A stretch of DNA of 57,027 bases. Source: a virus (taxonomy: Duplodnaviria > Caudoviricetes). The notes under the pieces are model-generated. The model had not been told where the DNA came from. It did no database searches and worked only from the letters and a program-made list of their open reading frames with translations. Numbering within the stretch: the first letter of the stretch is position 1; each line of letters begins with the position of its first letter. Both the position numbers and the translations under genes were made by a program. Below are positions 1 to 57,027 of the stretch, piece by piece. The DNA is taken from positions 1 to 57,027 of IMG/VR virus record IMGVR_UViG_3300010371_000009; one strand, given 5' to 3'.

Positions 1-123
1 GCTATGCGTAATGCTGATAGTTTAATGTATGTAGATAATGAAAAAGGAAATTTAATAAGCTCTCATGTAATATCTGATATATTTAAAGATTTAGGATTTG
101 ATGGCATTGTTATGAATGCTAAA
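1..123. repeat. Terminal direct repeat (copy 1), circular-assembly overlap
   Basis: 1-123 is identical to 56905-57027 (gctatgcgtaatgctgatag...tatgaatgctaaa). Confidence 0.97.
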
Positions 124-1938
124 GAAGCATTCCCACACATGAAAAATATTCCAGAAGGTACTTTGCACGCTGTTCCGTTAAAACAGAATACAGTTAAAGG
201 TAAATATAACGATAAAATTTTGTATTCAGACACTCGCAATCAAGTAGCCTCTCAAGTTAGCCATCAAATAGAAAAGAATGGTTTCTATTCTCAATTAGAA
301 CGCGCTGTTACTGATGCAAAGATGAATAAAGGTGATGCTAATCAATGGTTAGGTTATTTAAAGAACCAACCTGGTGTTAAGACAGAAGAAATAAATACAG
401 TTTTAAAAGATTTACCAGAAGGTCCGATTACAAAAGATCAATTGCAGAATATTGTCAATCAAAATAAAGTTGAGTTGAATGAAGTTGTGAAAGGCGGCGA
501 TCCTGAAAAAATAGCTGAAAATTATTATAATTCTATGCCAAACAATTCTGTAAAATGGGAAGATTTACCAGAAAAAACAAAAGATGTATTTAGAAGTAAA
601 GCTTTATATTCTAAAACTAAATATCATGATTATCAACTTCCAGGTGGTGAAAACTATAGAGAAATGTTATTGACGTTGCCACAGAAGGATAAAAAATATG
701 CATATGATGCTTTTAATCCAAAAACCCAACAAGCTAAACAATTTGTATCACGCAAAGAAGCAGAAGAATTTGCTAATAAAGATAAAACTGGCAACACTGT
801 TGTATCTGAAATAGAAATAGGTGAGCCAGATTATAAATCGTCCCATTGGGATGAACCAAATATTATTGCTCATGTTCGCATGAATGATAGAATGATTGAT
901 GGTAAGAAAACACTTCATCTTGAAGAAATTCAATCTGATTGGCATCAAGCAGGACGTAAGCAAGGTTATAAACTTTCTGATAAACAGAAAGGTGAATTAG
1001 AAAATATTGATGAAAAATTAATGAATGGTTTGTCTGAAAGCGATATTGGCAATCCAGATATTGACGCAGTTTTAAAAACTGCTGTTGATAAGAAGGTGTT
1101 AACACCTGATGAAGCTAAGAATTATAAAGAATATTCCAAAGGTGAAAATTCAAATATTCCAGATGCACCATTTAAAAAGAATTGGGATGATTTAGCTTTA
1201 AAGCGAATGATACGTCAAGCTGCTGAAAATGGATACGAAGGTATTAGTTGGACACCTGGGGAAGCACAAGCCGCGCGATATGATTTGAGTAAGCAAATAA
1301 GTAAAATAACTTACAATGCACCAAAATCAAAATTAGCAGATAAATACGGTACAGTTTTAAAAGCATATAATCATAATGGTGAAGAAGTAATAAACAAAGC
1401 TGCGACACCAGAACAATTACCAGATTTAATTGGCAAAGAAGCTGCTGAAAAACTTTTAAAAACTGAAGCTACAAAAGATAAACACGAATTATCAGGTTTG
1501 GATTTAAAGGTTGGTGGTGAAGGTATGAAAGCCTTCTATGATAAAATGCTTGTAGATAGAGCTAATGCGCTAGGTAAAAAGTATGGTGCTAAAGTTGAAC
1601 AGAAAGAAATTAAAGCTGCTCCAAAATATGAAATTAAAAATCCTATATTGAATAAAAAAGGTGAAGAAGTAGTTAGTGTTTATAAAGACGGTGTATTTCA
1701 AGCTGATATGGAAAAATCTGAAGCAGCCAGTTATATATCTAAAAAAGAGAAAAGCGACAAGCCTTCTATAGTTCACTATCTTCCATTGACACCTGAATTA
1801 AAGAACAAAGCTCTTAAAGAAGGCTTTCCGCTTTTTTCATCCACACCAATTCTTACACCAGTATCTCACAATCCATTTGACACTGATCGTAAAAAATATA
1901 AATTAAAAAAGGTTGACCACAACCCATTTGCTCAATAG
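1..1938 (+). CDS. C-terminal part of a ~1014-aa polyvalent/ADP-ribosyltransferase-like protein (begins at 55798, continues across the junction)
   Basis: In frame with 55798..56904 through the repeat. Motifs FYSQLE, YQLPGGENYREMLL, HVRMNDR, EEIQSDWHQ, PDAPFKK, GMKAFYD resemble large phage polyvalent/injected proteins. Confidence 0.75.
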   Translation, partial: AMRNADSLMYVDNEKGNLISSHVISDIFKDLGFDGIVMNAKEAFPHMKNIPEGTLHAVPLKQNTVKGKYNDKILYSDTRNQVASQVSHQIEKNGFYSQLERAVTDAKMNKGDANQWLGYLKNQPGVKTEEINTVLKDLPEGPITKDQLQNIVNQNKVELNEVVKGGDPEKIAENYYNSMPNNSVKWEDLPEKTKDVFRSKALYSKTKYHDYQLPGGENYREMLLTLPQKDKKYAYDAFNPKTQQAKQFVSRKEAEEFANKDKTGNTVVSEIEIGEPDYKSSHWDEPNIIAHVRMNDRMIDGKKTLHLEEIQSDWHQAGRKQGYKLSDKQKGELENIDEKLMNGLSESDIGNPDIDAVLKTAVDKKVLTPDEAKNYKEYSKGENSNIPDAPFKKNWDDLALKRMIRQAAENGYEGISWTPGEAQAARYDLSKQISKITYNAPKSKLADKYGTVLKAYNHNGEEVINKAATPEQLPDLIGKEAAEKLLKTEATKDKHELSGLDLKVGGEGMKAFYDKMLVDRANALGKKYGAKVEQKEIKAAPKYEIKNPILNKKGEEVVSVYKDGVFQADMEKSEAASYISKKEKSDKPSIVHYLPLTPELKNKALKEGFPLFSSTPILTPVSHNPFDTDRKKYKLKKVDHNPFAQ

Positions 1939-1947
1939 GAATTTTAA

Positions 1948-2385
1948 ATGTCAAAAAAAATTGTAAAGCCTATTAACCCATTGATTTTTAAAGTTGCTGG
2001 TGAATTTGCTGCGGTCTTTTATGAAACTGGTCGTTCACAAGGGATGACTTCTAAGCACAAGACGGCAAAAGCGTATGCGCGACACAACATTGAAAAGTTT
2101 GTACCATTAGCAATTAAACATCTTATAGATATGTTGAAGCCTACAAGCAATTGTACTGATTTTATGCGAATGGAAATTTATGAAGCTTTGCGCGATCCTA
2201 TCAACGATCCTGATTTGATGGAAGGTAAGAAGAATGGATTGCCAGATATTAATGCTGAAAAATTATCTAAGATATTAAATCAATACGATAAAAACAAAAT
2301 TAATTTACCTGTAACGTCAAATCCAAAAAGTTTAAAAGACAATACTGCTTTAACTCAAAATCCATTCACACCAAAGGCTAACTAA
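1948..2385 (+). CDS. hypothetical protein
   Basis: 145-aa ORF with AGGA RBS, in the head operon. Confidence 0.75.
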   Translation: MSKKIVKPINPLIFKVAGEFAAVFYETGRSQGMTSKHKTAKAYARHNIEKFVPLAIKHLIDMLKPTSNCTDFMRMEIYEALRDPINDPDLMEGKKNGLPDINAEKLSKILNQYDKNKINLPVTSNPKSLKDNTALTQNPFTPKAN

Positions 2386-2386
2386 A

Positions 2387-2614
2387 ATGGCAAAGAAAAA
2401 CAAGCTTCCAATTGCTAAACCTTCTACTGTTGAGGTTGCTCGACCTTATAAGCCTTCAAAAGAAGATCAAGCTAGGGAACGCCGTTATGCTGCTGAAGAT
2501 GGTTTAAGAGCCATTCAACGGGCTGAAGAAATCAAAAGAGATAACAAATTAATGAATGACATTAAGTCTCTTGCTCAAGAGCAAATGTCAAATCTAAAGA
2601 AGTTTGCGAAATGA
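2387..2614 (+). CDS. hypothetical protein
   Basis: 75-aa ORF tightly packed in the operon. Confidence 0.7.
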   Translation: MAKKNKLPIAKPSTVEVARPYKPSKEDQARERRYAAEDGLRAIQRAEEIKRDNKLMNDIKSLAQEQMSNLKKFAK

Positions 2615-2838
2615 AATATGGCGGAAAAGAAATAAAGGAAATGAGTGATGCAGAATTAGTGCAATTAAATGAACATTTGACTAGTGTGTTAAACAACACT
2701 CTGGAAAAAAGAAACGACGAACGGTTTAAACCTAAGTTTAAAAATTCTCCATCACCACAACTCAATCCTGCGTTCGTAGAAGTTAAGAATGCAGTTTTAG
2801 AAGAAATAAATAAAAGGAATATTAACAATGGCTACTGA
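2611..2838 (+). CDS. hypothetical protein
   Basis: 75-aa ORF with ATGA overlap. Confidence 0.65.
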   Translation: MKYGGKEIKEMSDAELVQLNEHLTSVLNNTLEKRNDERFKPKFKNSPSPQLNPAFVEVKNAVLEEINKRNINNGY

Positions 2839-3688
2839 TAAGTCTAAGGTTGAATTAGAACGTGAAAGCATTAAGGTTGATAGCACCAATAATGAACCAG
2901 AAAAAGAAGTTGATGCTGAAAAAGAAGAAGAAGTAGAAGCCGATGAAGAAGAAAAAGAAAAAGAAAAAGAAGAAGATAATGAAGATGTAGATAAAGAAGA
3001 AGATGGAGAAAAAGACCCTGAAGAAAAGCATGAATTAACTGCTGCTGAAAAAGAAGTTGAAAAGCTTAAGAATACAATTGAGCGTTTGAAGAAACGTGTG
3101 GGCAAGACAGTTGGTGAAAAAGAAGAAATTAAGAAGCAATTGGCAGATGCTAAGATCGCTTTAGAGAAGAAGAAAGAAGATGGTGAAGAAGTTTTAGATG
3201 AAGATACTGTTAATAAACGTGCTGAAGAATTAGCTAACGTCAAGGCTACTGAAAGGCAATTTATTGCAGATTGTAATAAATTAGCCGATGCAGCTACTAA
3301 AATTGATAAGGACTTTCCACAAAAAGTTAAAGTGGTTGGTGAAGAAATTTCACCCATTCCGTCTCAAATGGTAGGTATCCTTACTGATTTAGATAATGAT
3401 AATGGTGGTGCAGTTTTAGCACATTTAGTTGAAAATGTTGATGAATATGAAGATATTATTAAACTTCCATTGACTAAAATGACAAGCAAGCTGTTAAAAC
3501 TGTCTGATAAGCTTGCTGAAGAAGCTAAGCCTAAGCCTAGACCAATTTCTAAGGTTCCTGCACCTAATGAGACTGTTAATGGTAATAGAAGCTCTCCGCA
3601 AGTTCTTACCGATAAAATGCCAATGGATGAATGGGTAAGATTGCGTAATCAACAGGCTGAAGAACGCCGCAAGGCAAAATACCGATAA
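2828..3688 (+). CDS. capsid scaffolding protein
   Basis: Acidic coiled-coil protein with a basic C-terminal helix (MDEWVRLRNQQAEERRKAK), directly upstream of the coat gene. Confidence 0.75.
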   Translation: MATDKSKVELERESIKVDSTNNEPEKEVDAEKEEEVEADEEEKEKEKEEDNEDVDKEEDGEKDPEEKHELTAAEKEVEKLKNTIERLKKRVGKTVGEKEEIKKQLADAKIALEKKKEDGEEVLDEDTVNKRAEELANVKATERQFIADCNKLADAATKIDKDFPQKVKVVGEEISPIPSQMVGILTDLDNDNGGAVLAHLVENVDEYEDIIKLPLTKMTSKLLKLSDKLAEEAKPKPRPISKVPAPNETVNGNRSSPQVLTDKMPMDEWVRLRNQQAEERRKAKYR

Positions 3689-3712
3689 TCTGTCTGAAAT
3701 TTAAAAATATTT

Positions 3713-3742
3713 AAAAGCCCCTATTGACTTAGGGGCTTTTTT
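3713..3742 (+). terminator. intrinsic terminator (loop contains a TTGACT -35-like hexamer)
   Basis: aaaagccccta-ttgact-taggggctttt followed by a T-run. Confidence 0.8.
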
Positions 3743-3912
3743 ATTTATTGTGCGTGTTATTAGCCCCTGTATCGGCATCGTAGGTACTGTTTTAAAAGCC
3801 TTCTAGGGCTGGCATTAAATGCCCCTGGTAGCTGTTAAATTCCGGGTTCAGCAACCGGCTTTCACCAGATTATATTTTATTGCGCTAAGCGCATATTTAA
3901 AGGTTTAAGCCT

Positions 3913-5142
3913 ATGGCTAACTCACTCTTAACTATTGACATGATTACTCGTGAAGCTGTGCGACTGTTTAAGAATAGCAATTTGTTTATTATGAATATGG
4001 ATACGCAATACGATAGTTCGTTTGCGGTGGATGGTGCTAAGATTGGTTCCAATCTTCGCATTCGCTTGCCTAACGATTATGTCGTTACGCAAGGGCCGGA
4101 AATGCAGCTTCAATCCACAACTGAACAGTTTACTAATTTAACTGTTAGCGATCAACGCAACGTTGCTGTGCCGTTCACTACAGCAGAACGCACAATGTCG
4201 ATTGACGATTATTCGGAAATTGTGCTTGCACCTATGATTAACAACTTGGCTGGTAAAGTTGCACAAGTTGTTATGGAAGGTTCTGAAGGTGGTGTTTGTA
4301 ACTTCGTTGCCAATAAAGACCAGAATGGCACTATCATTAATGTCGATAGCCTTCAATTCTTAGAAGCTAACGCCATTCTTGATAATCAGTCTGCTGATCC
4401 AATGACACGCCGCGTTGTCAATGATCCGTTAACTGATGCTCGCACTACTAAGTCTCTGCAAGGTCTTTTAAATCCTACACCAGAGATTAGCTCGCAATTC
4501 CGTACTGGCATGATGAAGTCTGGTTTAGGTTATGATCGTTGGTTCCGTGACCAGACTGTTATCAAGCATATTTCTGGTACTTATGATAGCGCGAATGCTC
4601 CATCTACTGTTGATGCTGCTGGTCAAACTGGCAACACCATCACTGTTACTGCGTTGAATGGCACACTTAAGAAGGGCGATATTTTCACTCTTGAAGGTGT
4701 GAATGAAGTCAACCGCGTTACCAAGCAAAACTTGGGAACACTTCGTCAGTTTGTTGTTACTGAAGATGTTGATGCTGCTGGAACAGAAGTTTCGTTCTAT
4801 CCAGCGTTAATTCCTTCTAACAATGGTGCTGATGTTCAATATCAGACAGTTGATGTTTCGCCTGATGCTGGTGCTGATTTCCTTATGGTTACTAAGTCTG
4901 GTGAAGTTTATCGCAAGTCGATTGCTTATGTTCAAAAAGCAGTTACACTTGCTACAGCAGATTTAGTTATTCCCCGTAAGGCTGTTGAAGAAGCTGCGCG
5001 CGCCAATTACGATGGTATCGCAATGCGTATCTTAACAGATTATCTGCCTGGATCGGACCAGTTAGCAACTCGTGTTGACGTTCTGTTTGGATATAAGTAT
5101 ATCCGTCCAGAATGGCTGTGCGTGGTTGCAGACGCCATCTAA
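3913..5142 (+). CDS. major capsid protein, P22 gp5-like
   Basis: MANSLLTIDMITREAVRLF...KIGSNLRIRLP...RVDVLFGYKYIRPEW is typical of the P22 coat family. Confidence 0.92.
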   Translation: MANSLLTIDMITREAVRLFKNSNLFIMNMDTQYDSSFAVDGAKIGSNLRIRLPNDYVVTQGPEMQLQSTTEQFTNLTVSDQRNVAVPFTTAERTMSIDDYSEIVLAPMINNLAGKVAQVVMEGSEGGVCNFVANKDQNGTIINVDSLQFLEANAILDNQSADPMTRRVVNDPLTDARTTKSLQGLLNPTPEISSQFRTGMMKSGLGYDRWFRDQTVIKHISGTYDSANAPSTVDAAGQTGNTITVTALNGTLKKGDIFTLEGVNEVNRVTKQNLGTLRQFVVTEDVDAAGTEVSFYPALIPSNNGADVQYQTVDVSPDAGADFLMVTKSGEVYRKSIAYVQKAVTLATADLVIPRKAVEEAARANYDGIAMRILTDYLPGSDQLATRVDVLFGYKYIRPEWLCVVADAI

Positions 5143-5150
5143 TCTAAAAT

Positions 5151-5185
5151 AGGGGAAGGAATTAAAAAGCCTTCCCCACAATTTT
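5151..5185 (+). terminator. stem-loop after capsid gene
   Basis: ggggaagg...ccttcccc inverted repeat with a weak U-tail. Confidence 0.55.
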
Positions 5186-5202
5186 AACAAAGGAAATCTA
5201 AA

Positions 5203-5406
5203 ATGGCTGTTGATAAAAAAGGCAAGATTAAATTGCTTTATCCTAAGCTTGTTGTGGTTGGACAAGACAAGAGCGGTAAGAATATTAAAAAGCGCGTTAT
5301 GAATGAAGAAGAAGAAAAGGCTTTGCTTGGTGTTAAAGAGCCTGAAAAGAAAGAACTTGAAAAGAAAGAAGAAACTAAAACTACTCCTGCTTGGGGTACT
5401 AAGTAA
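5203..5406 (+). CDS. hypothetical head-associated protein
   Basis: 67-aa ORF with AAGGA RBS after the coat gene. Confidence 0.7.
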   Translation: MAVDKKGKIKLLYPKLVVVGQDKSGKNIKKRVMNEEEEKALLGVKEPEKKELEKKEETKTTPAWGTK

Positions 5407-6377
5407 TGACTACAGCCCGTGATATTGTCAATCTTGCGTTTAAGCAAGCTGGCATACTTGGGCTAGGTCAAACACTTAATGCTGAAGATACCAATGATGG
5501 CTTTACATTATTAAATCAAATGGTGGCACAATGGCAAAAGCGACGTTGGCTTGTGCCATCATTACAAATTTTAAATAAGACTTTAACTGGTCAAAAATCT
5601 TATACTGTGGGTTTAGGTGGTTTTTTCGATATTAAGCGACCAAGTGATATTAAAGGTGCTTATGTAATTCAAAAAAATACTGGTCCTGTTCCAGTTAGTT
5701 TGCAGCTAACTAAATTGTTTTCTTATGAAGATTACATAAGAATTGCTGTTAAAGATTTACAATCTTTACCAGATCATTTTTTCTACGATGCTCAATATCC
5801 ATTAGCTAATTTGTATATTTGGCCAGTTGGCAATTCGCTATATGAATTGTATATTCTTTGTCAAAGTCAATTGGGTTTTGGTACAACCATCAGTCAAGGT
5901 GCTATTAGTTCTGGTGGTACTCTTTATACCGATGGAATTTACAATAATATTTTACTAACTGGTGGTTCCGGTACTGGTGCAACAGCAGACATTACTGTTA
6001 CTGCTGGTGTAGTAACTTTGTTTAATTTATTAACTGGTGGTCAAAACTACAATATTGGCGACATACTTTCTGTAAACAATGCAGATATTGGTGGCACTGG
6101 TGCTGGTTTTGCTTATGTTGTTCAAAACATATCTGCCAATTTGAACACAGATGTTGTAATGCCACCTGAATATGAAGAAGCTTTGTTTTTAAATTTGAGT
6201 ATAAGACTTTCTGCAATGTATCAATTAGAGCCTACTTCAGCTACAGTTGTTTTAGCTAAGAAATCTTTGAACACACTAAAAACTATTAACACTCAAGTTC
6301 CTCAATTATCTATGCCTCAAGCACCTGGATTGCGAACGGGTAAAGCTTTCAATATTTGGAATGCTGACGGATATTAA
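5406..6377 (+). CDS. head-tail adaptor (P22 gp4-like) with inserted Gly-rich beta domain
   Basis: MTTARDIVNLAFKQAGILG...LNQMVAQW and PPEYEEAL...LSIRL motifs; position after the coat gene. Confidence 0.75.
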   Translation: MTTARDIVNLAFKQAGILGLGQTLNAEDTNDGFTLLNQMVAQWQKRRWLVPSLQILNKTLTGQKSYTVGLGGFFDIKRPSDIKGAYVIQKNTGPVPVSLQLTKLFSYEDYIRIAVKDLQSLPDHFFYDAQYPLANLYIWPVGNSLYELYILCQSQLGFGTTISQGAISSGGTLYTDGIYNNILLTGGSGTGATADITVTAGVVTLFNLLTGGQNYNIGDILSVNNADIGGTGAGFAYVVQNISANLNTDVVMPPEYEEALFLNLSIRLSAMYQLEPTSATVVLAKKSLNTLKTINTQVPQLSMPQAPGLRTGKAFNIWNADGY

Positions 6378-6382
6378 AATTA

Positions 6383-8341
6383 ATGGGACGTGTCAATTTA
6401 CTTGGCCAGCCTTATTCTGGTAAAGGTTTGATTGCCAGCGCACAACGCTGTGTCAATCTCTATGGTGAAAGTAATAAGGATAGCCTTTCGCCTACTCCAA
6501 TGACATACTACCAGTTTCCTGGTACTGAATTATTAGGAACACCTTTAAATCAAGCTATAGCGCGTTGTATCTATAGAACAAGTATCGGTACTTGCTATGA
6601 AGTTGTTGGCTCCAATGTTTATTTTGTTCAACCAGATGGAGAAACAATTTTAATTGGTGTGATTGAAGATAAGCTTTCTCAAGTTTATATGGCTGATAAT
6701 GGGTTAGTAGCTGTTATAGTAGATGGTGTGAATGGATATGCAATAGATTTGTCTAATAATAATTTTGGACAAATTATTGATCCATCTTTTTATGGTGCAG
6801 ATTTTGCATTATTCTTAAATACATTTTTTGTTTTCAATCGTCCAGGTACAAATCAATTTTACATAAGCTTATCTATGGTCACATTCGGTATGTTGACCAA
6901 TACAGCTATTGCTACAGGTTCTATTACAAATCATGGTTCTAAATATACTAATGGAAATTATTTTAGTGTTCCTTTAACTGGCGGAAGTGGCGACGGAGCT
7001 TTAGCAGATATAACAATTGGCGGTACTAATCCTGCTGCTGGTGTTATAGTTGGTGGAACACTTTACACTAACGGTACATATTTAAATGTTCCTTTAACTG
7101 GTGGCGCTGGTACTGGCGCACACGCTGATATTACCGTCGCTGGTGGTGCTGTTACTGTAGTTAATTTAAAATTTGATGGTCAAAATTACGCTATCGGCAA
7201 TGTTCTATCTGCAACAGCAGCTAGCATTGGTGGTACTGGTTCTGGATTTACATTTACATTAACAGCTTTAGGACAAGTTGTCACTAATGTCTCTATAGTT
7301 TATGGTGGTGAAAATTATTTAATTGGTGATACATTATCTGTTAATAATTTAGAAATTGGTGGTGTTGGAGCAGGATTTATTTGGACTATTACAGGTGTAG
7401 ATACTGCGTTTAATCCATTAGACATAGCTGCTAAATCTAGTTCCGCCGATCCAATTGTGGGTATAGCTACAGTTCATAACGAATTGTGGTTGATTGGTGC
7501 TTTAACAACTGAAGTTTGGCTAGGTACTGGTGCTGCTGATTTCTTCTTTCAAATTGTTCAAGGTGCATTTATTGACCACGGCTCAATCGCGCCATATTCT
7601 ATAGCTAATCAAGACGTTATTGTATTTTGGATAAGTCAAGATAAACAAGGTTCTGGTATTATTGTTAAAGGTCAAGGCTACGATGTTACTGAAATTTCTA
7701 CACCTTACATCGTAAGTAAAATTAAAACTTATCCGACAATAGCAGATGCTATTGGAATGTGTTTCCAAATAGAAGATCACGCATTCTATTTATTACAATT
7801 TCCAACAGCAAACGCTACTTGGCTTTATGATTTAAAAACTGGATTTTGGGCAGAATTAGGAAAATGGAATACTGCTACAAATCAGTATAACAGATATAGA
7901 GCTAATTGTTGTGCATTTGCATTTGGTATGAATTTAATAGGTGATTATCAAACTGGAAAAATTTATAAATTAAATCCAAATGTATATACAGATGGTGGTG
8001 ATCCAATTAAATGGTTACGGACTTTTCCACACCTAATAGGCGATGAATTTGAACGCATTATCTATAATAGCTGTGATGCTGATATAGAAGTTGGCAATTC
8101 TGTTCAAGACGATTTAAACGCACCTGATCCACAAATATTTTTAAGCTGGTCAGATAATCGTGGAAAAAGTTTTGGCTTTCCTGTAGGTCAATCTATGGGA
8201 AGGCAAGGTGAATTTTATACAACTGTTTCTTGGAATAGATTAGGTTATGGTCGAGATAGAGTATTTCAATTAGAGTGGTCAGAACCTTGTAAAACAGCTT
8301 TGAATGGTGTTTTCGTTCAAAGCAAACAAGCTAAAACATAA
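6383..8341 (+). CDS. tail hub / DNA stabilisation protein (P22 gp10-like) with inserted domains
   Basis: RCVNLY N-terminus, MADNG, TTEVW, LSWSDNRGKSFG, WNRLGYGRDRVF motifs. Confidence 0.88.
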   Translation: MGRVNLLGQPYSGKGLIASAQRCVNLYGESNKDSLSPTPMTYYQFPGTELLGTPLNQAIARCIYRTSIGTCYEVVGSNVYFVQPDGETILIGVIEDKLSQVYMADNGLVAVIVDGVNGYAIDLSNNNFGQIIDPSFYGADFALFLNTFFVFNRPGTNQFYISLSMVTFGMLTNTAIATGSITNHGSKYTNGNYFSVPLTGGSGDGALADITIGGTNPAAGVIVGGTLYTNGTYLNVPLTGGAGTGAHADITVAGGAVTVVNLKFDGQNYAIGNVLSATAASIGGTGSGFTFTLTALGQVVTNVSIVYGGENYLIGDTLSVNNLEIGGVGAGFIWTITGVDTAFNPLDIAAKSSSADPIVGIATVHNELWLIGALTTEVWLGTGAADFFFQIVQGAFIDHGSIAPYSIANQDVIVFWISQDKQGSGIIVKGQGYDVTEISTPYIVSKIKTYPTIADAIGMCFQIEDHAFYLLQFPTANATWLYDLKTGFWAELGKWNTATNQYNRYRANCCAFAFGMNLIGDYQTGKIYKLNPNVYTDGGDPIKWLRTFPHLIGDEFERIIYNSCDADIEVGNSVQDDLNAPDPQIFLSWSDNRGKSFGFPVGQSMGRQGEFYTTVSWNRLGYGRDRVFQLEWSEPCKTALNGVFVQSKQAKT

Positions 8342-8685
8342 TGCAGCCATTACCAAATACATTATCGCCACTTACTTTAAATGGTAGAGTTATTTCGCCT
8401 TGGGTTGAATATCTTCAGCAATTTACAATAGCTCCACCACCTATCATCACGATAAAGGTTACAGGTTCTATATTTAAATATATTGGAAAAGAGCCTGGAA
8501 ATTTAGTTGTAACTGATGGCACTATATCTCAAATATCTTTGACTAGAGGTAATGTGACTATCAATTTTGGTGCAGGAACAAACAAGATAATTCCAGTTGG
8601 AATTAAAGATACAATCTCTATTACTTATTCTGTCTTGCCCACACTTCAATTCATTCCTAGTTACGGTCAAAATACAAATCGTTAG
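8341..8685 (+). CDS. tail protein (gp26/needle position)
   Basis: Coupled to gp10 gene (TAATG); beta-rich; function inferred from synteny only. Confidence 0.5.
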   Translation: MQPLPNTLSPLTLNGRVISPWVEYLQQFTIAPPPIITIKVTGSIFKYIGKEPGNLVVTDGTISQISLTRGNVTINFGAGTNKIIPVGIKDTISITYSVLPTLQFIPSYGQNTNR

Positions 8686-8694
8686 GAAAAATAA

Positions 8695-9249
8695 ATGCAG
8701 AATTTTCATTTGATAGCTCAAAACGTAAACATAGTTAATGTTATGCGTGAAATTAAAATGCAGCCTGATTTGTGGAATGAGAATGACTTAAGAACCAAAT
8801 TTCCTGGTACTCCGCACGCTGAAGCCGATGATATTTGGATTTGGTTTAATCATACTTTGTTAAAAGGTGCAGATGCAGAATACATTGTGAATGATTTAGA
8901 AGTTGTTCCTTATCGCGCTTGGAAAGATTTACCTTCGTTGCGACCATTGATTTTTGGATTGATGGCAGAAGTTCAAGCTGTTCGCTTAGGTCGTGTTATC
9001 ATTACAAAGCTTGCTCCTGGTAAAGCGATTGCTTCACATACAGATCAAGGTGCGCCAGCCACATATTATAAGCGTTATCAGATTGCAATCAATTGTTTAC
9101 CTGGAAATATATTTAAAATTGGTGATGAAGAAATTAGTTTTAAATCTGGTGACATTTGGTGGATTGATAATACTAAAGAACATTCAGTTATAAATAATTC
9201 TGCTGATGATCGTATAGTGTGTATTGTTGATTTAAGGCTTGGATTATGA
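8695..9249 (+). CDS. aspartyl/asparaginyl beta-hydroxylase-like Fe(II)/2OG oxygenase
   Basis: LAPGKAIASHTD (HxD) ... GDIWWIDNTKEHSVIN...DRIVCIVD. Confidence 0.85.
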   Translation: MQNFHLIAQNVNIVNVMREIKMQPDLWNENDLRTKFPGTPHAEADDIWIWFNHTLLKGADAEYIVNDLEVVPYRAWKDLPSLRPLIFGLMAEVQAVRLGRVIITKLAPGKAIASHTDQGAPATYYKRYQIAINCLPGNIFKIGDEEISFKSGDIWWIDNTKEHSVINNSADDRIVCIVDLRLGL

Positions 9250-9704
9250 TTACTACATCAATTGAAAAGTTTTGTGATATTTTTGAAGAAATGAAATCCT
9301 TAAATAAGGTTCATTATGAAGAAATATCGGAACATGCTAAACACGGTATCAGTCTTAATCCTGATTATCCTGCTTATTTTGCTAAAGAGAACGCTGGTGA
9401 ATTATTAGTAATTGTGTTGCGTGACACTGGTAAATTAGTCGGCTATTACATTGGCTTGATAGGTCATTCGTTACATTACAAAGATTGCTTGCAATGCGCG
9501 ATGGATATAATTTACGTTGACCCAAATTTTAGGGGACAAAGCGGTGGAAAGCTGCTAATGGATCGTCTCAAATCAGAATGTGGGCAACGCGGCATCCGTG
9601 TAATGACGATGGGATGCAAAAATGCTCATAAAATTTACATGGAAAAATTATTAATAGAAAGCGGCTTTAATGCGTATGAAACGCATTATTCATTCTGGTT
9701 GTAA
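9246..9704 (+). CDS. GNAT-family acetyltransferase-like protein
   Basis: GKLVGY, DIIYVDPNFRGQSGG acetyl-CoA motif. Confidence 0.8.
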   Translation: MITTSIEKFCDIFEEMKSLNKVHYEEISEHAKHGISLNPDYPAYFAKENAGELLVIVLRDTGKLVGYYIGLIGHSLHYKDCLQCAMDIIYVDPNFRGQSGGKLLMDRLKSECGQRGIRVMTMGCKNAHKIYMEKLLIESGFNAYETHYSFWL

Positions 9705-9706
9705 TC

Positions 9707-10456
9707 ATGAAGATTTATACCGATTATGAAGATTTTAGGAATAGTCGGTTATGTAGTGTAGCAGTTGCAGTTATTGGTGCTGCTGGTGTTGGTGCTGCTG
9801 CTACGGCTTATTCAGCTAATAAAGCATCTGATGCACAACAAGCTGCTGCTGCACAAGCTGCTGCTACAGCACAAAAACAATATCAACAAACTCGCACAGA
9901 TTTGTCGCCTTATCGTGATTTAGGTCAAGGTGCTAGTACTCAATTAACAGATCAATTGCCGTTTTTAACTTCTCCAATTGTTATGGATCAAGCGACATTG
10001 GAGCAAACCCCTGGTTATCAATTTACAAAGACCCAGGGATTAAAAGCCGTTCAAAATTCCGCTGCTGCTAGAGGATTGGGCGTTTCTGGCGCGGCTTTAA
10101 AAGGCGCGGCCAATTTCGTTACCGGCTTAGCCGATAATACTTATCAAACACAATTCAATTTAGAAAATACCAATCGTACCAATACTTTTAATAGATTACA
10201 AGCGTTGGTAAGCACTGGTGAAAATGCTGCTGCACAAACTGGTGTATTAGGAGCTAATGCAGCTAATACTACGGCTGGTGCTCAAATTGGCGCTGGTAAC
10301 GCCGCTGCTGCTGGATATAATCAAATTGGCGCTGGTGTTACTGGTTTTGCTAATAATGTAGGCGGATATTACGCGGCTAAAGGTTTGTATGGCAATCCTT
10401 CATCTAATGCTAATTTTAGCAATGGTACTTTAAATAACATGCCAACGGATATTTAA
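9707..10456 (+). CDS. DNA ejection protein (P22 gp7-like)
   Basis: Ala/Gly-rich; LSPYRDLG, PGYQF...QG, SAAARG..SGAALK motifs. Confidence 0.85.
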   Translation: MKIYTDYEDFRNSRLCSVAVAVIGAAGVGAAATAYSANKASDAQQAAAAQAAATAQKQYQQTRTDLSPYRDLGQGASTQLTDQLPFLTSPIVMDQATLEQTPGYQFTKTQGLKAVQNSAAARGLGVSGAALKGAANFVTGLADNTYQTQFNLENTNRTNTFNRLQALVSTGENAAAQTGVLGANAANTTAGAQIGAGNAAAAGYNQIGAGVTGFANNVGGYYAAKGLYGNPSSNANFSNGTLNNMPTDI

Positions 10457-10459
10457 ATC

Positions 10460-11854
10460 ATGGCTGAAGTTGACACAAGTAGTTATTTAAAGCCACAACA
10501 AACTAATATTTTGGATACTGCTGCTAAATTTCAAAATTTAGAACAGCAAAAGATTGGCATTGACCAATCTAAGCTTAAATTAATGAATGATCGCTATCAA
10601 GTTTTAAATAAAGAATTAATGTCTTTAGTTGGCCAACCTGATTTGTCGCACGATAAAATTCAACAGACTGGTCAACGATTAGTTAATTTAGGTATTATTC
10701 CTGCTGATATGTATGGTGAATTTGTAAAGCAAATTCCAACCAATCCTAAAGATTTAACTAATTATTTGCAACAAATAATTACTAAAAATCAAAATACTCA
10801 AGAAGCTATTAATTATCATTATGGTGCGGCTGGATTAACTCAAAATAATCAGCAAATTATTCCTACATTAACTAGCAATAAGCCTGGATTTGGTGGAACA
10901 ATTCGCAATCCTAATGCTAAACCATTTCAAATTCAAAATCCGCCTGATACAGTCGTTACTGATCCTAATACAAATCAAAGACGTTTGTTAGGTCCACAAG
11001 CTGAAATTCCTACACCTGGAACAGATAATAGATTGCCAGTTACACCAGTACCAACACAAGCTATTAAGCAGCCTTCAGGTAATATAAATGGATATAGCCC
11101 TAACATGGGCGGTACTGTAACAGGTATGAGTGTTGAACAACAGCAACCACAAAAAGGTCCATTACCTACTGATTTTAATTCCAGATTTACTGGTCAGCCA
11201 AGTGGTCCTGCTGTTGAACCACCACCTTTGTTTGAAGAAGGTAAGAAGCAAATAACAGAAGATAGAAATAACGCAGCAGCTAGAATGATGCGCGCTAAGC
11301 CTGCTATCGAAGCTCTACCTTTAATTCAAACACCTGGATTTTTAAGCGGACCATTGACAGAACAATTTACTAACGCTGCTGCTACATTAAAAAGTTTAGG
11401 TATTATTGATACTGCTGCTGAAAATGATCCAACAGCTATTAGGCAAGAAGTTTCTAAGAAACTTGCTCAATATGTTTCCGGTAGTCCAGTTGGGCAACGT
11501 TCTGATGCTGCACAAATTCTAGCTGAAGCTTCTAGCCCTAATCCAAAAACTCAAATTTTGCCAGCGTTATTAAAACTTACTAAAGATGCTGTTATATTAG
11601 ATCGTGTTGAAGCCGCTAGACCAAATTCATTTAAAGACAAAGATTATTCTAAGTATGGAGAGCATAAATCTAATTTCCCACAATCGATAGACGAAAGAGC
11701 ATTTGGTTTAGATTTAGAGCCTGAAGATAAAAGTGCTAAAATGGTTGACACTATGGCTAAGAAATTAAAATCTAGCAATAGCCGCGAACGCAACGAAGCT
11801 ACAAAATTCTTTAAGTCTTTGCGTATAGCTAAAGAGCAAGGATTTTATCAATAA
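10460..11854 (+). CDS. DNA ejection protein (gp20 position)
   Basis: Second large Gln/Pro-rich ORF after the gp7-like gene; synteny. Confidence 0.6.
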   Translation: MAEVDTSSYLKPQQTNILDTAAKFQNLEQQKIGIDQSKLKLMNDRYQVLNKELMSLVGQPDLSHDKIQQTGQRLVNLGIIPADMYGEFVKQIPTNPKDLTNYLQQIITKNQNTQEAINYHYGAAGLTQNNQQIIPTLTSNKPGFGGTIRNPNAKPFQIQNPPDTVVTDPNTNQRRLLGPQAEIPTPGTDNRLPVTPVPTQAIKQPSGNINGYSPNMGGTVTGMSVEQQQPQKGPLPTDFNSRFTGQPSGPAVEPPPLFEEGKKQITEDRNNAAARMMRAKPAIEALPLIQTPGFLSGPLTEQFTNAAATLKSLGIIDTAAENDPTAIRQEVSKKLAQYVSGSPVGQRSDAAQILAEASSPNPKTQILPALLKLTKDAVILDRVEAARPNSFKDKDYSKYGEHKSNFPQSIDERAFGLDLEPEDKSAKMVDTMAKKLKSSNSRERNEATKFFKSLRIAKEQGFYQ

Positions 11855-13788
11855 TGGCTAATGAATACGATGATTTAATTAATGAGTTTGGCTCTACAGG
11901 TGCTAAAAAGCCTGTAGAAATCGCTACGCCATATCATGATTTAATTAATGAATTTGGTAGCGGTAATACCGTTAAAGCTGTACCGCAAATAGCACAAGAC
12001 GTTTCTGGTAGCTCGCATTTTCCAAAACCAAATCAACCTATTACAGGCAATACTACAGGATTTGGTGATTTACCAGTAATTCAAGATTTAAAGAAAGCTC
12101 CTGCTTATGTTATTAATAAAAGCATAGAAGGCTTCAACGAAGGTAAAGCTACAGCTAGTAAAGGTATTAATGAAATTGCAACCAACAAATCTGCTTCAGG
12201 TGTTGGTAATTTTGCTTTAGGTACACTTCAAGAAGGTTTAAACTTAACCGGACTTCCTGCACTTGCGTCTGGTGCAACTAAATTTTTAGGTAAAGCTATC
12301 GGTAATAAACAAGCTGCTGAAACAGCCGAATTTGTGGGCACAAGTGGATTACCTATTTTAAAAGCTGGTAAAGTTCTAGGTTCTGCTATGCCTAGTACTA
12401 GAGCTTTAGACACATTGATTAGCAATGTTGGTGTTGAAAACATACCTTCCGTTATTAAACAATTGAAATCTAATCCACGATTGACATTAATGGATGTTGA
12501 TCCAAATGCTAAAATAATTGCGCAAGGTTTAGCTTCGGAACCTGGAAAGCCGCGCGATATTTTAGACAAGATTGTAAAAACAAGACAAGATACGCAATTA
12601 GATACTGTAGTTGGTGCGTTAGATGAAGCTATGGATGCACCTGTATCAGTTAAACAAAAAATGGATACTCTAAAATCCAACATTAAAAAAGTTGGACAAG
12701 AGATAAATCCAATTGTAGCTAACACAAAACCTGTTGATATTTCACCAGTAGTTGCAGATATTGATACTAAATTAAAGCCTGGAATTAATAGTGTAATAAC
12801 TGCTGGTGAACCTTTACCTTTAGGTGATATGGAAAAGACATTATCTAAAGTTAGAGATTTTATCTCTGATGATAAATCTTTTCGCACTGATCCTCAAAGC
12901 TTGCATATTTTTCAATCAGCGTTACGTTCTAAAGCTGAAGATTTATTAAATAGCTCTAGCGGTCAAGATAGACAATTAGGCTATGCTTTAATGAATGTGC
13001 GTAATCAAGTAGTAAACGCAATTGATAAAGCTTCCCCACAAGTTATGGACGCTGCTGGAAATCAAGTTGGTACTTATAAAACCGCTCTATCTAAATATCG
13101 TGATGAAAATGATATAAGCGATGCTTTCAAAAAAGGTCAATTGATAACTAAAAATCGCTTGGGACAATTAGACGATAATCCAGAATATTGGGCTGAATGG
13201 GTTAGCAAAGCAACTCCACAAGAATTAGAAGCTGCTAGGGAAGGTGCAAGATTAGCATTTGCACATCAAATGGGGTCTATGCGTTTTTCTGCTCGTAAAG
13301 GTATGGAAATTCCTGAAGTGCCTTTTAATACTGAAAAATTAAAACTTCTTTTTGGTAATAAAGAAGTTGAAAAGATGAATGATGCATTGAAAGATGAACG
13401 CAAGATAGCTGATACAAATACTAAATTATTTCAAAATTCTCAAACGGCTATGCGATTGTTAGGTGCTAAAGCAACAGAAGTAAGACAAGATTATAAACCA
13501 AATTTTACTAAAACTATTTTGCCAGCAGCTTTAGAAGCTGGTGGTCAATATGCTTTAGGCATTCCTGCTTTAGGAACAATGGCTGGTTTTGCTTATCCAT
13601 TTGCTCGCAGTAAAATTACTAAATTAGGTCAACATTTGGATAGACAAACCAATGCAGAGATTGCTAACTTGGCGTCTGCTACAGGTGAAGCGCGGGAAAA
13701 CTTAATTAAAGCATTAGAAGATCGACTACCAAAAAACAAATTGTCAATTGGACAAAAATTAAAACTTAGTTTGCCGGTAGCCCCTTAA
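11854..13788 (+). CDS. DNA ejection protein (gp16 position)
   Basis: 644-aa helical protein with a hydrophobic C-terminal segment; synteny. Confidence 0.6.
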   Translation: MANEYDDLINEFGSTGAKKPVEIATPYHDLINEFGSGNTVKAVPQIAQDVSGSSHFPKPNQPITGNTTGFGDLPVIQDLKKAPAYVINKSIEGFNEGKATASKGINEIATNKSASGVGNFALGTLQEGLNLTGLPALASGATKFLGKAIGNKQAAETAEFVGTSGLPILKAGKVLGSAMPSTRALDTLISNVGVENIPSVIKQLKSNPRLTLMDVDPNAKIIAQGLASEPGKPRDILDKIVKTRQDTQLDTVVGALDEAMDAPVSVKQKMDTLKSNIKKVGQEINPIVANTKPVDISPVVADIDTKLKPGINSVITAGEPLPLGDMEKTLSKVRDFISDDKSFRTDPQSLHIFQSALRSKAEDLLNSSSGQDRQLGYALMNVRNQVVNAIDKASPQVMDAAGNQVGTYKTALSKYRDENDISDAFKKGQLITKNRLGQLDDNPEYWAEWVSKATPQELEAAREGARLAFAHQMGSMRFSARKGMEIPEVPFNTEKLKLLFGNKEVEKMNDALKDERKIADTNTKLFQNSQTAMRLLGAKATEVRQDYKPNFTKTILPAALEAGGQYALGIPALGTMAGFAYPFARSKITKLGQHLDRQTNAEIANLASATGEARENLIKALEDRLPKNKLSIGQKLKLSLPVAP

Positions 13789-13971
13789 TCTTATATACCA
13801 ATACAAAGGTTCAATTTTATACCAAAAATAAGAAGCAATAATGAATATTATAGGCATAAATACAAATCTATGATATTTAAAAGTCAAGAAAAATATTAAG
13901 CTTAATACAAAAAATATTGGATTGACTAGAGATATAACAACGGAAACTATTATGAAAATTTTAAATGCCAT
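13759..13971 (-). CDS. small antisense membrane protein, possible superinfection exclusion
   Basis: 70 aa with two hydrophobic segments, very AT-rich, on the opposite strand between the ejection gene and tail fibre. Confidence 0.5.
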   Translation of the reverse strand: MAFKIFIIVSVVISLVNPIFFVLSLIFFLTFKYHRFVFMPIIFIIASYFWYKIEPLYWYIRLRGYRQTKF

Positions 13972-16900
13972 TCGGTTTACATTCCTTTTTATATTTCTTT
14001 TAAATCCGAATATTGTATTGGCTCAAGATACAAGTGCTTCATTGTTGCCAAATGCAGTACAGCAATTTTTTGACAATAATGGTAATCCATTAGCTAGAGG
14101 TACAGTCACTACTTATCAGCCTGGAACAACTATATTAGCGACAACTTGGAAAGATGCACTTCAGCTTACACCTAACACAAATCCGATTATTTTAGATGGT
14201 GGTGGCAAAGCCATCATTTATGCTGCTACACCAATCCGACAGGTTGTCAAGGATCAAAATAATAATTTAATTTGGGATGCTGTGTCAACGCCGTCTGGTA
14301 GTGGCTTTAGTCCTACGTTTATTGGCGATGGTCAATTAGTTGGTACAATTAAACCTTGGGCTGGATTGATTGCACCAAATCAATATGCTTTTGCATTTGG
14401 TCAAGAGTTATCGCGTGTCACAAACAATGATTTATTTATTGCAATAACACAGACATTCAATGTTACTTGTGCATCTGGTAGTCCAACAATAACAGGTATT
14501 GGCGATACTACTCAAATTAGAATTGGTGAAGTTGTAGAAGTATCAGCTTGCATAATTAGTCCACCAACTGTTATTTCTAAAACAACCAATAGTGTTACTT
14601 TAAGTGCAAATTCTATTGTCTCTACTAGTACATCTGCTAGATTTTTTCCTTGGGGTAATGGTAATGGAAGTACAACATTCAATGTTCCTGATTTAAGAGG
14701 TTCTGTATTAGCTGGCCGTAACAATATGGGCGGCTCTGCTTCTACTAAGATTACAAGCACATTTTATGGTACTGATCCAAACGGACAAGGTGCTGCTGGT
14801 GGAAGTCAAACACAAAACTCGACTATATCACAAGCAAATTTACCTAATGTAAATTTTGCTGTTAATATTCCATCTGGTCAAGGATCGCATACCCACAGTC
14901 TTACTGGCACTAGCAATGATATGCTAGGTATTGGTGGTGGTACAATAGTTCGTGGTTCTACTGTTAATGGATTTGGTACACTATATAATCCAACAGTAGT
15001 TGCCAATACATTGCCAGCTATGACTGGTACTGCTGCATCAGGTGGTTCTGGTACAGCTTTTGCGAACAATGTAATTCAACCAACCTTAATGATAAATTAT
15101 ATCATTAAGGTTTTAGCTGATGTTCCTAATAGTTCGGCCAATGGTGTTGCGTCATTGGGTGGAATGACTGGTGTTATAGCTTGTGGAAACGGCTTAGTTT
15201 GTACTGGTAATGTTGTTTCTATTAGCTCTGCTGTGCCAGCAGGAACATTAAACCAAGTTCAATACAATAATGGATTTGCGTTTAACGCTTCTGCTAATTT
15301 TGTTTTTACCGATCCTACTTTAACTTTAGGAAAATCTGGTACAGCTACAGGACAATTAGAATTAGCTGGTGCTACAAGTGGTTCTGTAATTCAGCAAGCA
15401 CATAGTACTGCTGGTGCTCCTGTAATAACTTGGGGTAATTCTACTGGCACACCTGCTGTTGTAGCTACTTCGCCATTATCTTTAGATACTACAACTGGTG
15501 TGTTAAGTTGTCCTAGTTGTGGCGGTGCATCCATTATTGTTGGATCAACTGTTGTTTCTAGTGGAACAACTGGTAGAGTTCTTTTCGACAATGGCGGATT
15601 GTTAGGCGAATATACAACTATACCAGTTGGGTTTGGTGGTACTGGTGCTGCAACATTTACGTCTAATTTGCCATTATTAGGTAATGGCACATCAGCTTTA
15701 GCTCAAGGTACAATATCTGGAAATACAACTAAATTCGCAACAGTAAGTGGTAGTTTTACTTCTGGTAATTGTATCAAATCGGATGCTAGCGGAAACTTAA
15801 TTGACAATGGCGCTACTTGTGGCGGTGGTGGCGGTGGAAGTCCTGGTGGCACAAGCGGTCAAGTACAATATAATAATGCTGGATCATTTGGAGGTTTTAC
15901 AGCTTCAGGTGATGCTACGATAAATACATCAACTGGTGCTGTTGCTGTAACTAAGACTGGTGGTGTCGCATTCGCAGCTTCAGCCACAACAGATACAACA
16001 AATGCTTCTAATATTTCTTCTGGTACATTAGCTGCTGCTCGCGGTGGCGCTGGTACAATCACTGGTGCTCTTAAAGGCAATGGTGCTGGTGTTGTTTCTC
16101 AAGCAGCTTGTGCAGATTTATCTAATGGCTCTGCATCTTGTTCTACAGATACAACAAATGCTTCTAATATTTCTAGCGGTACTTTAAATACACTTAGATT
16201 ACCAAGTCCATTTACAAGCGGTACTAGGAATGGCAACACTTCTGTATTTGCTACAATAAGTGGAAGCTTAATTGCTGGTAATTGTTTAAAATCAGATGCT
16301 AGTGGCAATATCATAGATGATGGTGCAGTCTGTGGTGGTGGCGGTGGCGGTGGATCGCCAGGGGGAACCAATGGACAAATTCAATATAATAATTTAGGTG
16401 CGTTTGGTGGATTTACAGCAAGTGGTGATGCAACAATTACACCTTCTACAGGTGCAGTAATTGTTACAAAAACTAATGGTGTATCGTTCGCTGCTTCAGC
16501 AACCACTGACACTACAAACGCTTCTAACATTTCCTCTGGTACATTAAATACACTTAGACTTCCATCACCATTTACAAGTGGAACAGTCAGCGGAAATACA
16601 TCTGTATTTGCTACCACAACAGGAACATTAATTAATACGCATTGTGTTAGCTTGGATACCAATTTTAATTTTGTCGATGCTGGTGCGCCTTGTGGTGCTG
16701 GCACAGTGACAAGTGTGGGTATTACTGCTGGTACTGGTATAACTCAGTCTGGTTCTCCAATTACCAGTTCTGGCAATATCACAGTTAATGTTGATAAAGC
16801 TACAACAAGTAATGCTTGGGCTGCAACATCAAATAAAGTTCTAACCACTGATATTTTATTCAATGGTGTTGGTGCTCTTCAAAGCTTAAGCGGAACATCT

Positions 16901-17200
16901 TCTGTTACACCTGATTTAAGCCTTGGACGAAATTTTGTTTTTACAGCTACAAGTGCTACAAACTTTACTTTAAATACACCTACCAATACACACATTGGAG
17001 ATACTGGTTGTATCTTATTCTTTCAGCCTGCTTCTGGCACACCAGTTACAATAACATTTGGCACTAATTGGGTAACTCCATCTGGTGTAAGCGGTAAAGC
17101 TCTTACTTCTACATTAGGTGCTTTAGACACAGTTTGTTATTTAATTGTAAATTCTACCCCTAGTGTCTTATTTACATTAGCTAATAATTGGACACATTAA
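13952..17200 (+). CDS. tail fibre with N-terminal signal peptide, collar domain and internal repeats
   Basis: QQFFDNNGNPLARG...NTNPIILD attachment-type domain; GTIKPWAG...TTFNVPDLRG tail-collar motif. ATG 13952 preferred over TTG 13922. Confidence 0.85.
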   Translation: MKILNAIRFTFLFIFLLNPNIVLAQDTSASLLPNAVQQFFDNNGNPLARGTVTTYQPGTTILATTWKDALQLTPNTNPIILDGGGKAIIYAATPIRQVVKDQNNNLIWDAVSTPSGSGFSPTFIGDGQLVGTIKPWAGLIAPNQYAFAFGQELSRVTNNDLFIAITQTFNVTCASGSPTITGIGDTTQIRIGEVVEVSACIISPPTVISKTTNSVTLSANSIVSTSTSARFFPWGNGNGSTTFNVPDLRGSVLAGRNNMGGSASTKITSTFYGTDPNGQGAAGGSQTQNSTISQANLPNVNFAVNIPSGQGSHTHSLTGTSNDMLGIGGGTIVRGSTVNGFGTLYNPTVVANTLPAMTGTAASGGSGTAFANNVIQPTLMINYIIKVLADVPNSSANGVASLGGMTGVIACGNGLVCTGNVVSISSAVPAGTLNQVQYNNGFAFNASANFVFTDPTLTLGKSGTATGQLELAGATSGSVIQQAHSTAGAPVITWGNSTGTPAVVATSPLSLDTTTGVLSCPSCGGASIIVGSTVVSSGTTGRVLFDNGGLLGEYTTIPVGFGGTGAATFTSNLPLLGNGTSALAQGTISGNTTKFATVSGSFTSGNCIKSDASGNLIDNGATCGGGGGGSPGGTSGQVQYNNAGSFGGFTASGDATINTSTGAVAVTKTGGVAFAASATTDTTNASNISSGTLAAARGGAGTITGALKGNGAGVVSQAACADLSNGSASCSTDTTNASNISSGTLNTLRLPSPFTSGTRNGNTSVFATISGSLIAGNCLKSDASGNIIDDGAVCGGGGGGGSPGGTNGQIQYNNLGAFGGFTASGDATITPSTGAVIVTKTNGVSFAASATTDTTNASNISSGTLNTLRLPSPFTSGTVSGNTSVFATTTGTLINTHCVSLDTNFNFVDAGAPCGAGTVTSVGITAGTGITQSGSPITSSGNITVNVDKATTSNAWAATSNKVLTTDILFNGVGALQSLSGTSSVTPDLSLGRNFVFTATSATNFTLNTPTNTHIGDTGCILFFQPASGTPVTITFGTNWVTPSGVSGKALTSTLGALDTVCYLIVNSTPSVLFTLANNWTH
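15700..16700 (+). repeat. ~2.5 tandem protein-level repeats in the tail fibre
   Basis: SGNT..FAT.SG....GNC.KSDASGN.ID.GA.CGGGGGGSPGGT.GQ.QYNN.G.FGGFTASGDATI...AASATTDTTNASNISSGTL occurs twice plus a partial third; boundaries approximate. Confidence 0.85.
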
Positions 17201-17201
17201 T

Positions 17202-18056
17202 ATGAAAAAGTCCATTTATTTAAGCTTTGTATTTTTAATATTTTGTTGTATTGGATTTGTGCCAACACTTGCACAAATTCCAGGTATTCAAAATCCTTTA
17301 TTTTTTAATATTAATCCGACAGCTACAGCTTCTTGTACTGGCGGTACAATTACATCTTCTGGTGGATTTACTATCCACACTTTCACTTCTAATGGTACTT
17401 TAACTTGTAATGGTTCTTTATCACCATCTTATCTATTAATAGCTGGCGGCGGTGGTGGTGGTAAAGGAAATGGTGGCGGTGGTGGTGGTGCTGGTGGCGT
17501 TCTCTCCGGTACAACATCTTTAACAGCTACTTCTTATTCTATTGTTATTGGTGGTGGTGGCGCACGCGGTACATCTGGAAAAGGAAGTAATGGCTCTAAT
17601 AGTACATTTAATAGTTTTACATCAATTGGTGGTGGCGGTGGTGCAGGCACTTCTACTAATAATGGGCAAAATGGTGGAAGTGGTGGTGGTGCTGCTAGAA
17701 CAGGAACAGGTGGCGTTGCAACTGCTGGTCAAGGATTTAATGGTGGAACAGTTACAGTTATTAATCAAGGTGGCGGCGGTGGTGGTGGTGGTGGATTAGG
17801 TGGAAGCTCTACAACAACGGTTGGTGGCATTGGTGGAATTGGATTTACTAGTAGCATTTCAGGTACATCTATTTGTTATGCTGGCGGCGGTGGTGGTGGT
17901 AGCACTGGTGGTAGTCCTGGTACAGCTACTTGCGGCGGTGGTGCTGGTGGTGGAACCGCTGGTTCTGGTACTTCAAATACTGGTGGCGGTGGTGGTGGAT
18001 CGCCATCCGGAAGTGCTGGTGATGGTGGCTCTGGTATATTAATTATAAGTTATTAA
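17202..18056 (+). CDS. glycine-rich tail-associated protein with signal peptide
   Basis: TIHTFTSNGT, LIAGGGGGG, GDGGSGILIISY glycine-rich domain signature. Confidence 0.8.
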   Translation: MKKSIYLSFVFLIFCCIGFVPTLAQIPGIQNPLFFNINPTATASCTGGTITSSGGFTIHTFTSNGTLTCNGSLSPSYLLIAGGGGGGKGNGGGGGGAGGVLSGTTSLTATSYSIVIGGGGARGTSGKGSNGSNSTFNSFTSIGGGGGAGTSTNNGQNGGSGGGAARTGTGGVATAGQGFNGGTVTVINQGGGGGGGGGLGGSSTTTVGGIGGIGFTSSISGTSICYAGGGGGGSTGGSPGTATCGGGAGGGTAGSGTSNTGGGGGGSPSGSAGDGGSGILIISY

Positions 18057-18074
18057 TATTAAGGAATTAAATAT

Positions 18075-18884
18075 ATGTATCTAGTCAATCAATCTTTTAG
18101 TATAGCTGCTTTTGAAGATTATATCAATAAACTTAAATTCAACGGATGGACGCCAAATTTTATTGTTGTTCATAACACATCTGTTCCAAATCAAGCTTTA
18201 TACAAGAAATGGCATGAAGATAAAAGCTGGTATATGGAGCGATGGGGTAAGAATTTAGCAAGCTATTATGCAGGAATGGGTTGGAATGGTTGCCCACACT
18301 TTATTGTAGGCTATGATAAAATCTTAGTTTTAAATGATCCAACTAGACCTGGAACACATACACCTAGTTGGAATAAATTTACATGGGGTGTTGAAACTAT
18401 AGCTGAATTTGAAAATGAACCATTTGCAGATGGTGTAAAAGAAAATTTAATTGGAGCGTTGGCTATTCTTCATGAAAGAGTTGGTTTAAATCCAACTGAT
18501 TTTAAATTAGGCGTAAGAGGATTACACTTTCACAAAGAAGATAAAGCTACAACACATAAAACGTGTCCTGGTAAAAATTTAATCAAAGCTGATTTAGTCA
18601 AAGCTGTATTTAATAAAATGAATGAAGGAAACGATGGACATTTTGAACCAACCATAGAAGCACAAGAAAGCAAATCTATTAACTTGAGTATAGAAGAAGC
18701 CACAAGCATTTCAACTTTACAGTTGTGGCTTTCCAAGTCTTTAAAAAAAGACATAAGAGCCGATGGGATTTTAGGTCCGATTACCAAAGCAGCGGTCAAA
18801 GAATTTCAACAGCTTCACAATTTAAAAGTTGACGGCATCGCTGGTCCTGTGACACGTTCAGCCTTGAAATTGACTTTATATTAG
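18075..18884 (+). CDS. endolysin: N-acetylmuramoyl-L-alanine amidase with C-terminal peptidoglycan-binding domain
   Basis: IVVHNT, HFHKE, KTCPG amidase motifs; DGILGPITKAAVKEFQQLHNLKVDGIAGPVT PG-binding motif. Confidence 0.92.
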   Translation: MYLVNQSFSIAAFEDYINKLKFNGWTPNFIVVHNTSVPNQALYKKWHEDKSWYMERWGKNLASYYAGMGWNGCPHFIVGYDKILVLNDPTRPGTHTPSWNKFTWGVETIAEFENEPFADGVKENLIGALAILHERVGLNPTDFKLGVRGLHFHKEDKATTHKTCPGKNLIKADLVKAVFNKMNEGNDGHFEPTIEAQESKSINLSIEEATSISTLQLWLSKSLKKDIRADGILGPITKAAVKEFQQLHNLKVDGIAGPVTRSALKLTLY

Positions 18885-18897
18885 AGGGGATTTTAAT

Positions 18898-19194
18898 ATG
18901 TTTCCTAACTGGTCGCAATTATCTGGCGCTGTTGATCGTGTTACATTAATTGCATTGACTTATGCAGCTTCTAAAGGTTGGATCACTCCATCTGATGTTG
19001 CTGGCATAGCTACAATGGTGGTTGGCATTGCTGGTTCTGTTTATGCATTTTATGTCAATCGTAATACAAATCTTGCTAAACAAGCTGCTTCAATTCCAAA
19101 CACAACTGTTGTAACAACTCCTGAAATTGCAGCAGCTACACCACAATTAAATAACGTTGTTTCTACAACAGAAGTAAAGGTTACAAACAAATGA
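18898..19194 (+). CDS. putative holin
   Basis: Two hydrophobic helices, directly after the endolysin. Confidence 0.65.
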   Translation: MFPNWSQLSGAVDRVTLIALTYAASKGWITPSDVAGIATMVVGIAGSVYAFYVNRNTNLAKQAASIPNTTVVTTPEIAAATPQLNNVVSTTEVKVTNK

Positions 19195-19586
19195 AAAAGA
19201 TTTTATTGATTTGTATTCTATCTCTAGGCTTGGCTGCTTGCTCCGACACTATGACTAAGTTTCAATCTGGTTTGGATGAAGCTGGTCAAGTCGTTAAACA
19301 AGCAATCACACCAGACAATTATGATACTGTTACAGCTTTATATGGTTCCGCTCAAGCTGTGCTTCTTGCTTATCGTAATTCCTGCCAACGCAAAATTATC
19401 GCTAAAGTCTGTTGGAAAAACATTGCTCTTGTGCAGCCTTATGAAGCTAAGGCTTATACAGCATATGTTAATTTAAGAACATTTATTAAGAACAATCCAA
19501 GTGGCGATAGCTTTAGTTTAGTCCAAACAGCAAAGAACGCTATTTTAGCGTTCCAAAATGCTCAAGCTGCTAATGGAGTTAAATAA
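19191..19586 (+). CDS. lipoprotein, possible spanin component
   Basis: Lipobox LGLAA-C after a hydrophobic signal; in the lysis cassette. Confidence 0.65.
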   Translation: MKKILLICILSLGLAACSDTMTKFQSGLDEAGQVVKQAITPDNYDTVTALYGSAQAVLLAYRNSCQRKIIAKVCWKNIALVQPYEAKAYTAYVNLRTFIKNNPSGDSFSLVQTAKNAILAFQNAQAANGVK

Positions 19587-19817
19587 ATGGATGCTGCAAC
19601 AGCTATTGGACTTGTCACAACAGCTATTGATGTTTTCACTAAGGTAGAGCCTGTGCTTGCTCAAGCTATTACCGATTTGAAACCTTTCGCTGTAGCGTTA
19701 TTTGAAAAATTTACAGGACAAAATATTAGCGATACTGATCGTGCAGATTTAGAAGCTCGTATTGACGATATGCACAATCAAATTCAGGCACCAATTCCTT
19801 CTGATGAAGATCAATAA
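19587..19817 (+). CDS. hypothetical lysis-cassette protein
   Basis: 76-aa ORF with GGAG RBS. Confidence 0.7.
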   Translation: MDAATAIGLVTTAIDVFTKVEPVLAQAITDLKPFAVALFEKFTGQNISDTDRADLEARIDDMHNQIQAPIPSDEDQ

Positions 19818-20217
19818 GCCTGAAATGACTTATCAATTCTGGTTAACTTTAGGTGGAATGGTTGTAACGTTCTTATTTAGCGTTATCACGATCACAGCTA
19901 AAGTTACCAGAATTGTTACAACGCATGAAACTAATGTTGATGCAAAGCTAATAGCTCATGATGTTGAAGTGAAAACATTTGTTAGACAAAAGATAGAAGA
20001 TGACGGTAAGCTGCTACGCGATAATATTTCTGAAACTCTACGATCAATTAAAACTCACATAGAACGCTACGAAGAAAAGCATTATAAGCTAGAATTGTAC
20101 ATAAGAGATAATTATATTGAAGTACCAACTTTCAAAGATGCTTTGACAGATATTAAATCATTGATTGTTGAAGTCAAAGAAAAATTAGACAATCTCACAG
20201 AATTAAAACTACGATAG
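19804..20217 (+). CDS. membrane-anchored coiled-coil protein (holin/inner-spanin-like)
   Basis: One N-terminal TM (FWLTLGGMVVTFLFSVITI) then coiled coil; start uncertain. Confidence 0.55.
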   Translation: MKINKPEMTYQFWLTLGGMVVTFLFSVITITAKVTRIVTTHETNVDAKLIAHDVEVKTFVRQKIEDDGKLLRDNISETLRSIKTHIERYEEKHYKLELYIRDNYIEVPTFKDALTDIKSLIVEVKEKLDNLTELKLR

Positions 20218-20232
20218 CCGGGGGATTTTTAA

Positions 20233-20793
20233 ATGATAAAGTCTATACTCGCTATAACCATGTTTGCTGCTTTAACAAGTTCCGCTAATGCCAATCCAAC
20301 AATTGATTTAAAAAATGAATTTTGTGGAGCTAGATATTGTGGGCAAGTCTCAACCTACTCGAAACGTAAAGTTATAGCTCATAAACACAAGCGTTATTTA
20401 AAAAAGCGTGTCGCTCATAAGGCTAAAAAAATTCACCTAGCCTCGCTAGGTCCGATCACGAATGAGCCAACCCATAATAATCTAATAGCCAAGGCGAGCC
20501 AATATATCGGCATGAATGCGCGTCAAGTTGGCGTGCGGCTTAACCTTTGGTGCAGCGCCTTTTTGCGTAAATTAACCAATGCTAAAGGTGTTGATGATCG
20601 TGCAATTAGTTGGTTAAAACGTCCGCGTACAGCTAAACGCATTGGCGCTATCGCTGTAATGGCGCACCATGTCGGCATTGTAAAAGGATTTGATAGGAGT
20701 GGTAATCCAATTCTTATAAGTGGCAATCACGGTCATAGGGTTGGTGTAGGAGTTTATTCAAAATATCGCATATTAGCTTATGTTGAAGCTTAA
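20233..20793 (+). CDS. secreted CHAP/NlpC-like cell-wall peptidase (TIGR02594-like)
   Basis: Signal peptide ending ANA; WCSAF...HHVGIV...ISGNHG catalytic Cys/His motifs. Confidence 0.75.
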   Translation: MIKSILAITMFAALTSSANANPTIDLKNEFCGARYCGQVSTYSKRKVIAHKHKRYLKKRVAHKAKKIHLASLGPITNEPTHNNLIAKASQYIGMNARQVGVRLNLWCSAFLRKLTNAKGVDDRAISWLKRPRTAKRIGAIAVMAHHVGIVKGFDRSGNPILISGNHGHRVGVGVYSKYRILAYVEA

Positions 20794-20797
20794 AAAG

Positions 20798-20823
20798 AAA
20801 AAGCCCCAATTAAGGGGCTTTTT
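20798..20823. terminator. bidirectional intrinsic terminator at the convergence of late and replication arms
   Basis: aaaaagcccc-aattaa-ggggcttttt. Confidence 0.88.
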
Positions 20824-20825
20824 AA

Positions 20826-21134
20826 TTACCATCTACCGCCTTCACACCAATAATAAAAATTATGTGGAAATGCACCTACCGGACTAACTCTAGCCCCACC
20901 TTTATTTTTAGTCATCCATTTAAGAAAATCAGGATATTCAGGACGTTGCGTTGCATCTTCAGCAATCTTATTTCTTTCGTATTGATATTTCCAATCTTGA
21001 AAATCATCACTATTTACCATCAACCTCGACATATTAGAACGATGTTGTTGATACAATGGAAAAAGAGGATGATTTTCATCTGCTTTAGAAGCATGACCAT
21101 ATTTAGCTGGCAACGCTGCTTTAGACATATCCAT
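20826..21134 (-). CDS. hypothetical protein
   Basis: ORF with GGAGG RBS and its own promoter. Confidence 0.75.
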   Translation of the reverse strand: MDMSKAALPAKYGHASKADENHPLFPLYQQHRSNMSRLMVNSDDFQDWKYQYERNKIAEDATQRPEYPDFLKWMTKNKGGARVSPVGAFPHNFYYWCEGGRW

Positions 21135-21166
21135 TTGTCATTCCTCCTGTTTCATTTAACAAAGCC

Positions 21167-21195
21167 AATATACATTTAAACCTTCAGGCTGTCAA
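21167..21195 (-). promoter_or_regulatory. sigma70-type promoter
   Basis: TTGACA-17-TATATT on minus strand. Confidence 0.75.
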
Positions 21196-21199
21196 GCAC

Positions 21200-21460
21200 T
21201 CAAAATGGGCTAAAATTACCCATTGATTGTCCAGCATCACGCGGTTCACAATAATTAAGCTTTCCAGACATTTTTGCAGCTTCAGGATTCAAATTCCAAC
21301 GTTGATATTCTGGAACATCGTTAATATCATCTGGATTGACATAAAGCGTCACCAAACAACGATTTGAAATCTTCACAATTGTACCAATCCAACCATCATT
21401 AGATTTAACCCGTTGGCCAACAAAGAAAGTTTGATTGTTGCAATTAGTTACCTTGTTCAT
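21200..21460 (-). CDS. hypothetical protein (SH3/KOW-like)
   Basis: FFVGQRVKS..GWIGTIVKI; AGGAG RBS. Confidence 0.7.
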   Translation of the reverse strand: MNKVTNCNNQTFFVGQRVKSNDGWIGTIVKISNRCLVTLYVNPDDINDVPEYQRWNLNPEAAKMSGKLNYCEPRDAGQSMGNFSPF

Positions 21461-21487
21461 GTGACTAGCTCCTGTTTGATATTCAAG

Positions 21488-21515
21488 AGTATATACATTT
21501 TAAAGCTTCAGTCAA
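21488..21515 (-). promoter_or_regulatory. sigma70-type promoter
   Basis: TTGACT-16-TATACT on minus strand. Confidence 0.65.
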
Positions 21516-21754
21516 CTATAAAAACGATTTGATTTTTTACGAAACCTTGAAACGTCAACAGACGCAGCAGCTTGAATTTCTTTTTCTGAAGCCTTTCTAG
21601 CAGGCTGCATCGAACGAAATCCATTATCCCAATCAATACCACCTTCAGAGAATTTGATTGAGCCAAGCTTTGTGGTTCCACAAATATAAGGATTGTCTGA
21701 AGCTTGTTTGCCTTCTTTAGCAGCTTTCATTCCATCTTTGTAGGCTTCAGACAT
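21512..21754 (-). CDS. Rmf/CrpP-like small protein
   Basis: AYKDGMKAAKEG...DNPY...WDNGF resembles the ribosome-modulation-factor fold motif. Confidence 0.5.
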   Translation of the reverse strand: MSEAYKDGMKAAKEGKQASDNPYICGTTKLGSIKFSEGGIDWDNGFRSMQPARKASEKEIQAAASVDVSRFRKKSNRFYS

Positions 21755-21779
21755 ATCTTGCTCCCATTTGATGTTTTAG

Positions 21780-21808
21780 ATCATACAGGAATTAAAATTA
21801 TTAGTCAA
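21780..21808 (-). promoter_or_regulatory. sigma70-type promoter
   Basis: TTGACT-17-TATGAT on minus strand. Confidence 0.65.
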
Positions 21809-23740
21809 CTAGAAAAATGATACTTGCTTAGGTTTTTTCATGTACCCACAATCTTGAAGCATTTCCAACGTTTTATTGATGTACCAAGCATAATTTATAT
21901 CGTCTGGAAAGGCTTCTGGTAAGTCCATACAAGGCTTGGCACCTTCTGTATCTGGTACTTTATAATTATTTGATACCTTGTTAATAGTTCCGACTACATT
22001 TTTAGCAAAGTACCAACGTACTACTTTGCCCAAATATTCACCATCTTTGTGGGCACCACCTGTAACATTCCGTATTTCGACAAATCGCGTTATATCTTTG
22101 CATTCTTTAATTGTTTTTTCAATAGGAATGCCTTTACCAAGCAATAATTTTATAGCATCTGCACAAATTAAATATTGACAATTTTTGTCTAATTGTGTTC
22201 CGCTTTGTGATCCTACTTCAGCGTAACTACCTTTAACTTTAACCGATCCGTCTAACTTTAATGCAAAATAAGAATTAACATCGCGTGCATGATATTCTTT
22301 GTATTGAGTTTCTTCAGTCTTGAATTTTGTTTCTTTTTCCCAAAAGTCAATCCAATATAATAATTTTTCATATTCATTTCGTTTACAATAAATGACAATA
22401 CCATCTGTGTTACCAGATATTATTTTAAATCCATTACAAGTTAGAATTTCAACTAGCATAAGAATTGATAATTGTCCTGTTATCGTCATATGAATATATG
22501 ATTTAGGAGAATACAAGCGGCTATGCTGCGAATTTAATTTTCCGCTTGTACCATTGATAAGAATTTTCAAACCTTTATCATATGTAAATTGTTTTGTCTT
22601 TTTAGCTTCTACTCGTTCATCTTTGAAGCCTTTGTAAATACTTAGAAAAGACGGACCAAGCTGTTCTGGATATAGACCAAGCGTCAAGAGAATATCTGGA
22701 TAATAGCTAGTTACATCGCGATCAACAATAATGTAATCTTCATCAGCTTTGTATGTGATACATTTTTCACAGCTATGTAATCCACCAATACCAAATGAAA
22801 ATTCCAATCCATTTATGGTCACACTTCTATCTTTTAACAATCGTGGAGTATCAATGGTGCCAAATTCATTGACAACAAAATCTGACTTTAAAACAGCATT
22901 TAATAATTTTTTCAATTCGTCAGTAGCATAGCGAATGTAGCTTGGCTTTTCATATTTGAAAGAATATCCAGCTTTAATATCGCTTTTGGGAGGATACTTG
23001 CCTAGAGCTTTTCCTACTTCTTTAGATATGACAACTTCTGCAATTTGAGCATCAGATTTGCTCATAAGATTTTCATGATAGCGCAAGCTCATATCTTTGC
23101 GTAACTCTAAGCGTTCCTTCATAAAATGAAAAAGTAATTCGGTAGTGTCAAGATCATTAAAATTGTAATGTTTGATTATTAGCTTTTCTTCTTCAGTTAG
23201 TTCTTTCTCAATATCAAATGGCAACTCTTGAATGCGTGGAGCGTGAAGCCTAGCACCATAAAGCTTTAAGCTACCTTTTAAAGGTGCAACTTCAATCAAG
23301 TCTATTGTGTTTGTTGGAAATATCTTAAATTGAAATTGAGATTGTGCTTGCTGATAATAAAGATTTTCAAAAATAATAGCGTTAGACAATTGTTGTAAAT
23401 CTCGAACATCTTGCGTTACATAGCTATACCAAATGATCGGAAGATCGTACTTTAACCAATTGAAACCAACTGTTGTATAGTTGTGCATCAACCATGATAA
23501 TTTTCGTTCATTGAACGGTGGTTCAAATACTATATATTTTTTTGTCTTTACATCTTTGAATGAAATCAGAAAATAATTTTTAAACGTTTCAGTATCACCA
23601 ATAAGAATACCGCCAGCACCAGAAAGAATTTCCTGGTCTGTCATGTATTCTACAGTTTTAAATGGCCTAGGTTTATAAGGCTTTAACTTAACTTTGTCTT
23701 GAGAGAGTTCTATAAAGCCTTCATCATTTAAGATTGGCAT
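21809..23740 (-). CDS. DNA polymerase, family B-like
   Basis: Exonuclease DTET and GFNWLKYD; polymerase motifs DVTSYYP, KILINGTSGK, GNTDG. Confidence 0.9.
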   Translation of the reverse strand: MPILNDEGFIELSQDKVKLKPYKPRPFKTVEYMTDQEILSGAGGILIGDTETFKNYFLISFKDVKTKKYIVFEPPFNERKLSWLMHNYTTVGFNWLKYDLPIIWYSYVTQDVRDLQQLSNAIIFENLYYQQAQSQFQFKIFPTNTIDLIEVAPLKGSLKLYGARLHAPRIQELPFDIEKELTEEEKLIIKHYNFNDLDTTELLFHFMKERLELRKDMSLRYHENLMSKSDAQIAEVVISKEVGKALGKYPPKSDIKAGYSFKYEKPSYIRYATDELKKLLNAVLKSDFVVNEFGTIDTPRLLKDRSVTINGLEFSFGIGGLHSCEKCITYKADEDYIIVDRDVTSYYPDILLTLGLYPEQLGPSFLSIYKGFKDERVEAKKTKQFTYDKGLKILINGTSGKLNSQHSRLYSPKSYIHMTITGQLSILMLVEILTCNGFKIISGNTDGIVIYCKRNEYEKLLYWIDFWEKETKFKTEETQYKEYHARDVNSYFALKLDGSVKVKGSYAEVGSQSGTQLDKNCQYLICADAIKLLLGKGIPIEKTIKECKDITRFVEIRNVTGGAHKDGEYLGKVVRWYFAKNVVGTINKVSNNYKVPDTEGAKPCMDLPEAFPDDINYAWYINKTLEMLQDCGYMKKPKQVSFF

Positions 23741-23880
23741 CTATAGCAAATCCAAAGGTCTTTAGTCGGTTCATATTTAGCTGCTACATTTGAAATAAAC
23801 TGCCCACAACGCGAACATTTTACATACGTTATAGTTTGATCCGGCTTTGTTGATAAGTCCCAACCTACATATTTAACCAT
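23728..23880 (-). CDS. 50-aa zinc-ribbon protein (below ORF-track cutoff)
   Basis: MVKYVGWDLS...KCSRCG...WICYRCQS*; fills the gap between the clamp and polymerase genes. Confidence 0.6.
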   Translation of the reverse strand: MVKYVGWDLSTKPDQTITYVKCSRCGQFISNVAAKYEPTKDLWICYRCQS

Positions 23881-24874
23881 ATCCTGCTATAACCCCTCTA
23901 ATGTTCTTTCCATAAAACACTAGCATAGAATGGCGACCAGATACATTGAAATCTATGGTGTTGACATAAGGCTTAATCATTTGAAGATAGCGAATTGAAA
24001 ATTCAGGTGCAGCTTTCAATCCGTCAATTTCATAGATAGCGCCTTTTCCTTCTTCTTTATGCGTTCGCATTTTACCATCTTCTAAAAATATAGAGCCTTT
24101 TTCAGAAAATGAAGCGATGGTATCCAACCCATTAAAAAAATCAGCCGGTATTGGTGCAGGATGGCATGGCGTTTCTAATATGTGGGCAAGCGTTGGCCAT
24201 TTCTCTGCATATAGCTGACTTCTAACCCATGAATTGTCATCAAAGAAAAAAGTCACAGTTGAATTACTAAAACCAATTTTAGTAAGCTGTTTTTTAGTTT
24301 TTGTCACAGAAGGAATTATAGACTTTGGAATTGGAATATCAGTTGGTAAATTCAAACCATGCCAATATTCAAATATGATTTTTCCATCTGTAGCTACTAT
24401 GGATTGGCCGTTTAAAAGAAATGATTGTGTAACCAGTCTTTGAGCATTTTCAGTTTTGATAGCTTCGATTACTTCCATCGCTTCTTTTAAACGATTATCA
24501 ACATCGTATGAAGGTGCATCTGGATTTTGAAATCCTAATAGAGTTGGATCAATACACGGAATGATAGCTTTAAATTTTCCAGCTTTGATAGAAAGTTTAG
24601 AAGCGTCTAATTGAGTAAGAGAATAATTATCCCCACACTTTTTCAACGCTTCTAGTAAGATTTTAGCTCTAGGCGCAGCATATATTTCTTCATCTATAAT
24701 TTGACCACCTGCTATAATCCCATTGAACGCCGTTGCTGTTTTATTGCTTAACAGCAAATGACATTCGTAAGGTGCGCCTTCATCTTTCATAAACAATGAA
24801 AGAAATTCAACAGCTTCTAAAAGCTTCGATTTTTCTTGTATCTTTTCTGAAGGCTTAGCAGATTTGCGCGCCAT
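23873..24874 (-). CDS. sliding clamp (DNA pol III beta-like)
   Basis: 333 aa with IVATDGK, SQLYAEKWP, FSIRYL and RGVI motifs; adjacent to the polymerase. Confidence 0.65.
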   Translation of the reverse strand: MARKSAKPSEKIQEKSKLLEAVEFLSLFMKDEGAPYECHLLLSNKTATAFNGIIAGGQIIDEEIYAAPRAKILLEALKKCGDNYSLTQLDASKLSIKAGKFKAIIPCIDPTLLGFQNPDAPSYDVDNRLKEAMEVIEAIKTENAQRLVTQSFLLNGQSIVATDGKIIFEYWHGLNLPTDIPIPKSIIPSVTKTKKQLTKIGFSNSTVTFFFDDNSWVRSQLYAEKWPTLAHILETPCHPAPIPADFFNGLDTIASFSEKGSIFLEDGKMRTHKEEGKGAIYEIDGLKAAPEFSIRYLQMIKPYVNTIDFNVSGRHSMLVFYGKNIRGVIAGYG

Positions 24875-24885
24875 GATTTACCTAT

Positions 24886-25212
24886 TCACGCCATATAGTG
24901 CCATTCTTGTAAACGCTTTTCTTTTAAAAGACTTCTTTCACTAATAAATTTAGCATCTAATTTAAATCTTTCTATAGTCAAATTTATTCCTGCTAGAACA
25001 TCTGCTATTTCTTGTTCTAGCCAAACCTTATTTGGCTTTTTAGTAACAGGCTCGCATTCGTCAACACCTTGAATAATACAACGTGCGATAGCTGCACCTA
25101 ATTCATTGACTTCTTCAGCTAACTTACCTAGATGCTTTAAGTCAATCGAATTTTTTATAGGGTGCCAAGGATTTAATTTTGTATCGGCGTTATCCATTTT
25201 TATTTCTTTCAT
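24886..25212 (-). CDS. MazG-like NTP pyrophosphohydrolase
   Basis: KLAEEVNEL...LEQEIADV acidic motif; start may be 25197. Confidence 0.75.
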   Translation of the reverse strand: MKEIKMDNADTKLNPWHPIKNSIDLKHLGKLAEEVNELGAAIARCIIQGVDECEPVTKKPNKVWLEQEIADVLAGINLTIERFKLDAKFISERSLLKEKRLQEWHYMA

Positions 25213-25543
25213 TTTCAGCTTCTACAGCTTCTTTAATTTGCTTTTCTGTTTTATCATGCCAAAGCTTTAAAGTAGAAGCGTTTGCAGCAACTCTAATCTT
25301 TTCTAAAAATTCAAATACATTCTTTTCTTTTTCACCACACCAGAAAGTAACAGCAGACCTATCATCATCACGTCCAGGAATATAATGTAATTCAGGTGCA
25401 GACTTTAAGAAAATTCTAAGTCCATAGTTTTTCATTGGCAAGCCTGTTCGGCTGCTAACGTATTCTGCTGTTACAATTTCAGCGCGCGGCATTTCTGCAA
25501 TTTCTTCATTAATCAATTCTTCTGTATAGACATTAATTCGCAT
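25190..25543 (-). CDS. hypothetical protein
   Basis: 117-aa ORF in the operon. Confidence 0.75.
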   Translation of the reverse strand: MRINVYTEELINEEIAEMPRAEIVTAEYVSSRTGLPMKNYGLRIFLKSAPELHYIPGRDDDRSAVTFWCGEKEKNVFEFLEKIRVAANASTLKLWHDKTEKQIKEAVEAENERNKNG

Positions 25544-25871
25544 TGCTATTCCCCATAAATTCTACAAGATAGTTTTGAAACCAAGCTGCCTTCTGATAAT
25601 CTTCAGCTTCATTTCCTTTGTGCTTGGCTCTATCATTGTAAGTGTAAACACAGCCTTTCAGATAACCAATAAATTCTTCTTTTGTCATACGATTGCGCAT
25701 GACTTTGATCGCTTCATATATGTTATCAGCACCACCATAATGTGACGGATGATTAACGTTATCTCTAACTACATAATCATCAGGAAGTTTAATTTTTAAA
25801 GATGATCCTATTTTAGGAAAAATGCTTTTATCTACAGTAATTTTATTACGTTTTGATTTTAGCTTAGCCAT
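25533..25871 (-). CDS. DUF3310 (T7 gp1.7-like nucleotide kinase) protein
   Basis: DNVNHPSHY...EAI...GYLKG...Y..RAKHKG..EDYQKAAW. Confidence 0.85.
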   Translation of the reverse strand: MAKLKSKRNKITVDKSIFPKIGSSLKIKLPDDYVVRDNVNHPSHYGGADNIYEAIKVMRNRMTKEEFIGYLKGCVYTYNDRAKHKGNEAEDYQKAAWFQNYLVEFMGNSNAN

Positions 25872-26163
25872 TCTCTATGATCCTTCTTGCTTCTGCTATA
25901 CTTAATTTAATTCCAGCGTCTTTGGCTTTTCTAGTTAGTCGATAAGCCTTTTTGTTTTTCTTGTACCACTTACGTCTGCTTAGGTTGTGCTTCTCTTTAT
26001 TGTTTTTCCACCATAACAAAGAAGCCTTATTCTTCTTTTCTTTATGTGATTGATAATAATTTTTAAAATATTCAGTACGTTTTCCATTGTAAGATTTATT
26101 GTGCTCTGCTTTATCAAAATGGAATTTCGTCGTGGCATTCCCATTTAACGCAACCATAAGCAA
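25864..26163 (-). CDS. basic hypothetical protein
   Basis: K/Y/W-rich helical repeats; start uncertain. Confidence 0.5.
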   Translation of the reverse strand: MLMVALNGNATTKFHFDKAEHNKSYNGKRTEYFKNYYQSHKEKKNKASLLWWKNNKEKHNLSRRKWYKKNKKAYRLTRKAKDAGIKLSIAEARRIIENG

Positions 26164-26350
26164 TAATCCTAGCTGGTGGTTTTAATCCATTAGCCAATTT
26201 ACAACTTTCGTTTTGCTCATTAAAATGAATGCAATTGATACAAGATCGAAGCAAACCGTTTTCTTTTGTAGCTTTTTCCAAAGCATAAATCAGTGACGAT
26301 TGAATATCATAAAAGGCATCTGATCTAATTTTAGGTGTCATTTTTTCCAT
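26114..26350 (-). CDS. Cys-rich hypothetical protein
   Basis: CINC..F...C....PP..IIAYGC..W, C-terminal DEIPF. Confidence 0.7.
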   Translation of the reverse strand: MEKMTPKIRSDAFYDIQSSLIYALEKATKENGLLRSCINCIHFNEQNESCKLANGLKPPARIIAYGCVKWECHDEIPF

Positions 26351-26610
26351 ACACCATTATCTGCTATGAGCATTCTAACATCAGTTTCAGTACCTACGAA
26401 CAAAGGTGGCTGACTTGGGCCACTCCAAATACTAACGTAAATTCTTTTGTTCTTTAAAATATATTCTATTTCTTCTTCTGAAAATTCCCAACATGAAACA
26501 CAGTTAACACCATTCTTAAAAATAGGCAATTCAGTACATTGTAAATCATCCATATTAGGCGGCTTTTTTAACTTTACATTTGAACCTTCAAATTTAACCG
26601 GATATGCCAT
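26338..26610 (-). CDS. hypothetical protein
   Basis: 90-aa ORF in the operon. Confidence 0.75.
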   Translation of the reverse strand: MAYPVKFEGSNVKLKKPPNMDDLQCTELPIFKNGVNCVSCWEFSEEEIEYILKNKRIYVSIWSGPSQPPLFVGTETDVRMLIADNGVWKK

Positions 26611-26793
26611 TTAAATATTTTCCATACTTTTTGATAAAATGCAAAGCGCAATTTGAAGTGTTTTATCATCACAAGGTTTATAAAGATAAACGCATTTCTG
26701 ATTACCATTATCTAAAGTGATACATATGCGTATATATGTTTCTGCTTTGTTATTTTTTAAATTAAGATTTTCTAACACTTCTATGTTTGCCAT
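26611..26793 (-). CDS. hypothetical protein
   Basis: 60-aa ORF packed in the operon. Confidence 0.6.
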   Translation of the reverse strand: MANIEVLENLNLKNNKAETYIRICITLDNGNQKCVYLYKPCDDKTLQIALCILSKSMENI

Positions 26794-26795
26794 TT

Positions 26796-28379
26796 TTAAA
26801 ATTCAGCACTTAAAACTTCTGGAAACTTTTTATTAACCCATACTTTGATTTTCTTAGGGCAACGCAATTGAGCTATATAATTCAAAGCTTCATCGGTTGT
26901 AGCTGGTGGCACAGTTTCATGACGCTGTTTCCACCATTGATGAAATTTATGCCTTCCAAGGCCACCTAACGATTGTGGGAATACCCATTCGTTAAAAGAT
27001 CGAATACCGCAAAAATATGTTACCTTAATGGAGGGTGCTTTGCCAATCTTTTCTTGTTTTAAATATATGGCTCTTTCAACGTCAAATTGCTCTACAATTG
27101 GTAAGTCTGATTTTATAAGCTCTGCTGATCCAGAAACTTTAGTAATTTTAATTTCAAATTCAAATTCCATGCCGCACGAAACACAGTGCTTAACTTTAAT
27201 ATGATTGAAAGTCCCACAAGCATCACAGATTTTAATAGGAATGTCGCCTGTACCTTCCCCCTTCTTTCTAGGAATTATAGGATCGTTTATTGGTCCTAGG
27301 CGCGGTGTATTGCGTGCGAAATCCAATACAAGACAGTTAGGCTTACCGTCTGCTGGTCGCGTGCCTCTCCCAAGCATCTGTACCCATAAAGGAACAGACA
27401 TTGTTGGACGAAACATGCCTATAAGATCAATCGCAGGATGGTTGAAACCTGTTGTAAGTTTTCCATAGTTGACAATAGATCGTAGCGAGCCATCTTTAAA
27501 AGCTCTAATAGCTTTGTCATTAAATTCACCAGTGTTTTTAGAATGAACAGCAGCGCAATCTATGCCAAATTGACCAAGCATTTGAGCTATGTGTTCGGCA
27601 TGTTCAATTCCAGAAGCAAATAACAACCATGAACGTCTATCATGCCCACACTCTACCAACTCTCGCAAACCTTGAAACGTGACTTCAGCAACATCAACAG
27701 CGTGTTGCAATTGGCTTTGAATGTATTCGCCTTTGACCATTCCAACATTTGAAACATCTAGCTCTATTTTAGTTCGCCTTGGAATAAGTGCTGATAAGTA
27801 ACCTTCAGCCAAAAGACGATTAAAATTATCCATGCTACAAAGATCATGAACAATGTCTGTAAATAAGCCACCATCGGTTATATATCCTTGTCCCATGCGA
27901 AATGGCGTTGCGGTCATGCCAATAATTTTTACATTTGGATTTATCAATTTTATCGTAGTGAGAAAAGTTTGATACATGCTCGCTTCATCTTGATTAATCA
28001 AATGCGCTTCATCTATAAATACAATATCGCGCCAACCAAATAGACTTGGATTTTTGATACCAGATTGAATGCCAGCATACACTACAGGCATTACAGGGTT
28101 TTTCTCTTTTAGTCCTGCTGAATAAATGCCAAGTGGTGCTGTTGGCCATACTTCTTTTAATACTCCTGCATTTTGTTCGATTAATTCTTTAACATGTGTC
28201 ACCAACAGAAAGCGTTGTGTTGGCCATAGTTTCATTACACTTTCAATAAAAATAGCTGGCACGATTGATTTACCAGTACCAGTTGGCCACGCTAAAACCG
28301 GATTGCCTTTATTACCATTCTGAAAATAATGCCAGATGGCATCAAGACCTTCACGTTGATATGGTCGCAATTTAATCAT
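26796..28379 (-). CDS. SF2 DEAH helicase (RadD/YejH-like) with C-terminal zinc finger
   Basis: LRPYQ, PTGTGKS, DEAH, TATP, QMLGRGTR, CDAC..CVSC. Confidence 0.95.
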   Translation of the reverse strand: MIKLRPYQREGLDAIWHYFQNGNKGNPVLAWPTGTGKSIVPAIFIESVMKLWPTQRFLLVTHVKELIEQNAGVLKEVWPTAPLGIYSAGLKEKNPVMPVVYAGIQSGIKNPSLFGWRDIVFIDEAHLINQDEASMYQTFLTTIKLINPNVKIIGMTATPFRMGQGYITDGGLFTDIVHDLCSMDNFNRLLAEGYLSALIPRRTKIELDVSNVGMVKGEYIQSQLQHAVDVAEVTFQGLRELVECGHDRRSWLLFASGIEHAEHIAQMLGQFGIDCAAVHSKNTGEFNDKAIRAFKDGSLRSIVNYGKLTTGFNHPAIDLIGMFRPTMSVPLWVQMLGRGTRPADGKPNCLVLDFARNTPRLGPINDPIIPRKKGEGTGDIPIKICDACGTFNHIKVKHCVSCGMEFEFEIKITKVSGSAELIKSDLPIVEQFDVERAIYLKQEKIGKAPSIKVTYFCGIRSFNEWVFPQSLGGLGRHKFHQWWKQRHETVPPATTDEALNYIAQLRCPKKIKVWVNKKFPEVLSAEF

Positions 28380-28384
28380 AAAGA

Positions 28385-28780
28385 TTACTTCGTAGTAAGG
28401 AATTCTGCAATCATATGTGTGTTACGTCTATGTAGCATGTTTAACATATCAGCAGCTTGATATTTATTCATCGGCTCTGGATCAACAAAATATTGCATAC
28501 CAAATTGTTTAGGATTATCTTTAAAATGAACGCTTTGAAATATTTCTAGCTTGCCCATATTATCAACAGCGCAATGAACACGCGCGGTATAAGGCAAAGA
28601 TATAGTTGCAAACATTGATTTAGAATGTAACTCTATAGGTTGATTTTTATCAACGCTAACGCCTAAACCTTTTTCATGTTGTAATAGTTCCATTTGATAT
28701 TCTAGCTGTCGTATCTTACCTAACAACACCATTTCGACTGGTGTGTTAGCTTCAAAATTTAGATCAAATTTATCTATCAT
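28385..28780 (-). CDS. hypothetical protein
   Basis: 131-aa ORF in the operon. Confidence 0.7.
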   Translation of the reverse strand: MIDKFDLNFEANTPVEMVLLGKIRQLEYQMELLQHEKGLGVSVDKNQPIELHSKSMFATISLPYTARVHCAVDNMGKLEIFQSVHFKDNPKQFGMQYFVDPEPMNKYQAADMLNMLHRRNTHMIAEFLTTK

Positions 28781-29683
28781 TTAGATTATTCCTTTGTGCT
28801 CATTACAGCCTTTTGGAATGAAATCTTTTGGTATCACTTGACCAAACTTATTACATTTCCATTGTGCGTTTTCAACAGGCTCGCTAAAGACGCAACTTCT
28901 ACAATTCTTTTCAACAGGCTCATTATAAAAACATATTGACTGAAAATGGCAATACTGACATTTCCAGAAGCTTGATTGCTGACTTATCTTTTCTGGTGGA
29001 AGCTTGGCATAGATTATATCAGTAGCTTTCTTTTCAAGCTCTATAGCATAATTCCAATCAAGAGTTTTAAACTCAAAATCCATAGTTTCATCGTCTTTAT
29101 TTACAGCAACATAAAGACCATGTTGAATTTTAAATTCCTTTCCATAACCGCACATTTGCGCCCAATGTTCTGGTTTGGATTTTACCACACCATCGGCTTT
29201 CCACTTATCAAAACTTTTCTTATTGTGAGTTTTAAATTCACAAATGACAGGTAGATTATCGGCAAATCCTAGTGTTGCTATCCCATCCGTTTCGCCACCA
29301 TAATGTCCATCAATCAATGATGCTTTATGCTGATCGCCTGTAGATGGATCAATAACCGCTCTAAAACTAATTCCAGCCCACAATAAGAATTGCTCAATCT
29401 TAGCTTCTTCATCTTTACCGCGTTGAAACAATCGACGCATTCTAGGATCAAATTGATTGAGCTTAGCCCAACGAAACGTAAGCCAAATTTTGCGCCAACA
29501 TTCATCACCAATCAACGATATACCCAAATGACTGCGATGCTTAGCCGGATATTTTTCAATTGAATATTCTTCAAGACTATCGCGTAAAGTCTTTACAATT
29601 TCATCAGGTGTCATTGTGGGCATACTATCGTCTATCTCTCTAGGTTTCCATCGCCCATTTATGTAATCTTGAATGACAGGCAT
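28781..29683 (-). CDS. Cas4-like PD-(D/E)xK exonuclease
   Basis: CWRKIW, GETDG, CEFKT, QMCGY and CQYCHFQSIC Fe-S motif. Confidence 0.88.
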   Translation of the reverse strand: MPVIQDYINGRWKPREIDDSMPTMTPDEIVKTLRDSLEEYSIEKYPAKHRSHLGISLIGDECWRKIWLTFRWAKLNQFDPRMRRLFQRGKDEEAKIEQFLLWAGISFRAVIDPSTGDQHKASLIDGHYGGETDGIATLGFADNLPVICEFKTHNKKSFDKWKADGVVKSKPEHWAQMCGYGKEFKIQHGLYVAVNKDDETMDFEFKTLDWNYAIELEKKATDIIYAKLPPEKISQQSSFWKCQYCHFQSICFYNEPVEKNCRSCVFSEPVENAQWKCNKFGQVIPKDFIPKGCNEHKGII

Positions 29684-29931
29684 TAAAGTTCATCAATGTG
29701 AGCAGCTACAATCAATAGCTCTAAATGAATTGCTAGCCAGGGTTGTTCATTAAGTTTGATGGCTTCAGTAGCAGATTTATTAAAATATTCAGGATTTAGA
29801 ATTTTAATGTAACAAGCACCATCGATTATGTCAATTTCAAATCCTTTAGCATTCATGAGCTTTAGAATTTTCTTTGCTTCTTCTAAATCTTTTTCTTGAT
29901 CTGCTTTTGTACAGTAACGACGTGTTGACAT
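29683..29931 (-). CDS. hypothetical protein
   Basis: 82-aa ORF with AAGGA RBS. Confidence 0.65.
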   Translation of the reverse strand: MSTRRYCTKADQEKDLEEAKKILKLMNAKGFEIDIIDGACYIKILNPEYFNKSATEAIKLNEQPWLAIHLELLIVAAHIDEL

Positions 29932-29948
29932 TTTTAATTCCTTTTTTG

Positions 29949-29979
29949 AAAAAATAGCGGGATATTTCTACCCCGCTAT
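29949..29979 (-). terminator. intrinsic terminator after SSB gene
   Basis: atagcggg...cccgctat with a T-run on the minus strand. Confidence 0.7.
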
Positions 29980-30028
29980 AAAGTTTACTTTTGCAGTTTA
30001 AAAATATTTATAAAACTATCTGCAAAAG

Positions 30029-30703
30029 TTATTGACTACCCCAAGGTGGCGATCCGCCTTGCGGCTGATTAGGCTGTGGCTGTTGCTGTTGTGGAGCGGG
30101 TTGACCCCAACCGCCAGCGTTATTTTGCTGCATTGGCTGCTGCGACGGCTGATTGTTTTGTGGCTGTGCTTGTGGCTGTTGATTAGTCCAACCCGCATTA
30201 GGCTGTGCTTGTCCATTAGACTGTTGTGCAGGTTGGATTGGCTGTGCAGCTTGTGGTGCCTTTCCAGGTTCATTACCTTGCGCGTCATAGACCTTCTTAA
30301 TTTCAACATAACCTGTATCTTCAAGCTGGCCACTAGAGTTCTTACGCTTCTGTGGCACAACTTCCATTCGACCGCGTGCGCCACGCAATTCAAACGCAGC
30401 TTTATCAACAATAGGCGATCCATCTGGATTTTTAGGAAATGAAAGCTTGAAAACATTCGTAGCATAGCAGAGTGCAGAAAGTTCTTTTTGTGCAATCTCT
30501 ACAGCTTGCGGGCTGCTATTCCACAAATTATAACGCTTTTCAATGCGTCCAACTGGCGAAGTAAATTCAATAACCAACATTCCACCAGTGTTATCTTTTG
30601 TGCCTTTCGCATAGGTATTAGAGATAGTGAAATCATACATTCCGAGTGGATGTGCTTCACCACCTTGAGAAGGTGTAAAATTTCTAGCGTCAAAGGTGTC
30701 CAT
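30029..30703 (-). CDS. single-stranded DNA-binding protein (DUF669-like)
   Basis: RYNLWNSSPQAVEIAQKELSALCYA; Gln/Pro-rich tail ending PPW. Confidence 0.8.
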   Translation of the reverse strand: MDTFDARNFTPSQGGEAHPLGMYDFTISNTYAKGTKDNTGGMLVIEFTSPVGRIEKRYNLWNSSPQAVEIAQKELSALCYATNVFKLSFPKNPDGSPIVDKAAFELRGARGRMEVVPQKRKNSSGQLEDTGYVEIKKVYDAQGNEPGKAPQAAQPIQPAQQSNGQAQPNAGWTNQQPQAQPQNNQPSQQPMQQNNAGGWGQPAPQQQQPQPNQPQGGSPPWGSQ

Positions 30704-30704
30704 G

Positions 30705-31055
30705 TTATTTCCAATCCTTGCTTGTTGTAGCTAATGGTTCAACTCTATCTTTGTTTTCTGCTGGCTGTGGTAATGTCCCCTCTAATACCCATTGTAAAAC
30801 AGTGTTCATATGATTTAGAAAATGCTCTGTGTTAGTTACAGAATGATTATCATCGAATGGTGAATGATATGTTTTAGACGCTTCTGTCATAACATCGCGT
30901 CTAATAGCAATCATTCTATAATCATATGGTGGTGCAAAATGCGTTCCTTTTTCAAGAGTAAGAGGCATACCACTATTTATTTTTACCCCTTGCTGTTCTA
31001 ATTGTGCAGCAATTTCCGAATAGCAAGTTGCACTAATTTTAAGATTGAGTGGCAT
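30705..31055 (-). CDS. hypothetical protein
   Basis: 116-aa ORF in the operon. Confidence 0.7.
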   Translation of the reverse strand: MPLNLKISATCYSEIAAQLEQQGVKINSGMPLTLEKGTHFAPPYDYRMIAIRRDVMTEASKTYHSPFDDNHSVTNTEHFLNHMNTVLQWVLEGTLPQPAENKDRVEPLATTSKDWK

Positions 31056-31056
31056 T

Positions 31057-31719
31057 CTACACCATCGCTTTCTTTACGATTAAGCCAAAATCAGGCGGTT
31101 CAAATTCATTTAAATTTCCAGTTCTATGGCGTGCAAGTACGTCGATAGTTTCGTTGCATCTAAAAGCTTTCACTTGCCCCATAGCAGGAACGTTTTGAAT
31201 ACCTAGATGCAAGATGAAATCATACATATGAGGTACATCGACGTTTAATTGATTGCCTGGAAAATATGGACGGCGAACACCTTCAAATATACCTTCTTTG
31301 GCAATCAAATATGTATGTTTATGCTGCGTATAGAACAGGGGTCTTAAATGATCCATCACAGCAGTAGCCATATCACCATAAGCTTTCAAACCATGCTTCT
31401 GGATTTTTAAAGCTTTCTGTAAATAAGTATCAGCCATCTGTGAAATACTATCGACGGCCAGCGTATCATAATTTTTAGTTTCTGCTGAATTAAAAAACCA
31501 TTTAAAAAAATCATCAATAGCTTCTGGTGTAAACGCTTGACACGTTGGAACCATAGAACCACGCATAGATAGCAATCCAGGTTCGCAAGCTAATAGTACA
31601 GGTCTAGGCGCAGTATTAATGATTGGTGTTTTACCGCTTCCAGGTGCTCCATACACAATGGCTTTTACACCATACTGAATTGCAAAATCTTTAGCGGGCT
31701 TAAGCTGTGAAGCTTGCAT
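31057..31719 (-). CDS. Sak4-like AAA ATPase / ssDNA-annealing protein
   Basis: YGAPGSGKT Walker A, LAVDSIS Walker B; adjacent to SSB. Confidence 0.85.
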   Translation of the reverse strand: MQASQLKPAKDFAIQYGVKAIVYGAPGSGKTPIINTAPRPVLLACEPGLLSMRGSMVPTCQAFTPEAIDDFFKWFFNSAETKNYDTLAVDSISQMADTYLQKALKIQKHGLKAYGDMATAVMDHLRPLFYTQHKHTYLIAKEGIFEGVRRPYFPGNQLNVDVPHMYDFILHLGIQNVPAMGQVKAFRCNETIDVLARHRTGNLNEFEPPDFGLIVKKAMV

Positions 31720-31949
31720 TAAAAATATCCTGCTTCTTCAAATGATTTAATTTGCATAACTGTTTCTATTTTTTTCATTTCCTTAAGAGCAATCTCACAA
31801 GTATGTCTAATTTCAACAAGCCCGTAATTGTGATCTTTCATAAATTCTAAATCATTCTTTAGTTTAAACCACATTTCCTTATAAACAGGACTTTCTTGAT
31901 AAACGTGAATTTTCCAAATTTTAACTTTACTTCTTTTAAAAATATTCAT
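31719..31949 (-). CDS. hypothetical protein
   Basis: 76-aa ORF with overlapping start/stop. Confidence 0.6.
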   Translation of the reverse strand: MNIFKRSKVKIWKIHVYQESPVYKEMWFKLKNDLEFMKDHNYGLVEIRHTCEIALKEMKKIETVMQIKSFEEAGYF

Positions 31950-32473
31950 TTCTTTTTAGCTTTCGGCTCTTTAATCTCAAGACTTGGCGCAGCTTCGGTA
32001 ATTTCAAGAAATGAATTTATGATCTTCATAATGCCGATAGCTTTGGTGTCGCCTTTCTCACAATCTTCTTGAAGCTGGCGATATTCAGTAAGCAAGAAAT
32101 TAGGTGTCCAGCTTACCAATCTATCAGCGATGAATGAACCATCATTACCGATTTTGGCAATCTCTGCCAAACCAAGCTTCACTGTATCATTATCTTTAAG
32201 TTTGTAATTGAATTTGATACCGGCTTTAAGCTGATAACCGTTGCCAAGCTCTTGCGTATTAGTGCCTTCAGTAGGATTAGGAAATGCACGCTTTACAACA
32301 TACTTTCTAAATTCCATTTCAGCTTCTTTAGCAGCAGCTAAATCTTTCTGTAACTTCTGCCATTGCATCAAAACAGCATCGCGCCCAAAGCTATCCCAAG
32401 CTTCTGCAATAGGGTCTTTGGGTACAGGGTTTGATTGTGGGGAAGGTTGACCCCATACATTAGGTGTATTCAT
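31946..32473 (-). CDS. conserved phage replication-module protein of unknown function
   Basis: 175 aa with AAGGA RBS; first gene of the leftward replication operon. Confidence 0.75.
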   Translation of the reverse strand: MNTPNVWGQPSPQSNPVPKDPIAEAWDSFGRDAVLMQWQKLQKDLAAAKEAEMEFRKYVVKRAFPNPTEGTNTQELGNGYQLKAGIKFNYKLKDNDTVKLGLAEIAKIGNDGSFIADRLVSWTPNFLLTEYRQLQEDCEKGDTKAIGIMKIINSFLEITEAAPSLEIKEPKAKKK

Positions 32474-32504
32474 TTTAATTCCTTATTTGATTTTTATTCG
32501 TCCA

Positions 32505-32582
32505 AAAGCCTATAGATGGTATTTTCCCTTGTCAAGCAAATAATTCCGCTTGACGGCAATTTATTATTGTAGCAGCTTAGCA
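32505..32582. promoter_or_regulatory. divergent promoters between replication operon and HTH/primase
   Basis: TTGACA on minus (about 32530-35) and TTGACG on plus (about 32550-55), back to back. Confidence 0.55.
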
Positions 32583-32615
32583 GCGAAATTGCAATAATAG
32601 GGAAAAATTCCCACA

Positions 32616-32822
32616 ATGAACCTTTATGAAAAAACGTTAAGTTTAATCAAAAATCGTCCAGCAAGAATATCGCTGCAACAAATTACAGATGATTTAAATA
32701 AGAAAAACATTGAAGTTAGTTATAGCTGGATATGTAAATTTCATCAAGGTGAAATTACTAATCCAAGCTATTTAACTTTGCAAGCTTTACATGACTATTT
32801 AGTGAGCGTCGTTAAACATTAA
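32616..32822 (+). CDS. Cro/XRE-like HTH protein
   Basis: VSYSWICKFHQGEITNPSYLTLQAL. Confidence 0.75.
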   Translation: MNLYEKTLSLIKNRPARISLQQITDDLNKKNIEVSYSWICKFHQGEITNPSYLTLQALHDYLVSVVKH

Positions 32823-32835
32823 CCACGCTTGCTAA

Positions 32836-35301
32836 GTGGGGGATATTTTGTATAATCCATATCAGCCTGACATGCAGGCTCAACTAAATAATTTCAATAA
32901 TATTCCAGAAGAATTAAAGGTTCTTCCACAATGGCTCGTATGGAAGTTTGAAGATATTGGTGCAGCAAAGCCTACTAAGGTTCCGTACAATCCCATTAGT
33001 GGTGAAAAAGCAAGCACAACTAATCCTAATACATGGGTAAAATTTGAAGAAGCTGTAGAAGCTTTTAAAACTTGTAAATGGGATGGCATTGGTTTTGTTT
33101 TTTCAGATAAAGACCCATACACATTTATAGATTTAGACGATACGCATGGCGATGCTATTGCATTAGATAAACAAATTAAAATCTTTCGTGAATTCGATAG
33201 CTACAGTGAAAAATCACCATCTGGTACAGGCTTACACATTATTATCAAAGGTGAAATTCCTGTAGGACGTAGAAGAAATTTTATTGAAATGTATAGCAGC
33301 GGTAGATATGCAACTTTTACAGGTGATATTTATCATAAAAAAGGTATTGAATATCGTCAAGAATTATTGACACAATTATTTGAACAAATTGGTTCGTCTG
33401 TTCCGCAAACTAATTTGTTTGTTGGTGATGCTCAAGAGAAAGAAACTGACGAAGTTATAATTGAGCGTGCAGCTAATGCTGACAATGGAATTAAATTTTC
33501 AGATTTATTTTCTGGTAGCTGGAACACTTATTATCCAAGTCAATCTGAAGCAGATTTGGCGCTTATCAACATCATTGCTTTCTATACGCAAAATAGAAAT
33601 CAAATTAAAAGAATATTTCACAAATCAGATTTAGGAAAACGTTTAAAAGCACAACGTCAAGATTATCTGAATTGGATGATTGACAAATCATTTGATAAAA
33701 TGTTACCTGATCTTGATTTTGATGGTTTTACAAATGTCCTAAAAGATCACATTCAAGAAATTAAAAATGAAGGTGCTGTAGCTCAAAGGTTAGAGCCATC
33801 CGCTCATAACGGATTGGTTGTAGGTTCAAGTCCTACCAGCACCACCACTAAAGAGGCATCGGTTAAAGGTAAGCCTGCACCCTTTGAAGGTGTTAATCCT
33901 GGTTCAAATCCAGGTGCCTCTACCAATTCAAAGCCACATTTAAATTTGCCACCTGGATTGTTAGGTGAAATTGCTCTTTTCATTTATCAATCATCGCCAC
34001 GTCCTGTACCTGAAATTGCATTAGCAGCGGCTATAGGTTTAATGAGCGGCATAACCGGACGTGCCTACAATGTATCTGGTACAGGTTTAAATCAATATGT
34101 TTTGCTTCTTGCTGGCACTGGTAGCGGTAAGGAAGGAATGGCTTTAGGCATCGACAAGTTAATGCACGAAATACGTCAACAGGTGCCTACTGCAATGAAT
34201 TTTATAGGACCATCTGAAATTGCATCTGGTCAAGCACTTATAAAATATATTGCAAACAACTCACAATGCTTTGTCACGATCCTTGGTGAATTTGGTTTGC
34301 GCCTTTTGCAGATGGCCAACTACAATGCCAATGGTGCGGAAGTTTCATTAAGAAGAATGCTGTTAGATTTATATAACAAATCTGGATTTGGACAAATAGC
34401 TAGACCTTCTGTTTATGCAGATAAAGATAAAAATACAAGCGCAATTCCGTCACCTTCGTTTAGCATTCTAGGTGAAAGCACACCAGAACGTTTTTATGGT
34501 GCGCTGAATGAAGATATGATTAGTGAGGGATTGCTGCCACGGTTTCTTCTAATTGAATACAATGGTTATCGCGTGCCATTCAATAAAATCCACGGCGAGA
34601 TAAAGCCAACTTTCAGCTTAATTGAAAAGCTGACTACCGTTTGCGCCAACGCTGAAATGATCCAAAATTCAAATCCGCGCAAAGTTATCAATGTAAAATT
34701 TACAAGAGAAGCAGAACAAATTTCAGATAGTTATGATCGTTATGCAGATAGTCAAATAAATTTAAATGGACAAAAAGATGTTGTTAAGCAGCTATGGAAT
34801 AGAGCGCATATTAAAGTTTTAAAATTGGCTGCAATCATAGCTGTGGGCATAAATATGTTTGAACCATTGATAGAAGCAGATCACATGAATTGGGCTATAT
34901 CAATGGTCAATAATGATATTGAAACTCTTAGCCTTAAGTTTGAAGAAGGCAAAATAGGAATGAACACTAGCGAGATAAAACAGATTGATGACATTATTAG
35001 AATTATAAAAGAATATGTCATGCAAGATTGGGAATATGTAAAGAAATATTCAGATAAAAGCGAAAAGTCTGAAAAGATGTATAATGACAAGGTAATCAGC
35101 TATTCATATATTAGCCGTCGATTGGTCGCGCAATCAGCATTCAAGAATGACAAGCTAGGTGCTACAGCAGCGATCAAACGTTGCTTACAAATTATGATTG
35201 ATAGAGATTACATTCGGGAAATGAGCAAAGGTGAATTGGGAAATCGCTTTGGGACTTCACAACGCGCATTCATTGTCACCAATCCAACTATTTTAAAATA
35301 G
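32836..35301 (+). CDS. primase-polymerase (AEP, NrS-1-like) fused to DUF3987-like P-loop domain
   Basis: DLDD, SPSGTGLH, EMYSSGRYATFTG, SQSEADLAL helix bundle; C-terminal GTGSGKE. Start GTG 32836 or ATG 32872. Confidence 0.88.
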   Translation: MGDILYNPYQPDMQAQLNNFNNIPEELKVLPQWLVWKFEDIGAAKPTKVPYNPISGEKASTTNPNTWVKFEEAVEAFKTCKWDGIGFVFSDKDPYTFIDLDDTHGDAIALDKQIKIFREFDSYSEKSPSGTGLHIIIKGEIPVGRRRNFIEMYSSGRYATFTGDIYHKKGIEYRQELLTQLFEQIGSSVPQTNLFVGDAQEKETDEVIIERAANADNGIKFSDLFSGSWNTYYPSQSEADLALINIIAFYTQNRNQIKRIFHKSDLGKRLKAQRQDYLNWMIDKSFDKMLPDLDFDGFTNVLKDHIQEIKNEGAVAQRLEPSAHNGLVVGSSPTSTTTKEASVKGKPAPFEGVNPGSNPGASTNSKPHLNLPPGLLGEIALFIYQSSPRPVPEIALAAAIGLMSGITGRAYNVSGTGLNQYVLLLAGTGSGKEGMALGIDKLMHEIRQQVPTAMNFIGPSEIASGQALIKYIANNSQCFVTILGEFGLRLLQMANYNANGAEVSLRRMLLDLYNKSGFGQIARPSVYADKDKNTSAIPSPSFSILGESTPERFYGALNEDMISEGLLPRFLLIEYNGYRVPFNKIHGEIKPTFSLIEKLTTVCANAEMIQNSNPRKVINVKFTREAEQISDSYDRYADSQINLNGQKDVVKQLWNRAHIKVLKLAAIIAVGINMFEPLIEADHMNWAISMVNNDIETLSLKFEEGKIGMNTSEIKQIDDIIRIIKEYVMQDWEYVKKYSDKSEKSEKMYNDKVISYSYISRRLVAQSAFKNDKLGATAAIKRCLQIMIDRDYIREMSKGELGNRFGTSQRAFIVTNPTILK
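33772..33847 (+). tRNA. tRNA with CAU anticodon, probably tRNA-Ile2 (lysidine), nested in the primase CDS
   Basis: GGTGCTG/CAGCACC acceptor, GCTC/GAGC D-stem, ATCCG-CTCATAA-CGGAT, GTAGG-TTCAAGT-CCTAC, A-CCA; 76 nt. Confidence 0.93.
33852..33925 (+). tRNA. tRNA-Gln(UUG), nested in the primase CDS
   Basis: AGAGGCA/TGCCTCT acceptor, GGTT/AGCC D-stem, GCACC-CTTTGAA-GGTGT, CCTGG-TTCAAAT-CCAGG, A-CCA; 74 nt. Confidence 0.9.
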
Positions 35302-35529
35302 CTATATAAAAAATCTGTCATTACCTTTCATAATATCATTAGCTATCAACTCGCTAAGCCTTTTGCTTTCTTGCTCTAAGAATTTAGCGTAGTGCTCATA
35401 AATATCTTCCATTGAAAGCGGCTTAGGAACTAGCGCCTTTATAGGCATTAGATTGCCAGCATGAACAATAGCTGGCGCAGCTAGCATAGAGCCTAATCCG
35501 ATTAAGAATGATCGTCTAGCTATTAGCAT
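35302..35529 (-). CDS. small protein with twin-arginine (Tat)-like signal
   Basis: MLIARRSFLIGLGSMLAAPAIVHA. Confidence 0.7.
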   Translation of the reverse strand: MLIARRSFLIGLGSMLAAPAIVHAGNLMPIKALVPKPLSMEDIYEHYAKFLEQESKRLSELIANDIMKGNDRFFI

Positions 35530-35827
35530 TATCGCATTCCTTATCTACCCAATCTGTAGAGAGATTGCGAATATCTCGTGCAATTGCTCGCGTAACATTG
35601 ATGATTGTTAAACGACGATTATAGTCGTTGTGTGCATTATCGGCAATAAGTGCAGAGCGAACTTGCATATCTTTTTGTCCTTCAACCCACGCTGCTTCGA
35701 TTAGAGGGGCGATAGCGTTAACTATCTCAAGAATAAGACTATTTGGGTTGCCCTCAAGATCAACGTAGATTGGTGCTATTTTTTGCTCGATTATCTGCGT
35801 TATCTCGTGCAAGCGTTCATTTGTCAT
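35516..35827 (-). CDS. hypothetical protein
   Basis: 103 aa with GGAG RBS. Confidence 0.7.
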   Translation of the reverse strand: MTNERLHEITQIIEQKIAPIYVDLEGNPNSLILEIVNAIAPLIEAAWVEGQKDMQVRSALIADNAHNDYNRRLTIINVTRAIARDIRNLSTDWVDKECDNANS

Positions 35828-35833
35828 TTCAAA

Positions 35834-35992
35834 TTATCTCCAATTGGCTAGCATGTTTATGATGACAAAACCAATGAAACAAAGAAACCACATAGCAGCA
35901 GCTTCTTGATTTTGATGTGCAATGGCATTGCCAAGTGAAAAAGCAAAGATGGATACAGATATTAACAAAATAAATGTAAATAGATTTTCCAT
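35834..35992 (-). CDS. 52-aa two-TM membrane peptide (below cutoff)
   Basis: MENLFTFILLISVSIFAFSLG...AMWFLCFIGFVIINMLANWR*. Confidence 0.55.
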   Translation of the reverse strand: MENLFTFILLISVSIFAFSLGNAIAHQNQEAAAMWFLCFIGFVIINMLANWR

Positions 35993-36009
35993 TTTAAAAC
36001 TTTCTATTT

Positions 36010-36039
36010 AAAAATAAATGGGGGATTTTATCCCCCATT
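36010..36039 (-). terminator. intrinsic terminator
   Basis: aatggggga-tttta-tcccccatt with T-rich tail on the minus strand. Confidence 0.7.
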
Positions 36040-36043
36040 CACA

Positions 36044-36364
36044 TTAGCAAACTTTAGTATCAGCATACATTGCATCTTCAACCACATCTTTAGCATCTTT
36101 CAAACCAAGTCCGTGTACTTCACGCACAATCTTAATGGCTTCAATTTTTTTACCGTCTCGCATCGCATTCACAAGATCGTGCGCAAGAGCAATAAATTTT
36201 TTACCATCTTCGACTGTGCCAATCTTGCGATTATTGGCCATCATATTCAATTCGGTTGCCTTAGCTCGCAACTCAATTTCTAACATTTCAATGTTAGATT
36301 GCATTCTACCAATCTTAACATAAGATTGCTCAAGTCTATCAAAAATTTCACAATCATCAATCAT
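36044..36364 (-). CDS. ribosomal protein bL12 (L7/L12) C-terminal-domain-like protein
   Basis: KKIEAIKIVREVHGLGLKDAKDVVE matches the L7/L12 CTD consensus. Confidence 0.8.
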   Translation of the reverse strand: MIDDCEIFDRLEQSYVKIGRMQSNIEMLEIELRAKATELNMMANNRKIGTVEDGKKFIALAHDLVNAMRDGKKIEAIKIVREVHGLGLKDAKDVVEDAMYADTKVC

Positions 36365-36423
36365 TTTTAAATTCCTTGTTTGATTTTAAAAGAGTTGTGG
36401 AGCATTTGCGCTCCACTCTCTAA

Positions 36424-36642
36424 TTAGACAACAGCCTGTTCACTCTTGCGAACATACTTGCGAGGCTTAGCATGATAAGCTTCAGAAACCTTCCAACCAA
36501 GACCGCCATCCTTAGCCGCTTCACGCTGACGCATATAAAAGGTCATATACTTCAATTCAGGGTTAAGCTTCTTTGCACTCTCGTAAGCAGCCTTGAGAGA
36601 CTTAAACTTAACCGCACCCTTCATCACGATAACCATTTTCAT
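36424..36642 (-). CDS. small basic, probably DNA-binding protein
   Basis: FKSLKAAYE...LKYMTFYMR...GW; GGAG RBS; own promoter. Confidence 0.7.
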   Translation of the reverse strand: MKMVIVMKGAVKFKSLKAAYESAKKLNPELKYMTFYMRQREAAKDGGLGWKVSEAYHAKPRKYVRKSEQAVV

Positions 36643-36693
36643 TCTCCATTTACATTTGAATTAGGACTTGCTTGATTGCCGTCCGATGATTTG

Positions 36694-36721
36694 AATATAC
36701 ACCTTTCAATTTTAAATGCAA
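36694..36721 (-). promoter_or_regulatory. sigma70-type promoter
   Basis: TTGCAT-16-TATATT on minus strand. Confidence 0.55.
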
Positions 36722-36759
36722 GCTTGAAATTCAATTATTTGAGTAATTTTATTGCTTTC

Positions 36760-36966
36760 TTATTCCATCCAATTTAGCTTGTCGCAATCTCGATAAGCAA
36801 TCAATCTAGGCTTATTGATAGGCTTTGGCTTCATCTTGACATGAATGCAATATAAAAGCTTGCATTCCTTTCCAAGCAGCAACCAAAAAGGAATGGAATA
36901 TCGAACAACCCCATATTCATCTTCATAAACACTGACGCGATAATGTGTTTGCATTTTAAATCTCAT
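36760..36966 (-). CDS. hypothetical protein
   Basis: 68-aa ORF. Confidence 0.55.
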   Translation of the reverse strand: MRFKMQTHYRVSVYEDEYGVVRYSIPFWLLLGKECKLLYCIHVKMKPKPINKPRLIAYRDCDKLNWME

Positions 36967-37095
36967 TCCATGCGAAACAAAATTTCTTCAAATAGTGACC
37001 TGATGTTATCCAATAGAACGCATTAAGATTTGGATGCATTGGCAGCAACCTAACGTATCGCAAAGGGATTTTAAACCAATTGCTAGCCATATTGA

Positions 37096-37578
37096 TTAAT
37101 CCTTAAACGATGTTCTAGGACCAGCCTTAAGCCAACCTTCAGCAAGCATTGCATCAACTGCGCTAGGATCAACACGTTGCTTCTGCTTCAGGTTATGATT
37201 GATAAGCCATACCTTCCCTGCCAGCCCATGACCGCGCCCAATGCCGCTAGGGCTGTCACCAGTAGGCTTTCCCCAAACAGGGGTAGTTGGCTGACCCCAT
37301 TGGGCCTTTTTATCATCAGCGGCTTTATATGGTCCGGCAGGCACGTCATCTTCTTCAATCTCATGCCTGCCCACAATCCGAGCTTGATGGGCACTTTCGT
37401 TGATCCACCAATTCTTAGCCCGTTCGATTGCAGCAGCTTCAGTTGATCCAACCATTCTGACAAGCAATTGCTCGCCTTTCAATTCAATGTAGGCAAGCCA
37501 AGCTTCATGAGGCTTTGCGTTCTTTGAATGATAGGTGACGATGTTAGGAATAATTTGTTCGGTCATGTCGTTCTCCAT
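37096..37578 (-). CDS. hypothetical protein
   Basis: 160 aa; real start may be 37566 (GGAG RBS). Confidence 0.75.
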   Translation of the reverse strand: MENDMTEQIIPNIVTYHSKNAKPHEAWLAYIELKGEQLLVRMVGSTEAAAIERAKNWWINESAHQARIVGRHEIEEDDVPAGPYKAADDKKAQWGQPTTPVWGKPTGDSPSGIGRGHGLAGKVWLINHNLKQKQRVDPSAVDAMLAEGWLKAGPRTSFKD

Positions 37579-37724
37579 TAATAGACGGTTTTGTTAGTGT
37601 CAAGCTTGATAATAAATGCCTTAATACCTTTAGCGTTTAGAGCAAGCCAAATTTGAAAAGCAAGAGTGTAAGAGCATCCAACATATTGCCTCTTGCCAGA
37701 ATTAGTTTCATAAACTTGGATCAT
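37578..37724 (-). CDS. 48-aa hypothetical protein (below cutoff)
   Basis: MIQVYETNSGKRQY...; GGAGG RBS and upstream TTGACT. Confidence 0.55.
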   Translation of the reverse strand: MIQVYETNSGKRQYVGCSYTLAFQIWLALNAKGIKAFIIKLDTNKTVY

Positions 37725-37784
37725 AACATTCCTCCATCTGATACATTCAACATATCAAACTAGAATTTGTTAGTCAAGCGTTAT

Positions 37785-37973
37785 TTAAATCTCTCCACGT
37801 TTAGGCAAGCGCCCATTGGTTTCATAAAATTGCCGTGTCAAATGCAAGCGATACCATTTCCAGCATTTAACATGAAAATCGTATTGCTCATTCTTAACAG
37901 TCTTGACAAACCGATTTGGATTGCGCCAAAGACCAGAACGTTCGTTACAGAATTGACCATACGTTTGATACAT
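37785..37973 (-). CDS. hypothetical protein
   Basis: MYQTYGQF... with GGAG RBS (track start 38027). Confidence 0.6.
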   Translation of the reverse strand: MYQTYGQFCNERSGLWRNPNRFVKTVKNEQYDFHVKCWKWYRLHLTRQFYETNGRLPKRGEI

Positions 37974-38036
37974 TTGCTTAGCTCCATTCGATAAATTGAG
38001 ACTAGCAAATTTTAATATGTATGTCAACTGTTAAAA

Positions 38037-38756
38037 TCACTTCAATCTTAATACAGCGTTAGAACCTGTAACAGGTCGCCCAAAGCTCGCACGATCACCA
38101 GCAGTTCTACCAGCAGCAAAACTATCGCTTTCAATCTTATTCTTACGTCCGCGATTATCAGCGGCTTTGATGTTAATTCCATTCATAGCGTCTTTAATAA
38201 GAGATTGCTTGGCAATCACCAATGCTGTGGAATTGGCCGATACCTTGTGATTATCAACCAATTCTTTAAGCCGCTGATTAATGCGCGAGCAGCAGCCAAT
38301 CACAAAGCTTGAAACAACTCTATGCCGCTCTGCGCCTTGTAGAACGGTCAAATTGTTGCTCCACAAATAATCTTTCAATTGATTGCGAACAAATTGAATA
38401 AGGCTATCATGAAGGAATATTGCAAATTCAACATCAGCCTTCAAGCCGACAAACTTCATCGTCTCTTTACGATCAAACGATCTTGAACGATAGCACAAAG
38501 TTTCGGTAAATTTACCGATAAAATATCCAAGCTTATAACCAATCTTGTGGGTATCCTTGGTGTTGGAAAAATCAATGATTGCGCTTTCTTCTTCACGCAC
38601 AATCCGCAAATCTTCATCAGTGACTTCGTAAGCATCCATCATGGCTTGAGCCATGCTAAGAGCACTCATGGCTTCAGCTTCAGTGCAGCCATTATCCGTA
38701 GTCTTACTCATAAGAGCGCGGATTTTGTTCAGAAGCTTTTCGCGATTGTCAGACAT
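38037..38756 (-). CDS. DUF2786-domain protein
   Basis: REKLLNKIRALMSKT...TEAEAMSALSMAQAMM N-terminal motif. Confidence 0.8.
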   Translation of the reverse strand: MSDNREKLLNKIRALMSKTTDNGCTEAEAMSALSMAQAMMDAYEVTDEDLRIVREEESAIIDFSNTKDTHKIGYKLGYFIGKFTETLCYRSRSFDRKETMKFVGLKADVEFAIFLHDSLIQFVRNQLKDYLWSNNLTVLQGAERHRVVSSFVIGCCSRINQRLKELVDNHKVSANSTALVIAKQSLIKDAMNGINIKAADNRGRKNKIESDSFAAGRTAGDRASFGRPVTGSNAVLRLK

Positions 38757-38758
38757 GA

Positions 38759-38974
38759 TTACCTCTTTATTTGTGCTATTGCGCGTTCAATGTCGCGCCT
38801 TACCTTGCGAGCAATTCCCGCTCTTGCGTCATTACCTTGAGACATTATAATCGTTTTTGAATAGCCGTCAAGATAAAACTTAATATGATTGGTTCCACTC
38901 CATTTATAGTCGTACCTGATATTGTGCTTTTTACATACTTCAATGGCTGTTTCAAGAGTAACAATTTTGGTCAT
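38759..38974 (-). CDS. HicA-like small protein (tentative)
   Basis: 71 aa with a helix-GxxHxK-beta-helix pattern (SGTNHIKF). Confidence 0.4.
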   Translation of the reverse strand: MTKIVTLETAIEVCKKHNIRYDYKWSGTNHIKFYLDGYSKTIIMSQGNDARAGIARKVRRDIERAIAQIKR

Positions 38975-38987
38975 ATGTCACCTTGCT

Positions 38988-39016
38988 AAAAAGAAGCCCG
39001 CATTTGCGCGGGCTTT
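38988..39016 (-). terminator. intrinsic terminator
   Basis: aagcccgc...gcgggctt with T-run on the minus strand. Confidence 0.7.
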
Positions 39017-39026
39017 AAGGTTCCTC

Positions 39027-39311
39027 TTATACTTCAACTTTTGGCAAAGCCGCCTTCATTTCATCAGCCCATACCTTCACATCTTCAGCAGCTTTTGTTG
39101 CTTCAGAACGCTTGTACTTCTTACCTGTATATTGAGTGGCCAATTCGAGCATTTTAGTAATGCCAAAACCCCGAGTAGGAATAATGCGGCCATTTGAGTT
39201 TACATAGAGCTTCAAAGCACTCGCAAGTGTTTCAGCTTGAATGTAACGCATTGCATCAGGTCCAACGAAAGCTACACATTTACCGTCTTTAATTCTGATT
39301 AGGTTATCCAT
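39027..39311 (-). CDS. hypothetical protein
   Basis: MDNLIRIK... with AGGAG RBS. Confidence 0.7.
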   Translation of the reverse strand: MDNLIRIKDGKCVAFVGPDAMRYIQAETLASALKLYVNSNGRIIPTRGFGITKMLELATQYTGKKYKRSEATKAAEDVKVWADEMKAALPKVEV

Positions 39312-39363
39312 CTTGTGCTTCTCCTGTTCAACAATCATACCTTACTTTAAATGTTACAGCTTG

Positions 39364-39693
39364 TCAACTAAATCCTTCCATATCTTCACGCACCATTTCA
39401 TCATAGCTTTCTACATCATTTTCAATATAATTATAATAGGCTCGCTCTGAAGCAGCTTCAGCAGCATGTTCCGCTTCCATATTAGAAATATAGTTTAAAT
39501 ATCCAACCTTAACTGCTGCGAGCATTTCAGGAATGCTCATATCAGCTTCAAGATGAATATAATCATTCAACATGCTATCAGAAGAAGTAAACACATGAGC
39601 AATTTCACAATTAGAAAGGCGACCAAATTCACAACCATCAACTTTAAGAACATAATCGCCAGTTGAATTTATCTTGCTAGCTGTGAAGTTCAT
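39364..39693 (-). CDS. acidic hypothetical protein
   Basis: MNFTASK... with GGGAG RBS and own promoter. Confidence 0.7.
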   Translation of the reverse strand: MNFTASKINSTGDYVLKVDGCEFGRLSNCEIAHVFTSSDSMLNDYIHLEADMSIPEMLAAVKVGYLNYISNMEAEHAAEAASERAYYNYIENDVESYDEMVREDMEGFS

Positions 39694-39721
39694 TTTGTAT
39701 CTCCCTTGCTTCAGTCTCAAC

Positions 39722-39750
39722 AATATACATTTAAACAATTAGCTTGTCAA
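39722..39750 (-). promoter_or_regulatory. sigma70-type promoter
   Basis: TTGACA-17-TATATT on minus strand. Confidence 0.75.
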
Positions 39751-39964
39751 GCGATAATGGTACAAATTCATCAGGATAAAAATACATCACAGAAGGATAC
39801 TTTTTGTTTACCTTTCGTGGTCGTTTTGCTGCATAGATGTATTTGACTTTGACATTCTCTGGCGCTGTTCGCTTTGTTCTATTTTTGCGCTTCAAACGAT
39901 CTATGCGCTTAAGTTGCGATTGCCTTGCTTCATTCAAAACTGTCTGTCTGGATACGTAAACCAT
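39731..39964 (-). CDS. basic hypothetical protein
   Basis: 77 aa, K/R-rich. Confidence 0.55.
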   Translation of the reverse strand: MVYVSRQTVLNEARQSQLKRIDRLKRKNRTKRTAPENVKVKYIYAAKRPRKVNKKYPSVMYFYPDEFVPLSLDKLIV

Positions 39965-40514
39965 AATGTGCCCACAAAATCAATAGGTTGTTGAACAGGT
40001 CACGATAACACAACCGGCTCAAAAGTCAAGCGTCTCGTAAGCTATTGAAATGTAAAGGTTTTTTGGACTATATTTTTTATATTAGCATTTATAATGGTGG
40101 GGGTATCATAAGCTATTGATATTGCTTCATATATATTTTTATAGTGATTTATTATAAATATAACGGCAGGGGGAGGGGAGGGGGGGATAGCCATCTGTTG
40201 CCATCTGATATGCCATTCGCTTAATTGTCGCTATCTCTATGCTATATTTATATATATTAATATATTTATAATAAAAGAATATAAAAGTAAGTAAGACAGG
40301 CATTCCATCGTTATACTTTCTGCTGATTTTCCTTACAAAACGTGGCTTTTCAGATAGCGACTGATAAGTTTATTGTGGGCAACAGAATAGACTTGACATG
40401 GCAAAATCATCGCGATAAAAGGTTTTCTTCATGGCTTGTTCTGGCATTAGTTTTAAATAGCTAATGGTTTTAGTCGTAAGTCATATAGCGCAAGTCGCAA
40501 GCGGAGGGTTTTAA
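39965..40514. other. 550-bp non-coding divergence region (candidate origin, genome end or pac region)
   Basis: Longest ORF-free stretch, with AT-rich tracts, a G5AG4AG7 run and GCCAT x3; transcription diverges here. Confidence 0.5.
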
Positions 40515-40832
40515 ATGGCGGAAATCGTTGGTCGAAGTGCTGAAGCAATGGCGGCATATAGCGAGAAGAAGGCGAACGGACAGCAACGAAAGGGTAGGAA
40601 TGCAACTTATCCTTGGCATGATCTTGAAATAGGTCAATCGTTTCCAGTAAGTAAAGAAAGCATTAAAAAATCAAGCTTAATTACATTAGCTGCTAGGACT
40701 AGCAAGCGATTGGGTAAAGAATTTTTTGTTTATGAGCATAAGAATGTGTATGAAGTCACAAGAGTTGATGATTTGAAGAATGAACAAATTCAACCTGTTC
40801 GTAAGGTTGATTTTGGATTTGGAAAGGATTAA
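40515..40832 (+). CDS. putative DNA-binding protein (YPW..L..GQSF motif)
   Basis: GGAGG RBS; motif shared with 48219..48848. Confidence 0.7.
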   Translation: MAEIVGRSAEAMAAYSEKKANGQQRKGRNATYPWHDLEIGQSFPVSKESIKKSSLITLAARTSKRLGKEFFVYEHKNVYEVTRVDDLKNEQIQPVRKVDFGFGKD

Positions 40833-40834
40833 AA

Positions 40835-41035
40835 ATGGATAGTGAAAAGCGATGGTTTGTGTTTAGAACACATTTAAATTATGCAAATTTTGGCAAGCTT
40901 GGTCAATCATTTTTAAATACTCAATTGATTGGTGGGCCATTTGAAAAGTCAGAAGGGGAAGAATATTGTAGAGATTTGATTAAAGATAAATGCGCTGATG
41001 AATTTTACGGATTGATTGAATACATAGGAGAATAA
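40835..41035 (+). CDS. hypothetical protein
   Basis: 66 aa with RBS. Confidence 0.65.
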   Translation: MDSEKRWFVFRTHLNYANFGKLGQSFLNTQLIGGPFEKSEGEEYCRDLIKDKCADEFYGLIEYIGE

Positions 41036-41037
41036 AA

Positions 41038-41223
41038 ATGATGGAAGATAAGCAATATTTTGTTATCAAGCAAGTTGTAGTAGGTATGTTCATATCTAAA
41101 TATATTGTTGTAGATGGTCCGTTTGAGTATGCTAGCGCATGTTTGCGTGTAAAGCATTTATCTAATAAATGTCGATCTAAAAATTTAAATTATAGTATAG
41201 CTGAATATGAAAGGGAAGATTAA
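41038..41223 (+). CDS. hypothetical protein (paralogue of preceding gene)
   Basis: YFVIK...GPFE...YSIAEY; AGGAG RBS. Confidence 0.65.
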   Translation: MMEDKQYFVIKQVVVGMFISKYIVVDGPFEYASACLRVKHLSNKCRSKNLNYSIAEYERED

Positions 41224-41430
41224 ATGTCACATGATTTAATAAAAACTATGGTTAAAAATGCTATGAAAGTGCTCGCAACAGCCTTGACTATTGCTCCTAC
41301 TCGTGAAGAAGCTTTTAGAGGATTGGAGCTATTGAATGATGATTTTAAAGAAATTATCAATCATTGTTATGATGTTAAGGAAGGAAAGAATGTTGTCAAG
41401 ATGGTTGTGAATAACGATAAAAAGGCTTGA
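41224..41430 (+). CDS. hypothetical protein
   Basis: 68 aa, tightly packed. Confidence 0.6.
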   Translation: MSHDLIKTMVKNAMKVLATALTIAPTREEAFRGLELLNDDFKEIINHCYDVKEGKNVVKMVVNNDKKA

Positions 41431-41433
41431 TAG

Positions 41434-41661
41434 ATGACAAATTTAATGGATGACAGTATTGCTAAATTTGTGCATGGTGAAAGATATAGAAATTTAAATA
41501 TTATATGTCATATTAATTCTTATGGATCATTAAGTGTTGTAGTTGTCGATAGCTACAATAAGTATCTGTTTGGTGGAAATAACATACTTGACGCTAGAAC
41601 ATTTATTGATATTTATATCAAGATATGTAAAGAAAAAGGCTTGACAATGAAGATACATTAA
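41434..41661 (+). CDS. hypothetical protein
   Basis: 75 aa. Confidence 0.55.
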   Translation: MTNLMDDSIAKFVHGERYRNLNIICHINSYGSLSVVVVDSYNKYLFGGNNILDARTFIDIYIKICKEKGLTMKIH

Positions 41662-41700
41662 GATATGTTCTACTTGTCTAACGACAAATGGAGATTACCG

Positions 41701-41910
41701 ATGGCTTACACAACTTTCAATTTTAAGAGCAAGAAGGCTTTGAAAGAAGCAATCAAGAGTGAGCAAATTCGCTGCTATCAGCCTGGATTAGGACCAGACC
41801 TTTCAAACTTCACTGGTAGGGTTTCTCTTGAAGGCCCGCATTATCCCAAGCCACATACATGGTATGCTGAAGCTGAATTGGTGAATGGTGTTGTTGTGAA
41901 GGTGAAATGA
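41701..41910 (+). CDS. conserved-looking hypothetical phage protein
   Basis: MAYTTFNFKSKKALKEA...EGPHYPKPHTWYA; GGAG RBS; TTGACA upstream. Confidence 0.75.
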   Translation: MAYTTFNFKSKKALKEAIKSEQIRCYQPGLGPDLSNFTGRVSLEGPHYPKPHTWYAEAELVNGVVVKVK

Positions 41911-41911
41911 C

Positions 41912-42100
41912 ATGATGATTTTTAGTAGCAATATAGATAATGAATATAAAGATAAAATTTTAGAAGCTGCTAAGCGAAGTGGTTGTTATATTGAAATAAG
42001 ACTACCTACTAATGAGCTTTTAAAAGATACTCATTTTAGTTTGTGGCGTAAAGAATTTGATATTAGTAAGTTTTGGCGTGAATATGAGAAGTTGGAGTAG
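41912..42100 (+). CDS. hypothetical protein
   Basis: 62 aa. Confidence 0.6.
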   Translation: MMIFSSNIDNEYKDKILEAAKRSGCYIEIRLPTNELLKDTHFSLWRKEFDISKFWREYEKLE

Positions 42101-42107
42101 TTTTAAA

Positions 42108-42194
42108 TGATCTATGATATTTTAAATGTTTTGTTTTGGATTTGTTTTCTTGTAATTTGCGCGCGTTTGATGTATCTTGAATTGAAGCAATAGG
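42108..42194 (+). CDS. 28-aa hydrophobic peptide
   Basis: MIYDILNVLFWICFLVICARLMYLELKQ*; GGAG RBS; end approximate to 1 nt. Confidence 0.5.
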
Positions 42195-42294
42195 AAGGTA
42201 GAGCTTACTTTATTGATATATACCAGTTTGGTAAGTCACAGTATGTTGATAAAGGACAAGGCTTGCGCGCGAAAGGCTGCTCTACCTTCCTATT
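42189..42294 (+). ncRNA. candidate ~106-nt structured RNA closed by a 16-bp perfect stem
   Basis: aataggaaggtagagc (42189-204) pairs with gctctaccttcctatt (42279-94); inner G-U-rich helix. Confidence 0.5.
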
Positions 42295-42309
42295 ATTTTG
42301 AGATATATA

Positions 42310-42498
42310 ATGAAACATAAATATGTAATAAGTGGTGATGGCACAGGTAGAACCTATGGTATCTACAAAGTGCTATCTGGTGTTTTTGTTTTTCCAATTG
42401 ATAGAGATTTAGTGGAAGGTGGATTGAAAAATCTAACTGCTGCGCGAAAGCGTGTTAAAGAATTGAATAAACAAGATGGAGAGAGCTTGGATGATTAA
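42310..42498 (+). CDS. hypothetical protein
   Basis: MKHKYVISGDG... Confidence 0.65.
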   Translation: MKHKYVISGDGTGRTYGIYKVLSGVFVFPIDRDLVEGGLKNLTAARKRVKELNKQDGESLDD

Positions 42499-42664
42499 GA
42501 TTACTCATACAGACAATACAGTTGGATATGTTTGTAAGCGCGAAATTAGCTCTATGTTTTGGGACGTTTCTACAAAAAATACAAGAATTAGAATGACCAA
42601 TGGCGATACCATTTATGTTAATGAGCCGCCAGAATTTCTTTTAATTCTTAATGGAGAAGGGTAA
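42491..42664 (+). CDS. FlbD-like small beta protein
   Basis: MIKIT...TRIRMTNGDTIYVNEPPE. Confidence 0.55.
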   Translation: MIKITHTDNTVGYVCKREISSMFWDVSTKNTRIRMTNGDTIYVNEPPEFLLILNGEG

Positions 42665-42849
42665 TGCTTAAACTTAAAGATGCAGATAATAATAAAAAAT
42701 GTATTTATCTTCATCCTCCACACATTGTTTATATGTGTAATTATAATGATGGAGAAACAATGGTAAATATGATTGACAATACTGCTCTTTATGTTAAAGA
42801 AAGCTGTGAGGAAATTCTAGCTATGATGGAGAAACTTAAAAATGTCTGA
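42664..42849 (+). CDS. FlbD-like small beta protein (tandem paralogue)
   Basis: MLKL...IYLHPPHI...TMVNMIDNTALYVKESCEEI. Confidence 0.6.
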   Translation: MLKLKDADNNKKCIYLHPPHIVYMCNYNDGETMVNMIDNTALYVKESCEEILAMMEKLKNV

Positions 42850-43072
42850 TCTTAAATCGCACATTCTTGAAGAAGCGATTGAAGCTGGTGTAGAGTGTTT
42901 TAAGAAAGGTGTTAAGATTATTTTAATTACAACTAACAGCAAAGGACGCGCGTTGGAAGTTCTTAGGCTAGCTAATATTGCAATGACTAAAGAAATCGAA
43001 GAATTTTATAAGGATGAAATTTCTAAGACAACGTTGGATGAATTTATAGAGAGCTTCAAAGAAATCTATTGA
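42842..43072 (+). CDS. hypothetical protein
   Basis: 76 aa with GGAG RBS. Confidence 0.65.
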   Translation: MSDLKSHILEEAIEAGVECFKKGVKIILITTNSKGRALEVLRLANIAMTKEIEEFYKDEISKTTLDEFIESFKEIY

Positions 43073-43097
43073 CAGCTTATTGTGGGTATAGTATAAG
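43069..43097 (+). promoter_or_regulatory. sigma70-type promoter driving a non-coding transcript
   Basis: TTGACA-17-TATAAG. Confidence 0.7.
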
Positions 43098-43102
43098 AGC
43101 TA

Positions 43103-43432
43103 CAAGTAACTGAAAGGAAAACCCTTTAGTGGTGAAAGCGACTATAGCTTTCTTCCGAGTAAGTGAAACAAACATTGGAGGTACGTTATGTGCGGGATAT
43201 TAAAGCCCGCTAATTAGAACGCGGTTTAGAAGTGCCAGAAATGAAATAGCGAAAGCACAAGTTACCGCAGAGACAAATAAACTGACTTGATTTATGAAAT
43301 AAACTTGCAAGATTATTTATAGCCTTGGCGTCGGGCAGATAGCAATAGACGTTAATTTAACCAAGGTGGTTAAAATGAAGATGATCTAATTAGAAATGAG
43401 GGGTAGCGACGCACACTCGCTACCCTTTTTTT
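43103..43432 (+). ncRNA. candidate ~330-nt stand-alone ncRNA
   Basis: Bounded by promoter and terminator, no substantial ORF seen, several complementary helices. Confidence 0.55.
43398..43432 (+). terminator. intrinsic terminator
   Basis: gggtagcga-cgcacac-tcgctaccc followed by T7. Confidence 0.85.
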
Positions 43433-43455
43433 ATTTATATTGTTGGATATTTTAA

Positions 43456-43653
43456 ATGATACTTCAACTTGATCCACCATTAATTTTAAATACACCTAAA
43501 GGTAAAGCAATCTGTCATTTGGTGATTGACTATGGTATAGAACATGACTTAGAATGGGTTTGTTTTATCCATGAAACTGGCGAATGTTGGACGTATCGTA
43601 ATCAAGATGTAAGAATAATTGAGAATGTAACAATAGGACGAACATTTAAATGA
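43456..43653 (+). CDS. conserved-looking hypothetical phage protein
   Basis: QLDPPL..NTPKG...IDYGIEHDLEWVCF..ETGECWT. Confidence 0.75.
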   Translation: MILQLDPPLILNTPKGKAICHLVIDYGIEHDLEWVCFIHETGECWTYRNQDVRIIENVTIGRTFK

Positions 43654-43811
43654 ACAATGTTATAGAAGTAATTTCACAAATTGCTGTTGTAATTGCTCTT
43701 ATTGTGCTTGCTGAAATGCTCCTGCTTGTGAATATCTTGCTCGCATCATTGATTTGTATGATAATTAAAGAGCGGTGGTTGTGGTTTAAGGAAAAGTTTA
43801 AGAAAGTTTAA
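43650..43811 (+). CDS. 53-aa membrane peptide
   Basis: MNNVIEVISQIAVVIALIVLAEMLLLVNILLASLICMIIKERWLWFKEKFKKV*; ATGA overlap. Confidence 0.6.
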   Translation: MNNVIEVISQIAVVIALIVLAEMLLLVNILLASLICMIIKERWLWFKEKFKKV

Positions 43812-43928
43812 ATGATGTATTTAGAATTTTTGTATTGGATGAATGTGATTTTGATCTTGATTACATCATTGTTTGTGGTATTAACTATTAGAGAAGCCTT
43901 TATAGATTTTAAGGACAAGTCTAAATGA
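43812..43928 (+). CDS. 38-aa membrane peptide
   Basis: MMYLEFLYWMNVILILITSLFVVLTIREAFIDFKDKSK*. Confidence 0.55.
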   Translation: MMYLEFLYWMNVILILITSLFVVLTIREAFIDFKDKSK

Positions 43929-44068
43929 AATCTCACAGTGTCCTACCATCGCGCAAACAAAGTAAGAAAGCTGTTCATAAGGTCTTGAAAGCGACTAAGA
44001 ACCATCATGACCGCACAGCTATCAATTATAGCAAGCAAAAGAAATCTAAGCTTGGATTGATGAAATGA
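43925..44068 (+). CDS. 47-aa basic peptide
   Basis: MKSHSVLPSRKQSKKAVHK...; ATGA overlaps at both ends. Confidence 0.55.
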   Translation: MKSHSVLPSRKQSKKAVHKVLKATKNHHDRTAINYSKQKKSKLGLMK

Positions 44069-44160
44069 ACAATAAGCTTGACTGGATTACAATAGTGTGT
44101 ACAATAGACATTGTAATATCAACTTTAGCTTTGTATTGTCTTTATTCAAAAGGAATGTAA
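44065..44160 (+). CDS. 31-aa membrane peptide
   Basis: MNNKLDWITIVCTIDIVISTLALYCLYSKGM*. Confidence 0.5.
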   Translation: MNNKLDWITIVCTIDIVISTLALYCLYSKGM

Positions 44161-44162
44161 AC

Positions 44163-44285
44163 ATGAATGCTCGTTTTGTATTTGAATTGATGGAAGATGT
44201 TGCTTTGGTAATCGGTACTGTGCTGGTTGGTGCGGCTATTGGGCTTGGTGCAGCAATGATTGTCATTTTTAATTTCTTTCTGTAG
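44163..44285 (+). CDS. 40-aa membrane peptide
   Basis: MNARFVFELMEDVALVIGTVLVGAAIGLGAAMIVIFNFFL*; AAGGA RBS. Confidence 0.6.
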   Translation: MNARFVFELMEDVALVIGTVLVGAAIGLGAAMIVIFNFFL

Positions 44286-44293
44286 GTGATGAA

Positions 44294-44398
44294 ATGTATT
44301 TATCTTTTGCAGAATTAATAGTTTTATCACTCTTGCTTACAACTTTAGGATTTATTATTGGAATGGTTTGCGCCGCAGCTATATTCTTGAAGGACTAA
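44294..44398 (+). CDS. 34-aa membrane peptide
   Basis: MYLSFAELIVLSLLLTTLGFIIGMVCAAAIFLKD*; AGGTG RBS. Confidence 0.55.
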   Translation: MYLSFAELIVLSLLLTTLGFIIGMVCAAAIFLKD

Positions 44399-44401
44399 GC
44401 G

Positions 44402-44488
44402 ATGATCTATGAATTTTTAATTTCTAGCATCGTTGGTGGTGTGATTGGTGCTCTTATTGTCAATATTACAATTTATTTAAATAGGTGA
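44402..44488 (+). CDS. 28-aa membrane peptide
   Basis: MIYEFLISSIVGGVIGALIVNITIYLNR*; AAGGA RBS. Confidence 0.55.
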   Translation: MIYEFLISSIVGGVIGALIVNITIYLNR

Positions 44489-44493
44489 TAACA

Positions 44494-44634
44494 ATGCCAT
44501 ATCTATTTATATTTTTAACTTACATTTTTGGATTTAGTTGTGGAATTATGTTTATTTGCTTCCTTGCATATTTGGTTGAAATCAAGCATATTCGTTCTAT
44601 GAATGATAATCCTTATAAGTTGTGGCCAACATGA
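44494..44634 (+). CDS. 46-aa membrane peptide
   Basis: MPYLFIFLTYIFGFSCGIMFICFLAYLVEIKHIRS...*; AGGTG RBS. Confidence 0.55.
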   Translation: MPYLFIFLTYIFGFSCGIMFICFLAYLVEIKHIRSMNDNPYKLWPT

Positions 44635-44717
44635 TTACTGATATGTGGTCTATTATTTATTGCGCCGCACCACTCTTTTCGCTTGCAATGTTAATCGTTG
44701 TGGGTAAGCTGTTCTAA
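44631..44717 (+). CDS. 28-aa membrane peptide
   Basis: MITDMWSIIYCAAPLFSLAMLIVVGKLF*; ATGA overlap. Confidence 0.5.
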   Translation: MITDMWSIIYCAAPLFSLAMLIVVGKLF

Positions 44718-44719
44718 TC

Positions 44720-44930
44720 GGGGGACACTCCTGATAGCAGGTGAATGTTAGCATCAGCTAAATAAAAAGATTGCTTGCCTACATTGTTATTGACGCGACA
44801 AGCCCCTTTAATAATGTTGGTTAAAATGTAGTCCCTTTGATACTTCATCGTTTACATTAAAGCAATCGAGATACTTTGAGGCAGAATAACCTTAGAATTA
44901 GCTAAGACTAACCTTGAAGGTAGCTAACAT
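44720..44930 (+). ncRNA. candidate ~210-nt multi-helix structured RNA
   Basis: Nested pairs atgttagc/gctaacat, agctaa/ttagct, gattgctt/aagcaatc, acattgtta/taataatgt, aatgta/tacatt; possible gggac/gtccc pseudoknot. Confidence 0.5.
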
Positions 44931-44932
44931 AA

Positions 44933-45124
44933 ATGTCTTATATAATTCAAGAAGAAGATGGGATGATACTTTACTATAAGAAATGTAAAAATAAAGATTG
45001 TAATAATCAAATAGCAATAGGGTTGTCTAAAGAATATTGTTTTAAATGTGCGGGTTTCTCTAAGAAAGATTATCGTGATAAGAAGTGGCTCTTGAGCTTT
45101 CATCGTCAGGAAAGGTTGTATTGA
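44933..45124 (+). CDS. small Cys-containing (zinc-binding?) protein
   Basis: CKNKDC...YCFKC. Confidence 0.55.
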   Translation: MSYIIQEEDGMILYYKKCKNKDCNNQIAIGLSKEYCFKCAGFSKKDYRDKKWLLSFHRQERLY

Positions 45125-45480
45125 TGTTTAAAAATGTAATGTCAGCTTTGTTGAAAGCTCGTGAAAGCACACCTTATGTTATCAAATCCATCTACGATAG
45201 TCAGAAAGATGTTCTTGAATGGCAAGTGTGGAACAAAGAAGATTTAATCTTTGTTTGTCTTAGCCATGAAAAGACTGAAGCTGTTTGTGATACTTTGAAC
45301 GACGTTTATGTTACTGAAAAAGTTATTGAAGCTATGTTTGAGCCTGATATAGAAATGATAAGGTGTGCTAATAAAATAATGAGTTTTTCTAATGATACAA
45401 AATTGATATATCAATCAATGATTAGAACAGCGTTGAGTGGTAAGAATGTCATTGCTATTAAATCAACACCTAACAATTGA
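45085..45480 (+). CDS. hypothetical protein
   Basis: 131 aa; start uncertain. Confidence 0.65.
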   Translation: MALELSSSGKVVLMFKNVMSALLKARESTPYVIKSIYDSQKDVLEWQVWNKEDLIFVCLSHEKTEAVCDTLNDVYVTEKVIEAMFEPDIEMIRCANKIMSFSNDTKLIYQSMIRTALSGKNVIAIKSTPNN

Positions 45481-45721
45481 CCAAATTTTAAAATACTATG
45501 AATGTGATTACGATACGATTTTTACAATTAAAAATTTATATAGGTATCATGTTAAGATTAGGTTTATCATCTACTATATTTTAAAAGATTATTATGGCGC
45601 TACGCACAAAGGGATTGCCAAACTTTGCAATTCTGATAGAGCCTGTGTCATTCGTGGCATTAGAAAAGCTGTTCGCTATAAAGATGAAATTGATTTGGTT
45701 TATAAGCATTTGAATGGCTAA
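45446..45721 (+). CDS. DnaA C-terminal-like HTH protein
   Basis: RFIIYYILKD...THKGIAKLCNSDRACVIRGIRK resembles the DnaA domain IV HTH. Confidence 0.55.
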   Translation: MSLLLNQHLTIDQILKYYECDYDTIFTIKNLYRYHVKIRFIIYYILKDYYGATHKGIAKLCNSDRACVIRGIRKAVRYKDEIDLVYKHLNG

Positions 45722-46124
45722 AAAAATAACACCAGAACAGCTAGCTTCTAACGGTACAGAAGATGGCCATCAGCTTGCGCTTATGTGTTGGTGCGCCGAT
45801 AATGTGCAAATATATCCAGAATTGAAATGGTTGTATGCTGTTCCTAATGGCGGATCGAGACATAAAGCTGAAGCTGGTAAGCTTGTAGCTATGGGCGTTA
45901 AAACTGGTGTACCTGATTTATGCTTGCCTATTAAGCGCGGCAAATTCAGCGGCATTTATATTGAATTGAAACGTCCTGATAGTGTGGGTAAGAAGAAAGG
46001 TATTCCATCTGACGAACAGTTAGGATGGATTGACTTCTTAAGATCGCAGGATTATGGTGCAATTGTATGTTATGGATGGGAAAACGCAAGAGATACACTA
46101 ATTAAATATTTAAAATGGAGTTGA
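45714..46124 (+). CDS. VRR-NUC nuclease / Holliday junction resolvase-like
   Basis: YAVPNGG.R, GVKTGVPDL, IELKR, EQLGW. Confidence 0.9.
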   Translation: MAKKITPEQLASNGTEDGHQLALMCWCADNVQIYPELKWLYAVPNGGSRHKAEAGKLVAMGVKTGVPDLCLPIKRGKFSGIYIELKRPDSVGKKKGIPSDEQLGWIDFLRSQDYGAIVCYGWENARDTLIKYLKWS

Positions 46125-46128
46125 TGAA

Positions 46129-46314
46129 ATGGTTAATAAATTCGTTCAAGAAGTCATTGATCGCATTAAAAACATTCAAGCAATGATTGAAGAAGAATTG
46201 GCAAGTCCAAATCCATCATTGAATTTTATTGACGATTGCAAACTTACACTTGCCCAATGTCAACATCAAATTGGATATTTTAATGAAAATCCAAGCGGTG
46301 TAGAGGTTATTTAA
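46129..46314 (+). CDS. hypothetical protein
   Basis: 61 aa with GGAG RBS. Confidence 0.65.
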   Translation: MVNKFVQEVIDRIKNIQAMIEEELASPNPSLNFIDDCKLTLAQCQHQIGYFNENPSGVEVI

Positions 46315-46926
46315 ATGGTTGGTATTTTTAATATTCTTGATTGGATTGGTATTTACAATCCATCTTTACCTCCATCAAGCTTAGATCAATATGAAGCTGA
46401 AAAGCAAAAGGTTAATAAGACAATGGAAAATGAAACGAATGTATCTTATGATTATGTGCAGAAAGCTTTAGAATATTTTAAATATTTTCTAGCTATTAGA
46501 GGTTACACGAATATCACGCTTGAAGTTCAACCTGAATGTAATTTTGGTATTAAAACAATTCGTGTTATAAATAATTTACATAAAAATCTTTATTTCTCTT
46601 TTGATGTATCTCCTGCTGTTTTATCACTCACAGCAGATGCTTTTAGAGTAATTTATTATGAACCTGTTATGAATATGATGCAATTGAGAATAGCTCAAGA
46701 GGAACAATGGACAGAAGAAGAATTGCAACATATGCGCGATAAATCAAATTATGACAAGATGCAAAAAAAGATAAATGATGCAATTAAAGCTCTTGAAGAA
46801 TGTGGTTATGAAGTGAAGAAGAAAGCGACATGTAATGTAAGATTTAATATTTGTGGTGTATTTATAGATAAATCTACTCTGGAAACTGAATTAGATTTGA
46901 ATGGCTATAAGATGGTAGAGAAATGA
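46315..46926 (+). CDS. hypothetical protein
   Basis: 203 aa with GAGG RBS. Confidence 0.7.
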   Translation: MVGIFNILDWIGIYNPSLPPSSLDQYEAEKQKVNKTMENETNVSYDYVQKALEYFKYFLAIRGYTNITLEVQPECNFGIKTIRVINNLHKNLYFSFDVSPAVLSLTADAFRVIYYEPVMNMMQLRIAQEEQWTEEELQHMRDKSNYDKMQKKINDAIKALEECGYEVKKKATCNVRFNICGVFIDKSTLETELDLNGYKMVEK

Positions 46927-47129
46927 AAACACCTAAGTTTGTTGTCTCTCGTAATGTCAATAATACATCTTACTATTTTAAAATTAGTAAAGGTGAAATT
47001 TGGTGGATTAAGGATAGCAAAGACGCCAATTCTTATTCATCAAAATATGCTGCTAAAAAGCATATCAAAACTATTGACAACATACCAGAAGATGTTAAAG
47101 TAGTAGAGCTAGAAACTATCAGTGCGTAG
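46923..47129 (+). CDS. hypothetical protein; stop codon lies inside tRNA-Pro
   Basis: 68 aa with ATGA overlap; TAG 47127-29 is tRNA nt 8-10. Confidence 0.65.
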   Translation: MKTPKFVVSRNVNNTSYYFKISKGEIWWIKDSKDANSYSSKYAAKKHIKTIDNIPEDVKVVELETISA

Positions 47130-47196
47130 CTCAGCTTGGTAGAGCGATTGCTTTGGGAGCAATAGGTCGTAGGTTCAAATCCTACTGCACTGACCA
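47120..47196 (+). tRNA. tRNA-Pro(UGG)
   Basis: CAGTGCG/TGCACTG acceptor, ATTGC-TTTGGGA-GCAAT, GTAGG-TTCAAAT-CCTAC, A-CCA. Confidence 0.95.
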
Positions 47197-47224
47197 AATT
47201 TTAAATAGCAAAAAGGAAATTTAA

Positions 47225-47371
47225 ATGATTACTGTTAGTAAGACTGTTCATAGTGCAATGAAGCGTGACTTGGAAAAGAAGCGCAAGCGAGTTGCTAAGG
47301 AAATTAACGAATTGAAGCAGATGGAAGCAGCATTTAAGTCTGTCAAGCCAATCAAGCTTGGCAAGCGATAG
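47225..47371 (+). CDS. 48-aa basic coiled-coil peptide (below cutoff)
   Basis: MITVSKTVHSAMKRDLEKKRKRVAKEI...; AAGGA RBS; followed by a terminator. Confidence 0.65.
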   Translation: MITVSKTVHSAMKRDLEKKRKRVAKEINELKQMEAAFKSVKPIKLGKR

Positions 47372-47375
47372 GAGG

Positions 47376-47406
47376 ATAAAGGGGCGAGAACGCCCCTTTA
47401 TTTTTT
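47376..47406 (+). terminator. intrinsic terminator
   Basis: ataaaggggcg-agaa-cgcccctttat followed by a T-run. Confidence 0.85.
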
Positions 47407-47494
47407 AAAATGTCTGTTGACAAACATAATTTAATTATGTCAGGGATGATTATAGGCGCTTTGATTGTAATCCTATTAATTACAGGTATGGTTT

Positions 47495-47716
47495 ATGTCT
47501 GAAGTTTTTAATTTAGAGAATAGCAAGTCAACAAATAATTATAAGTCGATTGTAGTTGAATTGTCGCTAATTGATCCTAAAACTGATAAAGTTATTCATC
47601 ATTATATTCGGACCATTGATGGCAAACAACGTCGTGAGTGGTTGAATAAGACTATAATGTGGGCAATGTTTCAAGGGTTTGATATTGAAATCACTAGAAA
47701 GAAGGAAAATCAATGA
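47495..47716 (+). CDS. hypothetical protein
   Basis: 73 aa; resembles 48934..49176. Confidence 0.65.
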   Translation: MSEVFNLENSKSTNNYKSIVVELSLIDPKTDKVIHHYIRTIDGKQRREWLNKTIMWAMFQGFDIEITRKKENQ

Positions 47717-47982
47717 TTAAGTCTCTTTTAGTTGCTATCGCTGCTTCTTGCATTATTTTTGCTTGTGCTAATGCTCAAGCTCAACAGCCTTCTACATCTT
47801 ACAATATTAAAGTTGATAATTCACAACTTGATTTGATTGGTAAGGCTTTGGGTAAGATGCCTTATGAAGATGTAGCGGTATTGATGCAAGTTTTGCGTCA
47901 ACAGGTTGTGGAACAATCTAAGCTACCGGAAATTAAGACACCTGAAGCTAAAGCACCTGATACTGCGAAAAAGGCAGAATGA
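47713..47982 (+). CDS. secreted hypothetical protein
   Basis: Signal peptide MIKSLLVAIAASCIIFACANAQA. Confidence 0.7.
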   Translation: MIKSLLVAIAASCIIFACANAQAQQPSTSYNIKVDNSQLDLIGKALGKMPYEDVAVLMQVLRQQVVEQSKLPEIKTPEAKAPDTAKKAE

Positions 47983-48161
47983 TGGATCATCCTACCCACA
48001 AACTTAACGCATATCAAGACACAGCCTTTAAATGGGTTACTTATTGCGTGAAATGTGGTTTAGAGGAAAATAACCTTGACATGCAATGCCTTGGTTATTT
48101 GGATCGAAAAAAGATGAAAGAGAATAAAATTACTGTTGACACTCATAATCACTCTGCTTAG
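47979..48161 (+). CDS. hypothetical protein (CxxC)
   Basis: 60 aa with ATGA overlap. Confidence 0.55.
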   Translation: MMDHPTHKLNAYQDTAFKWVTYCVKCGLEENNLDMQCLGYLDRKKMKENKITVDTHNHSA

Positions 48162-48218
48162 ATTGTCAGCATTGATTGGTTGACTACTCAAATCAAAATC
48201 GTGAAAAAGGGATTACAA

Positions 48219-48848
48219 ATGGCTGCAAATAAGAATGTCATTGCTGCGTTGAAGGCTATTAAGGAAACAGGTCGTGTTAGTAAGGAAGTTGGCGAGCCGC
48301 TGCTTAAGCAGGGGCTTATCAATGTCAACATGAATGATGTTGATCCTGCTGGCAATGCCGCTGCTATTCTTACCGATAGTGGTAATGCTGAATTGGCTCC
48401 TAAGAGCAAGAAGAAAGCTGAAAGTGTTATGAGCAATACTTCATTTGAAGTGATTACCAATGCTGTTCCGCCTGAAAGCCGTCGTGGCGCTGGTCGGACG
48501 GCTGGTCCGTCTAAGTACCCATTCGATCAACTTCCTGTTGGTGGTTCGTTCTTTGTTGCTGCTAGTGAGGAAATGCAGAACGTCGTTAAGGCTTTGGGTA
48601 GTTCTGTTTCTAATGCGAATAATAAGTACAAGGTCGAGACTGGCGAAAGCAAGTCTGTTACTCGTACTAAGCGTGGTCCTGGTAACAAGGCTGTGCTTGA
48701 TGAAGCTGGTCACAAGGTCAAGGAAACTGTCACTGTGCCAGTTTATAAGGCAGAGCGTCATTTTATTATCCGTGGCGTGGAAGCTGGCAAGAAGTATGGC
48801 GATTGGGTTGCCCCTGCAAATGGTGCGCTTATTAGCCGTCAAGCCTAA
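48219..48848 (+). CDS. putative DNA-binding protein
   Basis: SKYPFDQLPVGGSFFV motif; own TTGACA promoter (about 48136) and terminator. Confidence 0.75.
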   Translation: MAANKNVIAALKAIKETGRVSKEVGEPLLKQGLINVNMNDVDPAGNAAAILTDSGNAELAPKSKKKAESVMSNTSFEVITNAVPPESRRGAGRTAGPSKYPFDQLPVGGSFFVAASEEMQNVVKALGSSVSNANNKYKVETGESKSVTRTKRGPGNKAVLDEAGHKVKETVTVPVYKAERHFIIRGVEAGKKYGDWVAPANGALISRQA

Positions 48849-48873
48849 TTTTATTACCTAGTGATTGCAAATG

Positions 48874-48908
48874 GCCCCTGCTGATGCTATCGTGTCAGCA
48901 GGGGTTTT
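48874..48908 (+). terminator. intrinsic terminator
   Basis: cccctgctga...tcagcagggg followed by T4. Confidence 0.8.
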
Positions 48909-48933
48909 AATTTAATTAAAAGGAATAATAAAA

Positions 48934-49176
48934 ATGCCACCAACACTAGGCGCTGAAGTTCTACCAAATAAAATTTATGTGAGTGATTTACCTTTGGTGG
49001 TGTTAGTGAAAGATAAAGATGGTAAGGTAAATCGAATTGAGCATATCAATTATAGTAATAGTGAAGAACGCAAATGGTTAGGTAAGCTCACATATCACGC
49101 TGTTACAAGTGGTATGTCTGTAGTCACAATGGCTCAAAAAGATTATAAACCAGAATTGACAACTAGCAAGCTTTAA
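48934..49176 (+). CDS. hypothetical protein
   Basis: 80 aa with AAGGA RBS. Confidence 0.7.
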   Translation: MPPTLGAEVLPNKIYVSDLPLVVLVKDKDGKVNRIEHINYSNSEERKWLGKLTYHAVTSGMSVVTMAQKDYKPELTTSKL

Positions 49177-49192
49177 TGTATTCTTTGAATAA

Positions 49193-49269
49193 GCTTGCGT
49201 AGCCCAACCGGCAGAGGCAAAAGACTTAAAATCTTTACAGTGTCGGTTCAAATCCGACCGCAAGCACCA
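49193..49269 (+). tRNA. tRNA-Leu(UAA) with short variable loop
   Basis: GCTTGCG/CGCAAGC acceptor, AAAGA-CTTAAAA-TCTTT, GTCGG-TTCAAAT-CCGAC, A-CCA. Confidence 0.92.
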
Positions 49270-49287
49270 ATCATACAATGGTGATGA

Positions 49288-49521
49288 ATGGGATTAAATA
49301 TCAAGGAAGAAGTCAATAAGAAGATAAACGATTTAGCAATTCTAAATTATGAAGGCAAGATTAGGTCTATAGCTTTCGTTTATTTAGATGAAAATAACCA
49401 ACTTCAAATGAATACGGTTATTGCTCAAAATACAGAATTAGTTATGCTAGCAGCTACAGAAGTGTTACACGATCAAATAAAGATTATCATCAATAGTAAT
49501 TTTAAACCAAAGGTGGAATAA
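49288..49521 (+). CDS. hypothetical protein
   Basis: 77 aa. Confidence 0.65.
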   Translation: MGLNIKEEVNKKINDLAILNYEGKIRSIAFVYLDENNQLQMNTVIAQNTELVMLAATEVLHDQIKIIINSNFKPKVE

Positions 49522-49524
49522 TCA

Positions 49525-49743
49525 ATGTCAAATAAGCATGAATTTCCAATGTCAACTAGTTTGCAATCGTGCGACTATAATGACGAAACTAAAGAAATGC
49601 ACATTACGTTTTGTTCTGGTGGTACACATAAATTTCACGATGTTGATAAGGAAACTTACGAAGGTTTGAAATCTGCTAAGTCTCCTGGTTCATATTTTCA
49701 CGCCAACATTCGACGTAGCTATAAGTCTAGTAAGGTTGATTAA
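49525..49743 (+). CDS. KTSC-domain protein
   Basis: STSLQSCDY...ITF.SG...F.DV....YEGL.SA.SPGSYFH.NIR. Confidence 0.85.
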   Translation: MSNKHEFPMSTSLQSCDYNDETKEMHITFCSGGTHKFHDVDKETYEGLKSAKSPGSYFHANIRRSYKSSKVD

Positions 49744-49744
49744 G

Positions 49745-49906
49745 ATGTGGAAATTTGAACAGGAATGTACTAATTCAGGTGTATTTATTAAAGATGATGA
49801 ACGTACTAATTTGCAAATCATTAATGATGATAATGATTTGTCAAGTGAAGATTTAGAGCTAGCTAATACAATTTGCGATTTGTTAAATAATCTTAAGCTG
49901 GATTAG
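49745..49906 (+). CDS. 53-aa hypothetical protein; stop codon lies inside tRNA-Thr
   Basis: MWKFEQECTNSG...LLNNLKLD*; TAG 49904-06 is tRNA nt 8-10. Confidence 0.55.
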   Translation: MWKFEQECTNSGVFIKDDERTNLQIINDDNDLSSEDLELANTICDLLNNLKLD

Positions 49907-49971
49907 CACAGTGGTAGTGCAATCGCCTTGTAAGCGATAGGTCAGAAGTTCAAATCTTCTATCCAGCACCA
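49897..49971 (+). tRNA. tRNA-Thr(UGU)
   Basis: GCTGGAT/ATCCAGC acceptor, ATCGC-CTTGTAA-GCGAT, AGAAG-TTCAAAT-CTTCT, A-CCA. Confidence 0.95.
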
Positions 49972-49973
49972 TA

Positions 49974-50013
49974 AAGCCTCTTGCAGATTAACCCCCCCCT
50001 GCAAGGGGCTTTT
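49974..50013 (+). terminator. intrinsic terminator after tRNA-Thr
   Basis: aaagcctcttgcag...ctgcaaggggctttt. Confidence 0.75.
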
Positions 50014-50043
50014 CATTTTTAAAATTTGTGCTACATCTAAAGA

Positions 50044-50610
50044 ATGTGGGCATATCCAGACACTTTTGAAGTAGAGAAGCCAAAAGCTTTAAATCCTGAA
50101 GCTTTAAAGCCCCACATTGAAGATGAAGATAACAAGAAAAAGCTGTTTGGCATAGAGCTAGCTAAAGGTGTACCTTCATTTCAAGCTGCTTGTAATGTAG
50201 CTAATCAGAACAATGCTCATGCTTTGTGGATTGTTCGTATGTGGATCAACGATCCAATTGTATTAGCAGCTAAAGATACTTATACAGAAGCTTCAGCAAA
50301 TAAAAATTCTCTACTTGACAAAAACGAATTAGCTGCGTTATTGCTTTCAATGGCGCGGGAAAAGTCGGCTAATGGTACTTTTTATACATTAGACGGTAAA
50401 GACAGAATTAAAGTCTTAGAATTATATGCAGACGTAATGGGGCTTAGAGACAATAAGAACAATTTACAACAAACTAATTTTACTTTCAATAAGATCGCTG
50501 TTCGATTTATTGAACCAGAAAACAAAAAAGAAGAAACAAAAACAATTGACAATAATGAATTTAAAAATTCAGAATTAAAATCACCATTAAAATTAAAATT
50601 AATCGGTTAA
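50044..50610 (+). CDS. probable terminase small subunit
   Basis: First late gene; helical, with KDRIKVLELYADVMGL resembling the TerS 'DR.KALELL' helix. Confidence 0.55.
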   Translation: MWAYPDTFEVEKPKALNPEALKPHIEDEDNKKKLFGIELAKGVPSFQAACNVANQNNAHALWIVRMWINDPIVLAAKDTYTEASANKNSLLDKNELAALLLSMAREKSANGTFYTLDGKDRIKVLELYADVMGLRDNKNNLQQTNFTFNKIAVRFIEPENKKEETKTIDNNEFKNSELKSPLKLKLIG

Positions 50611-50648
50611 ACCGCTCGCATTATGCGAGTTATTTGGAGATTATACAA

Positions 50649-51206
50649 ATGATTAAGCGCGTAATGCTTGCAGCTTTAGGAATTGCTGCTTTAACTACAA
50701 CTGCTTTTGCTCAAAATGGAATGTGGTCTAATTTCCCTATCGCTGGCGGTAACGCTTATTCTTGCGGTAGTGTGAATGGTGTTAGCAATTGTACTGTTCC
50801 TGCTGGTCCTGCTTTGACTGGTAGTGAGAATATGCCTGCTAATACCAATGCTGCTAGTGGTGCTGCTGTTCCACAGAATGTTCTTATTCCAGTGGTTGCG
50901 TTAGGTGCTGGTGCAGCGCAGTTTGCTAGTCCTTTAACTGGTACTACTGTTGCTGTGAACGCTGGTGTTACTCGTGTTATGTTAACACCTGCTGGCACTA
51001 TTTCTACACTTACTCTTACGTTGCCACCTGTTGCAGGATTGGTTGATAATCAACTTATTTCAGTTGGTTCGAGCCAAACTGTTACAACTTTAACAGTTGG
51101 TGGTAATGGTGCATCGTTAGTTGGTGCTCCTACAACGGTTGGCGCTACATCTGGTTTTCAGCTTGTATATCGCAAGTCTAATACCACTTGGTATCGCATT
51201 CAGTAA
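50649..51206 (+). CDS. signal-peptide-bearing beta-rich virion-like protein
   Basis: MIKRVMLAALGIAALTTTAFA|QN; LTPAGTISTLTLTLP...TTWYRI; GGAG RBS. Confidence 0.75.
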   Translation: MIKRVMLAALGIAALTTTAFAQNGMWSNFPIAGGNAYSCGSVNGVSNCTVPAGPALTGSENMPANTNAASGAAVPQNVLIPVVALGAGAAQFASPLTGTTVAVNAGVTRVMLTPAGTISTLTLTLPPVAGLVDNQLISVGSSQTVTTLTVGGNGASLVGAPTTVGATSGFQLVYRKSNTTWYRIQ

Positions 51207-51233
51207 TTTACACATTTAAAAAGGATTAATTTT

Positions 51234-51641
51234 ATGCGTAAATTACTAATTGGTCTTGCAGCGTGCCTTAGCTTTGCTGTCTTAGCTAAGGCTGCTGATA
51301 TTCCTTACTTTGGTCCTGGTTTTGCACTTCAGGATGGCGGTAAGTTGAATGTGATGGTTGATGCTATCAACGCATTGACTAACAACAAAGTGGCTGGTGA
51401 AATCGCTTTAGATGGCACCAATCCTACAGCGGTAGCTACAGGTTTAAGCTCTATTACATCTTGTAATGTGAATTTGAAGCTCGCTACCGCTCCTGGTGTT
51501 GGTACGTCCAACATTACTTATTCTACAACTGCTGGAACGCTTAATATTTATGGCTGGAAAGTTACAAGCTCTAGCGATAATACACTAATTGCTTCTACAG
51601 GTACAGAAACAATTGGTTATAGCTGTTCTGGTGTGAAGTAA
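51234..51641 (+). CDS. signal-peptide-bearing beta-rich virion-like protein
   Basis: MRKLLIGLAACLSFAVLAKA|AD; Thr/Gly/Ser-rich. Confidence 0.75.
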   Translation: MRKLLIGLAACLSFAVLAKAADIPYFGPGFALQDGGKLNVMVDAINALTNNKVAGEIALDGTNPTAVATGLSSITSCNVNLKLATAPGVGTSNITYSTTAGTLNIYGWKVTSSSDNTLIASTGTETIGYSCSGVK

Positions 51642-51653
51642 GGGATTAAACAA

Positions 51654-52073
51654 ATGAAGCGTCTATTACTTGGATTTTTAATTTATCTAAGCTTGGGCGC
51701 TTCATTTGCCCACAGTCAAGGCACTCAATTGTGCTTTACAACAAATGGGACTAATTGCATTGCAGTTAGTCCTACCAATCCTTTACCAGTTGCAAGCGGT
51801 ACAGTAAATTTTAAAAATATAACGACAAATGCCAGCACTGAAGTTAAAGCTAGTCCTGGTACAGTGTTTGGTATTGTTGTTAATACTGCTGGTGCTACAT
51901 CAAACGTTAAACTTTATGACGATGCTGATGGTACTTGTAGTAGCAATTTAGTTGGTACTTTTTCTACATTATCACAAACCGCAATTACCAATTTAAATAT
52001 TTCTATGTCAATTGGAATTTGCGCTCTTACTGCTGGTGGTACGCCAGCCGATATAACAATTTTGTATCGTTAA
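51654..52073 (+). CDS. signal-peptide-bearing beta-rich virion-like protein
   Basis: MKRLLLGFLIYLSLGASFAHS|QG; VKASPGTVFGIVVN...VKLYD...GI...DITILY. Confidence 0.75.
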   Translation: MKRLLLGFLIYLSLGASFAHSQGTQLCFTTNGTNCIAVSPTNPLPVASGTVNFKNITTNASTEVKASPGTVFGIVVNTAGATSNVKLYDDADGTCSSNLVGTFSTLSQTAITNLNISMSIGICALTAGGTPADITILYR

Positions 52074-53488
52074 TGAATGCAATTGCTGCACAATTGTTAC
52101 CAGAAGAAGAAAAGGAAGTTGAAATTAGACTTCCTAAGAAATTTCATTTTTTATTAAATGAACCTGCTCGATTTAAAGTTATCTATGGTGGTCGTGGTGG
52201 AGCTAAGACAGAAACAGCAGCAAGAGCTTTAATTATCTTAGCTTTACAATTAAAACTTCGTATTGCCTGCTTTCGTGAATTTCAAAACTCTATTGACGAA
52301 AGTGTTTATCAAACAATTAAAAATTGTATTTTTGATCTAGGTTTAGAAGATCAATTTTCAATTTTAAGAACAAGTATTATCTGTACTCGCACTGGTACAG
52401 AATTTATCTTTTCAGGATTAAGACATAAAATCGACGCTATTAAATCTATGGCACGCATTGACATTGCGTGGATAGATGAAGCTCGCAATGCTTCTAAAAC
52501 TTCACTTGATAAGCTAATGCCTACCATTCGCGGTATGCACAAAGATAGTCCAACTGGTCGCGGTGGTCCTTTCGGTAAAGGACCAGAAATCTGGATTACT
52601 TATAATCCAGAATTAGAAGATGATCCAGTTCATAAAATGTTTGTTGTGCAACGTGAAAAGTATGCTCCTGAATTTATCAAGAATGAAGAAACAGGCGAAA
52701 TGGAGCGTTATGCAATTGTTGTAAAAATCAACTGGTCAGACAATCCATTCTTTCCAGAAGATTTAAGACAACAGATGGCTGTTTCTAAAGCGGCTGATGA
52801 AGATGAGTGGTTACATATTTGGGAAGGTAATACAAAGCAAGTTTTAGCTGGTGCCATCTATGCTAAAGAAATTAAAAAAATCTTACTTGATGGAAGGCGA
52901 GGTAAAGTACCATATAATCCTAATAAACCAGTCTATACATTTTGGGATTTAGGACACAACGATAAAACAGCTATCTGGTTTATGCAGCAAGCAGGTTTTG
53001 AATTTAATTTCATAAATTATTATGAAAATAGCCTGCAAAAAATGCCTCACTACATCAAGTATCTTCAATCTTTAGAATACAACTATGGAATGCACTATTT
53101 GCCGCATGATGGTGATGCAGAGACTTTATCAAATATTACCCCGCGAAAACAGTTACAAGATTGTGGGTATAAAGTTAAGATTGTTGATAGACCTTCTAAA
53201 AAATTAGTTGCTATCAACGCTGTTAGAACACTTTTAGATTTGTGTAATTTTGATGAAGAATTTACCGCTGATGGATGGCAATGTATTTGCAATTATGCTT
53301 ATGAAATTAAAAAGAGTGGTCAATTTAGTAATGAGCCAGATCATGATACGCCGTGGTCGCATGGTGCTGATGGTTTGACTACATTTGCATTAGCTTTTAA
53401 ACCTGAAAAGAAAAAGAAGCCTGAAGATAAGACCGTAACTTCAGGCCGTGTTTTAAACTTACGCGGTGGCAATGGGTGGATGGGTTAA
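52073..53488 (+). CDS. terminase large subunit (PBSX/P22-group type)
   Basis: YGGRGGAKT Walker A, WIDEA Walker B, TYNP, FWDLG and SHGADG nuclease motifs. Confidence 0.95.
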   Translation: MNAIAAQLLPEEEKEVEIRLPKKFHFLLNEPARFKVIYGGRGGAKTETAARALIILALQLKLRIACFREFQNSIDESVYQTIKNCIFDLGLEDQFSILRTSIICTRTGTEFIFSGLRHKIDAIKSMARIDIAWIDEARNASKTSLDKLMPTIRGMHKDSPTGRGGPFGKGPEIWITYNPELEDDPVHKMFVVQREKYAPEFIKNEETGEMERYAIVVKINWSDNPFFPEDLRQQMAVSKAADEDEWLHIWEGNTKQVLAGAIYAKEIKKILLDGRRGKVPYNPNKPVYTFWDLGHNDKTAIWFMQQAGFEFNFINYYENSLQKMPHYIKYLQSLEYNYGMHYLPHDGDAETLSNITPRKQLQDCGYKVKIVDRPSKKLVAINAVRTLLDLCNFDEEFTADGWQCICNYAYEIKKSGQFSNEPDHDTPWSHGADGLTTFALAFKPEKKKKPEDKTVTSGRVLNLRGGNGWMG

Positions 53489-55798
53489 ATGAATTGGTCA
53501 AGCACATGGGATGATAAGCCATCCAGCTTCTTATTAGCACCTATTTCGCCAGAAGATACTAAAATTATAGAGCGTGTAAAAGGTCGCTATCAAATATGTG
53601 AAAGTTGGGAAGCCAATGCAAGATTATTATGGGATTATGATTATAAGTTTGCTAATGCTGATGCTCATAATAAATATCAGTGGGATAACGATTTGGTTAT
53701 GGCTAGGGAGTTAGAAGATAAACCTTGCCTAACTATTAATAAAACTCAACAGCATAATTTGATGGTTATCAACGATGCTAAGCAAAATAAGCCGGGCATT
53801 CGCATTAGACCTGTTGGCGATGAAGCTACTTATGATGGTGCTCAAATCTATCAAGATTTAGTCTATCATATTGAATACATTTCAAACGCTGAAGCTGTTT
53901 ATGATTATGCAACTAAATTTCAAGTTGACGCTGGTATGGGATATTGGCGTGTTTGCACTGATTATGTAAGCGATGATAGTTTCGATCAAGAAATTTATAT
54001 TCGACGTATTCGCGATCCTAGAGCGGTTTATTTAGACCCTGATATTAATGAGATTGATGGTTCTGATGCACGCTTTGGATATATTTTTGAAGATATAGCA
54101 AAAGATTTATTTAAAGAAAAGTATCCAAAATTTGCAGATATTGGTAGCAGCCAAGTCTTAGGTAATAATTTAGATGGTTGGATAACTCAAAATCATATTC
54201 GTGTTGCTGAATATTATGAAAAGGAAGAAAAAGAAGATAAGCTTGTTACTTGGATTAACAATCAAACAGGTATTCAAGTCTTAAGTCGTTTGAGCAAGTT
54301 AGATGATACTAACAAGCTTATGTATAAAGAAATCATTGCTGGTGGAAAACCAGTAAAGGAAATGGTTCAATATCAAGAACGTCGTGTTCTTACTACCAAT
54401 ATTAAATGGTATAAAATTGCTGGTGATAGAATTATTGATCGTGGAGATTGGTTAGGTAAATATATTCCAATTGTTCGCCTTCCTGGTACTGAAACTGTTA
54501 TTGATGGTATTTGGGATAGCAAAGGCCATACGCGTGCATTAATCAATGCTCAACAGATGTATAACTACAATACCTCTGCAAACGTTGAATATGGAGCGTT
54601 GCAAACTAAAGCACCTTGGGTTGCGCCAAGTGCAGCTATTGAAAATTTTGAAGAATATTACAAAACTGCAAATCGTGTTAATCACGCATATTTACCATAT
54701 AATCATATTGATGAAGATGGTAATCCAATTCCGCCACCGCAACGTCCAGCAGCACCGCAAGCATCGCCAGCTTATGTTGAGCAAATGAAGATTGCTCAAA
54801 ATGAAATGATGATGGCTACTGGTCAATATCAAGCTCAATTGGGCGAAAATGAAAATGCTAAATCAGGTGTCGCAATTAACGCGCGTCAACGTCAAGGCGA
54901 TAGAGCAACATATCACTTCATTGATAATCAAGCTATTGCTATTCGCTTTACTGGTAAAATTGTTATCGACCTTATTCCTAAGATTTACGATACTGCTCGT
55001 ATTAAAAAAATAATTGCTCGTGATGGAACACGAATGGATGTTAAGATTGATCCTAATTTTAAAGGTGCTACACAAGACATTACACCAGAGCCACCAAAAA
55101 TGGATGCTGGTCAAAAAATTAAAGAAGTCATGTTTAATCCTGATTTTGGAATGTATGACATTCAATCCGATACAGGACCAAGTTTTGCAACACGCCGCTT
55201 AGAAGCATTTAATGCTTTAACTCAGATTGCTTCTAGCAATGAAAAATTTATGGACATTGCTGGTGATATTCTTTGGAAAGTTGCTGACTTCCCTGAAGCT
55301 GATATTTTAGCACAACGTTGGAATAGAATTATTCCACCTAATGTTAAAGGTGAAGGCATTGATCCACAAATCGAACAATTGATGCAAGGTGCTGAAGCTA
55401 AGATTACTCAGCTAAGTGCATTGGTTGCTAAGCAAGCTCAACAGATTGCTGACAAAGATCGCGAATTAACACAAGCTGGCCAAAAGATTGATCTTGAGTT
55501 TAGAAAGGCTGGCGCTACTGAAGCTAGAGAGGATTACAAGGCTGAAACTCAGCGTATGAAAGATATTATGAATACTGCTGATGATAATACTGGCATTGAT
55601 CCTGCTTTAGAAAAAGTTTTAAAACAGCTTATTCGCGGTATGCTAGCTAATGGTGAATTAGACAGCGGCAAAGAAATGGAAGATGCTTACACAGATAAAA
55701 TAGATGAAGATTTACCAGAAGGTGCTAAGCTTGCACCTGATGGAAATCATTATGTGCAAAATGAAGATGGTTCGCATAGCTTAGTGGAAATGCAGTAA
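53489..55798 (+). CDS. portal protein, P22-like
   Basis: KPCLTINK, GMGYWRV, YIPIV, SGVAINARQRQG, YDTARI, GPSFATRR. Confidence 0.93.
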   Translation: MNWSSTWDDKPSSFLLAPISPEDTKIIERVKGRYQICESWEANARLLWDYDYKFANADAHNKYQWDNDLVMARELEDKPCLTINKTQQHNLMVINDAKQNKPGIRIRPVGDEATYDGAQIYQDLVYHIEYISNAEAVYDYATKFQVDAGMGYWRVCTDYVSDDSFDQEIYIRRIRDPRAVYLDPDINEIDGSDARFGYIFEDIAKDLFKEKYPKFADIGSSQVLGNNLDGWITQNHIRVAEYYEKEEKEDKLVTWINNQTGIQVLSRLSKLDDTNKLMYKEIIAGGKPVKEMVQYQERRVLTTNIKWYKIAGDRIIDRGDWLGKYIPIVRLPGTETVIDGIWDSKGHTRALINAQQMYNYNTSANVEYGALQTKAPWVAPSAAIENFEEYYKTANRVNHAYLPYNHIDEDGNPIPPPQRPAAPQASPAYVEQMKIAQNEMMMATGQYQAQLGENENAKSGVAINARQRQGDRATYHFIDNQAIAIRFTGKIVIDLIPKIYDTARIKKIIARDGTRMDVKIDPNFKGATQDITPEPPKMDAGQKIKEVMFNPDFGMYDIQSDTGPSFATRRLEAFNALTQIASSNEKFMDIAGDILWKVADFPEADILAQRWNRIIPPNVKGEGIDPQIEQLMQGAEAKITQLSALVAKQAQQIADKDRELTQAGQKIDLEFRKAGATEAREDYKAETQRMKDIMNTADDNTGIDPALEKVLKQLIRGMLANGELDSGKEMEDAYTDKIDEDLPEGAKLAPDGNHYVQNEDGSHSLVEMQ

Positions 55799-57027
55799 TG
55801 ATTAAATATACTGCTGATGGCTTTCCGTATGATGATAATACTGAAGAAGGTAATCAATTAGATTGGGTTGATAATACTAATCACGCTATGACAGCACAAG
55901 CGCCAGCGCCAGACGATCCTTTTGCTATGGCTGCTGCTAGACTTAAAGCAGCGGTGCAACGTGGAAACCCATTGCCGATTGAAGATGACAGATACAAGCT
56001 ATTCGGTCCTGAAAATAAAGAGCATCCATCTTATATCGTAGAGCCTGATTTATTTGAAACTCAATCACAGCAAATGGCTTTGCCTGCGGATATGATGCAG
56101 GATGACAGCGGACGTTTTTATTATAAAGACAATCCAGATAAAACCATTCCGATGATTAAGCGTCCAGGTGTGCTGCCTTTAATAAATACACCTGAAGGCA
56201 TTAAATTTGCTACGCCAAAGATGCTTGATATTGTGGGCAACGTTATGGGCAACGTTGGCGGTGTTGTTAGTGTTCCAGCTAAAGCTGGTGAAATGATATT
56301 AGGTAGTGGATTAGTTAAAGCATCTAAAAATATACCTTGGGAAGTTAAAGGTTTTGAAGATGCTAATTGGTTTCATGGTACAACTCATGAGTTTGATAAA
56401 TTTAGTAAAGCTAAAGGCAATCCTGAAAATCACTTAGGTCAATATCCTCATTTCACATCAAATGCTGAAGATGCTAGTGCAAATTATGCTGGTATTGGTC
56501 CAGATTTAACAGGACGTATTGAAAGAAGAACAGATGATATAATGAGTGAAAAAGGATGGGACGCTGATAAATTCAATAGTGATGAATACAAATCTAATTA
56601 TTTTAAAGCTAAAGAAATTGCCACAAATGAATTAAAAGGTCATGAAGGCGCTATTATTCCAGCTAAAATGAAATTACAAAATCCAGCTAGCTTAGTCGAT
56701 AATAAACCAACTTGGTTAGATTTTACTCCTAAATATGATAAAAATGGTGAATGGATTAAAGATGCACCATTGATGGATAAGCTACATAAATCTTTTATAA
56801 AACAAGGTCAAAAATATAATTTTGATGGACAAAAAGCTTTTGATGAAGTAATAGAAAAATCTAATGCTTATGATGGTGAAATTAAAGCTTCTGATTTAAA
56901 TAAAGCTATGCGTAATGCTGATAGTTTAATGTATGTAGATAATGAAAAAGGAAATTTAATAAGCTCTCATGTAATATCTGATATATTTAAAGATTTAGGA
57001 TTTGATGGCATTGTTATGAATGCTAAA
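55798..57027 (+). CDS. N-terminal part of the ADP-ribosyltransferase-like polyvalent protein (continues at 1..1938)
   Basis: Open from ATG 55798 (TAATG overlap with portal) to the window end; WFHGT..F..F...LG...HFT...A..NYA...GFDGIV. Missing from the ORF track because it has no stop before the window end. Confidence 0.8.
   Translation, partial: MIKYTADGFPYDDNTEEGNQLDWVDNTNHAMTAQAPAPDDPFAMAAARLKAAVQRGNPLPIEDDRYKLFGPENKEHPSYIVEPDLFETQSQQMALPADMMQDDSGRFYYKDNPDKTIPMIKRPGVLPLINTPEGIKFATPKMLDIVGNVMGNVGGVVSVPAKAGEMILGSGLVKASKNIPWEVKGFEDANWFHGTTHEFDKFSKAKGNPENHLGQYPHFTSNAEDASANYAGIGPDLTGRIERRTDDIMSEKGWDADKFNSDEYKSNYFKAKEIATNELKGHEGAIIPAKMKLQNPASLVDNKPTWLDFTPKYDKNGEWIKDAPLMDKLHKSFIKQGQKYNFDGQKAFDEVIEKSNAYDGEIKASDLNKAMRNADSLMYVDNEKGNLISSHVISDIFKDLGFDGIVMNAK
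56905..57027. repeat. Terminal direct repeat (copy 2)
   Basis: Identical to 1-123. Confidence 0.97.

What the first reader, a model, noticed from the sequence alone, without database searches (positions are those of the whole stretch)
13952..18056. Tail fibre and Gly-rich tail protein carry Sec signal peptides and paired cysteines
Seen: the fibre starts MKILNAIRFTFLFIFLLNPNIVLA|QD just before the virion-attachment-type domain. Its mature part has 16 Cys, mostly in local pairs (CGNGLVC, CPSC, NCIKS..ATC, ACAD..ASC, NCLKS..AVC, HCVS..APC). The next gene starts MKKSIYLSFVFLIFCCIGFVPTLA|QI and has 4 mature Cys. Established: tailed-phage virions assemble in the reducing cytoplasm, while disulfides form in the periplasm (DsbA). 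Inference: receptor-binding parts are exported, oxidatively folded in the periplasm and attached to particles only at or after inner-membrane lysis. This would be a compartmentalised virion maturation pathway.
Basis: partly seen in the sequence, partly recalled or inferred. Interest (0 to 1): 0.85.

Follow-up and report, generated by a model that had tools for sequence, protein, structure and literature searches.

The report
Phage tail fibre carrying export signal
A short-tailed phage, like a large group of uncultured relatives, puts an ordinary bacterial secretion signal and strictly paired cysteines on its only tail fibre, so the fibre very probably folds outside the cytoplasm where the rest of the virus particle is built.

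Summary
Observation confirmed. The window is a complete 57-kb P22-like podophage. Its fibre (13952-17200) and the coupled Gly-rich gene (17202-18056) each start with a 24-residue Sec-type leader ending VLA|Q and TLA|Q. The domain right after the fibre leader has the fold of the P22/Sf6 tailspike particle-binding domain, and it occurs once in the genome.

The main new test compared 320 family members. Of these, 201 carry such a leader and 107 start at the domain. Mature cysteine counts are even in 196 of 201 leader-bearers and in 53 of 107 leaderless ones (93 of 98 clusters all-even). Cysteines lie in local pairs only in leader-bearers. The four mature Cys positions of the Gly-rich protein hold Cys only in leader-bearing homologues (6 of 23 against 0 of 97).

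Export and oxidative folding are therefore strongly supported. Joining to cytoplasm-built particles at lysis is inferred and untested. I found no such route in the papers I searched. This scan has noted the same theme before on other DNA.

The parts
13952..17200 (+). Tail fibre gene, 1082-aa precursor: leader, particle-binding domain, tail-collar body, Cys-looped distal repeats and C-terminal tip.
   Evidence: ORF and translation. Pfam Collar PF07484 (E 1.2e-11) and phrog_8763 'tail protein'. 105 homologues.
13952..14023 (+). Fibre leader, residues 1-24. The n-region has K2 and R8, the h-region is FTFLFIFLL, and the c-region is NPNIVLA with V at -3 and A at -1. Gln is at +1.
   Evidence: The AF2 model has a helix at 2-17 and low confidence at 21-26. 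Equivalent leaders occur in 201 of 320 family members. The border is small-x-small in 199 of 201.
14024..14311 (+). Particle-binding (head-binding type) domain, about residues 25-120.
   Evidence: pLDDT is 82-93. Foldseek probability is 1.00 to tail-complex chains of cyanophages Pan3 and Pam1, the P22 tailspike head-binding domain (2vnl, 2vky, 2xc1, 9jg6_M) and Sf6 gp14N (7sg7). It is the only copy in six frames of the window.
14324..15226 (+). Conserved tail-collar body, residues 125-425, with two invariant Cys pairs (173/200 and 411/417).
   Evidence: Invariant columns in A1. This body is present in 192 of 201 leader-bearers and 2 of 107 leaderless homologues. All four Cys are kept in 42 of 42 aligned rows.
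15227..17197 (+). Variable distal part with six further local Cys pairs, including three C-x15-C loops each followed by a Gly run, and a C-terminal tip.
   Evidence: This part is not modelled confidently as a monomer (pLDDT below 50).
17202..18056 (+). Gly-rich fibre-type protein, 284-aa precursor. Its start lies one base after the fibre stop.
   Evidence: Pfam Gly_rich_2 PF21722 (E 2.4e-18) and phrog_2295 (E 5.8e-47). AF2 mean pLDDT is 88.6. The fold matches the mycobacteriophage Bxb1 tail tip (9d93_Qa, E 3e-5) and the cyanophage Pam3 fibre (7ypx_A, E 2e-4).
17202..17273 (+). Leader of the Gly-rich protein, residues 1-24: MKK, a 16-residue hydrophobic run, then PTLA|Q.
   Evidence: The model has a helix at 4-17 and a low-confidence linker at 19-40.
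5406..8341 (+). Tail adaptor (gp4-like, 5406-6377) and tail hub (gp10-like, 6383-8341). These are the presumed docking site of the fibre's particle-binding domain.
   Evidence: Pfam P22_Tail-4. phrog_637 and phrog_578 (E 4.2e-85). Docking is inferred from the P22 and Sf6 structures matched.
18075..20217 (+). Lysis cassette directly downstream: leaderless endolysin (18075-18884), holin (18898-19194), lipoprotein with a LAAC lipobox (19191-19586), and a protein with an N-terminal membrane helix (19804-20217). The last two are possibly spanin parts.
   Evidence: Amidase_2 plus PG_binding_1, and Phage_holin_10. Sequences. The spanin roles are my inference.
50649..52073 (+). Three further leader-bearing late proteins between the small and large terminase genes, with 2, 2 and 4 mature Cys. 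They belong to the same theme; their role is unknown.
   Evidence: No family match. Noted before on this genome as e1-6258807.

Best explanation
The fibre precursor and the Gly-rich protein are made late from one translationally coupled message. Their leaders take them through the host Sec translocon, and signal peptidase I cuts after VLA and TLA, leaving an N-terminal Gln. In the oxidising periplasm the fibre trimerises and closes eight local disulfides per chain; the Gly-rich protein closes two. DNA-filled particles that carry adaptor and hub but no fibre accumulate in the cytoplasm. When the holin opens the inner membrane the two pools meet. The fibre's P22-type particle-binding domain, which is the very N-terminus of the mature protein, then docks on the hub. 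This happens before or just after the outer membrane gives way.

Shown here: the leader and its conservation, the cysteine statistics, the fold of the anchor domain, the single copy, and the gene order.

Inferred: actual cleavage, actual disulfides, and the time and place of docking.
For: (1) Leader. Both proteins have a charged n-region, an uncharged hydrophobic run and small residues at -3 and -1. Among 320 family members, 201 have such a leader. A small-x-small border was found in 199 of 201: at -1 A 138, S 31, G 29; at -3 A 117, V 33, L 16; at +1 Q 143. Leader sequence identity is 0.29 against 0.61 for the domain.

(2) Paired cysteines go with the leader. Mature Cys counts are even in 196 of 201 leader-bearers, 53 of 107 leaderless homologues and 11 of 12 short or truncated ones. 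Fisher p = 2.6e-24. After clustering the variable C-terminal parts into 98 clusters, 93 are all-even, 3 all-odd and 2 mixed. Gaps 1-2, 3-4 and so on have median 17 (83% at most 30 residues); gaps 2-3, 4-5 and so on have median 107 (12% at most 30). In leaderless homologues the two medians are 35 and 36, with 42% and 42%.

(3) Within the window, 8 of 9 leader-bearing proteins have an even mature Cys count. The leaderless proteins that have Cys split 14 even to 18 odd (my count).

(4) Virion part. The anchor domain has the fold of the P22 and Sf6 tailspike head-binding domains. There is one copy in the genome. The gene sits after the ejection-protein genes of a P22-like module. The anchor is conserved while the distal parts vary. 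The closest cultured relative, Pseudomonas phage PAE2 (coat 50.7% identical), has the same domain at the start of a leaderless 669-aa tailspike ORF.

(5) Gly-rich protein. It has the fold of known tail-tip and fibre proteins. Cys at its four mature positions occur in 6 of 23 leader- or prepilin-bearing homologues and in 0 of 97 leaderless ones, and they appear as pairs 45/69 and 225/244.

(6) Established knowledge, recalled and not from a call: P22 tailspike addition is the last assembly step and works in vitro on tailspike-less heads. Canonical holins make very large membrane lesions. Exported disulfide-bonded proteins show an even-cysteine bias.
Against: No export, cleavage or disulfide was measured, and SignalP could not be run. 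The leader-bearing group is largely one architecture: 192 of 201 share the collar body. Leader and cysteine pattern could therefore partly reflect common descent, although the clustered test on the variable parts argues against that. Three to five leader-bearers have odd counts. Disulfide-linked virions built in the cytoplasm exist in print (Milano, PMC10811340, listing only), so paired cysteines alone do not require export. After lysis in open water, particles and fibres would dilute quickly. The scheme therefore needs docking in the short interval between holin triggering and outer-membrane rupture, and nothing here shows that. Host and virion proteome are unknown. No cultured phage with a leader-bearing homologue was found: of the 48 phage records matched, the three I looked at were all leaderless.
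Confidence: 0.6

Rival explanations
1. The two proteins are exported but never join the particle. They act in the envelope or outside the cell, for example by masking or destroying the receptor to block superinfection, as decoys on debris and vesicles, or as adhesins. The virion would recognise its host through another part, such as the enlarged adaptor and hub proteins.
For: Nothing here shows virion association. Phage genes of unknown function with Sec leaders have been read this way for Porphyromonas gingivalis prophages (PMC10367356, passages read). The gp4-like and gp10-like proteins carry extra domains that match parts of tail-fibre and baseplate PHROGs. The Gly_rich_2 domain also occurs on cellular secreted or pilin-like proteins (PF07963 and PF18962 co-occur with it).
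Against: The mature N-terminus is a P22-type particle-binding domain. It is 45-70% identical across relatives while the distal parts vary, which is the usual signature of a swappable receptor-binding protein. It is the only such domain in the genome and sits in the tailspike position. In 9 of 9 related IMG/VR loci with a complete fibre ORF, out of 10 examined, the leader-bearing fibre is the only fibre-like gene between the ejection genes and the lysis genes. A particle-binding domain has no evident use on a protein that never meets a particle.
Confidence: 0.15
2. The leader is not cleaved. It works as a membrane anchor that holds the fibre on the periplasmic face of the inner membrane until lysis, or permanently.
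For: The hydrophobic runs are long enough to span a membrane: 16 uncharged residues in the Gly-rich protein and at least 12 in 87 of 94 homologues. Cleavage was not measured.
Against: Small residues at -3 and -1 directly at the border of the conserved domain occur in 199 of 201. A helix breaker (Pro or Gly) often lies 4-6 residues before that border. This fits a signal-peptidase I site and has no purpose in a permanent anchor. The odd cysteine in many leaders is exactly what must be removed to make the count even. The anchor domain must be free to dock on the hub.
Confidence: 0.1
3. The fibre stays in the cytoplasm and joins the particle there as in P22. The hydrophobic N-terminus has another role, such as membrane-proximal assembly or a plug in the hub. 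The cysteine pairs oxidise only after release into oxic water, as in other disulfide-stabilised virions.
For: Disulfide networks in cytoplasm-built phage particles are published (PMC10811340, PMC10491603 and PMC13576161; listings and starts of abstracts only).
Against: This does not explain why even counts and local pairs track the leader so closely: 196 of 201 against 53 of 107, and gap medians of 17 and 107 against 35 and 36. It does not explain why the leader has a basic n-region and an AxA border. It does not explain why the same coupling of leader and cysteines recurs in the unrelated Gly-rich domain and in seven other leader-bearing proteins of this genome. A basic n-region followed by a hydrophobic run is what the Sec and SRP machinery recognises (established knowledge).
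Confidence: 0.1
4. Two products come from one gene. The long form is exported. A short form, started inside the gene near the domain border, stays in the cytoplasm and is the one built into particles.
For: In the window a TTG codon (Leu23) lies two codons before the border.
Against: No Shine-Dalgarno-like motif precedes that TTG. Only 10 of 201 leader-bearing homologues have a Met within -8 to +2 of the border. A cytoplasmic short form would not select for even cysteine counts.
Confidence: 0.03

Closest known systems
P22 gp9 and Sf6 gp14 tailspikes (podophage receptor-binding proteins with an N-terminal head-binding domain)
   Same: The N-terminal domain has the same fold (Foldseek probability 1.00). 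The gene is in the same place in a P22-like module with P22-type coat, portal, gp4-like and gp10-like genes. The anchor is conserved and the distal part varies.
   Different: Those proteins start at the domain and fold in the cytoplasm. From recall: P22 tailspike cysteines are reduced in the native protein. Here a 24-residue Sec-type leader precedes the domain, and the body is a tail-collar fibre with eight local Cys pairs, not a beta-helix enzyme.
Tailspike of Pseudomonas phage PAE2 (closest cultured relative found)
   Same: The coat protein is 50.7% identical and the anchor domain 47% identical (H29). The gene is in the same position after the ejection proteins.
   Different: It is a leaderless 669-aa ORF that starts MTQLLPNGKQ at the domain. 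It has no collar body. The ORF is not annotated in the record.
Bdellovibrio bacteriovorus MAT fibres (PMC10769870; passages read)
   Same: [quoted passage not shown] Their tips vary and some contain disulfides. This shows that such fibres can be exported and fold outside the cytoplasm.
   Different: They are encoded by a bacterium and used on its own surface or vesicle, not built into a virus particle. Homology to the fibre here was not tested.
Filamentous phage coat proteins pIII and pVIII (recalled knowledge)
   Same: They are virion proteins made with Sec-type leaders. pIII has periplasmic disulfides. The particle receives them outside the cytoplasm.
   Different: Filamentous phages assemble by extrusion through the envelope without lysis. 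Here the particle is an icosahedral tailed phage packaged in the cytoplasm and released by holin and endolysin.
Leader-bearing genes of unknown function in Porphyromonas gingivalis prophages that follow the Bacteroidetes Q-rule (PMC10367356, passages; Q-rule papers PMC5837995 and PMC10653852, abstracts only)
   Same: They are phage-encoded proteins with Sec leaders whose cleavage would expose an N-terminal Gln. Gln at +1 is seen here in 143 of 199 fibres and in 5 of 8 non-lipoprotein leader-bearing proteins of the window (my reading).
   Different: Those genes are of unknown function and were read as modifiers of the host surface, not as tail fibres. Their supplementary gene table was not open to me.
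Gly-rich tail-tip and fibre proteins of mycobacteriophage Bxb1 (9d93_Qa) and cyanophage Pam3 (7ypx_A)
   Same: The fold matches residues 41-284 of the second gene, and the Pfam family PF21722 is the same.
   Different: The 97 leaderless homologues scored have no Cys at the four positions. The window's protein adds a Sec leader and two Cys pairs.

Membership tests
Sec-type cleavable signal peptide (signal peptidase I substrate) | Basic n-region, an uncharged hydrophobic h-region of about 7-15 or more residues, and a polar c-region with small residues at -3 and -1. | tested here: met
   Fibre: K2, R8; FTFLFIFLL; V at -3, A at -1. Gly-rich protein: K2, K3; a 16-residue run; T at -3, A at -1. With my own crude rules, 87 of 94 homologues pass four criteria and 199 of 201 have a small-x-small border. 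SignalP was not available.
Sec-type cleavable signal peptide (signal peptidase I substrate) | The precursor is actually translocated and cleaved. | not testable with these tools
   This needs export reporters or N-terminal proteomics.
Lipoprotein (signal peptidase II) or Tat leader | A lipobox L-x-x-C with Cys at +1, or a twin-arginine motif in the n-region. | tested here: not met
   Neither protein has Cys at +1 or an RR motif. Both motif types do occur elsewhere in the window: LAAC at 19191 and RRSFLIG at 35302-35529 on the minus strand.
SAR-type signal-anchor-release domain (as in SAR endolysins; features recalled) | A weakly hydrophobic N-terminal helix rich in Gly, Ala and Ser, with no signal-peptidase site. 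| tested here: not met
   The h-regions are rich in Phe, Leu and Ile and are followed by an AxA-type border.
P22-type tailspike or fibre with a head-binding domain | An N-terminal domain with the head-binding fold. | tested here: met
   Foldseek probability is 1.00 to 2vnl, 2vky, 2xc1, 9jg6_M, 7sg7_A, 7eeq_A and 9vyg, on a model region with pLDDT 82-93.
P22-type tailspike or fibre with a head-binding domain | Encoded in a P22-like morphogenesis module. | tested here: met
   P22 coat PF11651, P22 portal PF16510, P22_Tail-4, the Hc3 hub phrog_578 and the ejection-protein phrog_598 are all present.
P22-type tailspike or fibre with a head-binding domain | Binds the tail hub and is present in virions. 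| not testable with these tools
   No virion data exist. See Tried and rejected for a complex prediction that gave no answer.
P22-type tailspike or fibre with a head-binding domain | Leaderless, and folded and attached in the cytoplasm. | tested here: not met
   A 24-residue leader precedes the domain. 107 of 320 family members are leaderless, but the window's fibre is not.
Pfam PF07484 (phage tail collar domain) | The profile match is above the gathering score. | tested here: met
   44.8 bits against a cut-off of 24.
Pfam PF21722 (Gly_rich_2) | The profile match is above the gathering score, over nearly the whole profile. | tested here: met
   67.4 bits against a cut-off of 24.3, covering profile positions 13-225 of 226.
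Exported disulfide-bonded proteins | An even number of mature cysteines, arranged as sequence-local pairs. | tested here: met
   The fibre has 16 in eight local pairs and the Gly-rich protein has 4.
Exported disulfide-bonded proteins | Disulfides are actually present. | not testable with these tools

The most novel reading that the evidence does not exclude
A large, so far uncultured branch of P22-like podophages builds its virion in two compartments. At least 201 distinct leader-bearing fibres were examined here, from a family with 12,046 hits. Fibre-less, DNA-filled particles form in the cytoplasm. Disulfide-locked fibres and accessory fibre proteins form in the periplasm. The holin then acts as the assembly trigger as well as the lysis trigger, because opening the inner membrane is what lets fibre and particle meet. 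Infectivity would be acquired only in the last seconds of the cycle. Fibres would never see the reducing cytoplasm or the receptor precursors made there.
Probability: 0.45. Interest if true: 0.9.

Novelty: new variant of a known kind. Interest (0 to 1): 0.8.

Why it matters
Textbook assembly of tailed phages takes place entirely in the cytoplasm. A receptor-binding fibre that is secreted and oxidatively folded would add a second compartment to that pathway. Lysis timing would become part of morphogenesis. Host Sec, signal peptidase and Dsb functions would become host factors for infectivity. It could also explain how some environmental phages make very stable fibres.

In practice, such fibres would misfold if expressed without export or in reducing cytoplasm. 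That matters for anyone producing receptor-binding proteins or engineering host range. Gene callers and annotators who trim 'hydrophobic N-termini' would also miss the feature. The leader-versus-leaderless contrast within one anchor family gives a clean system for experiments.

Tried and rejected
Megablast of 13000-19000 against cultured phages found nothing. tblastn of the Gly-rich protein against cultured phages also found nothing.

The genome-contig scan with alignment A1 picked patterns in the widespread collar domain. It returned 80 loci from many phyla that say nothing about the host. Only L067 covered the anchor.

A viral-contig scan with the upstream ejection protein found no relative. 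The single-protein scan with the anchor gave only 5 loci. The alignment A2 gave 80.

The host was not identified:
- Shine-Dalgarno-like motifs precede 20 of 48 genes. My rough hand estimate of the chance expectation is about 5.
- TTGACA-type promoters occur, but the overall count is not above shuffles (65 against 59.8).
- The DNA polymerase is 42% identical to those of Pseudomonas and Stenotrophomonas phages.
- These three points suggest Pseudomonadota, whereas the strong Gln at +1 recalls the Bacteroidetes Q-rule. I leave the host open.

The AF2 monomer model of the whole fibre is confident only for residues about 40-250. Model coordinates are not exposed, so Cys-Cys distances could not be measured.

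Complex prediction with the hub C-terminal part (residues 320-652) and three copies of the anchor domain gave 'no answer' (score 0.00, mark 0.32). This is no evidence either way.

Literature searches for a precedent found no paper describing a Sec leader on a tail fibre or tailspike of a tailed phage. The papers I opened for passages held nothing relevant: PMC5723332, PMC3556154 and PMC1079782. This covers only the open-access library searched. Supplementary files were not opened. Supplementary Data 4 of PMC10367356 may list which prophage genes carry leaders.

A Cys count on the C-terminal part alone, cut at a fixed 400 residues after the leader, gave 12 all-odd clusters. The cut splits the conserved 411/417 pair in proteins with indels. 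I replaced it with whole-mature counts per cluster.

I considered and rejected a gene-calling artefact. In loci with a leaderless fibre, an in-frame stop lies a few codons upstream of the domain. In loci with a leader-bearing fibre, the open frame has the leader properties.

Full report
WHAT THE WINDOW IS. The window is a whole virus record of 57,027 bp with direct terminal repeats and about 36% G+C. Terminase, P22-type portal, scaffold, P22-type coat, a gp4-like adaptor, a gp10-like hub and ejection-type proteins lie in one rightward block. The fibre (13952-17200) follows. The Gly-rich gene comes next, starting one base after the fibre stop (17202-18056). After that lie a leaderless amidase endolysin, a holin, a lipoprotein and a protein with an N-terminal membrane helix. 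Replication genes lie on the other strand. No cultured phage is close in DNA. The nearest by coat protein is Pseudomonas phage PAE2 at 50.7% identity.

THE OBSERVATION. Each has basic residues at the start: K2 and R8 in the fibre, K2 and K3 in the Gly-rich protein. Each has an uncharged hydrophobic run rich in Phe, Leu and Ile, a Pro a few residues before the end, and small residues at -3 and -1 (V-L-A and T-L-A), followed by Gln. The fibre's ATG is preceded by a weak GGA motif. No Met lies near the border. A TTG two codons before the border has no ribosome-binding motif. All 16 fibre cysteines are in the mature part and fall into eight neighbouring pairs with gaps of 27, 6, 3, 16, 10, 16, 16 and 42 residues. 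The Gly-rich protein has two Cys in the leader and four in the mature part.

IS THE FIBRE A VIRION PART? An AlphaFold2 monomer model built on a 30-row alignment is confident only for residues about 40-250. Residues 2-17 form a helix, 21-26 are unconfident, and the next domain has pLDDT 82-93. Foldseek against the PDB matched that domain with probability 1.00 to the following structures:
- tail-complex chains of cyanopodophages Pan3 and Pam1;
- the head-binding domain of the P22 tailspike (2vnl, 2vky, 2xc1, 9jg6_M);
- Sf6 gp14N bound to its hub (7sg7).

A six-frame search of the window finds this domain once. PAE2 has the same domain at the very start of an unannotated, leaderless 669-aa tailspike ORF. 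Vibrio phage 41E34.2 and Shewanella phage X14 also start at the domain. So the leader sits directly in front of the module that, in relatives, plugs the receptor-binding protein into the tail.

THE FAMILY. A word-indexed search with residues 1-140 gave 105 proteins among 592 candidates. A full HMMER scan with the domain alone gave 12,046 hits at E <= 1e-3. In 143 of the best 150 (my count from the table) the domain starts at residue 20 or later. A search seeded with a leaderless member (P0097) gave 277 hits, of which 120 were listed.

I pooled the 321 proteins and placed the domain start by local phmmer; 320 matched. I then classed them by the stretch before the domain:
- 201 have a leader-like extension of at least 17 residues, with a 9-residue hydropathy window of at least 1.8 and an uncharged run of at least 11.
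- 107 have at most 8 residues before the domain.
- 12 are in between, and most of these look like truncated gene calls.

A small-x-small border was found in 199 of the 201: at -1 A 138, S 31, G 29; at -3 A 117, V 33, L 16; at +1 Q 143. Leaders are poorly conserved in sequence, with median identity 0.29 against 0.61 for the domain over 300 random pairs. Only their physical pattern is kept, as expected for signal peptides. Only 10 of 201 have a Met near the border, which argues against a general internal start.

THE CYSTEINE TEST. Mature cysteine counts are even in 196 of 201 leader-bearers, 53 of 107 leaderless homologues and 11 of 12 of the rest. Fisher's p is 2.6e-24. Two of the five odd leader-bearers (P0077, P0088) have a Cys right at the border and were even under the site used. 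Odd totals in the raw sequences are regularly explained by one Cys inside the leader.

The leader-bearers mostly share one architecture: 192 of 201 have the collar body, against 2 of 107 leaderless, and those two look N-terminally truncated. To guard against non-independence I clustered the variable C-terminal parts by single linkage, at 35% identity or more over half the shorter sequence. Of 98 clusters, 93 are all-even, 3 all-odd and 2 mixed. Cluster representatives have counts from 0 to 26.

Spacing gives the same answer. In leader-bearers the gaps between Cys 1-2, 3-4 and so on have median 17, with 83% at most 30 residues. The gaps 2-3, 4-5 and so on have median 107, with 12% at most 30. 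In leaderless homologues the two medians are 35 and 36, with 42% and 42%.

Inside the window, 8 of 9 leader-bearing proteins have even mature counts. Leaderless proteins with any Cys split 14 even to 18 odd (my count).

THE GLY-RICH PROTEIN. It matches Pfam Gly_rich_2 and phrog_2295. Its model is confident, with mean pLDDT 88.6. Residues 4-17 form a helix, 19-40 are an unconfident linker, and the body is above 89. The fold matches a tail-tip chain of mycobacteriophage Bxb1 and the fibre of cyanophage Pam3, and more weakly the glycine-rich domain of ALK and LTK. So 'tail protein' is a fair name.

Of its 120 listed homologues, by my rule 97 have no leader, 13 have a Sec-like leader and 10 have a prepilin leader. 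Cys at the window's four mature positions occur in 6 of the 23 leader-bearers and in 0 of the 97 leaderless ones. They come as pairs 45/69 and 225/244 (the alignment shows the same). The gene is an accessory of this lineage. Among 9 related loci with a complete fibre, only L090 has a leader-bearing Gly-rich gene after the fibre. Two others (L096, L111) have a different leader-bearing gene there. In the rest the lysis genes follow at once.

RELATED PHAGES. Of 80 IMG/VR loci found with the anchor alignment, I count by eye 27 with a clear leader, 52 that start at the domain and 1 unclear (L131). I examined ten of the 27. They lie on contigs of 25.7-60.9 kb (six of the ten are 56-61 kb) with 36-46% G+C. 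All share the order: ejection proteins, leader-bearing fibre, lysis genes. The nine with a complete fibre ORF have 8, 20, 4, 12, 8, 16, 16, 8 and 16 mature Cys. A different lineage with 48% G+C (L084, L087, L129) has a leader-bearing fibre followed by further leader-bearing, fibre-like genes.

MECHANISM. The best reading is Sec export, cleavage at the AxA border, oxidative folding in the periplasm, and docking onto cytoplasm-built particles once the holin opens the inner membrane. The first three steps rest on the statistics above. The last follows from the first three together with the evidence that the fibre is the particle's only anchor-bearing protein. It also rests on recalled knowledge that P22 tailspikes attach last and do so efficiently in vitro.

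The weak point is kinetic: docking must happen before the contents disperse. The rivals are as follows:
- exported but not a virion part (0.15);
- an uncleaved membrane anchor (0.10);
- cytoplasmic assembly with later oxidation (0.10);
- two products from one gene (0.03).

WHAT IS KNOWN. My six precedent searches found no paper describing a Sec leader on a tail fibre or tailspike of a tailed phage. The nearest items are these:
- Bdellovibrio's secreted phage-like MAT fibres, in which a conserved domain follows the signal peptide (PMC10769870, passages);
- P. gingivalis prophage genes of unknown function with Q-rule leaders (PMC10367356, passages);
- disulfide networks in cytoplasm-built virions (PMC10811340 and others, listings only);
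- from recall, the Sec-exported coat proteins of filamentous phages.

This scan has noted the same theme on other genomes, and its follow-ups reached similar verdicts. It also noted three more leader-bearing late proteins on this genome, whose leaders and Cys counts I confirmed.

VERDICT. I class it as a new variant of a known kind, a P22-type fibre with an export route. If the two-compartment assembly is real, it would be a new morphogenetic pathway for tailed phages.

Noticed in passing
window 8695-9704: An Asp/Asn beta-hydroxylase-family gene (PF05118, E 4e-13) and a GNAT acetyltransferase sit inside the structural module, between the hub region and the ejection proteins. Neither has a leader. 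Whether they modify virion proteins is unknown.
   Followed up: no
window 33772-33925 within ORF 32836-35301: ARAGORN calls tRNA-Met and tRNA-Gln inside an 821-aa primase ORF. The PHROG match of that ORF runs through residues 18-811 in one stretch (E 2.5e-235). Either the tRNA calls are false or coding and tRNA sequence overlap.
   Followed up: no
window 35302-35529 (- strand): A 75-aa ORF starts MLIARRSFLIGLGSMLAAPAIVHA, a twin-arginine (Tat)-like leader. It has no family match.
   Followed up: no
window 20233-20793: A leader-bearing 186-aa protein lies at the end of the lysis cassette. It has three mature Cys: a local pair (CGARYC) and a lone Cys. It is the only leader-bearing protein of the window with an odd count and has no family match. 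The lone Cys could be catalytic, but that is a guess.
   Followed up: no
window 50649-52073 and 47713-47982: Four more small proteins have Sec-type leaders. Three lie between the small and large terminase genes, with 2, 2 and 4 mature Cys. None has a family match. This is a large exported set for a 57-kb phage.
   Followed up: partly
window leaders; 199 homologue borders: Gln is at +1 in 143 of 199 fibre borders and in 5 of 8 non-lipoprotein leaders of the window (my reading). This resembles the Bacteroidetes Q-rule (PMC5837995, abstract only). However, 20 of 48 genes have Shine-Dalgarno-like motifs, which is unusual for that phylum as far as I recall. The host phylum remains open.
   Followed up: partly
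L002 5995-8004 (Pseudomonas phage PAE2, OK041467.1): The 669-aa tailspike ORF of PAE2 is not annotated in the record. Two short opposite-strand CDS (PAE2_16, PAE2_17) are annotated over it instead.
   Followed up: no
L084, L087, L129 (IMG/VR, 48% G+C): A different phage lineage has a leader-bearing fibre followed by one or two further leader-bearing, Cys-rich genes whose mature N-termini resemble the anchor motif (QSDSGLLPPN, QTDNGLLPNG).
   Followed up: no
window 55798-57027 joined to 1-1938: An open frame runs off the right end and another runs in from the left end, probably one large protein across the terminal repeat. Its only family hit is a weak ART-PolyVal match below Pfam's cut-off (22.7 bits against 31.2).
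   Followed up: no
P0019, P0027, P0069, P0081, P0101: Some leader-bearing fibres end in a Peptidase_S74 intramolecular chaperone domain (PF13884). This domain is a folding aid that needs no ATP, which would suit folding outside the cytoplasm.
   Followed up: no

What the first reader, a model, noticed from the sequence alone, without database searches (positions are those of the whole stretch)
33772..33925. Two intact tRNA genes nested, same strand and stop-free, inside the primase-polymerase gene
Seen: a 76-nt CAU tRNA (33772-33847) and a 74-nt tRNA-Gln(UUG) (33852-33925), 4 nt apart, each with a full cloverleaf and encoded CCA. They lie inside the continuous 821-aa ORF and encode residues ~313-364 (GAVAQRLEPSAHNG...PGSNPGAST), the linker between the AEP/helix-bundle part and the DUF3987-like P-loop domain. 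Established: RNase P and 3'-processing nucleases cut tRNA precursors. Inference: one transcript is either primase mRNA or tRNA precursor, so tRNA maturation (or a host anticodon nuclease) would sever the primase mRNA. That would couple replication to tRNA processing and could yield a primase-only product. A perfect TTGACA at 33680-85 could instead be an internal promoter for the tRNAs. I know of no description of this dual-coding arrangement, but cannot search.
Basis: partly seen in the sequence, partly recalled or inferred. Interest (0 to 1): 0.95.

Follow-up and report, generated by a model that had tools for sequence, protein, structure and literature searches.

The report
tRNA genes nested in phage primase linker
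Two intact tRNA genes lie in frame inside the floppy linker of a phage's essential primase-helicase gene, and many uncultured relatives share the layout, so one stretch of DNA seems to serve as both tRNA gene and protein code.

Summary
ARAGORN and Rfam call a tRNA(CAU) at 33772-33847 and a tRNA-Gln(UUG) at 33852-33925 (71.7 and 58.7 bits; cut-off 29). Both lie on the + strand inside the uninterrupted 821-aa primase-helicase ORF 32836-35301 and encode residues 313-364.

This is not a one-off. Of 80 homologous IMG/VR loci, 24 carry 1-3 tRNAs at the same linker (Met, Gln, Tyr, Leu, Arg, in both orders). All 42 nested tRNAs, window included, lie in an open frame. All 17 inter-tRNA spacers keep the phase.

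The cloverleaves covary strongly: 17 of 21 and 16 of 21 pairs show compensatory changes, and CCA is invariant. tRNA-free relatives in the clade hold no tRNA remnant. AlphaFold2 models the tRNA-coded stretch as disordered.

Best reading: these are working phage tRNAs parked in a linker whose only open frame encodes linker-like residues. They are probably matured from the primase transcript at the expense of that mRNA copy. Expression is untested, because no RNA data exist.

The closest precedent is selC nested in selB (Mukai 2021). My searches found no report for phages. Earlier agents of this scan noted the same layout in other genomes.

Rated a new variant of a known kind; interest 0.8.

The parts
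32616..32822 (+). Small HTH/repressor-like ORF (68 aa), first gene of the short + strand unit that holds the primase gene
   Evidence: phrog_6223 'transcriptional repressor', E 2.1e-06. The same HTH-then-primase order is seen in phage 73.
32836..35301 (+). Uninterrupted primase-helicase ORF (821 aa from GTG; 817 aa from the ATG at 32848)
32836..33771 (+). N-terminal AEP-type primase-polymerase plus NrS-1-like helix-bundle domain (residues 1-312)
   Evidence: Pfam PF22763 at residues 236-286. 49% identity to phage 73 gp036 over this part. AlphaFold2 pLDDT is mostly 84-96.
33772..33847 (+). tRNA(CAU), 76 nt, elongator type (Met or lysidine-Ile2, unresolved), encoded CCA. Read in frame as residues 313-338.
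   Evidence: ARAGORN. Rfam 71.7 bits. Covariation in 19 homologous copies. Only one of its three frames is open.
33848..33851 (+). 4-nt spacer that puts the second tRNA into its open frame
   Evidence: All 7 Met-to-Gln spacers are 1 mod 3.
33852..33925 (+). tRNA-Gln(UUG), 74 nt, encoded CCA. Read in frame up to residue 364.
   Evidence: ARAGORN. Rfam 58.7 bits. Covariation in 16 homologous copies.
33926..35301 (+). C-terminal DUF3987 / P-loop helicase part, starting at the conserved PPGLLGEI motif
   Evidence: Pfam PF13148 at residues 530-692. Invariant T424 G425 G427 K428 E429 in alignment A1. Alignment to phage 73 gp036.
47120..47196 (+). Free-standing tRNA-Pro(UGG), part of the phage's tRNA set and used as a contrast
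   Evidence: The longest same-strand open frame spanning it is 41 aa.
49193..49269 (+). Free-standing tRNA-Leu(UAA)
49897..49971 (+). Free-standing tRNA-Thr(UGU)

Best explanation
The 154-nt stretch is dual-coding. It holds two working phage tRNA genes, an elongator-type tRNA(CAU) and tRNA-Gln(UUG). The same stretch is also translated, in the one frame that is free of stop codons, as the disordered linker between the primase-polymerase and helicase halves of an essential replication protein. Selection acts on both layers. It keeps the cloverleaves and the CCA ends as RNA, and it keeps an open, correctly phased frame as protein code. The tRNAs supply decoders for codons that this 36% GC phage uses heavily: CAA, and AUG or AUA. 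I infer, but have not shown, that the tRNAs have no promoter of their own, are transcribed as part of the HTH-primase mRNA, and are cut out by host RNase P and 3' nucleases. Under that reading, any transcript copy that matures into tRNA is lost as primase mRNA. Copies covered by ribosomes stay unfolded and yield the full-length protein. My sub-odds are about 0.9 for 'real, selected tRNA genes that are also translated' and about 0.6 for 'matured from the primase transcript, with the two fates mutually exclusive'.
For: - tRNA quality: Rfam scores 71.7 and 58.7 bits against a cut-off of 29, and ARAGORN calls both.
- Recurrence: 24 of 80 homologous IMG/VR loci carry 1-3 + strand tRNAs at the same linker. 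All 42 nested tRNAs (25 sources with the window) lie wholly inside the long ORF, and 41 of 42 end in CCA.
- RNA-level selection, tRNA(CAU): in 19 of the 21 copies, 99.5% of cells pair and 17 of 21 pairs show changes on both sides. 0 of 500 shuffles reach this on any of the five measures, and slid controls pair at 29-48%.
- RNA-level selection, tRNA-Gln: in 16 of the 18 copies, 98.2% of cells pair and 16 of 21 pairs are compensatory. The CCA columns are invariant in both alignments.
- No decaying intermediates: 0 of 11 tRNA-free linkers inside the tRNA-bearing clade give a tRNA hit even at E<=5.
- Protein-level selection: all 17 inter-tRNA spacers keep the phase. All 7 Met-to-Gln spacers are 1 mod 3, all 9 Gln-to-Met spacers are 2 mod 3, and the one Met-to-Arg spacer is 2 mod 3.
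- Frame use: 20 of 21 CAU tRNAs are read in frame 0, their only open frame, and 18 of 18 Gln tRNAs in frame 1. Among 11 free-standing tRNAs of this phage and three relatives, only 11 of 33 frames are open and the spanning open frames are 0-74 aa.
- The linker tolerates it: the used frame encodes 79% G/S/P/T/A/N/Q/D/E/K, against 73% in the 56 tRNA-free linkers. The other two frames hold 65 and 95 stops.
- Structure: AlphaFold2 gives pLDDT below 50 and no secondary structure for residues 308-363 of the 817-aa form, which is the tRNA-coded stretch.
- The fused protein is ancestral: phage 73 gp036 aligns at 49% identity on both sides of the linker.
- Codon use: CAA is 79% of Gln codons; ATA runs at 16.3 and ATG at 19.8 per 1000 codons.
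- No sigma-70-like promoter lies on the + strand between 32857 and 34533.
- Complete relatives with tRNA-free linkers have no tRNA anywhere. Relatives with nested tRNAs also have free-standing ones.
Against: - No expression data of any kind exist. The only run that holds the sequence is a DNA run, so neither the mature tRNAs nor the full-length protein has been seen.
- The tRNA sets used for covariation were picked by ARAGORN. The high percentage paired is therefore partly built in, although the compensatory changes are not.
- The loci are related, so the counts (42 of 42, 17 of 17) are not independent events.
- The promoter scan covers sigma-70-type sites only. A phage-specific internal promoter cannot be excluded.
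- RNase P processing is normally efficient, so it is unclear how enough intact mRNA would survive. The ribosome-shielding idea is untested.
- The identity of the CAU tRNA (Met or Ile2) is unresolved.
- The host is unknown and no cultured relative exists.
Confidence: 0.65

Rival explanations
1. Neutral parking with independent expression. The tRNAs are functional but are transcribed from their own internal promoter, perhaps a phage-specific one. The overlap with the ORF would then be only a tolerated way to fit tRNA genes into a compact genome, without meaningful competition between mRNA and tRNA fates.
For: The linker tolerates almost any sequence: tRNA-free linkers run from about 20 to 80 variable residues. 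tRNA content varies freely among relatives in order, number and type, as expected for neutral cargo. The promoter scan only tests sigma-70 consensus sites.
Against: No promoter-like site lies on the + strand upstream of the tRNAs inside the gene. Even with an internal promoter, full-length primase transcripts would still contain both cloverleaves and remain RNase P substrates.
Confidence: 0.17
2. Fossil tRNAs. The stretch is a tRNA-derived insertion that now serves only as linker codons and makes no working tRNA.
For: One-off tRNA-derived insertions that are read through as linker were noted by an earlier agent of this scan in another phage helicase (e1-3438614, not checked here). The peptide is disordered and could be any sequence.
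Against: Compensatory changes occur in 17 of 21 and 16 of 21 stem pairs, with 98-99% pairing, across proteins only 44-66% identical. CCA, U8, the GTTC of the T arm and the anticodon loops are invariant. No decayed intermediates are found. Rfam scores are twice the cut-off.
Confidence: 0.04
3. Functionally split gene. Processing is complete, so no full-length protein is made. The N-terminal primase and the C-terminal helicase would be produced separately, through a non-stop fragment and an internal restart.
For: RNase P cleavage at 33771/33772 would fall exactly on a codon boundary after residue 312, at the end of the helix-bundle part.
Against: If read-through were not needed, some of the 25 sources should have stops or frame shifts in the tRNA block. 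None does, and all 17 spacers keep the phase. No conserved Met or other start codon is evident between the tRNAs and the PPGLLGEI motif. No RF-1/ArfB-type rescue factor is found in the window or in 5 complete relatives.
Confidence: 0.06
4. Artefact or recombination site. The tRNAs would come from misassembly, or would be the attP core of an integrating phage.
For: Phage attP sites often overlap tRNA sequence (established knowledge). The window is a metagenome assembly.
Against: A second assembler's contig of 56,932 nt is identical over the gene (probably the same sample). 24 other loci from other samples show the same layout. No tyrosine or serine recombinase is found in the complete genome. 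The tRNAs are whole, not 3' fragments.
Confidence: 0.01

Closest known systems
selC (tRNA-Sec) nested in the selB ORF of Alphaproteobacteria (Mukai 2021, Int J Mol Sci 22:4605, PMC8124441; I read the abstract, section 2.6 and the Discussion)
   Same: An entire tRNA gene lies on the same strand inside a protein ORF. The case rests on comparative genomics only. The proposed consequence is the same: tRNA processing leaves a non-stop upstream mRNA, so protein and tRNA expression are alternatives.
   Different: There the tRNA sits in a C-terminal extension, is a single tRNA, and is the functional partner of the host protein. Here one to three ordinary elongator tRNAs sit between two essential domains of a viral replication protein with no known link to those tRNAs. 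The tRNA types and their order also vary among relatives.
tRNA genes integrated in protein genes of compact animal mitochondrial genomes (tRNA-Lys inside cox1 of Armadillidium vulgare; seen only as cited in Mukai's Discussion, reference 17)
   Same: A same-strand tRNA lies fully inside a coding region, with alternative processing proposed.
   Different: That case concerns a mitochondrial, highly reduced 60-nt tRNA under extreme genome compaction. Here the tRNAs are canonical 74-76-nt bacterial-type molecules with encoded CCA, in a 57-kb phage that also keeps ordinary intergenic tRNAs.
Ordinary phage tRNA genes (the window's own Pro, Leu and Thr genes and those of its relatives; intergenic clusters of large phages such as Cba120)
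   Same: They share the presumed role of supplying decoders for codons the AT-rich phage uses heavily. They also share the same canonical structure.
   Different: Those genes are intergenic or overlap ORF ends by a few bases: 10 nt in Cba120 and 10 nt for the window's Pro and Thr genes. The nested ones are wholly inside an 821-aa ORF.
Replicative primase/helicase of Septimatrevirus phages (Pseudomonas phage 73 gp036, Kakheti25, Ab26, DLP1/2)
   Same: The protein architecture is the same: AEP primase-polymerase, helix bundle, variable linker, DUF3987 helicase. Identity is 48-49% over 98% of the length. The upstream HTH gene is also shared.
   Different: Their linkers are tRNA-free: ARAGORN finds 0 tRNAs in L001, and 1 of 45 loci outside the tRNA-bearing clade has one.

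Membership tests
Canonical tRNA (Rfam RF00005) | Covariance-model score above the curated gathering score over the full model | tested here: met
   71.7 and 58.7 bits against 29, with model positions 1-71 of 71 matched.
Canonical tRNA (Rfam RF00005) | Four-stem cloverleaf maintained by compensatory substitutions among homologues | tested here: met
   17 of 21 pairs (CAU) and 16 of 21 pairs (Gln) change on both sides, with 99.5% and 98.2% of cells paired. Caveat: the rows were chosen by ARAGORN.
Canonical tRNA (Rfam RF00005) | Universally conserved nucleotides (U8, A14, G18, the T-arm GTTC, U33) and a 3' CCA | tested here: met
   These are invariant columns in A2 and A3. 41 of 42 nested tRNAs end in CCA. 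The position names are recalled, not from a call.
Canonical tRNA (Rfam RF00005) | Mature, aminoacylated RNA present in cells | not testable with these tools
   No RNA run holds the sequence.
Bacterial initiator tRNA-fMet | Mismatch at pair 1-72 (recalled feature) | tested here: not met
   Pair 1-72 is a standard pair in 18 of 18 distinct CAU copies. These are therefore elongator-type tRNAs.
tRNA-Ile2 (lysidine, reads AUA) versus elongator tRNA-Met | Closer to a known ileX than to metT/metU | tested here: inconclusive
   14 of 19 copies are closer to E. coli ileX (mean identity 0.729 against 0.694), but the consensus is 0.763 to ileX against 0.779 to metT/metU. Host TilS determinants are unknown.
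AEP primase-polymerase / DUF3987 helicase fusion (phage 73 gp036 type) | Both domains present in one polypeptide that aligns to characterised-family members on both sides | tested here: met
   Pfam PF22763 and PF13148 both match. 49% identity over 805 residues to gp036. The acidic DxD and the GxGKE P-loop residues are invariant in A1 (motif names recalled).
Nested tRNA in an ORF, selB/selC type (Mukai 2021) | Entire tRNA on the same strand inside the ORF | tested here: met
Nested tRNA in an ORF, selB/selC type (Mukai 2021) | The tRNA is the functional partner of the host protein and lies in a C-terminal extension | tested here: not met
   The host protein is a primase-helicase. The tRNAs lie between residues 312 and 365 of 821, flanked by conserved domains.
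Excised intervening sequence (intron-like removal of the tRNA block from the mRNA) | Removing the block keeps the reading frame | tested here: not met
   The block length is a multiple of 3 in only 2 of 25 sources. The window's block is 154 nt.
Phage attP overlapping a tRNA | An integrase is present and the tRNA is a partial 3' copy | tested here: not met
   No PF00589 or PF00239 match in the complete genome. Both tRNAs are full length.

The most novel reading that the evidence does not exclude
The nested tRNAs form a built-in switch that ties replication to translation capacity. While ribosomes run densely over the primase mRNA, the cloverleaves cannot fold and full-length primase-helicase is made. 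When ribosomes thin out or stall upstream, the cloverleaves fold and RNase P cuts exactly at the codon 312/313 boundary. The message is then converted into two decoders, and possibly into a primase-only fragment. Stalling could occur for want of these very tRNAs: 14 CAA, 4 ATG and 3 ATA codons precede the block. Each replication mRNA would thus end its life as tRNA, and the phage would sense its own tRNA supply.
Probability: 0.2. Interest if true: 0.9.

Novelty: new variant of a known kind. Interest (0 to 1): 0.8.

Why it matters
This would be the first viral case of complete tRNA genes that are also translated as part of a protein. It would also be the first case in which such tRNAs sit between two essential domains, and the first with up to three tRNAs. 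Dozens of diverged natural variants already provide a comparative data set.

The layout shows that one frame of a tRNA gene happens to encode linker-like peptide. That may explain how dual coding of this kind can arise at all.

It sets up a clean, testable competition between translation and RNase P processing on a single RNA. It also warns annotators that a tRNA call inside a long ORF is not always a false positive.

Tried and rejected
- Internal promoter: the TTGACA at 33680 has no -10 partner. The scan found 9 sigma-70-like sites against 12.6 +/- 3.8 in shuffles, none on the + strand between 32857 and 34533.
- RNA evidence: no RNA holder is listed. The only run is one DNA run, X1, from a soil metagenome and probably the source sample. 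Laying X1 showed one contig identical to the gene.
- Ribosome-rescue idea: phage 73 has an RF-1-like 'peptidyl-tRNA hydrolase' gene after its primase gene. PF00472 is absent from the window and from 5 complete relatives, so I dropped the idea.
- attP idea: no tyrosine or serine recombinase is present.
- Intron-like excision: rejected by the frame test.
- Decayed tRNAs in tRNA-free linkers: none at E<=5 in 11 loci.
- Met versus Ile2: blastn of the CAU tRNA against E. coli genomes found nothing. Pairwise identity to E. coli ileX, metT and metU was indecisive.
- First try at related loci with the single protein gave only 19 distant N-terminal matches at 30-36% identity. I did not use them further. 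The alignment-based scan gave the 80 loci that I used.
- Cultured phages: the best primase hits are below 50% identity. None of the 40 rows listed, out of 173 records matching the linker segment, has a tRNA under the match, and all have shorter linkers. The other 133 records were not seen.
- The window's first large ORF has only 3 distant hits, at most 28% identical.
- The Cba120 'tRNA-Met | HNH' overlap seen is a trivial 10-nt end overlap.
- PSV3 records match in 3-5 pieces and hold no tRNA.
- Literature: searches found no report of tRNAs nested in a phage ORF. Only Mukai 2021 surfaced. I judged the results from the listings and abstract starts. Subscription journals are not covered, and supplements were not consulted.
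- The tree is a midpoint-rooted FastTree without displayed support values. L077 (broken frame, 448 aa) was left out.
- Rows dropped from the covariation sets: L034's 75-nt CAU tRNA and the duplicate L061 from A2; the duplicates L061 and L067 from A3.
Full report
**The observation**

The window is a complete 57,027-bp virus record with direct terminal repeats. ARAGORN finds five tRNAs. Two of them, tRNA(CAU) at 33772-33847 and tRNA-Gln(UUG) at 33852-33925, lie on the + strand. Rfam's tRNA model scores them 71.7 and 58.7 bits against a gathering score of 29, over the whole model.

The ORF 32836..35301 (+, 821 aa) runs through both without a stop. The protein database holds the 817-aa form that starts at the next ATG. 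Pfam finds the NrS-1 polymerase helix-bundle domain at residues 236-286 and DUF3987 at 530-692. The tRNA block encodes residues 313-364.

A contig made by a different assembler covers the gene with no differences. It comes from the only run that holds the sequence, which is probably the source sample.

**Is the long ORF a real single gene?**

Pseudomonas phage 73 gp036 is a single 773-aa 'DNA primase'. It aligns at 49% identity over 805 residues on both sides of the tRNA block. All 38 gap positions fall in the non-conserved stretch that corresponds to window residues about 316-369. Phage 73 has no tRNA there. The fused primase-helicase is therefore the ancestral form, and the tRNAs occupy its variable inter-domain linker.

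AlphaFold2, run on an alignment of 47 homologues, gives a mean pLDDT of 80.9. For residues 308-363 of the 817-aa form, which is the tRNA-coded stretch, pLDDT is below 50 and no secondary structure is modelled.

**Recurrence**

The closest database homologues (55-66% identity, mostly on contigs of about 57-60 kb) already show tRNA-like peptides in their linkers. The consensus of the 47-sequence alignment shows them too.

An alignment-based scan of IMG/VR returned 80 loci. ARAGORN and a script found that 24 of the 80 carry one to three + strand tRNAs at the same linker. Counting the window, the 25 sources break down as follows:

| tRNA content | sources |
|---|---|
| Met-Gln | 7 |
| Gln-Met | 8 |
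| Gln-Met-Arg(UCU) | 1 |
| Met alone | 5 |
| Gln alone | 2 |
| Tyr(GUA) | 1 |
| Leu(UAA) | 1 |

All 42 nested tRNAs lie wholly inside the uninterrupted primase frame, and 41 of 42 end in CCA.

On a midpoint-rooted FastTree of the proteins (linker columns removed, L077 left out, support values not inspected), 24 of the 35 members of one clade carry tRNAs. That clade contains the window. Only 1 of the 45 others carries one, the Leu case L074.

**Are they working tRNAs?**

- For tRNA(CAU), 19 of the 21 copies were aligned. 99.5% of cells form standard pairs and 17 of 21 pairs change on both sides. No shuffle out of 500 reaches the observed value on any of the five measures, and structures slid by 1-3 columns pair at 29-48%.
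- For tRNA-Gln, 16 of the 18 copies were aligned. 98.2% of cells pair and 16 of 21 pairs are compensatory. For that count 7 of 500 shuffles reach it; for the other four measures 0 of 500 do.
- The CCA end, the anticodon loops and the universal tRNA positions are invariant columns.
- Pair 1-72 is always a standard pair, so the CAU tRNA is not an initiator.
- Caveat: the rows were selected by ARAGORN, so the high percentage paired is partly built in. The compensatory changes are not.
- None of the 11 tRNA-free linkers inside the tRNA-bearing clade gives any tRNA hit, even at E<=5. The tRNAs are either intact or entirely absent, with no decaying intermediates.
- Two complete relatives with tRNA-free linkers have no tRNA anywhere. 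Three complete relatives with nested tRNAs have 5, 2 and 5 tRNAs in all.

**Is the stretch selected as protein code?**

- 20 of 21 CAU tRNAs are read in frame 0. The other two frames are closed. L034's different 75-nt CAU tRNA is read in its own sole open frame.
- All 18 Gln tRNAs are read in frame 1.
- All 17 inter-tRNA spacers have the length class needed to place the next tRNA in its open frame, although their lengths range from -1 to 34 nt.
- As a control, the 11 free-standing tRNAs of the window and of three relatives have only 11 of 33 frames open. They are spanned by same-strand open frames of at most 74 aa.
- The tRNA block is a multiple of 3 in only 2 of 25 sources. Clean removal of the tRNAs from the mRNA would therefore break the frame, so the helicase half can only be made by translating through them.
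- The used frame encodes 79% G/S/P/T/A/N/Q/D/E/K and 16% hydrophobic residues. The 56 natural tRNA-free linkers have 73% and 22%. The other two frames contain 65 and 95 stops. This explains why a tRNA can be tolerated here.

**Context and likely role**

The genome is 36.4% GC. The tRNA block is 49.4% GC and the rest of the gene 35.5%. All five tRNAs match codons the phage favours:

| codon | share within its amino acid |
|---|---|
| CAA | 79% of Gln |
| TTA | 44% of Leu |
| ACA | 42% of Thr |
| CCA | 46% of Pro |

ATA occurs at 16.3 and ATG at 19.8 per 1000 codons. Whether the CAU tRNA reads AUG or, after lysidine modification, AUA could not be settled.

The gene sits with a small HTH gene in a two-gene + strand unit. 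That unit lies inside a minus-strand replication module with a helicase, a Cas4-type exonuclease, an SSB and a Sak4-like annealing protein. No integrase is present.

**Mechanism: shown and inferred**

Shown:
- The tRNA genes are intact and conserved.
- The reading frame through them is obligatory, in phase and conserved.
- The encoded peptide is modelled as disordered.

Inferred:
- The tRNAs are co-transcribed with the primase mRNA.
- Host RNase P and 3' nucleases release them.
- Each processed transcript is lost as mRNA, leaving a non-stop 5' fragment that ends exactly after codon 312.
- Translating ribosomes keep other copies unfolded.

I found no support for a separately translated helicase half. 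No conserved start codon is evident after the block. I also found no phage-encoded non-stop rescue factor.

**Comparison with what is known**

Mukai (2021, PMC8124441; abstract, section 2.6 and Discussion read) predicted a tRNA-Sec gene nested in the 3' extension of selB. The paper calls it the first nested tRNA in a bacterial ORF and proposes the same alternative-expression logic. Its Discussion cites a mitochondrial tRNA-Lys inside cox1.

Six literature searches found nothing on phages. No cultured phage among the rows I could see has the layout.

Earlier agents of this scan reported the same arrangement in other genomes. I took the Mukai lead from one of those notes and checked the paper myself.

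**Verdict**

The finding is real, recurrent and selected on both coding layers. It differs from the selB case in five ways: it is viral, it sits in the middle of the protein, it can hold several tRNAs, the tRNA types vary, and the tRNAs have no functional tie to the host protein. I therefore rate it a new variant of a known kind, with interest 0.8. Function and regulation remain to be shown experimentally.

Noticed in passing
window 47120-47196, 49193-49269, 49897-49971; L107, L108, L109: The phage keeps a second, ordinary intergenic tRNA set: Pro-UGG, Leu-UAA and Thr-UGU. Complete relatives hold the same set or a subset (G003 Leu, Pro, Thr; G005 Arg, Pro, Leu; G004 Leu, Thr). In the five genomes checked (window, G003, G004, G005, L058), Met and Gln are always the nested tRNAs and Pro, Leu and Thr always the free-standing ones. 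Arg is nested in L058 and free-standing in G005.
   Followed up: partly
L071, L079, L093, L096 (primase linkers): Four tRNA-free linkers outside the tRNA clade share an odd conserved peptide motif (C-[TL]-K-N-R-L-P-N ... E-G) within otherwise unalignable linker sequence. It could mark another embedded element.
   Followed up: no
P0013, P0032, P0046 (homologous proteins of 1102-1158 aa): Some close primase homologues carry Hint (PF05203) and LAGLIDADG (PF14528) domains, which suggests inteins. This gene family therefore hosts several kinds of in-frame insertion.
   Followed up: no
L104 (E. coli K-12, 696430-697133): The E. coli metT-leuW-glnU-glnW-metU-glnV-glnX operon places tRNA-Met(CAU) directly next to tRNA-Gln(UUG), the same pair that is nested in the phage linker. 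A host operon of this type could be the source of the pair. Identities to the phage tRNAs are only about 65-73%.
   Followed up: partly
L001 4271-4765 (phage 73 gp037); L002 4755-5249: Septimatrevirus relatives without nested tRNAs carry an RF-1-like 'peptidyl-tRNA hydrolase / release factor' gene just after the primase gene. It is absent from the window and from 5 complete relatives.
   Followed up: yes
L002, L003 (Pseudomonas phage PSV3 records): The primase gene matches in 3-5 pieces spread over 2.6-2.8 kb and is annotated as 4-6 small hypothetical CDS. This looks like frameshifts or duplications in those assemblies.
   Followed up: no
window 33772-33845, minus strand: There is a sub-threshold Rfam hit to 'Plastid-ycf2 5UTR RNA' (37.2 bits against 65.7) on the antisense of the CAU tRNA. 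I read it as an artefact of a tRNA-like model.
   Followed up: partly
L077; L063: L077's primase frame is broken: the longest open frame is 448 aa. L063's tblastn match spans 3.5 kb although its longest open frame is 780 aa, so there may be an insertion or duplication.
   Followed up: no
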